DNA of 54,236 nt, filler included, from Stramenopiles sp. TOSAG23-3 (Eukaryota), in assembly GCA_900128585.1 (NCBI GenBank). It is 4 parts of 4 records of this genome, joined end to end, with 100 filler letters (N's around TTAATTAATTAA, not from the genome) between each part and the next. Parts side by side here need not be neighbours in the genome. Positions count along the whole stretch, not along the records: positions 25,089 to 49,959 come from LT642297.1; 3 more parts are not named here. One strand, given 5' to 3'. The position numbers were made by a program, and so were the translations under genes. The notes beneath the pieces were generated by a model that saw only the letters and a list, made by a program, of their open reading frames with translations, ran no database searches and was not told where the DNA came from. Positions 1 to 54,236 of this stretch are shown here, piece by piece; the first letter of the stretch is position 1, and every line of letters begins with the position of its first letter.

Positions 1-668
1 TTTTTTTTTTCTACTTCCCAACACGACGGACGATTCATATTCGTATTCGTAATTTATTACACAAACACATAGGGAGGAAATTAAAAATAATGAAATTATA
101 TAAAACCACACAGCATCATTTATAAAAGAGACGGGGAAGAAAAACAGAAGAAGGAGCAGGCAAATACAATTAAATTACCTTGGTGTTATTTACTGTGTAA
201 AAAATATTAGAGGTTTTCTTTGACGTTGACTGGACGGAGCGAAACACTGATTCCTTTCCTTTTGGACAAAATATTTTTAGAGAGAGTAATGTTTATGTGG
301 CCACCTCGAGCCCCACTCTTTGCAACTTCTGAAAGAAAGTTTCACAAGGTGTATGACAGGTAAGTAGAGGGTTTATTTTTCAGATAAAAAATACACATAA
401 ATCCTATTAGAGGGTTAGTATGTTAAACCTTTTTAGGTTTTACCACGGGAGTAGATTTCCAACACATTCTGAAAAAACAAAGTTTTTAAAATTCTCTTAC
501 GTTTCCACATTTGGGCACAGGCATCGAGACGCTCGTACCCTCCTTCCTTCAATTACTAAAGAAAACACTTGGGATCAACGCATAATTGAACGTTTGCCTT
601 TTACAATTTTCGGTCATTTAAGAAAACTAAAAAGGCCTGACGACAATATATGGTTCTCAAGTATCCAT

Positions 669-1589
669 TTACTCTTGCTTGCCGTATTTGAACATAATGT
701 AGGCTTCCTTGAAGTAGTCAAAACCAACAAGAACCAACGTACCACCAAGGCCACGAAGGATGTTGGATCCGGCACCACGGAAGAAGGCTGAAACACCCTC
801 GTTCTTCATGATGTAACCGAAGGCGTGCATGGAACTGGTGTATCGCACACCACCTGCTGCTGCAGAACCACTTTGCATCATCATGCGACGACGTACGGTA
901 TCAATTGGGTAGGCGGCAAGACCCGCAACGGTGGTAACACCGTAACCCAAAAGGAATTTACCTGCGAAACCTCCACCGGCTTTCTTGATCATTGGACTGA
1001 AGGAGTCGTACAAACCGAAGTAGGCACCACGGTAGATGATGATACCAACGCAGGAGATGGAGAATCCATTGTATACACCACCCTTGGTCCAGCCAGAGGT
1101 CTTTGCGGTCTTCAAGATGGTATCAACAGTACCTTTGAACTCGCGTTCACCACCACTACCTACGTCCATAGCAAGACGGGTACGGGCGAAGTCAAGTGGG
1201 TAAACAACCAGCAAGGACAAGGATCCGGCCGCACCACCAGAGGCAACGTTGGCGAACAAACGTTCTCCGAATGGGGCGGTCTTTGGGGTGGCGAACATGG
1301 CCTTGATCTTATCCTTAAACATAAAGTTAAGGGCCTGGGTTGGGAAGTAACGGATTACGTTCGCCATGTTTCCACGCCAGAAGGACATAACACCCTGTTC
1401 CGCTGGAACACGCTTGCAGATATCCAGGATGCCTTTGTATGGCTTTTCAATACCTGCGGCGTCGCCTTGGTTTTGAAGAAGAAGCTTGATGCGCTCGATT
1501 GGTGCGGCAACAGTCTTGGATACGGCGGCGGCGGTACCGGCAAGCATAAAGTTCTCAGCCATGTTAAGCTTGATCTCGGCGTTTGCCAT
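669..1589 (-). CDS. ANT: Mitochondrial ADP/ATP carrier (adenine nucleotide translocator)
   Basis: Three mitochondrial-carrier repeats (APIERIKLLLQ, YPLDFARTRL, YPIDTVRRRMMM). RRRMMM is the ANT signature; WRGNMANVIRYFPTQALNF is also present. The ORF track starts at 1622, but ATG 1589 (MANAE) is preferred because 1600-1620 looks like a splice acceptor. Confidence 0.97.
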   Translation of the reverse strand: MANAEIKLNMAENFMLAGTAAAVSKTVAAPIERIKLLLQNQGDAAGIEKPYKGILDICKRVPAEQGVMSFWRGNMANVIRYFPTQALNFMFKDKIKAMFATPKTAPFGERLFANVASGGAAGSLSLLVVYPLDFARTRLAMDVGSGGEREFKGTVDTILKTAKTSGWTKGGVYNGFSISCVGIIIYRGAYFGLYDSFSPMIKKAGGGFAGKFLLGYGVTTVAGLAAYPIDTVRRRMMMQSGSAAAGGVRYTSSMHAFGYIMKNEGVSAFFRGAGSNILRGLGGTLVLVGFDYFKEAYIMFKYGKQE

Positions 1590-1599
1590 AGGCACGTAG

Positions 1600-1775
1600 C
1601 TGGACGAAAGTGGAAGAGCCATGTTTGTTTTTCTTAGTTTTCGTTAATTGGTTTCGAAAAGATAGAGTTTTTAAATCTGAGTAAGGCAGATCCGTTCTTG
1701 TTGCTTCGGAGCTTTTCCCACTTTCTCATCGGTGGCACATGCAGACACCGCCGTATACACCATATACTTACATAC
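1600..1775 (-). other. Putative 5'-UTR spliceosomal intron of the ADP/ATP carrier
   Basis: Minus strand shows GAG|GTATGTAAGT (donor at 1775, alternative GTAAGT at 1771) and the pyrimidine tract CTCTTCCACTTTCGTCCAG ending at 1600, 10 nt before ATG 1589. Confidence 0.45.
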
Positions 1776-3172
1776 CTCACTTCGCCTAGTGGTGAACTGA
1801 TCTGAGTTGGTTGGTGAAAGAGCGGTTGTCCTTCTTTCTTCTTCACCACATATTTAGTCGGAAAAAAATTATCTCATTACATTTATTAAGGAACATAAAT
1901 AATAATATTTCCTATATCGTAATTAATTAGTAAGTATAAAATTGTATATAACTTTCATATACAAAATATACTTATATATAAACTTCCTTAAATGAATAAA
2001 CAACTATATCTTTTTTTAAAAAAACACCACGAACTAAAATCCTCCCTACTACTTACTCCCTCCACCAACAAACACCATGGATGGCTCTGCCCTGAAAAAA
2101 TCTTCTTCTTCCATGTTATGTAGGTGTTAAATTATCTTTGGTTTTGTTTTATTTTATTCGAGAGAGATTGAGATAAATAGTAAAATATGGTAAAAAATAG
2201 AGGATGGATGGATTCTGCATCATTTCTTATTTTTTAATGCTATGCTATACGATGTTAAACCTGTTAAATGAAGAATGTCGTTTCGCAGTGTTATAGTATT
2301 CCTATATATTACATGTTATTTCTATATTAATTAATCTCTAACTTTTTTTAGTTTTGTTTTAATATGAACAGAGGAATGAAATTGGAAACGAATGGACGTG
2401 AAGAAAAGGAAGAAGATTCATAATTTAATTTTACGATTCATCGTAGACAACTTTGTAATTAAGTACATATACAGATTAGATATATAGGAAGATGTAAACG
2501 ACTTTAAGTAAATTAAAAAAATGATAAGTTGAGCTTTGAGGTTTGAGGTTCGATATTTATGTGTAATGCTATTTCTATTTCTATATATATTTATATGAAC
2601 ATAGCGTAACATATTTAGTCGATATTAAACGGAAAATATATACGAGTACTTGTATTTTTTATATAGTATAATTTATATACTTTTAGTAAATTTTATTATA
2701 GATATATAGTAATTCATTGCATTCTTCTATTGTTATGTTCATTTTAAAGTGTAATGCTGTGAGCATGCTTTGCTGTCTTTCTGTTCGGTTGTGGTCTTTT
2801 TTCCTGTTTTTCTCTGTTTTTATTTTTTATTTTTTTTGGCATCCATAGTGTCTCGCGCTTCTTCTTTTTTTTAAATGTAATAGTAGACTAGTAGTACCAA
2901 GTAGTAGAAAATATAATCATCATCAGAATAATCTTCATCAAACCAACTTCGCTTGGTACCGTGCGGGTACCAGGTACCGATTACAGTACCCGTACACGTT
3001 CGTTACGGGCGTATCGATACGGTAGTCACTACTCGCCAAGTTACTCATAGTAGTTTAATGAAGGCAGTTGTGGCGTGGTCATATTGTCCCTTCAAAGCAT
3101 TTTCTAATTTGCATTCGTCCCACCAACGTTTGATAGTTCGCTCGTACACTACTAGCCGTTTCCAAGGAACAA

Positions 3173-4024
3173 ATGTCGTCACTTCTTCGAATTAAAAAAG
3201 TTCGGGAAAACAAAGACGGTGTTGTGTACGGTTTTCTTTCGGGCTTAGAAAGAAAAACGTCGTACAACTTTCATCTTGTATCGTCGCCCAGATCGAATTT
3301 GAAGAAACTTGTTTCTCGGGGCAAGGAAAAGGATTGTACGAAAATTCCATTAAATTTTATGTCTCTTAATTCAAAGGTTCTTGCGTCCCCAAAGAACATA
3401 AAGTATTTCGAATATGTGGACTTTTTCCGGGACTCCAACCTGGAGGCTCCCTTTCGTGTCAGTGTACCGGGGACAATACCCCTCCGAGGCATCATCGCCT
3501 TTGTTGAGAACCGCCTAAATCTACCAAAAGAGATAGGGGCGCACGTCGCGTCGTTTCTCGGCGTAAGGAAGTTGGACCATAGGGTAGTAAAGGCAGTTGG
3601 GTGCTCTTCCTCATCAAACCAACATGATTTAAGTGAGGCATTGACGAAGGACACCTCGACATGGTGGATATCGGGTGATGCGTGCCCAGCATGGGTGGAA
3701 TTCGAAGTGCCCTACACCACTGTGTTGCAACAAGTTGGAATTATTATCCCAAAGCTTCCGTATGGCCCCCTTTCTGTTAGGAAGTTTACCCTTTCCTTCC
3801 AAACGGGCAGGAAAGAGAAAGGAAAAAAGGGCAACCCTGCCTTCTTGGAGGATCTCCGTGTTTTTGAAACCCTTGACACGGAGAACATTCAGGTGTTTGC
3901 ATTGAACCCCCCCGTTTTGCTATGTTGCCGTGGACAAACACCCCCAAGATTTCGTGTTGTTTGCAAAACAGCGGCAGACCCGAATGCTACAAATGTAGGT
4001 TTCTTCTGCATCAGGTTTTCATAG
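3173..4024 (+). CDS. Putative F-box-like protein with a C-terminal galactose-binding-like (jelly-roll) domain
   Basis: 283-aa ORF. LNLPKEIGAHVASFL resembles an F-box start. SSSSNQHDLSEAL..TSTWWIS..AWVEF resembles the F5/8C/DOC-type fold. Confidence 0.55.
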   Translation: MSSLLRIKKVRENKDGVVYGFLSGLERKTSYNFHLVSSPRSNLKKLVSRGKEKDCTKIPLNFMSLNSKVLASPKNIKYFEYVDFFRDSNLEAPFRVSVPGTIPLRGIIAFVENRLNLPKEIGAHVASFLGVRKLDHRVVKAVGCSSSSNQHDLSEALTKDTSTWWISGDACPAWVEFEVPYTTVLQQVGIIIPKLPYGPLSVRKFTLSFQTGRKEKGKKGNPAFLEDLRVFETLDTENIQVFALNPPVLLCCRGQTPPRFRVVCKTAADPNATNVGFFCIRFS

Positions 4025-4883
4025 AGAGGTTAATTGTCCTTGTGGTAAGAAAAGGAACTTTCGAATATTTTTTATTGACTTTTTTTAATTTTATTTTGAT
4101 GAACAGCACTTGTTGTAGTAGCGAAGTAACAATAAAAGTGGTGGTATTTACTAGACGACTTCCTATTACAATACTAAATAAGCAGAGGTGTGATTGAAGA
4201 AAAACACAAGTAAATAGACGACTACTATCAACACAGGGAGGTATCCTATCAAATATGGATGGATACCCATTAATAATGTTTTAATGTAATATCAACACAA
4301 CAATAAAATTATTACTTCAACAATAGAAAATAGAAAAAAGAATACAAATATCATTTCCTTCTTCTATTTTTAATTTTATACTGTGTCTGCTGTATTACAA
4401 TGTACAGTATTTTAGTAGAAAATACTAGTACTACGAGGACTATATAAAAAAAACCTTTCTTCTTCTTCTTAATTATTATTATTGATCAAAAAAAGAAGAA
4501 AAAGAATATGAAATTACACGGTACAGGTAGGAACCCAGGTACGAACTAAATATAATCCTCCTATTATATAATTACATCTTCGCATCATTATTAGTCGTCT
4601 TCCTATATTAATAAATATATTTTAATTATTTTTTATTATTATTATTTTATTTACATTTCATCATCATCACGCACGACGAGGAGAGGAGACACGCGACACG
4701 ATTTTGTTGATTGAATATTAAAACGACTTATAAAGACATATTTTTAGATTAACAAACCAAATATAGCTATTTCTTCATTTATCTTTTATTGTGGCGGCGT
4801 CTCTATTCCAGCAGAAGAGAGTGAAACCGAAGAGAAAGACGTTCACATAATATTGTATTTGTCAAGGCCAAAGTACATAAACC

Positions 4884-7800
4884 ATGGAAGATCCGGAAGA
4901 TGAAATGTGCATTGCCGCTCTGTTTGAAGAAGAGCCAAAAGTGCAGGGGCCAAACGCAGCTGGGAATACTTCCAGTAAGTCGGGGGAGGCAAGCACGGGC
5001 GATTCTACCGTAAACGACGCACTAGTTTCTGTTGAAGATATATCTCTAGGAAAATTGTTTGGTCGCCCGACGAAGGCTGACAGCGACACCTTTAAGCGGC
5101 TGCAGGAGGCCTTGGCCTCTTCAGTAACTCCCGAGGACTCCACTAGTGAAGAAGACGGAGGTTCTCAACTTGCAAGGACAATCCAGGATTCTTTCGCCGT
5201 GTCCCCCAGAGCCGTATGCTTGGCCGGGGCCCACGCGTCACTGACAATAGGCGACGCAAAAGTTCTGTCAGGCGTGCTGCGGAAAACAATTGGGCGCGAG
5301 GCCTTCTTGAACCCTTGCTACGCATTTGTTGATAGCGCCTTAAAGGAACTAGTTCGGGCTTTCCGTTTTTCTGACTTGGAAGCCGTTGTTACTAATTTGT
5401 CTCCGCATGTTCTGGAATTTTTGTTGGAAATGTATGTGAATTTTGAAGGAAATAAGCGTGATGATGTTGAGGCTGGCAACAAAATGCAATCGATAAAAAA
5501 CTTGACAGATCTCTTCGCGGGTCTTGTGCTGAGTTACCGGCACTCTCCAGAACTTTTAGTTGGATTGAAAAGCAAGTTGAATGAGCTGGTAAAGAATATT
5601 CCTCGTACGACATTAGAGTGGAAAACGATTGCTTGCAGCAAATTCAAGCGCATCGTCATAGATGGCCCGGAATTCTTGGGAGTACCAGACGCGGCAGACA
5701 AAGACTCCACCGCAGAAAAAAGCAACGGCATCAACCCCCAAGGCACCGAGATGATGACAAAGTCAGCCCATGATCGGCCGATGTCGCCAACATTGAAGGC
5801 ACAATGCGCAACAATACAAGAAATGGGGTTCTCAGTACATCAGGCACGGCGTGCACTGCAAGAAAAGAAGGGGAACGTCGACAAAGCTATGAATTGGTTG
5901 TTGAATCTCTCAGATAAAGAACGTGACGAATTGTGTGCACATAAAGACATTCCTAGGAACAAAGAAGACGCGTCGGTTTCACCTGAAAAGTCCAGTGACG
6001 CGAGCCCCAAAGCAGAAAGTCAAAATGTTGGAACCAAGGAGATCGCCGAAAAAGAAGGGGACAAGGACGGCGATGGCGAAGGCGTATGGTGTTTCGAGAG
6101 TTCAATTATTACGACGATGAAATCGTTGCTGATAGTATTCCGGGGTTATCGGGAGTCCTTTACCGATCTTTACAACGATTTGATACCGTATTATGATTTG
6201 CTAGCGCAGTACCTTAATGTAGAAAAGGGCGGGACAGATAGGGAAGTTGCAATAAACACACACACGTTCCATGCTTGGAACAAACCGGAAAACAGTTATG
6301 GTGCGAACGACGAAGTCCTTGTTGCCCCGCCATGGTTTGAAGGCTTGTTCTTGTCGGGAATCGGGGAGCATAGCCCCGGGCCCTCTTTGGCCATAAAAGC
6401 CACTGGAAAATTTGGAGGACATGCTGTTGATGGCTCAGTACATTCTCTAGAAAACGGCGTTCGTTCGTCCCTGTCCGGGTTCTCCACACTGCAAAGCAGA
6501 GACGGAGGAGATGAGTACAATGATTTTCAAGGCTGCCTTGTGACCCCAAGGAACACTTGTGAGTCAGTATCCTTCAAGCAGTTTGGGAACAAAAACGCGC
6601 TTTCTGGATGGCACTCATCTGCCGGCTCTTTTCGCAGTGTATACGGAGTGCCCAGATCAGTCACATCGAGTACACGCCTTACTTTTGGTGGTACAGTTGC
6701 GACGCCAAACAAAATGTATGTAAATAGTAGTGAAAATTATCTCTTTGTCCATGAAAGTCCGTTCAAAACGGTATCTTCGTACGAGACATTTGGCATGTCC
6801 CTTTCTGTCAAGGTTTCACCAGAGCTGGTTTTTGAAGCGAAGAAGTTTGAAGAAGAGACCGACGAGGATGAAGAAAGCCAGAGCGAAAACCCAGAAAAAG
6901 TGCAGGTTCCAAAACTCTTTTGCGGAATTTTTGTTTTGGAAAATTGTGGTGTCGCCCTCACCCCTGGGATGCACGTTGTAGCTTGGAGACGCCACAAAGG
7001 GGCCGACCACCGAGACACGGGAAACCCGCAACCTAACAACGCAGAGACCCCGGGCAATGCGGACAGGGACTCCCCCACCGGAGTGCAGCTCACGGACGAC
7101 TTGAAGATGATGGTGGACACAGGAATAATTACTAAGGAACAAGCTTACGAAATGATGGGGGTTGACATGACGCCAAGAAGTAACGATCAAAGGGACAAGA
7201 ACAAAAAAGACGATGAGTCGAAAGATAAGCCTTCTGGAATGAGTGGGGAAACATTTTCTTTTGTAAAGAGCCCTTGCAAATTAACAGCAGGGAAATTGGT
7301 CAAAATTTCTGTACTTTTCGATGGCACAACATTACACCTTATGTTAGACGATGAGTTTGTTGCGGAAGCAAAAGCTGAAGGTGCCGCCATAGCGACACAG
7401 GGCGGTAGTTCCGGTACAATCTTACCAGCATCGTCACTCTCTCTTGGCGGGGTGCCAACATCCAACCCTTACCTCCGTGCCTCGGACCAAACGCAGCGCG
7501 AATTGCCGTATTTCACAGGGACTATGTGCGCAGCGGTACTGACTATTGACATGGAGCGCAAATGCCAATGGCCGTTATCGTCTATGACGCTGGGAATAGA
7601 CTTGGAGGGAAGTGGGTTTCACTTATCAATGTGGAAAAAGGGCGCTACCGATTTACGGAACCTTCCAATACTTGACGTGGGAAGAAAACATCAATTTCAA
7701 GTGTTGGAGAAGACGCCAGTATCACTTGATACCTTCCATTCTCGTTTTAGCAACAGGTGCCAATTGGCAGGTGTAGCGAAAGCTTGTGGCAGCAAAGTTG

Positions 7801-10800
7801 TGCTGGGCGATAGGGGCGGTGCGCTCTGGTTTTCCGAACGCCACGAGGTGACTGGGGGGTTTGATTTCTCTTGCGTTTGCAATCCTGCTCCGAAGGACAA
7901 CAACGAAACTCCAATAGATGAGGGGGAGCACAAGCTAACTATGCTAAAATTTGAGGATGGCACATTGCAGAAAGATTCAAGCGAGTTGCGGCATCCAACA
8001 ATCGATGCAGAATATACCATCGTTCTTCGAAACTGTTCCGCATGGCATATACGACCTCTTAAAGGGATCGCAAAGCATGTTGGGCCTGAGCTCGAGTTGA
8101 AATTGGACTCATTTTGGGACCATCCAATCAAACACGAGGCCAGTGGAAATAACGTTGGGGCAACATCTCCGTTGGCTGAGGTACCCAGCGCAGAAGGTAC
8201 AGAATCAAAATTAGAGGGGAATGTTGAAAAAGTTAAAGTCATGTTGGATAAAGGTATGGACCAGCAGGCGGCCTTGAATAAGTTAAAGAGTGATGGTTTG
8301 GACACAAAAGAAGCCATGAGAGCTATACAGAAAGCCCTTTCTCTCACGTTTGCCAACAAAGACGAATCAGCTGCTTTATTATCAAGCGAAACGTTTGCCA
8401 ACAAAGACGAATCAGCTGCTTTATTATCAAGCGAAAAAGAAGCAAGCAAGAAAGATGATTTCCCCGTGCTTCTTCGCAGTAGCTTATATCTAAATGTTCG
8501 TGTACAAGACAACCTTGCGAGCGTCCGGCTGGAGTACGAAAAGAGTGGGTGTAGCAAAGTTCTTTGTCGCGCGTTTAACATTTCTGGGTTGAATGCGTTT
8601 GAGCCAACTCTTCGGTACCGCCCAAAGTTGGGCGATTTATCTCCCGCAAGACTCATCGTCTCCTTCGGGTGTCGAGTAGTTGTTGAAACTGAGTTTGACA
8701 TTATGAAAGAAATATTTTCAGGCACACTGGCGCCAGGTTTAGGAATGTGGGCTGGAATTCAAAATGGAGCCGAAACCCAATGGAAGGCGTTAGAGGTTAC
8801 AAAGCTAGCTTTCAGAGGGCGCTCAATACCGTTGTTGGATACTATTCCCAAAGGAAACGTTAACGAAGAACAAAGTGTTGGGCCACAGAAACCATCGGGC
8901 GGTACAATGCGACAAAAAGGCACAAAGATAACCTGCTGCTACGATGGTGTAGATTCCCCCACAAACATTGTGCAACCCGTAAACGAGACCATTCGTCTTG
9001 ATTTTGACGTCGGTACAACTCCTTTTCACAAAGACGCATGGGTTGGTATGTATGTTCCTGGCTCGAAAAATAGTAACTTTATTAAGCACGTTCCATTCGA
9101 CAGTGCCTGCAGACAAATGCTAGAGAAAGGGACTTTTCGGGTTGCAAAGAAAAATTGTTGGATAGAATTTCGCCTTTTTAGAGATGTCTCTAGTAGCGCA
9201 CCAGTAGCGGCAAGTGGCGCGTACTTTTTTAGCCACCAGAAAATTGGGATGCCTCTTACCTCGAGCCAGCTTGCGACGCAGGCTCGTCTGGAGAACTTGA
9301 TCTATTCGAAGAACCCTACTATCTCGGAAAGTGTATCTTCGCACAACGAAGAAAAAAAGACAACGTCAACCTATTTAGAATCGTTGGTTAGTCTGCATTC
9401 AAAGAACTTCGCAAAACCTGACTCGGGCGCGGGTTTTAACAACGATTATGGGTGTTCCTGGGACACTACTATGGGTGAAATAAGCATGACAACCGATTCG
9501 GCACCGACTTTGGGTTATACTGTTAAAGGGGAATTTCAAACCATGACCAACGATGGTGGCAAAACGAACCAGTCTAATCTACCAGGAACAGTACACGGAC
9601 TTGTCAGACCCGCGAAAAACGCGACAGGGAAAAATTGGTCATTTAGGGGAAGCTGGGTACCAGTCGGACAAATGATACCCCAAGTCTGCCATTGGCATTA
9701 CAATGGCCCGTCCAGCAAGGCGACCGGCAAATGGTACAAGGGTGATATTTCTGGTAAGTGGACTTTGAAGAAAGCTCAATTTGCTGATTTTTTCCGCTCG
9801 ACATTCCATCATTCCGGTCTTTTGAACATGTCAAACGACTTAGTGAATGTTTGTTATCAAAATAGTGTAATGCAATGTTTGTACCATTCAGATTTTATCC
9901 GAGAAATGATGTTCTCTCTGGACGACGCATTAGGAGCAGAAAAGGCGATGGGCACCGAAGAGGCCAAATCCTCTGAGTGTGCTTCAACAAATCTATTTCA
10001 CGACTTGAAACGACTGTACGGTGCGTTGACGTTTGCGCAAAGATCGTCACAAGCGTCTCATGAGTTGCAAAACGAAATAGTAAAGGTGTTCGAGAAAGGA
10101 AAGCAACAAGATGCGCATGCTTTTTTGGTCTATCTCATCGACAATTTGTCCACCGCTTTGGAGAAAATGGACAGTGATGAAGAGGGCAACTTCATCAAAA
10201 ATAATTTTGAAGGGAAAAACGGGTTTATCATGAAGCGACGCGACACGGGTGTGACGTGGGTGACAGACCAAGACGTATTTGTGAACTTAAACGCGTCGTT
10301 GCCCCAGCGATACGCACCGATAACGAAATTAGTCGTCCTTACAGAGAAAGACAAGTCTACCATGGTCCTGGAGCAAGGCTTTGAAATCTTGAAAGGAACC
10401 ATCAATGGAAAGGATGGTTCGAACAAGAAATCCATTGGGATATATCGGGGCGAAGCGCACGGTCTTCCCGTGACAAAATTGAAAGTTTTAACTTTTAAGC
10501 ACGACGAGGGCATTGTTGTGCCAGACAATTTCAAAATGTTGATGACAAATTTGCATCCATCAACTGCTGCAACAAGCGATCGTATTTACATAGCTTACGA
10601 GCAAGGAACTAACAACATCCCAATGGTGGAAATGGCGTTGGCATTTGGAGGCAAAAAGGCCAAGGTTTCACCGGGTTTTACCAAAGTACCGGAAGCGTTG
10701 AATGGTGGATTTGAAGGATCTTCCGTATATTTGTCCTTCAAGAAAGACCAGGCTTCGGTACGAGATTTAAAGATATCTAAAGAAAGCCCACGCGACTACA

Positions 10801-13800
10801 AAACTTTGAAAGTAAATCTCCATTCCATTGGTAACGTGGACCTCACTTATGCCGAAGCCGCAAAAAACAAATTGAAAAATAACAAGGTCATCTTTTCGGA
10901 ACAAAAAAAATTAAAAACTATTAAAGGTGGGCCAGAGCGAATTACCCCAACAAAGTGGGGATTGTACGTTGCAAACCAAGAGCAAGTAAACAGCGACGAT
11001 TTTGAGCATTTAAGGATTCAGTCTATTTTAGATTTGGGAAATGACCCAAAGATTGATGCAAAGTATTTTGGGGTGGGCTTTACGGACCATTACTTGAAAC
11101 TAGACGTTTCTTCTGGAGAACTTTTCAACGACAACGTCCAGGAGGCTTTGAAATTCATTTCAACGGAAAAGCTCCGTAGTCGGTCCGTTTTAGTATTTTG
11201 CAAGGATGGGCAAAGTGACAGCGTTTCAGTGGTAATGGCATATTATTTGCAGGCCAGAGAGTGGCCTCTTAAAAAGTCATTTAGGAATTTATTGCGTATG
11301 CGTCATGTTTCCACAACGTCGCGTCCATCACAAGAGTTATTTGAACGCTTAGCTGCTATGGAATCACGGAAATTAAAAAAGTCTTCCATAACAATTGAAG
11401 AATACGAATGTGAAAAAGGCCAAGGGACAAGGAAAACGGATTCCACTTCGTACCCCGCTATGGATACCCCGGACGAGGAAGATGAAAAAATAAAAACGCC
11501 AACTCCGCCAGACATCGAAGGGAGTCCGCCAAAGGGCCTGGAAGAACCCCAAGAGGGTTACATCCACGTATCGTATGGGGGGAAAACTCCAGTAATTACT
11601 TCAATCTCAGTAGTCGAACCTTCCGACTCGATCGTCGATAGCGTCGATGACATGGATTTATGCTGTAAACTTCCGAATGAAAAATTTATCGCGATTAAGC
11701 GTGGAAACGGGTGCCCAGTCACCAACGTTCAGCTCTTTAGAGCGCCTCACGATGTTCCTCGGTTTCAAAATTACGAGGTATTGGATTTGATCGACCATGA
11801 CCCTAGTTTTGATGCAACAGAACCATTGTCTGGAATCTGGAAGCCAACAGAAGAGAGCAAAGTGAAAGATGTTTTCCATTTTCAAAAGCCTGAAGGTGCG
11901 GTGGCAGAAACGATGACATTGGTTCACGGTATCGCCGAAGGGGGTGCTTTTATCCGTGGATTCGTCAAGGAAACCGTTGATGAAAACGGTGATAGTTCGT
12001 GGGTGCTTAACGGCATGTCGATAGAGGATAGTGGCGTTGAGCCTGTAACATTATCCTTCCGTGAAAATGAATATTCGTGCACGATAGATAAACAAAATTA
12101 TAAATGCGAGAAGAGCCTAGAAGCACCCAAAATTGGTGTCCCTTTGACGGGTGTAATGTTGTCCAAAACTTCTGGAGCAGAGTCTTTGCCGGCAGGATTC
12201 TCCTGCGAGGAGAATACCGTTGGAAACGAACCTGCAAATTTTGGATCAGAATCGGAACCTTTGTACCTTTGTACTAGACGCGGAGGAGATTTCAACCCGA
12301 TTGCAGAAGTGTCCATAGTTTGGAATGGAATAGAGAATATACCGCCCAAAGCAATTGTTGTGGAAGGCAATTTAAATATTACTCAACAAGGCTATGGCGC
12401 GGAGGTAATTCTTTGTTACACACTCTGCACTGAAGATCATACAGACGCCATAATGGATTTAAAAATTAGCAAATATGCGGACAAGACGTCGAAAAAAGGC
12501 TTGACAAAAATCATGACAACCAAGAGCTTGTCAATGGATGCTAATTTAAACCAAAACCCGTCGTATCCAGATTTTTACCTGAGCTTCAAAGTAGGGACGA
12601 TCAACAAAAAGAAAAAATCAGTCGACCACGTGATAAACAGCAGTTACATCCTGGAAGACAACAAAAACAAGAAGATGAGAATTAACCTTCACGCCGTTGG
12701 CCTGGTGCAATGTTACCCCGTTTCAGCAGCGTACAATCTCGGAAGCCCGGAAAATTATAGGGCGGCAATGAAAGGGTTTATCTATAAAGAGTCTAAGGAC
12801 GACCCGGAGTGGCAAGTTCATGGTGAGTACCAGTCTACACGCGACAAGGGAGTGACACGCTTCAACGTGGACAGCCGCTTGAGCACTGTCTCAGGGGTAT
12901 GGGGGAGAAAAGGTCAAAAATTGAGTCTTGTGAAGGACTCATACCTGAAACTAGCTTATCAACGAGATTACAATTCAGATTGGGCGAATGGGGTTGAAAT
13001 ATTTTCTGGGCGTTGCCGTGGAAACCGTATTGACGATATGTTAGCGCAAGATGTCTCTGTGCTTGGGGGCCAAAACTCATATACAGACGAGGAGTCGGGA
13101 AAGAAGGTGGAGGTTACACGAACGGCAATGGTGGTGCAACCCCCACGATTTTTGATTGTCAGCATTGAACGGTCAAAATGGGATGTAGAGAAGCAGAAAC
13201 CGGTCAAAGACACGCGAGATATTGACCTTGAACCAGTTTTAAGTCTCCCAGGCCAAAGAGACGCCTCTATGTTCGACGAACAGGAAGGGTCTCATACTCC
13301 CAAGAAGAAATCTTCTAGACGATATGGCTTGTACGGTATAGTTGTTCACAGTGGCACAACAGCGAACTCTGGGCATTATTACGCTTACGCGCGGCATAGC
13401 AATGTGCCCGATTTAGACCGACAAGACTCTTCGTCAAGCCCATGGATGCTGTTTAATGATGAGAACATCCAAGAAGTTAGGTACAAAAAAATGAAAAAAG
13501 ATATCGAGAGCAAGAAGAACCACAGCGCATACTTGTTGTTTTACAAGGAGTTGGATTCAGACTCGGATCCCGTTGTTTCTTCTCCCGGGGAAGACCGACC
13601 TGGGCCGGTGGCACGATTTCCAGCATGGATCAAAACTTTAGTAGATAGCAATAGAAAGGAAGTATTTCGCTTTTTGCAATCTTTCCAAAGCGGCTTTTAC
13701 GAGAGCTGGTTGACCGACGATATTTTGCACCGTGCACTGCGTCATGATGCAGAGGAGGTAGCAAGCGAAGAGGATTTCCCCACTTTAGTGCGTGGCTTGT

Positions 13801-13811
13801 CTTTGGATTAA
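4884..13811 (+). CDS. Giant multidomain ubiquitin-specific protease (peptidase C19) with UBA, ConA/LamG-like, SKICH-like, MABP-like and DSP-like regions
   Basis: 2975-aa ORF. UBA: IQEMGFSVHQARRAL..NVDKAMNWLL. Cys box GLLN..VCYQNSVMQCL (~9816-9880), QQDAHAFL, His box YGLYGIVVHSG..SGHYYAY (~13323-13390) and WMLFND. Confidence 0.9.
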   Translation: MEDPEDEMCIAALFEEEPKVQGPNAAGNTSSKSGEASTGDSTVNDALVSVEDISLGKLFGRPTKADSDTFKRLQEALASSVTPEDSTSEEDGGSQLARTIQDSFAVSPRAVCLAGAHASLTIGDAKVLSGVLRKTIGREAFLNPCYAFVDSALKELVRAFRFSDLEAVVTNLSPHVLEFLLEMYVNFEGNKRDDVEAGNKMQSIKNLTDLFAGLVLSYRHSPELLVGLKSKLNELVKNIPRTTLEWKTIACSKFKRIVIDGPEFLGVPDAADKDSTAEKSNGINPQGTEMMTKSAHDRPMSPTLKAQCATIQEMGFSVHQARRALQEKKGNVDKAMNWLLNLSDKERDELCAHKDIPRNKEDASVSPEKSSDASPKAESQNVGTKEIAEKEGDKDGDGEGVWCFESSIITTMKSLLIVFRGYRESFTDLYNDLIPYYDLLAQYLNVEKGGTDREVAINTHTFHAWNKPENSYGANDEVLVAPPWFEGLFLSGIGEHSPGPSLAIKATGKFGGHAVDGSVHSLENGVRSSLSGFSTLQSRDGGDEYNDFQGCLVTPRNTCESVSFKQFGNKNALSGWHSSAGSFRSVYGVPRSVTSSTRLTFGGTVATPNKMYVNSSENYLFVHESPFKTVSSYETFGMSLSVKVSPELVFEAKKFEEETDEDEESQSENPEKVQVPKLFCGIFVLENCGVALTPGMHVVAWRRHKGADHRDTGNPQPNNAETPGNADRDSPTGVQLTDDLKMMVDTGIITKEQAYEMMGVDMTPRSNDQRDKNKKDDESKDKPSGMSGETFSFVKSPCKLTAGKLVKISVLFDGTTLHLMLDDEFVAEAKAEGAAIATQGGSSGTILPASSLSLGGVPTSNPYLRASDQTQRELPYFTGTMCAAVLTIDMERKCQWPLSSMTLGIDLEGSGFHLSMWKKGATDLRNLPILDVGRKHQFQVLEKTPVSLDTFHSRFSNRCQLAGVAKACGSKVVLGDRGGALWFSERHEVTGGFDFSCVCNPAPKDNNETPIDEGEHKLTMLKFEDGTLQKDSSELRHPTIDAEYTIVLRNCSAWHIRPLKGIAKHVGPELELKLDSFWDHPIKHEASGNNVGATSPLAEVPSAEGTESKLEGNVEKVKVMLDKGMDQQAALNKLKSDGLDTKEAMRAIQKALSLTFANKDESAALLSSETFANKDESAALLSSEKEASKKDDFPVLLRSSLYLNVRVQDNLASVRLEYEKSGCSKVLCRAFNISGLNAFEPTLRYRPKLGDLSPARLIVSFGCRVVVETEFDIMKEIFSGTLAPGLGMWAGIQNGAETQWKALEVTKLAFRGRSIPLLDTIPKGNVNEEQSVGPQKPSGGTMRQKGTKITCCYDGVDSPTNIVQPVNETIRLDFDVGTTPFHKDAWVGMYVPGSKNSNFIKHVPFDSACRQMLEKGTFRVAKKNCWIEFRLFRDVSSSAPVAASGAYFFSHQKIGMPLTSSQLATQARLENLIYSKNPTISESVSSHNEEKKTTSTYLESLVSLHSKNFAKPDSGAGFNNDYGCSWDTTMGEISMTTDSAPTLGYTVKGEFQTMTNDGGKTNQSNLPGTVHGLVRPAKNATGKNWSFRGSWVPVGQMIPQVCHWHYNGPSSKATGKWYKGDISGKWTLKKAQFADFFRSTFHHSGLLNMSNDLVNVCYQNSVMQCLYHSDFIREMMFSLDDALGAEKAMGTEEAKSSECASTNLFHDLKRLYGALTFAQRSSQASHELQNEIVKVFEKGKQQDAHAFLVYLIDNLSTALEKMDSDEEGNFIKNNFEGKNGFIMKRRDTGVTWVTDQDVFVNLNASLPQRYAPITKLVVLTEKDKSTMVLEQGFEILKGTINGKDGSNKKSIGIYRGEAHGLPVTKLKVLTFKHDEGIVVPDNFKMLMTNLHPSTAATSDRIYIAYEQGTNNIPMVEMALAFGGKKAKVSPGFTKVPEALNGGFEGSSVYLSFKKDQASVRDLKISKESPRDYKTLKVNLHSIGNVDLTYAEAAKNKLKNNKVIFSEQKKLKTIKGGPERITPTKWGLYVANQEQVNSDDFEHLRIQSILDLGNDPKIDAKYFGVGFTDHYLKLDVSSGELFNDNVQEALKFISTEKLRSRSVLVFCKDGQSDSVSVVMAYYLQAREWPLKKSFRNLLRMRHVSTTSRPSQELFERLAAMESRKLKKSSITIEEYECEKGQGTRKTDSTSYPAMDTPDEEDEKIKTPTPPDIEGSPPKGLEEPQEGYIHVSYGGKTPVITSISVVEPSDSIVDSVDDMDLCCKLPNEKFIAIKRGNGCPVTNVQLFRAPHDVPRFQNYEVLDLIDHDPSFDATEPLSGIWKPTEESKVKDVFHFQKPEGAVAETMTLVHGIAEGGAFIRGFVKETVDENGDSSWVLNGMSIEDSGVEPVTLSFRENEYSCTIDKQNYKCEKSLEAPKIGVPLTGVMLSKTSGAESLPAGFSCEENTVGNEPANFGSESEPLYLCTRRGGDFNPIAEVSIVWNGIENIPPKAIVVEGNLNITQQGYGAEVILCYTLCTEDHTDAIMDLKISKYADKTSKKGLTKIMTTKSLSMDANLNQNPSYPDFYLSFKVGTINKKKKSVDHVINSSYILEDNKNKKMRINLHAVGLVQCYPVSAAYNLGSPENYRAAMKGFIYKESKDDPEWQVHGEYQSTRDKGVTRFNVDSRLSTVSGVWGRKGQKLSLVKDSYLKLAYQRDYNSDWANGVEIFSGRCRGNRIDDMLAQDVSVLGGQNSYTDEESGKKVEVTRTAMVVQPPRFLIVSIERSKWDVEKQKPVKDTRDIDLEPVLSLPGQRDASMFDEQEGSHTPKKKSSRRYGLYGIVVHSGTTANSGHYYAYARHSNVPDLDRQDSSSSPWMLFNDENIQEVRYKKMKKDIESKKNHSAYLLFYKELDSDSDPVVSSPGEDRPGPVARFPAWIKTLVDSNRKEVFRFLQSFQSGFYESWLTDDILHRALRHDAEEVASEEDFPTLVRGLSLD
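8346..8435 (+). repeat. Perfect in-frame 45-bp tandem duplication (TFANKDESAALLSSE x2)
   Basis: 8346-8390 is identical to 8391-8435. Confidence 0.97.
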
Positions 13812-13935
13812 ATTTTTCACAGTCGTGCGTGTTAATTCGTTTTAATCTTAAAATTCTTAAGCTTAGTTCGTAAAAAATTACATTTTTGTCATGTTTTGGA
13901 TTCAATTTACTAAAATACCATCACTTGTAATCATT

Positions 13936-14526
13936 CTACGGGTTTTTATCAAATGGGTCTGTGTCTTTGTAGCAGTCATTAAACACTTTTTCAACTGCTT
14001 CTTTTGCCTCTTCCTCTGTACAGTTCGGGTTCGCTGAGACACTCAATATCGCTCGCCTCTTCACACACGCCTGGTGCTGTGCTCGAATATTTTTAAGGCC
14101 ACCATGCCTGTCCCATTCCCTCCTAAAATCACAATCTCCACTCAGCGACGCTGCCCTAATTTCACTGCATGCATGATGAGTGCCCAACGTCCAATCTATT
14201 TTCGTTCTCGCATGGTCATAGGCGTGAATCAACTCGTGTGCCAACGTGACGTCTACAGCGCTTTGCCCACCACCACCTACGTCATCAATACCGTTTTGGC
14301 AAATGACAATCCCTGTGCTTCCCTCGTCGCCAAACGGGCCGAATCCCCCGCGGCATGCACTCTCGCTATCACAGTGTTCACAACGGATATAGTCTTCTGG
14401 AAGGGGACAACCAATCTTCTCCAGGGCCTCTACTAGAAAACGCACTTTCCCACATCTTTCCAAGCTCCGTTTTACTTTCTCTTCGCAGCTTTTTTTAGGG
14501 TCTTTTGAATCGAAAACAGAAAACAT
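13936..14526 (-). CDS. ATP23: Mitochondrial inner membrane metalloprotease ATP23 (peptidase M76)
   Basis: TLAHELIHAYD zinc motif, HHACSEIRAASLSGDC, CVKRRAILSV and CYKDTDPF. First in-frame ATG is 14526; the track start at 14583 is TTG. Confidence 0.93.
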   Translation of the reverse strand: MFSVFDSKDPKKSCEEKVKRSLERCGKVRFLVEALEKIGCPLPEDYIRCEHCDSESACRGGFGPFGDEGSTGIVICQNGIDDVGGGGQSAVDVTLAHELIHAYDHARTKIDWTLGTHHACSEIRAASLSGDCDFRREWDRHGGLKNIRAQHQACVKRRAILSVSANPNCTEEEAKEAVEKVFNDCYKDTDPFDKNP

Positions 14527-14988
14527 GATCAATACTCTGGGTAGATTGAAATGATACAAGTCCTTGTCCTTAGACCAGGTCAAGACGTGTCATTTTTAGA
14601 AAGATATAAAAAAAAGAACAAGACCGGAACATGGACCAACCGGAATAATCCTTGTATTCTTACTTTTGTGGTAATAATAATAGTCTAATAATTATTATTT
14701 TTTTATCATCAACGACATCATCATTTTTTTGCAATTTTTTTTTTTATGAGGCAGCAGGAGAGGCGGAGAATGTAAAATAATAAGGAAGGGAAATCCCGTG
14801 GTGCTCGTTGGCGGACGAGACGACTACGAGGACGTGTCGTATGATAATACGGTATTAATAATTAAGCACGAGTAGGGAATAATGTAATTAGACACCAATT
14901 AGTATAATAATTAGTACTGTATTTTATATTTGCCTATATATTATTTTTGAAAATTAATTTATGCTGTTTTTTTAAAGAAAACTTTGAA

Positions 14989-17900
14989 CTAACTTGATTC
15001 CGCCATAAGCAGATTATCTTCCTCACTCAAACCATTGTCAAGAACTTTCGCAGTTTGTTCTTCACTAGATGTCCATCGACTATCTTCCTGCGCCCACGGA
15101 CACCGGAACACCTCAAATTCCCTGAGGGCACCTTCTTTGCGCGAAATGATTGCACCTGGCTTGAGAATATGCTTTTTTGCAATGTCGGACTTTGCCGAAG
15201 CAGTGCACCAAATGACCTGCATAGACAACGACCTCTCCATTTCCTTCAACCCCTTCCTTGAAGAGTAAAGCGATTCTGTTTCTTTAAACACCACTGCTGC
15301 TACTGTGCGTTCAGTGACAAACTCCCGTTTTGCGCTACCTTCAATGGATTGTGACAAACGGACAGAGCCTGATGACTCTACCCCTAGTTTGGACTTAATC
15401 GATCTGGTTTGCCTGGACTTTGACTTCAAAGACTTTCTGGATTTATTGTTTTCTTTGCCATTTATTGCAGGCTTTACGACACGATATACCCTTTCGGTGA
15501 AAACTATGGTATCTCCCGTGACAACATCCCCAGTGCACTCGATGGTAAAAATATCTTCTACATTGTTAGGCGTTGTATCTTCTTCGTCCACGCTACGAAT
15601 CGTGACGGCCATGGTCGGCAAACTGGTATCCCCACGAGTGTACTGGCGGTTCAACGCTGCAACTTTAAACTTGTACGCAGTATCTGCATCTATCCCGCTC
15701 GTAATGCGGGCAAGTGTGCTGGATCCTTCGAAGCACTTTTCCCAGCCATCCTCGTCCCCGTCGTCTACCATGCTGGTAGGCCCGCGCCCAGCTTTACCGA
15801 GCTTTTTGTACAATACGACGTATTTAAATGCAGCTCCACCAGGACCAGGATACCACTTCAACGTCACTTCACGCGCCCTCACCGCCACAGCAACCGGCTG
15901 AGTAGGAGCACCTGGAGGCGTGCAGACTTGAAGTTCTTGGCTTAGCGGACTGAACGATCGACGACTACGGTACATCAGCGCAAAGCGGTACATTGTGTTG
16001 GGTTTTAAGCTGTATTCAGAGTCACCCCCTATGTCGAATTGGACACTGCGGTTGTCTTGCAGGGTGTAGTCCACGCAGTAGTAAGGCTTCCCTGGCAACC
16101 GGCCTCCCGTCGATGCCAAAGACGATTCGGGGGTGCCCGCATCACGCTTCAATACATACGTGATTTTGTGCGTCGACCACCAATCTTTAAATTCGTCAAA
16201 TTTTATGTGGCCATCGTTATTCTTGTCCACTTCCATCATTGCGGCCTGTATTGCGTGATTGTCGTGAGGCATGCCCATATCTTTCAAAAAGTGCTTCAAT
16301 TCATCGTAGCCCAAATCTCCATCGCCATTGGCGTCATACCGATCAAACATGCGTTTAACAGAGCCTTCGCTCACGCCCGACTGTGAATACTTCTCTTCGC
16401 CGCCATTTCCATCTTCTGCTGGGTTTGTCCATTCCGCCAACTTTTTCATCCAAGTGCTCGATTGGGTTCCTTGCACGCCTTTGTTAAACGTTGCGCTAGC
16501 AGCAAGGGGGTTTGTACCCCAATACTTGTCCTTCGTCTTGCCTAAGGCATTGCTATCACTCTTTCGCAAAGTATTTGATCGGCGGGAGCTACTACTTTTC
16601 AGTGAAGATGTACTAGAGTTCAATTGGTTTGTGTTTCGGGCCGGAGTGCTTGAAGGTCCCAAGAGCATGGTGCTCATGTCCAAGTTCGGGGGCTCTTTCC
16701 ACACTATCATCAGTTTCCCGTTTTTCCCCCGCTTCAACCTGGGAGTGTCAGGTTGCGTCAGCTGCGCGTTAACAATCAAGGGCTTACTAGGTGGCCCAGG
16801 CTCATCGTCCTGATTCACGGCATGGACGCGGTATTGGTAGCTCTGGCCGGGTACCAGACCACTCACTTTCCAGCTCGTCTTGTGAGTCGGAGCTGTGACT
16901 GGGTTGAAAAAGGGGACGTCCTCGTCCGCTATGCACTGCATCAAAACGAATTTTGTACCGGTGGCAACAGCTGCGTGGTCATCCTCAGTCTTTGTTTCTG
17001 CACCCCCGTCTACTACTCTGGGTTTGTTTGAGTTTACTCTGGCATTTCTCAAAAGGTGTTTGGAAAATTCGTCAAAGGATACTTTGCCATCGTTGTTCTC
17101 GTCGGCCTTCTTAAACATTGTCAAAAAGATGTCTTCTCCACAGCCACTCCACTCAACAAATTCACGGAGAATTGGATTTGCCTGGTTCTTCTCTGGATGT
17201 ATGATCTGATTTTTAAACGTCTCCATCTCCGCTTTACTTAACTCTCCACTACCATCTACGTCGATTTTGTTGAAAACTTTTCTCAACGACCTCAATTTCC
17301 TCACATATTCTTCTCCTTCTCCCCATGATAGGGTTACGGTGCATTTATCGACTGTAATCGACGAAGAGTCTAGGCGTGGCGCGGGAGGAGCGATTGGCAG
17401 GGTAGTAAAGCTTGCATACGTTGGAGTGCTAGGCCCAAATCCATTGAACGCCGTCAGACGGTATAGGTACTTGGTATTTGGCGCAAGCTCTTCGTGCATG
17501 AAATAACCGGTAGGAACAATGTCCTTGTGTTTGGCATGAGGAGGGTCTTTTGTGAGTTCAGAAAATATTTTACCGCTCTTGTCAGCAATCTCTAGAACAT
17601 AGAAAATGGGCAACGTTTTGCCAGGCCCTGGGGCCCAAGTAAGCTCTAGGGTTGACGTCTGTTCCTTCGGGGTGAGCCCAGTAGATCGCTTCATCTTTAG
17701 TATCGGAGGAGCGGGTGGCTTTCCCTGTTCCAACATCTTGATTTCTGCTTCTGCTTGCAAATTGACACTCGCCATGTCTTCCAGCGCTTGGACGCAATCG
17801 TTTCGTTGCTCGTCTGTCCACTTGCCATTTTTCTTGTAGTACTTTTTCAAGGTCGGAAGATCGTTCCAAAAATCACTATTCGGATTGATTTGGGCAGTTC

Positions 17901-20016
17901 TGGCTTTTTTCGCGAACTCCATAAATTCGGAGGCAGAGAGGAGGCCATTTCTGTTCTCATCAAAAGCTGCGAACATGCTCCCAATTTCGGGTCCCGTCAG
18001 TGCAATACCTTGATCTTTGAAAAAGGTCTGAAGCTGCTTCGGCTTCATTTCAAACTTTCCGAGTCCACCTTTTTTCATCTTACTGTATGCGCGTTCATCC
18101 CTGTCCTCCAACCTGCGAAGGCGATCGTTGAACGAGTCTTCGAACGCAGCACCCCAGTCAAACTGGCGACGCTTTTTTATTACTTTTAAGAGGGTGTCTT
18201 TCGTCAGCTCCATCGCCATCGCTTGCTCCTCGGGGAGTTGGATGTCCTTTGGTTCAAATTGCTTCCATGCGGTTTGGCACTGTTGGAATGTCTTGTAGCC
18301 CTTCGACCACGACGCATACTGGGGCATGAGCGAAGTATCTACCCCTTTTAGTTTCTTCCCCACCCTCTTCCATTCCTTTTTGCGCATGTCTTCGTCATTG
18401 GATTTATTTTCGCCTTCGTAAGGCCCATCTATGCAGCTTAGGCATTTCTTTGCCCGGGCCACCCTGGTCTTTTGTTCGCCCCACCCAGTGTAATCCTTGC
18501 CACTGTTGCGCGTCTCTTTCTCGTCTTTCAACGCTCTGACCCTTAGCAACGCCGGATTATTTCGTTTTTCATGCTTCAACTTTTCGGCGTCCACCTCGCC
18601 GCGACCCTTGGAGTCAAATTCCTCCATAAAATTGCGTTTATTGACGTAACCAAGCTTAAGGAGAGACCCCCGGGCATCTTCCAAATCATGCTTGTTCTTT
18701 GGGTTGGCATGTATGACCCTGAGGCCACTGTTCATCATCATGTCAACAGAATTCGTCATCACGTTGATTCGCTTCGGTCGAACTACCCCTCTCCCAGAAA
18801 AGTCCATCCGTGGGGCGATCTTCTTCTTCATTTTCTTCATCTTTGCGACGTCATCGTCGTTGGGCGGTGGCAGGACAATAATATTCTCGTTTTTCCGCTT
18901 TGCCCATCCTAAGTGCGTTTTTTTCGCCATGTTGCGGTCGCCTTCTTCGGCCTTTTTCTTCTTGTCGTCTTCGTCGATGGTGTCCTTCTCAACCCACTTT
19001 GACAGCCGACCAACACTCATACCAAGCAGCACCCTTTCCAAGCGCTTCTGCCTTTCTTTTGGAGTTTCTTCAATGTCGAAATCCTCGTCGTCATCGTTCT
19101 CTTCGTTATCCTTTCCTTCGCCACCGCTAGCTTTCGTGCCCCTTTGGTTCATTTTTTTCGTGGCACGCTCGATGACAGCCTTTTGGCACTGTTTCCACGT
19201 CCATTTCGTGCGCTGCATCCACAGTTTGTTCAGAACGTCGTTCGAGGCCTCCATGACTCTTTCCAATGGAGTTCTTGGGGCCCTCCCAAGGGGAGGGGTG
19301 TACTGCAACGAGTTGAGCACGTACTTGGTCTTCTCGCCTTTTTTGGTGGGGTATTTCCAGTCGTTGTCCTCGTCGTCGTCGTTGTCCTCGTCCTCGCTCC
19401 CGGAGCTACGCGCCCTCATATTCGACGTGTACACCCGGCCGTAATCTTCCGCAAGCTCTTGCACTTGGTTAGAAAGTTTCCCAGCTTCGGCAATGGGAAC
19501 GACGACGTCCGAAAAACAATGCCGGGGCTCCCCATCCTTCGCACGGGACCACTGGATGAACTCCCGCAGTAGCGACGGCAACGGACGCTGGGAAGCTGGC
19601 ACTTTGCCGCCCACGGGGGCAACTGGTTTCGAATTGGACAAACTGGGCAGATCGCTGTCGCCCCGCGCGCTCAAATCGAAGGTGCCAACCAAACAGTCAC
19701 ACGCAACCAAAGCCACCCCTATTTCCCTCCAGCTCTCGTCTTCGGACGCGCGCTTTATGAGTATTTCCTTCTTCAGCAACTGCTGAACCTTCTCGTAGCG
19801 ACTTTTCTTTTTCACCCAGCAATCAAAGGTCGCTTGCGCGACTTCTTTGGCCTTCTCGGCCACTCTTTTTTCTTTTTTCTTCTTGAGCATTGCAAGGTGC
19901 TTCACATCATCACGTTCTCGTTCTTTCTGACGCACCCATTCGTCGTGGTTGGGACCGTTCAACGTCTTTTTTGACGACATGGAAGTGCCCGTGCGCGAAC
20001 CACCAAAGGAGGACAT
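14989..20016 (-). CDS. Large EF-hand and fibronectin type III domain protein
   Basis: EF-hand loops DENRNGLLSASE, DVDGSGELSKAE, DENNDGKVSFDE, DANGDGDLGYDE and DKNNDGHIKFDE. FN3 signatures LAPNTKYLYRLTAFN, LVPGQSYQYRVHAVN, LKPNTMYRF and DADTAYKFKVAALN. ATG at 20016; the track start at 20082 is GTG. Confidence 0.85.
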   Translation of the reverse strand: MSSFGGSRTGTSMSSKKTLNGPNHDEWVRQKERERDDVKHLAMLKKKKEKRVAEKAKEVAQATFDCWVKKKSRYEKVQQLLKKEILIKRASEDESWREIGVALVACDCLVGTFDLSARGDSDLPSLSNSKPVAPVGGKVPASQRPLPSLLREFIQWSRAKDGEPRHCFSDVVVPIAEAGKLSNQVQELAEDYGRVYTSNMRARSSGSEDEDNDDDEDNDWKYPTKKGEKTKYVLNSLQYTPPLGRAPRTPLERVMEASNDVLNKLWMQRTKWTWKQCQKAVIERATKKMNQRGTKASGGEGKDNEENDDDEDFDIEETPKERQKRLERVLLGMSVGRLSKWVEKDTIDEDDKKKKAEEGDRNMAKKTHLGWAKRKNENIIVLPPPNDDDVAKMKKMKKKIAPRMDFSGRGVVRPKRINVMTNSVDMMMNSGLRVIHANPKNKHDLEDARGSLLKLGYVNKRNFMEEFDSKGRGEVDAEKLKHEKRNNPALLRVRALKDEKETRNSGKDYTGWGEQKTRVARAKKCLSCIDGPYEGENKSNDEDMRKKEWKRVGKKLKGVDTSLMPQYASWSKGYKTFQQCQTAWKQFEPKDIQLPEEQAMAMELTKDTLLKVIKKRRQFDWGAAFEDSFNDRLRRLEDRDERAYSKMKKGGLGKFEMKPKQLQTFFKDQGIALTGPEIGSMFAAFDENRNGLLSASEFMEFAKKARTAQINPNSDFWNDLPTLKKYYKKNGKWTDEQRNDCVQALEDMASVNLQAEAEIKMLEQGKPPAPPILKMKRSTGLTPKEQTSTLELTWAPGPGKTLPIFYVLEIADKSGKIFSELTKDPPHAKHKDIVPTGYFMHEELAPNTKYLYRLTAFNGFGPSTPTYASFTTLPIAPPAPRLDSSSITVDKCTVTLSWGEGEEYVRKLRSLRKVFNKIDVDGSGELSKAEMETFKNQIIHPEKNQANPILREFVEWSGCGEDIFLTMFKKADENNDGKVSFDEFSKHLLRNARVNSNKPRVVDGGAETKTEDDHAAVATGTKFVLMQCIADEDVPFFNPVTAPTHKTSWKVSGLVPGQSYQYRVHAVNQDDEPGPPSKPLIVNAQLTQPDTPRLKRGKNGKLMIVWKEPPNLDMSTMLLGPSSTPARNTNQLNSSTSSLKSSSSRRSNTLRKSDSNALGKTKDKYWGTNPLAASATFNKGVQGTQSSTWMKKLAEWTNPAEDGNGGEEKYSQSGVSEGSVKRMFDRYDANGDGDLGYDELKHFLKDMGMPHDNHAIQAAMMEVDKNNDGHIKFDEFKDWWSTHKITYVLKRDAGTPESSLASTGGRLPGKPYYCVDYTLQDNRSVQFDIGGDSEYSLKPNTMYRFALMYRSRRSFSPLSQELQVCTPPGAPTQPVAVAVRAREVTLKWYPGPGGAAFKYVVLYKKLGKAGRGPTSMVDDGDEDGWEKCFEGSSTLARITSGIDADTAYKFKVAALNRQYTRGDTSLPTMAVTIRSVDEEDTTPNNVEDIFTIECTGDVVTGDTIVFTERVYRVVKPAINGKENNKSRKSLKSKSRQTRSIKSKLGVESSGSVRLSQSIEGSAKREFVTERTVAAVVFKETESLYSSRKGLKEMERSLSMQVIWCTASAKSDIAKKHILKPGAIISRKEGALREFEVFRCPWAQEDSRWTSSEEQTAKVLDNGLSEEDNLLMAESS

Positions 20017-21307
20017 GGTTGTACGGTTTGCAACGTCTAAAAGAAGTGTATGTCTAAAAAGTGCACGGTTTCCTTGTTGCACAAACTTGACTGTTCTACT
20101 ATATGCGAGTAACTTTTCTTATTCTTTTAACAGAAACTGTGCTCGCTTCTCATTTGATTGATTAATGAATTGTTGCTAGCTTTTACTTTTCAGTCACATT
20201 TATAATATAGCTATCCGCGCGATGCAATGTGATGGAATGAATTCCGTTTGTTAAATTGAAATCCTCCTTTTTTTTTTTTTTAATTCGTTGTTCTCTCTCT
20301 TCTTCTTCTTTTTTTTCCCTTCTTCTTCTTTTCTACGTTTGTGACACTTTGAGATTTCATTTTATTCCCCTGTTATTCGGTTAGTTGTCGTCTTAAAAAA
20401 AATAAAATAACTGTGGTGATGATGATGTAATATTTATTATACATACATACACACAGCATGTTGTAAATACAGATATAGGAGATCTTGTCTCCATTTTTTT
20501 TTGTCTTCTATTTTTATTATTATTCAATTATTTTATTTTAACATACGTATAGCATAGGTTAAAAGAAATCATTTGGCAGTTATAATTTACAGAATCATTT
20601 AAATAGGATATATTTGATTAGTAATTAGTATAACTTTGTATATTGTAAATTTTACTTAAACAAAGAAAACAATTTTAACGGTAGAACTATATCGATGCTG
20701 TCTTTATGTATTTTATTTCAAAACCAATTACAACTGGAATAACGTTTTCCGAGTTCGTAGAGTCTTTGCTTTATTACTTCTTCACCGAGAAGAATAGAAA
20801 AAAAAAGAAAAGAACTGAAATACCCTAAAACAAACACTATCAAAAGAAACTATTCTTCACCAATGGTAATCCCATACTAAAATTAGCATGCACATAGGCT
20901 GTGTTTGTGATGGCCTCATAATCCCTCTCTCCTCCTTCTTCCTTCCTCCTTCCTCTCCCATCACTACTATCATATACCGTAGCTATATTGACATTATCAC
21001 ATATCGCTTCTTTCTTCTTCCTTCCTCTTTCTTTCTTCTTCGCGCGCCGCCGCCCGGGGGGCTTTAATTTCCCGAGTTAAAAAGATTTGTTGATGATTCA
21101 TATAAGTAAGAAGACATGGATGGATGGTTGACGCAAGGAGATTATTTTCGACTAAACAGATCATAGAATATATTGAGAATAATATTTGAAAGGCAACTTA
21201 CTAGAGACGACGACCAACCAAAAAGGAACATTTACTAACTGGACAAGTACCTGTCTTACGTGCTGTAAATTCGAACACGAGAACGCGCGCGAAAAACCAC
21301 CAGGAAC

Positions 21308-22618
21308 ATGTCCGATTTTTTTTCCTCTGTGGGTTTAGCGTCCCCGGCAGCTGCATTTAGTGCGGTGTCGGTTGCTGCCCTTCTTTCTCACGTGTTCCTG
21401 CGGCACAATAAGCAGCGGAGCATAGGCCGGACGTATGTTTTGCCTGGACCACTTTTGATGGGCCAGGACAAGTGGTTGGGAGGAGTGTGCTCGCCGTGCG
21501 GAAAGTTCATATATGGGGTGCCCGGTCACGCGAAACGAGTGCTGAAGATCACGATAGCGACCGGAGAGTACGAGCTCATCGGTCCAAAATACAAAGGGCA
21601 ATTCAAGTGGTTACGAGGGGTAGAGATACCAAAGTCGTACACGGGAACCACACAAAAGCTGTACTGCTTGCCCTCCAACGGGGGCAAGTATGGCGTCTTG
21701 AAAATATTGCCAGACACGCACGAGGTGAGCACTATCGGCGGGCCGTATGAAGGCGACTGGCTGTGGCACGGCGGCGTTCTGTCCGAAGTAGACGGGAATG
21801 TGTATGCAATTCCTTGCAATGCAACGGGGGTGTTAAAGATCGATCCAAGAACGGACAAAGTGACCGTCATAGGGGGACCTTGGCCAGACGAGCCAAAGCG
21901 CCAAAAATGGTACGGCGGAATCGTTGGACACGATGGGAACATTTATGGAATCCCCCAGTGTGCTTCGGGGGTGCTGAAGATCAACCCGAGAACCCAAGAG
22001 TGCACCATTATCGGCAAGGAGGAAGTGTCCCAGCACGGCCAGGGCCAGAAAATGGGGTGGAAATGGCACGGCGGGTTTTACTGCAAAGAGACTGGGGCGA
22101 TTTACGGGATACCTTCCAATGCCGATGCTGTGTTGAAGATCGACACGAAAACCGACACCGTCACCACGATAGGGTACCCCCTGAACAGGGAATGGAGCCA
22201 TCGGCAAGATGGACGGTACAAGTATTTGGGGGGAGCAATTGGCCCCGACGGGTACTGTTACTTTTTCCCCTGCGACGCGGAGCGTGTGCTGCGGGTTGAT
22301 TTGAGAACGGACAAATGCAAAACGATTGGGCCGAAATTTATGGAAGGCATGAACAAGTGGCAGAACGGTTTTTGCGCATCGGATGGGTGTATCTATGCCA
22401 TTCCCCAGCGTGCCTACGGGATTCTTAAAATTGAGCCTTCGGCCGACCGTACCAAAGACGCGACGGTTCTGTCTTTGGATTGTGGAGGTGGAGAATACAT
22501 GAAGTTCCAAAAGGATAAGTTTGAGGCCGCAGTAATGGGGGCCGACGGCGCGATGTATTGCATACCATTGAGGGCCAAGCAAATAGTAAAAATAATCCCC
22601 GGAAGGGAAAAACTCTAA
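21308..22618 (+). CDS. Beta-propeller repeat protein with a hydrophobic N-terminal anchor or signal
   Basis: About seven repeats of KWxGGxxxxDGxIYxIPxxAxxVLKIDP, plus a hydrophobic N-terminus. Confidence 0.8.
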   Translation: MSDFFSSVGLASPAAAFSAVSVAALLSHVFLRHNKQRSIGRTYVLPGPLLMGQDKWLGGVCSPCGKFIYGVPGHAKRVLKITIATGEYELIGPKYKGQFKWLRGVEIPKSYTGTTQKLYCLPSNGGKYGVLKILPDTHEVSTIGGPYEGDWLWHGGVLSEVDGNVYAIPCNATGVLKIDPRTDKVTVIGGPWPDEPKRQKWYGGIVGHDGNIYGIPQCASGVLKINPRTQECTIIGKEEVSQHGQGQKMGWKWHGGFYCKETGAIYGIPSNADAVLKIDTKTDTVTTIGYPLNREWSHRQDGRYKYLGGAIGPDGYCYFFPCDAERVLRVDLRTDKCKTIGPKFMEGMNKWQNGFCASDGCIYAIPQRAYGILKIEPSADRTKDATVLSLDCGGGEYMKFQKDKFEAAVMGADGAMYCIPLRAKQIVKIIPGREKL

Positions 22619-22651
22619 TTCTTAAGTTGAAAATTGGTTGTTATCTGAAGG

Positions 22652-22679
22652 CAAGAAAATTGGCTGTTATTTTAAAGTA
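22652..22679 (+). repeat. Dispersed ~28-bp element, copy 1 (CAAGAAAATTGGCTGTTATTTTAAAGTA)
   Basis: Near-identical to 33881-33906 (+) and 34135-34164 (-). A degenerate partial copy lies at 22629-22644. Confidence 0.85.
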
Positions 22680-22947
22680 AAATTAAAATCAATGTACTGC
22701 GAACTGAACTCTAGAGTTAGACATTCAAGATTTACATTCCTTCATGTTTCCCTTCATTACTACTGTTTATATTAAAGTTAAAAAAACCATAACACATTTT
22801 TTTAAAAATATTTTTTGTTTTCTAACAAAACTCTTTTCTTTTGCACTTTAAAACATTTTTGCCGCTGTTTACTAAAAAGCCAATTGGCCACTTAAGTTAT
22901 TTTGTCGGTCGGTTAATCATCCGTTGTAGGGCAGTGCGAATATTGTT

Positions 22948-24213
22948 TCAATTTTTTTTATTCTTAAATAAACTCACCACTGGGTATATAATGGAGATGA
23001 AAAATGCTCTTAAGAGTGTTGACGACAAATTGGAAGTGAAGGAAATCCCAAGAATACTTATCGCTCCATATTTTTCTTTCAAGCCACAAAACTCCTGATA
23101 GTCAGCAGCAAATTTTTCTGGATCAATTTCTTGGATTTTTGGGAAAGATATAATGACTGCTCTCTGAAGAGAATTATGCTGACGGTCAATTCGACTAAAC
23201 ATATAAAAGTAAAGGAATAGTAAGAATGTCCATATAACGCAAGGCACAAATCCTACATCCTGCTGTCGTAAACTACCATGAAATACATCGTTTGCAAAAT
23301 TCACCAAATAGTATGACAAATTTAAAATCACGACAATTGCAGTCGAAATGGCAATTGGTGCGAATCTATCGGCCCATAGATTCAAGGAAGAAATAACAAG
23401 CCTGTATCGTTTAATTAATTTCCTTGAACCAAAGTCAGGATCATTTTCAACTTTTTCAGATATTCGCTTAACATTTCGAACATGTACATATTCAATGTTC
23501 ACAAAGCCAATACCACACATACAAATGGTGTAACATGTAGAATATGCATAGACAGTATTGGGGTCCCAAAACAAAATCTTGGGTATCCACCCACCGTTAT
23601 CGAGATATATATATGCATATATCATTCCAATGAGCCAAGTGATAACAACATACATATCAACAATTTTGCGTTTTCTGACAACTGTGCTGTTGTCACCTAC
23701 CTTGATGGAATATAAAGCATTCTCGGCGTTAGAATAACGGAAGCCAAACATAAAACCGAAGCAATGTGCCGATAGCCACATGAAATTCATAGCCAACGGT
23801 AAATCTGGGTCATTTTGCCAATCAACAGAAAAAGCATGAGAGATCATGCCCCATCCGTTTTGCAAAGCAAAATTTAGTTGAGCCAACGTAAATAAAATAT
23901 ACGAAAGAGTTATCCAGGAAGTTGTCACCGAACGTAGTCGATCAATAACATATTGTGGAAGCTTCACCAAGCCTACTGCCAAGATAAAATCAACAGCCCA
24001 GCTTAACAAATTAGCAAGCTTGGGAGTTCCACTATCCTCCTCTTCCACATTTTTTAAGTGTCTCAAACTATATTTTACAATGATAGAGTCGTCGCATAGG
24101 CCACAACTTTTATTTTGTGAATGTTGTTCGTCTGAAAGTTTTATGCTTTCCCGTACAGGTTCCCCATTCTCTAAACGGGAATATGGACCAGGTGGATTTT
24201 GTACGTGAGTCAT
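22948..24213 (-). CDS. Multi-pass membrane protein, candidate gustatory-receptor-like (GRL/DUF3537-type) 7TM ion channel
   Basis: 421 aa with about seven hydrophobic segments, a long charged helical linker between TM4 and TM5, and a split C-terminal TM7 (YGAISILGISFT..LLRAFFISIIYPVVSLF). Confidence 0.6.
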   Translation of the reverse strand: MTHVQNPPGPYSRLENGEPVRESIKLSDEQHSQNKSCGLCDDSIIVKYSLRHLKNVEEEDSGTPKLANLLSWAVDFILAVGLVKLPQYVIDRLRSVTTSWITLSYILFTLAQLNFALQNGWGMISHAFSVDWQNDPDLPLAMNFMWLSAHCFGFMFGFRYSNAENALYSIKVGDNSTVVRKRKIVDMYVVITWLIGMIYAYIYLDNGGWIPKILFWDPNTVYAYSTCYTICMCGIGFVNIEYVHVRNVKRISEKVENDPDFGSRKLIKRYRLVISSLNLWADRFAPIAISTAIVVILNLSYYLVNFANDVFHGSLRQQDVGFVPCVIWTFLLFLYFYMFSRIDRQHNSLQRAVIISFPKIQEIDPEKFAADYQEFCGLKEKYGAISILGISFTSNLSSTLLRAFFISIIYPVVSLFKNKKN

Positions 24214-24700
24214 TGTAATGGTTTGTTTGAATTTCTTTCGCGCACTCTCAATGTCTTATTAATTATTCTATGCCTTCTATGCTTGTAAACACTGTTCGTG
24301 TAACTAATAAAGATCAAAGAATATAAATAAATGTATTACGATGTGGCAGCTGTGCGTAACTCTCCTTGAGGCTGAGATTTTCTGTACCCTCCTCTGTAAA
24401 CGAAGCCATGTCTTTTATCCTGTTTATTGTTTCCTTAATAGTTATTTTCTTTGCTTTTCCGTTAACGTTTATCTTTTATTGTTTCGTATTCGTTCTTTTC
24501 AGTCTCTGTAACTTATTGCGTTCGTTTAGTTATTCATTTCGTTGATTAAAGATCGAAAAAACAGTGTCTTCGAACAATAGCATGACACAGCAAGGACGGA
24601 GAAAAAAAATGCACGTAGAGAAAGAATCATTCTCTTTAACATTCCGTCCGACTCCTCCTATATAAAATCAGTATTTAAGTTAACTCTATCACTTTTAATA

Positions 24701-24976
24701 ATGTTGACCGACACCCTCGATTCCTTGTTGGAGTCGGATATGTTTAAAGCCGTAATAGCATACGGTCATCCAATAGATAGGAAGCCGTGGTATGGGTATT
24801 TGTACATAGCTAAGTTTCTCGAACGAGACAAGTTGAAGATAGGCATTGCGTCGAAATTGGATAGGCGTGACATGCAGTTAAGACTACAAAATGAGTACCA
24901 GGATAGTGGCCATTACTATCATACTGATAGAATTGTGCACCCTGGGGAAAGGGTAAAATGTTTAAGAGGATTTTAA
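24701..24976 (+). CDS. Short T5orf172/MUG113-like (GIY-YIG superfamily) ORF, possibly a fragment
   Basis: GYLYIAKF..KLKIGIASKLDRRDMQL matches the GYxY..KIG..R..QL pattern. The ORF ends 12 nt before a contig break. Confidence 0.55.
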   Translation: MLTDTLDSLLESDMFKAVIAYGHPIDRKPWYGYLYIAKFLERDKLKIGIASKLDRRDMQLRLQNEYQDSGHYYHTDRIVHPGERVKCLRGF

Positions 24977-24988
24977 AATAAAACGTTC

Positions 24989-25088
24989 NNNNNNNNNNNN
25001 NNNNNNNNNNNNNNNNNNNNNNNNNNNNNNNNTTAATTAATTAANNNNNNNNNNNNNNNNNNNNNNNNNNNNNNNNNNNNNNNNNNNN
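24989..25088. other. Artificial contig linker N44-TTAATTAATTAA-N44
   Basis: 100-nt spacer with stops in all six frames; identical to the other two linkers. Confidence 0.98.
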
Positions 25089-25715
25089 AAGTAATTAAAT
25101 TTAGCTTCGTCATACCCTAATCCTAACTTGGTTCTGTAATTTCGTCTCATTGATGATTGTCAATCATAATAAGTTTAACAGAATATATTTGATAACCAAA
25201 ATCACAACAGTAATGATCAGATAGAGATCAGGAATGTAAACCTCTAATGGACAAAAGTACAATTTAAATTATACCATAACTCCTCCTTCCATAGACTTCG
25301 TATATAATAATAGCCTTAATTCCACTTAAAGTCCACTCGATAATTCTCATATTACATTTTAAGTGATGCTATGTCGGTGTATTTATAATTTTATTTATAT
25401 ATCCGGTATTAATTACTCTGTGGTGTGGTGAATAATAATAGTATTTCTTTTAATACCGATTTTATAACTATTGTTGTTTGTTGTTATTTTTTTTATGACC
25501 AAAAAAAAAAGGCTCCGATTATGCATGAAAGCGATCATCTACTGGAAACGATTAGAAATAGATTTTTTTAAATGGTTTCCATTGAGTCAGTACGTGTGCA
25601 CGTCTACTGTCAACATTACATAATCTTCATACATTTTTTTATCACGAAGGGATTCATTCGAACGCTTTCAGCCCCTTCTCCTTTTGTCGTTGGAATCGGT
25701 ACTGTTCGCGCAGAG

Positions 25716-27155
25716 ATGGCGGATAATACAGTCAGCATAGGCGAAGATCGCCGCTTAAGAAAAGCTTCCGTGAAAGTCTTGAACTCCTTACGAGGCGTGG
25801 CGGCATTCCGAAGGTTTGACAAAATTGCACACCACAGTGAAATGCAGGAAGACATGTTGCGTGAAATGTTTTTCTCCTACGACAGTATCCATAATGGGAG
25901 GCTGGCGGTGGCCGACTTGTACGAACTATTAAGAATGGTTCGGACGTCGGGCGGAGCATCGCAGTCCCTTGCGAGCATTGCGGAAGTCCCCGACGGCAAG
26001 GACGAGGGCCTGATCGCGATGATTGAAGAACTGCTGCCATACTACCACACAGACGGGATCAGTTTCCAACAATTTGTATTTGTGTACAACCGAATTCTCG
26101 AAGTCGACAAAAAGGGAGGCAAACAAAAGTTGAAACGGAGCAAGCGAAGCAGCACGACGGGGGTGAGCAACTCCTCCATAATGTCGCCTGTAACAAGGAA
26201 CCTGGTGATGAAAGAAATCGATCGATTGTACGAGACAGGGTCCATTTCCATAGAAGATAAAGCGCTGCTGCGAAGCATTGGCGAGGTTACGTTCGTCCAT
26301 GAGGACCAGCAGATTGACCATGAGCGGCAGGTGGTAGAATTGAAGGTAAAGCTAGCGGGACTGATCAAACTCCATTCTCAGACCAAGTCAAAGATGATGA
26401 GGAACCATATCTTTCGGGAATTAAATGCATTCAGAGGGGCCAAAGAACTGTACGAAGAATGCCTGGAGCAGCGACAGCACGTGAAGGCAAACAAGAAAAT
26501 CCTTCACGGTCAACTGTACAAGCACACCTCCAGCCATACCCTGCTGGTCCCAGGACAACAAGCCGATGAGGAGATTCACTATTCTCCGTTTGACGACGAA
26601 AAAATAAATTACCACGGTATCGCAAACGTGGCCAAATTCTTCACCGCAGACGATAACCTGGAAAAACTCTCCATCAATTTGACACCAGAAATCAAGATTG
26701 CACTTATTGAGCACATAAAGGATATGTGTGTGCGGCAAGTTTTGCCACAGGACCTGAGTGATTTTGCAGTTGGATTGGTCAAAAAGGAGGACATGTACGC
26801 GACATTTGCATTTTACAAATTCGTGGACCACGACGAGTCTCTGAAACTGTACTTGAAGCAGCGAAGGGGAAAGCGCTTGAGCCAGAAGAAAAGGGACAGG
26901 AAAAAGCAGCACCGCAAGCTTTTGAAACGGGCAGATTCGTACAAGGCATTTATGCAGGAAAAGAGGCTCTTGTACGAAGACTTACAAAACGATAAGGCAG
27001 AACAGGAACAAAAAGAGAAAGAGGAGAAGGCCGTCCAAGAGGAACTGCCTCCGAAGAAAAAACCCATTCGATTGAAGAAAGTGCCTCGCTGGTTGCAAAT
27101 GTTTCAAGAAGCAAAAATGAAACAAGCACAACGGAAGCTGGATGAGCAGAATTAG
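25716..27155 (+). CDS. Hypothetical protein with a degenerate EF-hand pair and a charged coiled-coil C-terminus
   Basis: LREMFFSYDSIHNGRLAVADL and DGISFQQF are EF-hand-like; the tail is K/E/R-rich. ATG 25716 is preferred over upstream ATG 25572, whose extension looks non-coding. Confidence 0.65.
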   Translation: MADNTVSIGEDRRLRKASVKVLNSLRGVAAFRRFDKIAHHSEMQEDMLREMFFSYDSIHNGRLAVADLYELLRMVRTSGGASQSLASIAEVPDGKDEGLIAMIEELLPYYHTDGISFQQFVFVYNRILEVDKKGGKQKLKRSKRSSTTGVSNSSIMSPVTRNLVMKEIDRLYETGSISIEDKALLRSIGEVTFVHEDQQIDHERQVVELKVKLAGLIKLHSQTKSKMMRNHIFRELNAFRGAKELYEECLEQRQHVKANKKILHGQLYKHTSSHTLLVPGQQADEEIHYSPFDDEKINYHGIANVAKFFTADDNLEKLSINLTPEIKIALIEHIKDMCVRQVLPQDLSDFAVGLVKKEDMYATFAFYKFVDHDESLKLYLKQRRGKRLSQKKRDRKKQHRKLLKRADSYKAFMQEKRLLYEDLQNDKAEQEQKEKEEKAVQEELPPKKKPIRLKKVPRWLQMFQEAKMKQAQRKLDEQN

Positions 27156-27602
27156 AGACACTATGAATGAAGAATGATCAAATCATCAATTTTTTTTATA
27201 TTAGTACGCACTAATACGCACTAATATTATTACGCACGGCCAAAATAACCCTAATAATAAAACTAACAGCAAACAACAACAAATGAAAATGAAATAAATT
27301 TATAGATGATGACAGAGGATGATGACACCCACCCGCAGATTAAGATCATCATAATCATCCCATCGCATCATCATCCATCATCGATCCCCATTTTTATTAT
27401 TATATTAATTTTTTTTGTTTTCTTTTTTATTCTTTTCTTTCGATGCAATAGACTACACCTTTTTACAATTTTTTGTTCAACTCACACGCTAAACCTTCAT
27501 TGCATAAAATTCTAGATTAAAAAACCTGCGTGTTTCCCTGGTTGATGCTCTCGTTTACCGCTTTTTCTCCAGGTTGAACAGAGAAAAACAATTCTTGACA
27601 CC

Positions 27603-28325
27603 ATGGCAACCATTGCTTGCAGACGTGGGGACGCCTTCCTGCTTTTGGATACTTACTCCAAACTTCGGCGTAATCTAGAGGTTGCCAGAGCCCAGGGTGC
27701 GACAAAGTTCGTTGTACTTCTAAGCACAGGGTCTTACAACCCTGTACACGTCCAGCATGTAAATATGTTTGACGTTGCCAAAGTAAACATGGAGCAGCAG
27801 GACCCCTCTCTTGCAGTAGTGGCTGGCTTCATGTCCCCTTCCCATGACGACTACGTTCGCAACAAATTGAGACTGGACGCCATCCCCAGCTCCGAGCGAT
27901 TGCAGATGGTCCATGATGCAACGTACGACCACCCATTTGTAGCCGCCCACGACTGGGAGGCTTCCCAGAATCGATTCTACGATTTTTCACAAGTAAGCAG
28001 AGCCGTACAAAAAGAGATAAAAAGCAAGTTTGGCCCAGATGTGACGATCTATTACCTGTGTGGGGCAGACCATATGCGAAAGTGCGGTTTGCAAAAGGGG
28101 ATGAAAGGTGTCGGGGTAGTCGCCGTCCAACGGAAGGGGGTCAGTACTCCTTATGTGCCCAAAGAGGCCCGGAAAAAGGACGTCATGATAATTACGGGAG
28201 ACTTTGTCTCCGGTGTTAGCTCTACAGAAGTTCGTAAACGACTAAAGAAAAAGGGAAAATGTGCTAATCTCAATGGACTTCTTCATCCCGCAGTGGCAGA
28301 ACGAATGAAGTCGCGGTACGGTTGA
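27603..28325 (+). CDS. Nicotinamide/nicotinate mononucleotide adenylyltransferase-like (cytidylyltransferase family)
   Basis: TGSYNPVHVQH (HIGH-type motif), GFMSPSHDDYV, YLCGADH and VSSTEVR. Confidence 0.85.
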   Translation: MATIACRRGDAFLLLDTYSKLRRNLEVARAQGATKFVVLLSTGSYNPVHVQHVNMFDVAKVNMEQQDPSLAVVAGFMSPSHDDYVRNKLRLDAIPSSERLQMVHDATYDHPFVAAHDWEASQNRFYDFSQVSRAVQKEIKSKFGPDVTIYYLCGADHMRKCGLQKGMKGVGVVAVQRKGVSTPYVPKEARKKDVMIITGDFVSGVSSTEVRKRLKKKGKCANLNGLLHPAVAERMKSRYG

Positions 28326-28438
28326 GGCACGTAGTGTTTACGAAGTAGAATTTTACCATATACGGGTATGGTAGCTTTAACTAATCATTTAAGAAAATTA
28401 GTAATTATGTGATGTTGTGTTAATGTACCTGGTTCCAT

Positions 28439-31315
28439 TCAGTCAACGCCCCACCCTCGAAGTCGCTGGGCAACGCGAATTATGTCCCCGAGAACTCCGC
28501 ATGCTCCCTCCTTACCACCTTGCCCCGACCCAAAAAATGTTAGGGGGAAAGTTCGATGTCGCTCTGTCTGAAAGGAAATAAATATTTCTTTTCCACGAAC
28601 GTGGAACAATTGGCTATCCCGGCTTACAACCTGAGGTCGAATATACGCCTTGGGGCCAGAAGTAGCATCAAATTTGATGCCCCCACTGAATCGTAAATGG
28701 GAGCCCTTGTCCTTGGACACAGACCCCCAATCAAAGTTTGCTAACTTTGTGTAGAGCTCTGAAGCTGTTGCAGTGGTCATTTCCAACTCTTCGTTTGGTG
28801 CCCCGACGATAGATTCAGGAATCAAAGGCTGTCGTTGAATGCCCTCGACTGTCAATGGTACCCCTAGCTGTCGTGCAATCACCACCAGTTTTCGTGCAAA
28901 ATCAAGCCCAGACAGGTCCACTCTCGGGTCCTCTTCCATAAATTTGGCGTCGATCGCTGCCTTGATGGCCTCGACGGGAGAAACGCCGCGGGAAATTTCG
29001 CACGTGATGTAGTTCATGCTACCACTTAGTGCACATTCGATAGATATAACTCGGTCCCCCGTTCGTAGTAATGAACGGATAGACGGTAGGATTGGAAGTG
29101 ATCCCCCTACCGTTGAATCATAAAGCAGGTATGCCCCACATTGTGACGAAGTCAAATACTTTTCGTTCGGACCAATGAGTTCGCTAAGGCCGCAGACGGA
29201 GGCAGCACTAGAGAGCACTACGTTAATGCCAAGTCCAAGGCAGCGCTTGTATAGGCCTTTTCGGGGGCGCAGAGAGCAATCGACAAATATTGGAGATGGC
29301 TGGGTTTTCAGGTACTCCAATGCAGAGTCTATGCACGCTTCCAACGACCCATCCTCTTTCCCGTATTCCCATAACTTCCCGTCGCACTGGATTTCCCCCC
29401 CACTTTCTTGAAGAACACCCACAATCCTCACGCAGAGGCTGTGCTCCCGCTCAAGCATCGGTGACTGCTGTTCGACTACTTTAACAAGTGCAGCAGAAGT
29501 TGTAGCAGAGCCGTGAAGACCATTTGGTGCAGCTAAGACTACCACGGAACACTGCGCATTCGACAAGTTGAAGGCGGCGTGAACAGCCCGCACGGCCCGC
29601 TTTGTGGACGCTCCGTTGATGGTGCAGGTGAATGAGTGGGATCCCTCCGCAACGGCAAGAATGGAAATTCCCAATGCACCAAGCGTTCCTGTAAACCGCG
29701 CAGCAACATTTGTGGCCTTCCGAATATTGGCCTGCACTACTGAAATCATTGTAACCGGCTCGGTCACCTGCACGTCGTCAACGTCGCGATTTTCGATTTG
29801 GCGCGCCAAGGCCCGCTCGATCGCTAGCTTTGCCCGGGTCTGGTCGTCCACGGTCACGACAACGATCGCGCTCTGCCCATGTGCAGCCTGAGATTCCATA
29901 AGAATGTTTACCTTTGCCCCTGCCAATGCTGTGCTGATGGTAGCACCGAGCAAAAAATTGTCGTCCGCCTCCGCGCCGTCCTCTCTCGAGGTGCCACACT
30001 TGCGGCGGGAGACGATTTCCAACATCACAAGATTTTCCAATGACGTCACGCACGTCGGGCGAGGGCGTGGCGAGTCGTGGGGAAGTGGGGGCGTGGCATC
30101 CTTCATCATTTGTTCTTCGTCTATGTTTTCTCCGCCACTGTTTTCCTTTGAATACTCCCGTGTTTGAGTTCTTCCGGACCCATCCCGATCAATGCACGTC
30201 CCACACCCTTCCCTCCCCGTTGCCAAAGAGTTTTGAAGGTACATGGGCACCCCAGTCTCCATCAACGGCAGGAATGTCCTTGGATGGAACATTCCCGTGC
30301 CGTAGTCAGCCAGCCCAAGGGCTTCCCTATACGAAAGGTTTGCCACTGGTACAGCTTCCTTTACAATCCGTGGGTCTGCCGTCATCACTCCGTCCACGTC
30401 CGTATTGATCACAACGCGGTTTGCCCGCAGCGCGGACCCTAGGAGAGTGGCCGTATAGTCCGAACCATTTCGGCCAAGGGTCGTCGTCCGTCCATCAGTG
30501 GTTTGGCCAATAAATCCAGTGTGGACGGCGACACGGCAGTGCGTTGCAGTGCTCGCCCACTGACCCCAAAGGGCGCGGACGTTTTCGCAAGTTTCGTTCC
30601 ACTTCACTTTTGCGTTACCAAAGTGGGCGTCTGTCTCAACCCAGCTTCGGGCATCCACGAACGTAGCAGCAATGCCCTTTGTTCGCAGAATCTGCGACAT
30701 CAAAAACGCGCTCAAGCGCTCACCGAAGGATAGGGCAAAGTCCAACGATAACGGTGTTACCTCTCGAAGAAGTGACATACCCTTCAGAATGTCCCGAAGG
30801 GGACTCAGAAAAAGCCTAACATTTGCGATCAGCGACGGGGGATTGTGCCCAGAAGCACACACCGCCATAGCTTGCGATATGGCAAGTTCTGCCACACGGT
30901 CAATACAGGACTCCGCTGCGGCCATGTCCCCGCTGGCGGCGTAATCCGCCGCATCCAGCAAGTGGTCTGTCGTGTTTCCCATCGCCGACACGACGACCAG
31001 GAGCGTCTTTCGGTAGGGCCCGGGCTTGGCCTCGGCGTGGAGCCGCGCGGAGAGGCCTGCGACGGTCGCCACGACCTGCTTGAGCCGTTCCGCTGTCCCC
31101 ACGCTCGACCCACCAAATTTGTACACAAGGAAGAGGGAGGGTGGCGGGGCCAGGCAGTGACTCGATGCAAGCTGTCGACCGAGTGTGGGAAGGCAGAGGG
31201 ATGACGGCAACATCCGTCCTGTGGGGAGTGCGTCATCCTCTGTCCCCCCGGGCTGAATCTTTCGCTTTTTCGGAATATGGGCCGTAGATGAGGAGGGGGG
31301 CGGGGACGACAGCAT
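28439..31315 (-). CDS. Bifunctional aspartokinase / homoserine dehydrogenase (ThrA/MetL-like); the HSDH half is divergent
   Basis: AK motifs KFGGSSV, VVVSAMG, GERLSA, TTLGRNGSDYTA and TDVDGVMTADPR, then two ACT-like regions. HSDH motifs TVGGSLP and EDPRVDLSGLDFARKL. ATG at 31315; the track start is TTG. Confidence 0.92.
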   Translation of the reverse strand: MLSSPPPSSSTAHIPKKRKIQPGGTEDDALPTGRMLPSSLCLPTLGRQLASSHCLAPPPSLFLVYKFGGSSVGTAERLKQVVATVAGLSARLHAEAKPGPYRKTLLVVVSAMGNTTDHLLDAADYAASGDMAAAESCIDRVAELAISQAMAVCASGHNPPSLIANVRLFLSPLRDILKGMSLLREVTPLSLDFALSFGERLSAFLMSQILRTKGIAATFVDARSWVETDAHFGNAKVKWNETCENVRALWGQWASTATHCRVAVHTGFIGQTTDGRTTTLGRNGSDYTATLLGSALRANRVVINTDVDGVMTADPRIVKEAVPVANLSYREALGLADYGTGMFHPRTFLPLMETGVPMYLQNSLATGREGCGTCIDRDGSGRTQTREYSKENSGGENIDEEQMMKDATPPLPHDSPRPRPTCVTSLENLVMLEIVSRRKCGTSREDGAEADDNFLLGATISTALAGAKVNILMESQAAHGQSAIVVVTVDDQTRAKLAIERALARQIENRDVDDVQVTEPVTMISVVQANIRKATNVAARFTGTLGALGISILAVAEGSHSFTCTINGASTKRAVRAVHAAFNLSNAQCSVVVLAAPNGLHGSATTSAALVKVVEQQSPMLEREHSLCVRIVGVLQESGGEIQCDGKLWEYGKEDGSLEACIDSALEYLKTQPSPIFVDCSLRPRKGLYKRCLGLGINVVLSSAASVCGLSELIGPNEKYLTSSQCGAYLLYDSTVGGSLPILPSIRSLLRTGDRVISIECALSGSMNYITCEISRGVSPVEAIKAAIDAKFMEEDPRVDLSGLDFARKLVVIARQLGVPLTVEGIQRQPLIPESIVGAPNEELEMTTATASELYTKLANFDWGSVSKDKGSHLRFSGGIKFDATSGPKAYIRPQVVSRDSQLFHVRGKEIFISFQTERHRTFPLTFFGSGQGGKEGACGVLGDIIRVAQRLRGWGVD

Positions 31316-31871
31316 GGTTGCGATGATGAAGAAACGAGGAAAATGCAAAAATAACTAATTCAAAAATGCAAAAGTGGCGTAACCAAACTCAATGTCCAAG
31401 TGATAAATATATTTATCACCGTTTTCAGTTTAAATTTATTTTGAAGACGAGAAAGGGAAAGAATAATAAATAAAGAAACAAACCAATTGAAAATTAATAC
31501 TTGATGAAACCGGTTCGTTGGTGGTGGAAACAGCATACAACATACAACATAACACAATATATACAACAACAATATAATAAATATAAAGGAAGAACGAAAG
31601 AAGAAGAAGAAAAAATGAGAGATGATGATGATATAAGAAAATTACACTTCTATTTTATATTAACATAGAAATAACATTGAATTTTGAATAGAAAAAATGA
31701 CGTAATAACAATTAATAAAATATGAAGAAAAAAAAGAATTCTTCTATCTTCTTCGATCGATAATATCTTTTTTCTTTTTACCCAATGCTACACTCTCTTT
31801 ATATTTATAATATATATTTTTTTGTCTATTTTCTAATAACAATATTTTTTTATATTTTAAGAATGACGCAC

Positions 31872-32060
31872 CCATCTTTCCATCTTTCCATCTTTTCCAT
31901 CTTTCCATCTTTTCTTCTTTTCTTCTTTTCCATCTTTTCTTCTTTTCCATCTTTTCTTCTTTTCTTCTTTCCATCTTTTCTTCTTTTCTTCTTCTTCTTT
32001 TCTTCTTTTCTTCTTTTCTTTAAAAAATTAAAAAAAGAAAGAAGAAGAAGAAAAAAAGAA
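31872..32060. repeat. Polypyrimidine tandem repeats (CCATCTTT(T), CTTCTTTT) followed by a GAA tract
   Basis: Directly visible low-complexity repeats in the spacer between divergent genes. Confidence 0.9.
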
Positions 32061-32474
32061 AATTATAAATTCCGTGGTTTTTGTACTTGTTAATTCTATG
32101 TATTAGTTAAAAAATATCCTTATGGTGTGTTTATGTATTATTATACTGATATTTCCTATTTTTTGATGATAAAATAGATATAAAAAACAACCAACTTTTT
32201 TTCATCCTCCATCACAGAAGACGACAGATATTTATATTAGATTGTGAAAAAAAGTGAAGAAGAAAAGTACGATATTAATAGTACATTTCTTTCTTCTTTT
32301 TATAATGGTTGTTTACTTCTCTTCATCATATAAGTGAGACACAAGTTGTACGAGGAAGTAATAAATAAAAACACAGATAGTCGACTAACTGAGCAACATA
32401 AAAACCAAGCAATATTGTGACAGAGACACGAATGCAGTAGCACGAGTTGTTCTGTCCGCCCCCGGTCCCTGGCG

Positions 32475-33770
32475 ATGAAAAAAGGCTCTTTCGAATCCTC
32501 GGCTTGGGTTGCTTTTTTGTTAATATTCTTTGACATTGCCACCTATTCCCTCGCGGTCCCATTTTTCCCGTCTCTGTTTATTGAGACGCTGGGCTCTGAA
32601 AAGGGTAGCATTTTTTGGGGGATCGCACAATCGTGCGGTTGTGCAGTAGGGGTTATAAATGGTTTTCTCAGTGGGGTTTTGAGCGATAACTTGGGCAGGA
32701 AATTTCCAATCGTTTTGAACCAGGCGCTGGGTTTCGGGGCGCTTGTATCGCTCGCCGTTGCCTCGGGCGAAAAGCAGGCGAGGAGTTTTTCAGCATATCT
32801 CTTACTATTTGGGTATATTTTCAGGAAAGGTAACCGCACGATCCCAGTAGTGATGGCTTATTTAGTGGATGGGACCAGCACCAACGAGCAACTGAGGGAG
32901 CTGTTGCCAAGGACTCACAGCGTGTTGGGGTTCGCGTTTGGGGTCGGTCCTTTAATATCTTCGCTTTTGCTGTCAAACCTTGGTGTGCCCACTAGCTCAA
33001 TATTCGCTTTGGGCGCTTGCTTTGTTTTCATCAACATTGTCATGGCAGTCTATCAACTGCCGGCTTCACCGATAGTCTCAGGAAAGACCAGAAGGGCAAA
33101 AGCGATCACCTGCAGCTCCATGAAGGAGTCCATCTTTAAAAACAAGGTGGTGTATTTTATACACTTTGCGGGCTCCATAGGACAACAATGCTACATCGCA
33201 ACGTTTGGAATCGTGGCTCGGGACAGGTTTCTAATCAAGGGCGCGCGCTATGGCTATATTATTTCGTACTTTGGGCTGGCATATGCTTTTTCTAGCGCTT
33301 ACGTTGTCCCCATACTTTCCAAACACCTCAAACCCCGAACGCTTCTCAGCTCTGGCTTACTTTTTGTGTCCATTGCCCGTTGGCTTCTTGGGGTGGTCTC
33401 CACGATCAACATGCTTTTGGTGTGCCATGCTGCGGTGGCAATAGGCAGCGCTGCGTTTACGTACGTAGTGTCACTGGAGCTGAACCGGTTAGAGAAAGGC
33501 AGCTCCGTGGCTCAAAAATCCTATGGCGGAGCAAAGAATGGAGCCGCCGACTCCGTGTCAAAATTTGCTGGTGTCATTGCCCCAATGATTACGTTACCCT
33601 TGCACTACTATTACTACTTGGACACCGCGGTTTCCCCTGGAGCGGCAATTGCGAGTACCTTTTATTTCCTCGCATTTTTGGCATCGGTGCTCTTACCGCT
33701 TGGCAATTATAACGGATCGTTACAGAAGAAGACCCCGCCTGGGAAGATGGGCAGTAAAAAATCCTTGTAG
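32475..33770 (+). CDS. Major facilitator superfamily transporter (TetA/DHA1-like)
   Basis: About 12 hydrophobic segments, motif A GVLSDNLGRK, MAYLVD and GFAFGVGPLIS. Confidence 0.88.
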   Translation: MKKGSFESSAWVAFLLIFFDIATYSLAVPFFPSLFIETLGSEKGSIFWGIAQSCGCAVGVINGFLSGVLSDNLGRKFPIVLNQALGFGALVSLAVASGEKQARSFSAYLLLFGYIFRKGNRTIPVVMAYLVDGTSTNEQLRELLPRTHSVLGFAFGVGPLISSLLLSNLGVPTSSIFALGACFVFINIVMAVYQLPASPIVSGKTRRAKAITCSSMKESIFKNKVVYFIHFAGSIGQQCYIATFGIVARDRFLIKGARYGYIISYFGLAYAFSSAYVVPILSKHLKPRTLLSSGLLFVSIARWLLGVVSTINMLLVCHAAVAIGSAAFTYVVSLELNRLEKGSSVAQKSYGGAKNGAADSVSKFAGVIAPMITLPLHYYYYLDTAVSPGAAIASTFYFLAFLASVLLPLGNYNGSLQKKTPPGKMGSKKSL

Positions 33771-33860
33771 AAATTTCTCAGATTAATGTGAGAACAGTAA
33801 TTTTATATAAAACCAAAATCTACAAAAAAGTATTTTGTAAAATGGGTTATTTGAGTATGT

Positions 33861-33922
33861 ATGAGGAAGATAAATTAAAACAAGAAAATTGGCCGTTATT
33901 TAAGTAATGAGGAAGATAAATT
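33861..33922 (+). repeat. Copy 2 of the dispersed element (within 33877-33906), flanked by the perfect 16-bp direct repeat ATGAGGAAGATAAATT
   Basis: 33861-33876 is identical to 33907-33922. Confidence 0.9.
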
Positions 33923-34134
33923 TTTGCTTAAAAAATTTACTTCAATTTGAAAACAAATTATATTATAGTACGATTTTTAGCAGTTGCGAAATTAGATCAG
34001 TTCCACTATTGGGATAATCTTGAGAGTCTTAAAACATACTATATCATATCATTATTATACCTAGAAGCAGGCGACAAAAATTGAAGCCTGGGGCCTGCTT
34101 CAACTGGGAGTATGCAAAAACCTGAGCAACCTAG

Positions 34135-34164
34135 TACTTCAAAAAATAACAGCCAATTTTCTTG
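34135..34164 (-). repeat. Dispersed element, copy 3 (inverted relative to copy 2)
   Basis: Minus strand reads CAAGAAAATTGGCTGTTATTTTTTGAAGTA. Confidence 0.88.
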
Positions 34165-34243
34165 TTTTTATATATTATTATATCAGTGTATTTGTTTCCA
34201 GTAAACTTGGAGATACAAAATAAAACAAGCGTTTTCGTTTAGC

Positions 34244-35940
34244 TTAAATATTCATGTTTATTTTTTTAACATCGACGACGGATTTGCACTTGCTGTAAGG
34301 ACCGGCGCGATTCGACTTGAAAAACCCTGCCGGGATGATTTGCGCACCCTTTGGCTTCTTGTCCCGAAAATTACAATGTTCGGGCACCGTTCTGTCAACA
34401 TTGATAATCATAACTTGGATTCGCTCCGGTTTGTTTTTGGAACCTGGTGGAGGTAGTTTGCACCAATAAAATTCATGGACGCCGCAGTGGGAGCCGCGCT
34501 GGTGCTCATGCCATATGCCAAAAAAATTTGCGATGGGCTCAAAATCTTTCCGGTAAGGCGATAAATTTGCGTTGATCCATATCGCCAAAGTTTGCCCAGG
34601 TTTTACTTTGTTAAAATCACCAAACGTTGAAAACGGCAAGGAATTCTGTATCAGACCTTCCAGGCGATCTTTGTATGGGCGCTGCTCTGCCATTTCAAGC
34701 GCAAGCTTCGCCTTCGAGTTTGCGTTGAGGTTCCAGTTGACACTTGAGTCGTTGTTCGTGGCAATACGAGCAAAATACTTTGCATGCGTTTTTTTCTCCA
34801 TAAAAGTTCCTTTGATCCCCGCATGAAACACGCGCGGGACTTGCGGGTACAGTACCTCGCGGTTGTTGTGCTGCTTTTTCTGGCGCAGCCAATGGTCCCA
34901 GTGTTCCCTGGGCCACTTCCGTTCAAGCTCCATTTTGAAGAGACGGCGGGTAAGCATCCACCCCAAGCCAGGGAAAAAAATTGTTCTTTTCAATTGATAA
35001 TTATCCTTCACAAGAGACTTGAACCCGTTGTCGTTCCAGGCCGACGCAATCCAGAGGCTCTGGTCCGAGTCCAACACGCGGCTGACTGCCGCGAAATATT
35101 CGTAAAAATCTGGAGAAAACCGCAAATCGTCTTCGACAATGATAACGGCGGGACTGTCCTTGTCTACACTGTTGAAAAAGTGCCCAAGGGACCACTTGTA
35201 ATGGGTCGCAATTTGGACCGCGCCAACCTTCCACGGTGGGCCAAAAGTCTTCTTCTGCACATGCCGTTTCAGTTTGATTTTAAACTCTTCGGCGACCTTC
35301 CCAACGCGCGGGTCCGTCCCATCCTGCGCTATGAATACTTTCTCGCGATGCACCCCCCGAACCCCCAGCAAAGACTTCAACGTTTTCTTCAGCTGCTCCG
35401 GCCGGTTTTTCGCCAGCAAAAGGATTGGAATTTCCCCTCCAGACGATAAAAACGAGGTCAGCGGCCCGTTGGCGCCAGGCCCGTCTGGCTTTGCCCCAGT
35501 CACAGGGGCGTCGTCACGGTTCTCCGGGGTCGGCGCCGCTGCGGTTGGGGGCGGTGTTGTCGCCGTACTCACCGCCACAATATTTTTCTGTTTTGCCGCC
35601 ACAACCTTGGCCTTTCTTCCCATGTTGAGTGCAGGCTTTTGTCTCAAACTCTTGGGCTTCATATGGGCAGAGGTTTGGGGTTGCCTCGCGTTCGTGGAAG
35701 CTGCGGTCCCCTCGCTACGGGCCTTGCTCGCGTGGGCTGACACCTTCCGACCGTGCGACAGGCCGTGCAGGCGCGTCGGTCGGAACAGAAAGAAACTCAT
35801 GGACCCCACGAGGATCAAGAGAAGACCAAAAAACGAGAACGTTGAATTGCAACCTCTAGTAGTTTGCGCAGTCTCCCCCGAAGCGCTCGACCGCTTCTTT
35901 TTCTTCTTCTTCTTCTTCCCCGCCTCGCCCCCCCCCCCAT
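34244..35940 (-). CDS. MGAT1: Alpha-1,3-mannosyl-glycoprotein 2-beta-N-acetylglucosaminyltransferase (GnT-I, GT13); start uncertain
   Basis: IAQDG, IATHYKWSL, IIVEDDL, SAWNDNG, FFPGLGWML and HWDHWLR, with a type II signal anchor and stem. The likely ATG (35940) is out of frame across a G homopolymer; the track ORF starts at GTG 35983. Confidence 0.9.
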
Positions 35941-36687
35941 CTTTTTTTTTTTGCTCGTAAACTGCAAAACCCAGGCCGGCCACACCCTAACAAAGTGTAA
36001 AACCCGTTCCGCACACTTTCCACGCACGTGCCTCGCCACCAGTACCGCACTCTATCGGAAGAAATAAGAACGTGGGAAATATCGTATTTTGTTTTGCCTC
36101 TGTTGGTAACTATGTACGAGGTAGTTTAATCGTCTGACTAATCGACAAACAAAAGAGCCAAAAGGAGGAGGCGAGCGGCGAGGGGCGGCAGGCATGTTTT
36201 TTTTGTTGTTGTAAAAAAATCGGGATGGATGATGGAGTAAATAATAATGAATGTATTTTAAAATTAGGTGTCTGATATTAATATTATAGATAGTAGGTCT
36301 ATACATCAACACAGCATCATCTGTTTAAATTAACAGTTAAACAATTAATATATTTTAATACTTCTTCTGTTATGTTTTTGTTTGACGCATCATAATTGAC
36401 CATAGTTCGTTTGTTCCTTGTTCCTTCGTTTGTTTGACTGTGTTAATATATATATATATTAGTCGTTCTATAATCGTCAGTCTAGTCGTCTAGTAATACT
36501 CTTGTACGAACATACATACCATGTATCTTATAAATATATTGAATTGTTTAATTTTGATTTTAAATGGAAAAGGGAGTTCTTCCGATATGGAACGGAAAAG
36601 ACGACGTTTTCCTTGTGTAATTTGTAGACAACGATATTTTCTTGTCCAACAATTACAGGGGGGGGGGGCTCTACTCAAGCACTCACT

Positions 36688-39600
36688 ATGATGGGTTCGA
36701 TAGGATTGCGGAAGATACCGACGGGTTCGGTTGTATTGCTGTTGGTGTACTTGATAATACTGTCGATGGGTGCGATCATCGCTGAGGCGGCGTATGAAGA
36801 TAATTGCCACGAACACTGCATACATTGCTCCGCAGAGGACGGCGGAAAAACGTGTAAAATGTGCCGGCACAACTTATACTTGTACAACGGAACGTGCGTT
36901 TCCAAATGCCCCTCGGGCTATAAAGAAACCGCGCAGCACATCAACGGTGACCAGGGGGCTTATGGAAGAGAGCGAGGGCTTCGATGCCAAGACCATTTAT
37001 TGACTGGAAATGTTCTCGTGGCCGTTGGAGAAGACAAAATGGGGGGTGTTCCTCCTTACCCGGTAACAAATGTCGTTCAATTTGTTGTTGCCATAAATTG
37101 CGTCGCCGCTTTGAGTTCGGATGGTACAGTAAAAGCGTGGGGCAACTACTATTTGTATGGTGGGGCGCACTGCGGTGGTGTTGCGCCACCAAACCTGAAA
37201 AACGTTACACAGTTGTATGCATCAGGATTTGGTGTGTGCGCACTGCATGTGAATACGTCAGTCACGTGCTGGGGGAGTGAGGGCGGCTCCCAGAGCCAGA
37301 TGCACTGGCAATCGTCTGTCGGAACGCTGGATAAAGATTTGACTAATATAAAGCGCCTTTTCTCCACTAAATTGTGCTTCATTGCGGTGGATAATACCGA
37401 CAAAGTTGCACATTGTTGGGGAGACAATAACGGTCATTCCCCGCACGAAAACCACTGCTGTGCTGGTTTCAACGCTAGCGAAGCGATAAATGTGGATACC
37501 GTGATCACGAATGACAACGACTTTGTCGTGATAAGAAAAGACAAGACAATGTACTCATTTGGGGTTTCGTTTCAAAACGGCGACGGAGCGAGAAACTACA
37601 GAGGGTGGACGAACGTGAAAACTGTTGTCAGCGCAGCAAGAAATGGGTTCATAGCTATCTTAGAAGACGGGACCGTCGATGCGTGGGGACAACAAAACGA
37701 AAGGGTGCTAGGCACACATCGAACTCCAGTCCCAACGACGACTCAACATCAAAATCTGTTAGTAAATATTAAACACGTTTACGTAAACCAAGGCGCTTTT
37801 GTCGCGCTCAAGAACGACGGAACAATTGCGCACGCCTGGGGCAATAAAAACCATGGTGGCTGTGGTGATACAAACGAGTGCACGAGTTCAAACACAGCCC
37901 CTCCAAATTTGGGGGGTAAAAGAGTTGTTAACGTCGTGAGCACCTCCAGCGCCTTTGTCCTCATGCTCGAAGACACGGAGGTGCTTGGATTTGGCAGGTT
38001 GGGGTACGGTGGAGACGTTCCACCTAACACGAAATGTATTTCCGTCGTTGGCTCGTATTCTGCTGTGGCATGTATTCAACCGAATACAATCTTAGTTGCG
38101 TGGCCTAAGAAGGATCCCAACGACCCTTCTGGGCAAAACTACGGGGGGGATGTTACACATTATTCGCCGGCGAAAACAGTTACAGCAGTTAAGTCTGGTG
38201 GGAGTCTAGGCGACCCGAACGTACAACACTTCATTGCACTGACAACAGATAAAAAGGCAATTGCCTGGGGGCAAGACCCGAGTTCCACAATACCAGCATC
38301 ATTTACCGCGTCTGGGCAAAACCTTATCGAAGTGTTCGCATTATTGAAAGCTTACATCGCCATCAAAAACTGTTTTGGTGAGTACTATGCTGACAGCAAC
38401 AATATGTGCCAACATTGCCCGGATGGGTACTCCTCAAACGACGGAGCATCAAACGTTGGGCTCGCATCGTGTAAAGCATGCTCACCTGGATATTATCGTG
38501 TGGGCACAACGGTAACTTGCCAACCGTGTGAGAGGAGTAAGTATTCGTTAAACGAAGCATCAAAGGAATGCAATCAAAACACGCCTGGGTTTTACCTTTA
38601 TAATTGTTACGATAGCGACAATTTCATTGGGTGTGGGGCTATGAATGAGTGTGAACGAGGGAAAATGTGCAATGGCACAGGTGCGATGGTAGAGTGCCCA
38701 TTGGGTAAATACCAAGGCACGCAGGCAAACCAAAAATGCGATGATTGCCCCACGGGCAGGTTTGTTAATGTTTCGGGAGCACTGGATTGCATAAAATGTG
38801 AAAAGGGTAAAATGTCATCAACCGCGGGCGCAAGCAGTTGTAAGTTTTGCCCAGATGGTGAAGTGCCCGACGAAGAGACCCGAAGTATTTGTATTAAATG
38901 CTTGGCAGGGGAGTACATGAATATCGCTACTCGCTTATGCGACGTCTGTCCGTCCGGCCATAGCTGTAAGCGCGGGACCGTTACTCCCGAGATATGTGCC
39001 AAAGGAGAGTACGCACCATTGGGCAGTGCAGATTGTCAACGCTGTGACCTTGGGAAATTTAACCCGTTGCCTAAGCAAAGTGAATGCTTGGACTGCTTCC
39101 CTGGCAAGTATCAAGATGATAAAGGTAAGGACAGTTGCAAAGATTGTCGTGTTGATACCTTCAGTAATGCAAGAGGTAACGTCGCACCTGAAAAATGTGC
39201 AAAATGTTTGGCTGTTCGGCCGTTAACAAATACCGGTGGGAAAACCGGTGCAATTACGGAAGATTCATGCGGTTGCGAAACAGGCACGTATTTGAATCGT
39301 GACGCGGTCGAAAAATCGTCGTTGTGCGTGGAATGCCCCGTAGGAAGCTCTTGCAAGAAATTTAATAATTCGATAGCAACAATTGGAACCCAAGTTGGGT
39401 ACTGGCGGTCGTCCAAAGACTCCCTCGCATTCCATTCCTGTGAGGACTTAGTCGGCAGCGCTCATTGTTTGGGTGGCGATGCCCTCAACCAATCCCAATG
39501 CAGAGAAGGACACGAGGGGCCACTGTGTTCAGTGTGTAAAACGGGATTTATTCGACAGGGGGGCGTTTGCCAAGCCTGTGGAAACGATGAGGGCGTTACC

Positions 39601-41190
39601 GGTATTGCGATGCCTGTCGTTGGTTCGATTTTCTTGGTTCTTTTTTCTATTGCTATTTCTTATCAGTACATGACCGCGACAAAATCTGTCGGAAGGTCAA
39701 CCGTTAAGAACAGTGTGCTTGAGGAAAATCTAATGGCTGCAAGAAACAATGGTTCGAAAGTGGTTCCGCCATCGGGTGTATCTGCAAAGGGGGGTGAAAC
39801 GGAGGAAGACGAAAACCAAGAAGAAGACGCCGAAGGGGAGGAAACCCTAACAAACGACGAGAACGGAGCCGGTGACGACGATACAATTGGCGGGGTGATT
39901 ACGGATGGGGCTAAAGACACAATGAATGAAAAGGCTGAGGAAACAATGCATGATGGCGAAGAGGTTGGTGAGCTGGACGAAGAGGTGTCTTTGAATGTTA
40001 ACACCCGCAGTGTTAGCGCAAGGCTGCACGAAATCAGAGAGGCAATCGATGAATTCTATTCAAAAGTCGGTGGGTTGGCAAAAATATTTGTCAGCTTTAT
40101 TCAGATATTTACTCACTTGGCCGTAACATTTACCATTCCATGGCCAAAGGAATTCCTTGCAATGACAAACTGGCCCATTTTTAAAGTGTTAAACATAGAT
40201 TTTGCGGCTATTTTAGGGGCGGTAAATCCGTGTACAATGTATACCCCCTTTTTGCAAAGGTTTGTATACCATATTTGTTTGATGCCCATTCTCATTTTCA
40301 TTTTGCTGTTCTTCAGTATCGTCATTGGCGTTGCAGTTACCAAGTGCAAGCAAGGGGAATTGGAAAGACGGGAACGGAGGGCCATCAACCAGAAAATGTT
40401 AAAGCTCATAAACGTGATCGTGTTTTTAATGTACCCCGGACTCTCTGTGAAAATATTTTCGGTATTTAAATGTGTCGAAGTCGACAGTGGTGAATTCTTT
40501 TTAGCAAACGATATGAGCATTCAATGTTTCAAACCACTTTACAACAGCTATGCCACAGTCGCTGTCAGCTGCGTTGCATTCTACGTAATTGGAATACCCA
40601 CGTTGTCCTTGCTTGTGTTGTACAAAAATCGCAAGATCATTTCAAGCTCAGCAAAAACGCTGAAAAAAGAAAAGCTTGATAAGAGCATTGGGAATCTGTA
40701 CGCTCAGTATAAACCGAAGTACTACTGGTGGGAATGTTTGGAAATGGTGAAAAAGATGATGCTGACCGGCGGTTTGATTTTGCTGAGCCCAGGGTCATCA
40801 GCGCAAATATTGCTGGGAATTCTTGTGGTGCTGATGTATTTGTGCTTGGTGTTGAAGTATTCTCCCTACAATGAAGACGACGATGATTTCTTGCAGAACG
40901 TGGCTACGGGCGCCATACTGTTGACATTGATTGGTGGTCTTGCTTTGCGGGCGGATGATGCTGGTGAAGGGTATTACGAGAGCAAAGTAATGGGCAGCCT
41001 GTTCATTTTTATCAACGTTTCAATATTCGTGGCGTTTGCATACACTTTTGCAAGAAGTACTGCAGGAATTCGAGGGCTGATTGCTGGAAAAAAGAAACAG
41101 GGGCCTCGGGCGAGAAATAAATTGTCTTCGGTTCTTCCCGACGAGGGCAGCGGTTTTGTCACACAACCCCCGCCCTCACCAAAGCCGTGA
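36688..41190 (+). CDS. Cell-surface protein: signal peptide, RCC1/BLIP-II-like repeats, ephrin-receptor-like Cys-rich repeats and a multi-pass TM C-terminus
   Basis: Hydrophobic N-terminus, repeats such as AFVALKNDGTIAHAWG, many CxxCxxGxY repeats, GYWRSS..CREGHEGPLCSVC, and a TM region with YKPKYYWWECLEMVKK. Confidence 0.85.
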   Translation: MMGSIGLRKIPTGSVVLLLVYLIILSMGAIIAEAAYEDNCHEHCIHCSAEDGGKTCKMCRHNLYLYNGTCVSKCPSGYKETAQHINGDQGAYGRERGLRCQDHLLTGNVLVAVGEDKMGGVPPYPVTNVVQFVVAINCVAALSSDGTVKAWGNYYLYGGAHCGGVAPPNLKNVTQLYASGFGVCALHVNTSVTCWGSEGGSQSQMHWQSSVGTLDKDLTNIKRLFSTKLCFIAVDNTDKVAHCWGDNNGHSPHENHCCAGFNASEAINVDTVITNDNDFVVIRKDKTMYSFGVSFQNGDGARNYRGWTNVKTVVSAARNGFIAILEDGTVDAWGQQNERVLGTHRTPVPTTTQHQNLLVNIKHVYVNQGAFVALKNDGTIAHAWGNKNHGGCGDTNECTSSNTAPPNLGGKRVVNVVSTSSAFVLMLEDTEVLGFGRLGYGGDVPPNTKCISVVGSYSAVACIQPNTILVAWPKKDPNDPSGQNYGGDVTHYSPAKTVTAVKSGGSLGDPNVQHFIALTTDKKAIAWGQDPSSTIPASFTASGQNLIEVFALLKAYIAIKNCFGEYYADSNNMCQHCPDGYSSNDGASNVGLASCKACSPGYYRVGTTVTCQPCERSKYSLNEASKECNQNTPGFYLYNCYDSDNFIGCGAMNECERGKMCNGTGAMVECPLGKYQGTQANQKCDDCPTGRFVNVSGALDCIKCEKGKMSSTAGASSCKFCPDGEVPDEETRSICIKCLAGEYMNIATRLCDVCPSGHSCKRGTVTPEICAKGEYAPLGSADCQRCDLGKFNPLPKQSECLDCFPGKYQDDKGKDSCKDCRVDTFSNARGNVAPEKCAKCLAVRPLTNTGGKTGAITEDSCGCETGTYLNRDAVEKSSLCVECPVGSSCKKFNNSIATIGTQVGYWRSSKDSLAFHSCEDLVGSAHCLGGDALNQSQCREGHEGPLCSVCKTGFIRQGGVCQACGNDEGVTGIAMPVVGSIFLVLFSIAISYQYMTATKSVGRSTVKNSVLEENLMAARNNGSKVVPPSGVSAKGGETEEDENQEEDAEGEETLTNDENGAGDDDTIGGVITDGAKDTMNEKAEETMHDGEEVGELDEEVSLNVNTRSVSARLHEIREAIDEFYSKVGGLAKIFVSFIQIFTHLAVTFTIPWPKEFLAMTNWPIFKVLNIDFAAILGAVNPCTMYTPFLQRFVYHICLMPILIFILLFFSIVIGVAVTKCKQGELERRERRAINQKMLKLINVIVFLMYPGLSVKIFSVFKCVEVDSGEFFLANDMSIQCFKPLYNSYATVAVSCVAFYVIGIPTLSLLVLYKNRKIISSSAKTLKKEKLDKSIGNLYAQYKPKYYWWECLEMVKKMMLTGGLILLSPGSSAQILLGILVVLMYLCLVLKYSPYNEDDDDFLQNVATGAILLTLIGGLALRADDAGEGYYESKVMGSLFIFINVSIFVAFAYTFARSTAGIRGLIAGKKKQGPRARNKLSSVLPDEGSGFVTQPPPSPKP

Positions 41191-41399
41191 GGCCGAAGTA
41201 GGAGGCTGCCGCAGTGTACAATTATTCAGAGAGACCCTCGGTGGGGTTGGGTACATTTAAAAACCGTTAAAAAAAAAAAGTTTAGACATTAATTAAAAAG
41301 TCGTTAAAAAGGATTTTATCGGTACCTATCGCACAGCTCGAAGCTTTCTAATAACGTTTTTACAAGGTTGTTGCAACATCTGATTTATTTCCGAAAGTG

Positions 41400-42581
41400 T
41401 CAATTATTTCCCAAAAGCAAAGATGCATTTTTATACGCATCATGGGTAGGGCATCTCACATGCACGACGTCACCACTGCCATTCTTCGCGGAGCCCTCCC
41501 CCCATTTCTTGTAAAGTTTGTCGTAGTATTCCAGGAGGTATCTCCCTGCCATAGGAAAGTTTTCTGCTTGCAAAGCTCGTATGATTTGCCTTGACCGTTG
41601 GTTTCCAAGTCTCTTCTCCAACCCCCCCTTCGGCCTGTCTATGCAGTGGATCAAATCGTCGACACTCCCGCCACAGTAGTCCTCCACCAGCCGCAAAATA
41701 CGAAGCGATTGCTCCATTTCAAGAACAAAGGTTTTCCCATTGGAGGGCGTTGAAATCCATTGCTGAATACTCCATGGAATGCTGACTTTGCCAATGTGGT
41801 TGCCCTCGTGCTCCAACCAAATAGGCTTGGTTTTCCTCTCCCCTGTTGCTTTTTTCCGAACGTGAAGAATTTTCTCCAGCTCCATCAAAACTTGGTTTTC
41901 GAACATTTCTGTGCTCGGCTGTGGCGCTGTCTCCCCTATTCGTCCAAAGGCCGACCCTTTATGCCTGGCCAGAGTTTCCAAGCAGACAATATCTTCACCA
42001 AATTCCTTCAAATGAGATAAAATTGCGGTTTTTCCGACGCCAGTATGGCCAGCAAGGACATTTATCGGGATGATTCCTCCAAGGCGTCCATCAATGGATC
42101 CGTCGGGACCCAGCGAGGAGACGACGTGGCCTCGAAAGGATTTGTACCCGTTATGAAGTTTTCTTGATTTGTAGCCGCACAAATTTAGCAACCAGCTCAT
42201 GGACTCGGATCGCATCCCTCCTCGGGAGCAGTAGACAAAAATGTCCGTTCCATCTTCAGGCTCTGACGCGTGTTCCCTTCTCATGCATTCCAGCAGCTTT
42301 GGTAGTTTCGGCCCAACGTGAGACAGCCCAACCTGTATTGCTTCTGAGCGACCCCTTTCCTTGTATGCAATTCCTACTTGTTTCCGACAGCTATCGTCGA
42401 GCAACGGCAGCGATATGGCCCCAGGAATGTGACCTTGTGCGAACTCTGATGGCGACCGAACGTCTATCACTTTTGCATTCCTAGTCTCCAACGGGCAGCT
42501 CAAAGCTTGCAGCACAGTCGATATCTTTACCCTCGAAGCGTTGACACTAAGCCACCGAACGACGTGCCGCCCGCGCTGCAT
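41400..42581 (-). CDS. selU: tRNA 2-selenouridine/geranyl-2-thiouridine synthase (SelU/MnmH/YbbB) homologue
   Basis: Rhodanese domain (IDVRSPSEFAQGHIPGAISLPLL, VYCSRGGMRS, GYKSFR) fused to a P-loop domain (GHTGVGKT, LETLARHKGSAFG, QPSTEMFEN, YYDKLY). ATG at 42581; the track start is TTG. Confidence 0.92.
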   Translation of the reverse strand: MQRGRHVVRWLSVNASRVKISTVLQALSCPLETRNAKVIDVRSPSEFAQGHIPGAISLPLLDDSCRKQVGIAYKERGRSEAIQVGLSHVGPKLPKLLECMRREHASEPEDGTDIFVYCSRGGMRSESMSWLLNLCGYKSRKLHNGYKSFRGHVVSSLGPDGSIDGRLGGIIPINVLAGHTGVGKTAILSHLKEFGEDIVCLETLARHKGSAFGRIGETAPQPSTEMFENQVLMELEKILHVRKKATGERKTKPIWLEHEGNHIGKVSIPWSIQQWISTPSNGKTFVLEMEQSLRILRLVEDYCGGSVDDLIHCIDRPKGGLEKRLGNQRSRQIIRALQAENFPMAGRYLLEYYDKLYKKWGEGSAKNGSGDVVHVRCPTHDAYKNASLLLGNN

Positions 42582-42778
42582 TTCTCCCACTGTACGTATA
42601 AATATCTCTTCAACAATGCCGCGCAACTAAATCATTATTTCTTCCACCCAAATAAAAATGATGTTCGTGTGAAATTATTTCATATGCCCTTTTAATAATA
42701 AGTTATAAACGGTTTTGAGAATTGTATAATAGTCTTTTATAATAATTGTCGTGTATGTATATACAGTTTTGTTCTCGA

Positions 42779-43280
42779 AGAAAAAAAAAGAAGAATTAAA
42801 TATTCAGAAGAAGAATTCAGAAGAAGAAGAAAGAAGAAGAAGAAGAAAGAAGGAGGAGAGATAATAAAAAATGCGAGAAGAAGAAGAAGAAGAAGAGGCA
42901 AAACCAACACAGGACACAGTGGCACACAGGCAGATCAACAAAACAAAAAAGAAGGCACAGAAAAGAAGGAGAGAGGAGGACAATAATGAAGTCAAAGAAG
43001 AAGAAGAAGAAGAAGAAGAAGAAGAAGAAGGTGGCGCTGGAAGGAAGAAGAAAAAAAAAAAAAAAAGATCGAAAAAATTATTATTAATTACAATAATATC
43101 CAATGCTGTGATTATCTTATATACGAGGATATATTTAAATTTTATCTTTTGATGTTAATCCTATGTTATTATTATCAACATCGCCTCATCGGCCCCTTCT
43201 TCTTCTTCTTGTTTGTTGTTTTCCTTCTCTTTTTTTTTTTTTTTAAATTTATATTCTTCTTCTTCTTCTACTTTTTTTTT
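42779..43280. repeat. GAA-rich tract followed by a TTC-rich tract in a divergent intergenic region
   Basis: (GAA)n and poly-A at ~42780-43075; (TTC)n and poly-T at ~43195-43280. Confidence 0.9.
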
Positions 43281-43501
43281 AAATAAATAATATAATAATA
43301 ATAAACATAGATGTGGGTGAAGCAAGAGAGTGTATCTATACCGTTGGAACTGTCGTCTATATAGTAGTCTAATCATGTTTGACATTTGGAATTTTAAATA
43401 AGAGTTCAGATTACAAACAGATAAGGCATATCATACCTTTCCTCCAATCTCCCGATAAAGGCACACACACAACAATAGTATTAAAAATTCAGGCCCAAAC
43501 A

Positions 43502-44797
43502 ATGTCTGGAATGCTCAAGAGGAGCACTACGTTGAGTCCACAAACAACATTTGTGTACATAGTTGGAGTCTGTGGAGAATGGCAGAATGGTCGCACGACC
43601 GAAGGGGACATTGCATTGCACAACACGCTCCTTATCGCGGGTGGAATTCCCAGGGACCATATTTGCCATATAAAGGATAAAGACGCGACTCGGTCGAATG
43701 TAATAAACGGACTAAAGCGCCTTCTTAGTCGTACAGGACCAGGGGACACTTTGGAGGTCTACTTTGGCGGGCACGGGTCCAGCCAAGGCGTCGGAATGTA
43801 CGACAAAAAACTTTGGAAATACGTTGACATGGTGCGTCAAATTGAAAGACAGTTTCGGGGCGATCGGGCCGTGTTTCTTATGGACACTTGCCACGCTGGT
43901 GCATTGGGAAAACATTTGTTTGCCCGCTCAAAAATCCTACGAGTGTCCTATGCGTTCATCGGTTCAACGCAATCCGACAGCCTGGCTGGTGGAAAATGGA
44001 CGTTGACGGCCAGCCTTATCGATGCCATTCGCGGGAAAGCGGGGTTGGACCGGTACTCTGATGGTGTGATAGACTTTGCCGACTTTGTTAGCTACACTGC
44101 CGACAGGCACGCGAGGGAAAAGAAGAACCGTATTTCCGTCCAACTTTTCGGACAATTCCGGCCCAACACAGTGTTATTTACAATCCCTGACCCGCCGGCA
44201 GTTCCCCGGAGAAAGCGGTGGCCAGGGGATTCTTACACGGCCTCCGTTCGCGACCGGGCCTTCGTCAAGTATGAGGGTGGCTACGAGCAACAAAATGGTA
44301 AGCCTGTTTACATTCCACCCAACTGGTACCCCTGCACCGTGCAACGCTACGAGGCCTCGGCGTTCGCAGTGCTAAATGTAACGGATGAGTTCGGAAATAC
44401 TTGGTCGATGTCTTCCTCTCCACCTAATCTGTTGCCTGGGGACTATTTTAAGGAAGCAATTCATTCCGGTGGGAACATTACAGAATTGCTTCAGTGGTTT
44501 CGAACGCCGAGCAAAATGATTATGCAGACGGCAGGAAACATCTTTCTGGAGGCATCGTCGGATTTTGCCAATGAATTGAAGAAACCTTCAGGGGAGCGAA
44601 ACATAGGAAAAAGCGCAGCAAAGGTCGCGCTGGCCGGGACAGTCGGTGCAGTTGGGTTAGGGGTTGCCGTCGGGGCTAACATTGTTTCCAACCTTGCGAA
44701 AGAAACCCCTATGTTTGGAATGCTGAAAAGGGGCAAAGAAAGGCGAAAACGGCGGGCAAAGGCTGCCCAAAATTTCATGAAGAGCTTTTTTTCCTGA
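43502..44797 (+). CDS. Caspase-like (clan CD, peptidase C14-type) protease
   Basis: His-Cys dyad YFGGHG / FLMDTCHAG, DATRSNVINGL..GPGDTL and DRYSDGVIDFADF. ATG at 43502; the track start is TTG. Confidence 0.82.
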   Translation: MSGMLKRSTTLSPQTTFVYIVGVCGEWQNGRTTEGDIALHNTLLIAGGIPRDHICHIKDKDATRSNVINGLKRLLSRTGPGDTLEVYFGGHGSSQGVGMYDKKLWKYVDMVRQIERQFRGDRAVFLMDTCHAGALGKHLFARSKILRVSYAFIGSTQSDSLAGGKWTLTASLIDAIRGKAGLDRYSDGVIDFADFVSYTADRHAREKKNRISVQLFGQFRPNTVLFTIPDPPAVPRRKRWPGDSYTASVRDRAFVKYEGGYEQQNGKPVYIPPNWYPCTVQRYEASAFAVLNVTDEFGNTWSMSSSPPNLLPGDYFKEAIHSGGNITELLQWFRTPSKMIMQTAGNIFLEASSDFANELKKPSGERNIGKSAAKVALAGTVGAVGLGVAVGANIVSNLAKETPMFGMLKRGKERRKRRAKAAQNFMKSFFS

Positions 44798-45353
44798 AAC
44801 CAATATTGTGAAACTAATCAGGCACACAAACGTATGCGTGAAGATATATATTTATCTCTAAAATAATAAAACAAAAAGACTGAACTACCGTTCGTTGGTA
44901 CAGGAGAAAAATAATATTGCTATGAGTGATGTTGTTATAATAATAATAATATCTCTGTTCTCTGCCCCCATCCTCCTCTTTGATTAGTCCTATTGTTATA
45001 CCGTATTTATTTATAGATGATATACTAATACAACAACAACCAACTTCATCAACAAAAAGAAGAAGAAAAAAAAAGAAGCAAGAGAAAAGAAGAAGAAGAG
45101 CTGACACACGACGACGACGAAGAAAGAAAAAAAAAAAAGAAAAAAAAAAAAAAGAAGAAGAGGAAACAAAAAAATTTATTAAAAAAAAAGATTTTTAATT
45201 TAATTCTTGAAAGAACAGTAAGTTTTGTATTGTACAGATGATTATAAAAATCGACGAAGTAACTATCCACCGGCGAGAATATCAAAACGGACGTAGACAA
45301 ACTATCGGAGGCATTGGGTTGATAGAGATTCTAAGTGTATCGTTCGTTGCAGG

Positions 45354-46463
45354 ATGGTTGGCGTTGCTATTGTTGGCACAAATTGGGGCGGTAACGTCCA
45401 AACGCCAATATTTCGAGCTGCAGGCCTCAACGTCGTGGCAATATATAGTCGTAGCTTGAAAAAGGCAGAAAAGGTCGCCAAAAAGCTAGGGATAAAGCAT
45501 GCCTTTGATTCGGTAGAAAAAATGTGCGAATGCCCCGACGTGGATGTTGTGTCAATCACGTCTCCTACACATTTGCACGTGCAACATGCACTGATCGCGC
45601 TGAGAGCGGGGAAGCACGTTCTTAGCGACAAGCCAGCAGGTGCGAATGTGCCCGAGGTGGAGGAGCTGGCAAGAGAATCTAAACAGCGGCCGAACCAAAT
45701 TGCAATAATAGATCACGAAATGCGCTTTACTTCAAGTGTCCTTGCAGCTCGCAAGGCAGTATTTCAGGACAAAATTATTGGAGAACTGCGCCATTTTGAC
45801 ATGCAAATGATGATGAATTTTTTCTCGTTCGGTAAAAATCATGTTTGGTGGAACGAAAAGGAGAAGGGTGGCGGCATCCTGGGGGCCGCAGGCGTGCACT
45901 ACATTGATATGTTGCACTTTATCACCGGCCAAAAAATCACTGCTGTCAATGCAATGACAGAGACGTTTGTCAAAGAGAAGAGGATGCACCCCAAGAGTTG
46001 GAAAACAGAAGCAGACAAAACAAGGTTGATTCCCTGCACCGCCGAGGAGTATTTTTGTGCGCAGTTCCGGTGCGACGATGGAGCGCTTGGCTCGTTGAAC
46101 GTGTCTGGCGTGATGGCCGGCCAAGGAGGAGGCACAACGTTTTTTAACGGCACGAAAGGCTCCGCAAAGCTCACTTCCGACACTTTCACTGTGTTCGACT
46201 TGTCTGGAAAGGTGATTACGGAAACAAAGGATGGCCGCGTCCCAGAAGCGCTCCGGAAAGTAGCTGGTGATCATGCCGGAGCACCTGCCCTAGGAACTTT
46301 CAACATTGCAACAGCAATTAAACATCGCCTGGAGAACACGCCCAACGGTGAAAAATGTTACGATCTAGACCATGCTTGTACAATCTCCGAAGGGCTGTAC
46401 AACCAACGCGTAATCGAGGCCATCCATGTGTCCAACGAGAGGGCCCACCAATGCAGACTTTAA
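45354..46463 (+). CDS. Gfo/Idh/MocA family NAD(P)-dependent oxidoreductase
   Basis: VAIVGTNWG, DVDVVSITSP..H, ALRAGKHVLSDKP and GGGILGAAGVHYID. Confidence 0.92.
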   Translation: MVGVAIVGTNWGGNVQTPIFRAAGLNVVAIYSRSLKKAEKVAKKLGIKHAFDSVEKMCECPDVDVVSITSPTHLHVQHALIALRAGKHVLSDKPAGANVPEVEELARESKQRPNQIAIIDHEMRFTSSVLAARKAVFQDKIIGELRHFDMQMMMNFFSFGKNHVWWNEKEKGGGILGAAGVHYIDMLHFITGQKITAVNAMTETFVKEKRMHPKSWKTEADKTRLIPCTAEEYFCAQFRCDDGALGSLNVSGVMAGQGGGTTFFNGTKGSAKLTSDTFTVFDLSGKVITETKDGRVPEALRKVAGDHAGAPALGTFNIATAIKHRLENTPNGEKCYDLDHACTISEGLYNQRVIEAIHVSNERAHQCRL

Positions 46464-46534
46464 TCTTTGTAAACCACAATAAATTAATTAAAAACAATTT
46501 ATCTCACGCAAAAACAAAAACACTCCTCCTCTCA

Positions 46535-54236: not shown

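Follow-up and report, generated by a model that had tools for sequence, protein, structure and literature searches.

An intact SelU/MnmH tRNA 2-selenouridine synthase gene in a eukaryotic nuclear context

Does a gene for tRNA 2-selenouridine synthase that lies among eukaryotic genes belong to the eukaryote, and what might it do there? Selenouridine synthesis is presented in reviews as a trait of prokaryotes (see the passages on it in PMC9312934). A first-pass annotation of the DNA studied here, a stretch of 54,236 nucleotides from Stramenopiles sp. TOSAG23-3 (hereafter the window, meaning this whole stretch), had described in it a ‘bacterial-type’ SelU with a possible organelle-targeting peptide. 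Our analysis supports this in so far as the gene is a genuine SelU/MnmH orthologue, intact and set in a eukaryotic nuclear context. Judged from sequence, this is probably a functional nuclear gene for the canonical two-domain enzyme (SelU/MnmH/YbbB), and a member of a marine-protist clade.

The coding sequence and its product

The gene and its parts are as follows.

41400..42581, minus strand: SelU/MnmH coding sequence, 393 codons plus a TGA stop, intron-free (open reading frame and translation, NCBIfam, AlphaFold2)
42528..42581, minus strand: leader, codons 1–18, MQRGRHVVRWLSVNASRV, basic and acid-free, lacking in bacterial SelU; candidate mitochondrial presequence
42114..42527, minus strand: rhodanese domain, residues ~19–156 (Pfam PF00581, match to 3g5j)
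42228..42230, minus strand: codon of the catalytic cysteine C118, in the motif C-S-R-G-G-M-R-S within YCSRGGMRS
41403..42068, minus strand: P-loop domain, residues ~172–393 (NCBIfam alignment, conserved residues)
42027..42050, minus strand: Walker A motif GHTGVGKT (G-x4-GKT), residues 178–185 (45-sequence alignment)

In translation of the minus strand, the reading frame starts at the first in-frame ATG, which is preceded by a stop codon. The intact rhodanese and P-loop fusion reported at first was recovered as described, with both YCSRGGMRS and GHTGVGKT present and the open reading frame running exactly from 41400 to 42581. A search against the SelU family, proposed at the same time, placed the protein above the cut-offs of the NCBIfam MnmH equivalogs NF008750 (282.1 bits, cut-off 241) and TIGR03167 (263.9, cut-off 219.75), with an alignment extending to residue 363; scores for the clade-specific sub-models fell under the cut-off (NF008752, 202 versus 266; NF008751, 162 versus 361; NF008749, 122 versus 548). 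Pfam matched the rhodanese domain alone (PF00581, residues 30–150, E 2.4e-12).

This domain is of the MnmH type. Its helical insertion (residues ~60–103) aligns throughout with bacterial SelU and with PDB 3g5j, the N-terminal domain of a Clostridioides SelU-like protein, which the window protein matches both in sequence (E 1.4e-17) and in fold (Foldseek target-normalised TM 0.91). Within the insertion R66, G70 and A81 are invariant, and helices are modelled at 63–76 and 78–103. An insertion of ~33–36 amino acids in MnmH's rhodanese domain, absent from single-domain rhodaneses, is described in part of PMC4830565. All 45 aligned sequences share C118, R120, G121, G122, R124 and S125 of the cysteine loop, and the Salmonella equivalent of C118, C97, is absolutely required for selenation according to a section of the same paper.

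The P-loop domain gave weak adenylate-kinase-like matches in Foldseek. E257, E259, Y352, Y353 and D354 are invariant in the 45-sequence alignment, and at least 90% of its sequences keep the Walker A residues G178, T180, G181, G183, K184 and T185. Geranylation in Salmonella depends on an intact Walker A motif (as reported in part of PMC4830565). Altogether, the window protein keeps all 31 invariant and 30 near-invariant columns of the alignment. That the gene should be a decaying, non-functional relic of an old transfer is thus barely credible: the reading frame is intact and of full length, 31 of 31 invariant columns are retained and the AlphaFold2 model is confident (mean pLDDT 90.0, pTM 0.89).

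Linkage to eukaryotic genes and expression

According to Pfam, the genes around SelU are eukaryotic, namely a mitochondrial carrier, ATP23, GnT-I, APC2, a diphthamide synthase and Hsp70. The immediate surroundings are as follows.

36688..41190, plus strand: left neighbour of 1500 aa with RCC1 repeats, ephrin-receptor-like repeats and a TRP-like membrane domain (Pfam); context rather than part of the enzyme
41191..41399, no strand: AT-rich spacer of 209 nt between the converging 3' ends of SelU and the RCC1/ephrin-receptor-like/TRP-like gene
41384..41389, minus strand: possible poly(A) signal AATAAA, 11 nt past the SelU stop; weak
42582..43378, no strand: region upstream of SelU, a divergent-promoter region with uORFs and low-complexity AAG/CTT repeats

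The best non-self relative of the left neighbour (60% identity, 97% query coverage) comes from a eukaryote protein collection, and two independent metagenome assemblies tie SelU to this gene. A contig of 2634 nt (X3, record 8) spans 40215–42805 and joins the two, while an independent metagenome contig of 9079 nt (L001) matches the window over 36715–43030 only, at 99.4% identity, and then carries different genes; both run unbroken from the 1500-aa gene through the 209-nt spacer across SelU. Such continuity tells heavily against a bacterial contaminant gene misassembled onto eukaryotic DNA, an explanation that is close to refuted, even though L001 leaves the window at a repeat for other genes and the named nearest non-eukaryotic relatives of SelU are all bacterial. 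The codon usage and GC content of the gene are also like those of host genes (GC 0.50, GC3 0.54; RSCU correlated at 0.60 with the remaining 18 ORFs, which themselves range from −0.16 to 0.72). The host-style AT-rich flanks noted earlier hold as well, non-ORF DNA of the window having a GC content of 0.30 versus ~0.50 in ORFs. Moreover, a poly(A)-selected RNA library has contigs that map to the gene, and the protein groups with eukaryotic SelU and with none of the 34 named bacterial rows. The gene is native to the eukaryote, and the contaminant reading is not upheld.

Linkage to the other side is a different matter. The first-pass annotation had placed SelU on the same contig as APC2; the left-hand link is corroborated, but the join of SelU to the APC2 side is not, because L001 departs from the window at a perfect (AAG)12 (42995–43030, tandem-repeat scan) in the region upstream of SelU, where the independent assemblies diverge. 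Since L001 carries other genes past 43030, at least one assembly must be rearranged or chimeric to the right of SelU. Contigs of the X runs break within the AAG/CTT repeats, one of them (X4) showing a loose end after 42794, and leave 42812–42995 uncovered, which is not read as absence. Two uORFs of 2 codons each (42675–42683 and 42627–42635) also lie in this upstream region. At the other end of the gene, the AATAAA after the stop counts for little, because the motif is common in AT-rich spacers (97 matches in the window versus 63 expected).

The host of the gene is probably a stramenopile, and an uncultured marine eukaryote. The stramenopile assignment is a lean only, because it rests on APC2, a gene on the right-hand side of the window, where the join is uncorroborated; the nearest relative of this APC2 with a species name belongs to the labyrinthulomycete Hondaea (46%), other matches being closer (57–59%). 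A scan of the whole window for tRNAs returned 0 genes. TGA read-through revealed no selenoprotein gene in the window, as odd ORFs overlapped known genes or merely extended stops, and no read-through ORFs in its intergenic gaps; no SelD/SPS2 candidate was found in the 54 kb.

Divergence between populations and signs of expression add to the case against a relic. Between L001 and the window, the SelU coding sequence differs by 0.25 per 100 nt, as little as the neighbouring coding sequence (0.22) and ~8 and ~19 times less than the two flanks (1.9 in the 209-nt spacer and 4.7, respectively); two of its three changes are synonymous, the third being I163V. A metatranscriptome contig (X16) covers 41724–42761, and the poly(A)-selected library (X19) yielded two contigs, 41805–42034 and 42196–42362, with zero mismatches. 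DNA can be present in RNA-library contigs, and the SelU gene itself served to find these runs; with these provisos, the copy is apparently expressed.

Relatives in bacteria, archaea and marine protists

Bacterial SelU/MnmH/YbbB (E. coli, Salmonella) aligns with the window protein over its full length, at 36–46% identity, and shares with it the two-domain architecture, the insertion, the Cys loop and the Walker A G-x4-GKT. In contrast to its bacterial counterparts, the window gene is nuclear, falls in a separate eukaryote-only clade and encodes a basic N-terminal extension of ~18 residues. In the protein, Ser follows the catalytic cysteine, instead of the Trp of most relatives or the Trp/Ala of bacteria, and the Walker-B-like motif reads WLEHEG where bacteria have WxEDES. 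The split SelU of Methanococcales is made of the same two modules but from two genes, whereas the window has one fused ORF; both modules are required for selenation there (PMC4830565, in a passage citing Su et al. 2012). The archaeal models TIGR04568 and TIGR04569 matched the window protein weakly, far under their cut-offs.

Phylogeny was assessed with FastTree (133 rows), IQ-TREE PMSF quick (63 rows) and IQ-TREE LG+G4 quick, supports being SH-aLRT and FastTree values. In the three trees the window protein belongs to a 27-row clade (support 99) that lies on one side of a branch. This clade includes all the named eukaryotes sampled (dinoflagellates, haptophytes, a green alga and Picozoa) and 0 of the 34 named bacterial rows, all 33 named bacterial loci and a Kofleriaceae protein falling outside. 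Nine of its rows bear an organism name, four come from eukaryote transcript or protein collections, one is the window and 13 are without organism name; the latter were called eukaryote-like from the first tree, so that the clade test is circular for those 13. The clade divides into sub-clades of 17 and 10 rows, and the presence of haptophytes in both suggests paralogues. By these trees, the window gene is no recent bacterial import but a member of a clade common to many marine protists. Of the initial description, ‘bacterial-type’ therefore stands in the sense of a true SelU/MnmH orthologue, not in that of a recent transfer, the clade being without named bacteria. As to a vector for the spread of SelU, giant viruses or phages were considered and rejected: the 3 loci that a scan of viral contigs gave had rhodanese fragments of 30 residues, and SelU was not among them.

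The closest relative in the trees (support 99–100) is a marine cluster of 7 members (P0003; 371–431 aa as called), 49% identical to the window protein. It shares the minimal architecture, the YCSRGGMRSE loop and a basic, acid-free N-terminal leader, and was absent among the 80 metagenome loci listed. The sister group of this pair (support 89–92) consists of dinoflagellate SelU-GFA fusions, which are the nearest named relatives (40–44% identity) and share the WxEHE motif: Symbiodinium natans ‘selU’, Effrenium voratum, Prorocentrum cordatum, Durusdinium trenchii and Gymnodinium smaydae. In the precomputed annotation, 11 of the 12 hits P0004–P0015 have a C-terminal GFA domain (PF04828), which was confirmed for P0004, P0122, P0123 and P0132; the dinoflagellate proteins begin with an acidic stretch that contains an FPxhP motif, and they have no leader. 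The rest of the clade comprises Emiliania huxleyi XP_005762427.1 (a ‘hypothetical protein’), Prymnesium parvum, Cymbomonas tetramitiformis, Picozoa sp., MMETSP transcripts and the clusters P0234 and P0240. Many of these latter proteins are longer, and a Pfam scan of 21 proteins detected the GFA domain at the C-terminus of 4, with TPR repeats present in another 3 (P0124, P0125 and P0134, as inserts between the domains). The window protein has neither the acidic FPxhP N-terminus nor the GFA domain nor a TPR insert, and is thus a minimal form; since P0003 lacks these features too, the clade is not defined by them.

An alternative reading is that of a neofunctionalised SelU-like protein, its selenium role lost, which would maybe act only as a tRNA geranyltransferase or sulfurtransferase. 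Besides the gains of GFA and TPR among relatives, there are changes near the active site, WLEHEG in the sub-clade of the window and Ser following the cysteine in the window and P0003; and geranylation, which requires Walker A and not the catalytic Cys (part of PMC4830565), is separable from selenation. We nonetheless regard this alternative as distinctly unlikely. The Cys and the C-x-R-G-G-x-R-S loop are invariant in bacteria and eukaryotes alike, a point tempered by the dispensability of the Cys for geranylation; the scores exceed the equivalog cut-offs; and part of Mariotti et al. 2015 (PMC4561486) describes a scattered occurrence of SPS2 and selenoproteins in stramenopiles, alveolates and green algae.

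Eukaryotic SelU is widespread in databases, since the clade spans dinoflagellates, Emiliania, Prymnesium, Cymbomonas, Picozoa and abundant marine clusters. The first-pass annotation had conceded that the novelty would go if a eukaryotic clade were well described. Populated the clade certainly is, but no paper describing it was found; the ‘SelU’ of PMC2398784 turned out to be selenoprotein U, not the synthase. What is new here is a SelU member from a probable stramenopile, in minimal form and with a candidate organelle leader, the eukaryotic clade itself being already in databases. Certain of its entries are machine-annotated there as selU.

A conserved, apparently expressed SelU clade of marine protists provides a concrete candidate enzyme for eukaryotic selenouridine. 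With it, the question can be put to the test in members that grow in culture, for example Emiliania, Prymnesium and Symbiodiniaceae; the window gene is not the best experimental entry point, because its organism is uncultured. The selenium demand of marine plankton could include a tRNA component beside selenoproteins.

Proposed reaction and the N-terminal leader

We infer what the window enzyme catalyses, its substrates, its source of selenium and the compartment in which it acts, the mechanism being carried over from the parts of PMC4830565 that describe it. By analogy, SelU would S-geranylate 2-thiouridine at wobble position 34 of tRNA-Lys, tRNA-Glu and tRNA-Gln, and the rhodanese Cys118 would then swap the geranylthio group for selenium, using selenophosphate.

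The compartment in which this would occur depends on the N-terminus, which reads MQRGRHVVRWLSVNASRVKIST and was rightly described as acid-free, the first acidic residue being at position 32. Ahead of the DVRS motif there are 39 residues; in a set of 105 proteins, mostly bacterial, the median is 20. The 18-aa leader contains 4 K/R, 1 H and 0 D/E, and its R17 lies 2 residues ahead of the start of the homologous domain. In the AlphaFold2 model, residues 1–15 are without secondary structure (mean pLDDT 57 over the first ten), and with ~15 residues preceding the first fold element, the leader is short. P0003 has a longer, R/S-rich acid-free stretch (~35 residues) that is unrelated in sequence, while acidic N-termini without a leader are found in Effrenium, Prorocentrum, Durusdinium, Symbiodinium, Cymbomonas, Prymnesium and Emiliania, and in clusters P0234 and P0240. 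By this comparison, a basic, acid-free leader has taken the place, in the window lineage and its sister, of the acidic N-terminus usual in the clade. The organelle-targeting peptide proposed at first thus draws weak support from a basic, acid-free leader of ~18 aa, but the first 24 positions are likewise acid-free in 7 of 18 further window ORFs (first acidic residue at 25 or beyond). We consider the case for a mitochondrial presequence evenly poised.

If the leader is a presequence, the substrates would be mitochondrial cmnm5s2U-type tRNAs. This type of side chain is carried by mitochondrial tRNAs and is not known from cytosolic ones. More broadly, it may tentatively be proposed, as a possibility on the unlikely side, that the marine-protist clade represents the missing eukaryotic selenouridine synthases and that the window lineage and its sister were redirected to mitochondria by a newly acquired presequence, where the enzyme would selenate or geranylate bacterial-type cmnm5s2U tRNAs. 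If true, modification of wobble uridine with selenium or geranyl would not be confined to prokaryotes, and a supply of selenophosphate or geranyl diphosphate in mitochondria would be implied.

The same enzyme could instead be cytosolic, a sizeable though minority prospect: the basic N-terminus would be no signal, and SelU would act on mcm5s2U tRNA-Lys, -Glu and -Gln with selenophosphate from SPS2. Most clade members, themselves presumably cytosolic, have acidic, leaderless N-termini; the window leader is only ~15–18 aa; acid-free N-termini are common among window ORFs; and a 2020 review (PMC7694415) places, in the part concerned, a selenouridine in eukaryotes and treats the bacterial selenation process there as an open question. 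However, the characterised bacterial substrates are (c)mnm5s2U (part of PMC4830565), and the basic, Ser/Arg-rich, acid-free N-termini of the window protein and its sister have the usual look of presequences. The candidate leader of the window protein suggests that the compartment of SelU action may differ between lineages. A mitochondrial location would require selenophosphate within the organelle.

The SelU reading frame and its fold

The protein considered here, P0001, is a tRNA 2-selenouridine synthase (SelU, also named MnmH or YbbB) encoded as follows:

41400-42581, minus strand: SelU/MnmH ORF (P0001, 393 aa), one uninterrupted reading frame

Its first in-frame ATG (42581-42579) is preceded by a stop codon and the next methionine is residue 100, so that M1 is the sole start leaving the domain whole. 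The first-pass annotation had described an intact fusion of a rhodanese and a P-loop domain, and this description is confirmed by the single ORF, the presence of both quoted motifs (YCSRGGMRS, with Cys118, and GHTGVGKT), family scores, invariant columns and a confident predicted fold. P0001 exceeds the curated cut-offs set for two MnmH equivalogs of NCBIfam (NF008750: 282.1 bits versus a whole-protein cut-off of 241; TIGR03167: 263.9 bits versus 219.75) and falls under those of three further clade-specific MnmH sub-models, the rhodanese domain being the only Pfam match. In an alignment of 45 eukaryotic and bacterial homologues, it keeps all 31 invariant columns and 30 near-invariant ones; its conserved residues include C118, R120, G121, G122, R124, S125, the Walker A motif, E257, E259 and Y352-Y353-D354. 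The AlphaFold2 model built from this alignment (mean pLDDT 90.0, pTM 0.89) is unstructured in its first 10-15 residues only. Among solved structures, sequence comparison reached only 3g5j (E 1.4e-17), which is the N-terminal domain of a SelU-like protein from Clostridioides; Foldseek likewise matched it to the N-terminal domain of P0001 (target-normalised TM 0.91), and the C-terminal domain gave weak matches to adenylate-kinase-type P-loop folds.

The contig of metatranscriptome X16 also spans the 180 nt 5' of the SelU start. Within this stretch lie two minimal ORFs, ATG-ATT-TAG and ATG-AAA-TAA (42627-42635 and 42675-42683, minus strand).

A eukaryotic clade of SelU proteins

A word-indexed search with P0001 scored 8000 candidates, of which 4852 proteins had E <= 0.001, and an exhaustive search gave 3872 representatives, 509 of them at E <= 1e-30. 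After an identical entry, the top match was P0003, an unnamed marine cluster of 7 members (49% identity), followed by 12 matches at 40-44% identity (P0004-P0015) which include Effrenium voratum, Prorocentrum cordatum, Durusdinium trenchii and Symbiodinium natans, the protein of the last being already annotated 'selU'. Further eukaryotes were reached via clusters (Gymnodinium smaydae, Cymbomonas tetramitiformis, Prymnesium parvum, a Picozoa single-cell assembly and MMETSP transcripts), the Emiliania huxleyi homologue is XP_005762427.1, labelled 'hypothetical protein', and two very abundant unnamed marine clusters, P0234 and P0240, each occur on >100 contigs. Among bacteria, the closest matches are mostly from Bacteroidota and show about 36-46% identity to P0001.

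A phylogeny with bacterial and eukaryotic homologues, proposed in the first-pass annotation, was obtained from one FastTree of 133 rows (12 labelled eukaryotic proteins, 41 unlabelled ones and 80 named bacterial loci) and two IQ-TREE quick trees of 63 rows each (LG+C20 PMSF and LG+G4). The same 27-row group was recovered in all three trees with a support of 99, these trees being unrooted and their bacterial rows the nearest matches only. It comprises the window protein, nine rows with eukaryotic names, four drawn from collections of eukaryote transcripts or proteins, and 13 unnamed rows, for which the grouping is circular, as they were labelled 'eukaryote-like' from the first tree. All 33 named bacterial loci of the 63-row trees fall outside it, as does a Kofleriaceae protein. 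P0001 thus groups with eukaryotic SelU, apart from the named bacterial loci. It pairs with P0003 (support 99-100), and the dinoflagellate SelU-GFA group is the sister of these two (support 89-92, unstarred); the clade splits into sub-clades of 17 and 10 rows, with haptophytes in both. P0001 is a minimal-form member of this clade, with a candidate organelle leader, whereas 11 of the 12 proteins P0004-P0015 carry a C-terminal GFA domain according to precomputed annotation (Pfam confirmed the domain in 4 of 21 SelU homologues scanned).

Other architectures were also encountered. The GFA domain (glutathione-dependent formaldehyde-activating, Cys/Zn) is fused to the C-terminus of dinoflagellate SelU, as seen among P0004-P0015, P0122, P0123 and P0132. 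A long insert separates rhodanese and P-loop in P0124 and P0125 (Cymbomonas), P0134 (Picozoa) and P0145 (Prymnesium); TPR repeats lie within the first three of these inserts, and none were detected in P0145, which has a proline/tyrosine-rich tandem repeat.

The clade is well populated in sequence databases, some of its members being machine-annotated, and is to this extent less novel than the first-pass annotation had hoped. It is nevertheless apparently undescribed: no account of a eukaryotic SelU was found in the full-text literature searched, which covers journals free of subscription. PMC9312934 describes selenouridine as a prokaryotic feature, ybbB serves as a prokaryotic marker in PMC4561486 (main text and Supplement S1), and PMC7694415 states that the existence of the bacterial selenation process in eukaryotes is unknown. 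A moderate interest remains, since the clade offers a candidate source for eukaryotic selenium-modified tRNA, so far unexplained.

Genomic context and probable expression

None of the window's 19 long ORFs contains an intron. Eukaryotic proteins encoded there are a mitochondrial carrier, a 2975-aa USP/UBA/DSP protein, ATP23, an EF-hand/FN3 giant, a bifunctional aspartokinase-homoserine dehydrogenase, GnT-I, a 1500-aa RCC1/ephrin-receptor-like/TRP-like protein, APC2, a diphthamide synthesis protein and Hsp70. The SelU gene has a GC of 0.50 and a GC3 of 0.54 (non-ORF DNA of the window: GC 0.30), and its codon usage correlates at 0.60 with that of the other window ORFs (range among those, -0.16 to 0.72). 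Two independent contigs, one of 2634 nt from a marine metagenome of a different study (run X3; window 40215-42805) and one of 9079 nt, also metagenomic (L001; 99.4% identical to window 36715-43030), each run continuously from the 1500-aa gene via a 209-nt spacer across SelU. SelU is thus joined to its left neighbour, whose closest relative other than itself is a protein of a eukaryote collection (60% identity, 97% coverage). The eukaryotic nuclear context first suggested is borne out by these neighbours, by the host-like composition and by the two contigs: SelU is a real, intact nuclear gene of a marine protist, and it is probably expressed. RNA-library contigs are consistent with expression, one from X16 spanning 41724-42761 and two from the poly(A)-selected library X19 lying inside the ORF with zero mismatches, but RNA libraries may contain DNA and these runs were picked via SelU itself.

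Between L001 and the window, 3 of the 1182 positions of the SelU coding sequence differ (two synonymous changes and I163V). The rates of 0.25 differences per 100 nt in this coding sequence and 0.22 in the neighbouring one, versus 1.9 in the SelU 3' spacer and 4.7 in the upstream region, are compatible with purifying selection, the counts being small.

The first-pass annotation had also placed SelU on the same contig as APC2. The join to the left neighbour holds; the join to the right half of the window is uncorroborated. L001 leaves the window sequence exactly where a perfect (AAG)12 microsatellite (42995-43030) ends, and beyond it (L001:1-2758) carries two ORFs found nowhere in the window (257 aa without Pfam match; 469 aa with a weak NUDIX match). 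The contig of run X4 continues past 42794 with sequence unlike the window, and that of X3 ends at 42805. Accordingly, the link of SelU to the caspase-like gene, the GFO/IDH oxidoreductase, APC2, the diphthamide-synthesis gene and Hsp70 lacks corroboration. At (AAG)12, either the strains differ, by variation or rearrangement, or one of the assemblies is chimeric; the eukaryotic status of SelU is untouched by this. The host inference is weakened, since its basis is APC2, which lies in this half (among named species it is closest to Hondaea fermentalgiana, 46%; closer matches at 57-59%).

Elsewhere in the window, a 421-aa ORF (22948-24213, minus strand) without Pfam match has an unusually low GC of 0.37 (GC3 0.34) and a negative codon-usage correlation with the other ORFs (-0.16), and may be either not a real gene or compositionally foreign. 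The 2975-aa protein (4884-13811, plus strand) unusually combines UBA, dual-specificity phosphatase and C-terminal ubiquitin hydrolase (UCH) domains. A 296-aa ORF without Pfam match (50458-51348, minus strand), antisense to the diphthamide-synthesis gene (50512-51825, plus strand), is probably a spurious shadow ORF.

Location, chemistry and selenium supply

In P0001 the conserved DVRS motif is preceded by 39 residues, whereas the median for 105 mostly bacterial proteins is 20 (IQR 20-21). The 18 additional residues (MQRGRHVVRWLSVNASRV) comprise four K/R and one H and lack D/E; acidic residues begin at position 32. In the AlphaFold2 model the first strand occupies residues 16-18 and the first helix 20-28, which leaves at most about 15-18 free N-terminal residues. 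The leader of P0003 is longer, R/S-rich and acid-free for about 35 positions, and does not align with that of P0001. In contrast, N-termini are acidic in the dinoflagellate, Cymbomonas, Prymnesium, Emiliania, P0234 and P0240 proteins, with an 'FPxhP' motif frequent within P0001's sub-clade.

In dinoflagellate, Cymbomonas, Prymnesium and several unnamed proteins, the first helix comes after a short, (D/E)FPxhP-like acidic motif; among the clade-A N-termini compared, this motif is absent from P0001 and P0003.

Judged from sequence, this lineage-specific switch to a basic leader weakly suggests a gained mitochondrial targeting, of which it would be the expected appearance. However, 7 of the 18 other window ORFs are likewise acid-free before position 25, two others have at least four K/R and no D/E in their first 20 residues, and a matrix enzyme would need selenophosphate there as well. 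We would give a mitochondrial location for P0001 even odds; a cytosolic one is a less probable but serious alternative, and a location elsewhere or in two compartments takes the small remaining share.

According to the sections of PMC4830565 on the enzyme, selenation by Salmonella and E. coli MnmH absolutely requires rhodanese Cys97, geranylation requires an intact Walker A, which probably forms the geranyl-diphosphate site, geranylated tRNA is a likely selenation intermediate, and the substrates are (c)mnm5s2U34 in tRNA-Lys, tRNA-Glu and tRNA-Gln. Since all corresponding residues are kept, P0001 would most likely carry out the same two-step chemistry, geranylation and then selenation. It departs from the bacterial consensus at two places: the catalytic Cys is followed by Ser rather than by Trp or Ala, and WLEHEG takes the place of WxEDES.

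Neither a selenoprotein candidate nor a tRNA gene was found in the 54-kb window. As for selenium supply, Mariotti et al. 2015 (PMC4561486) describe SPS2 and selenoproteins as scattered over stramenopiles, alveolates and green algae, and bacterial-like SPS fusions as gained by transfer in some protists. One homologue, P0239 (708 aa), joins SelU, with the rhodanese at the N-terminus, to AIR-synthase-type domains of the SelD kind, a SelU-SelD fusion, and falls with the bacterial rows in the trees.
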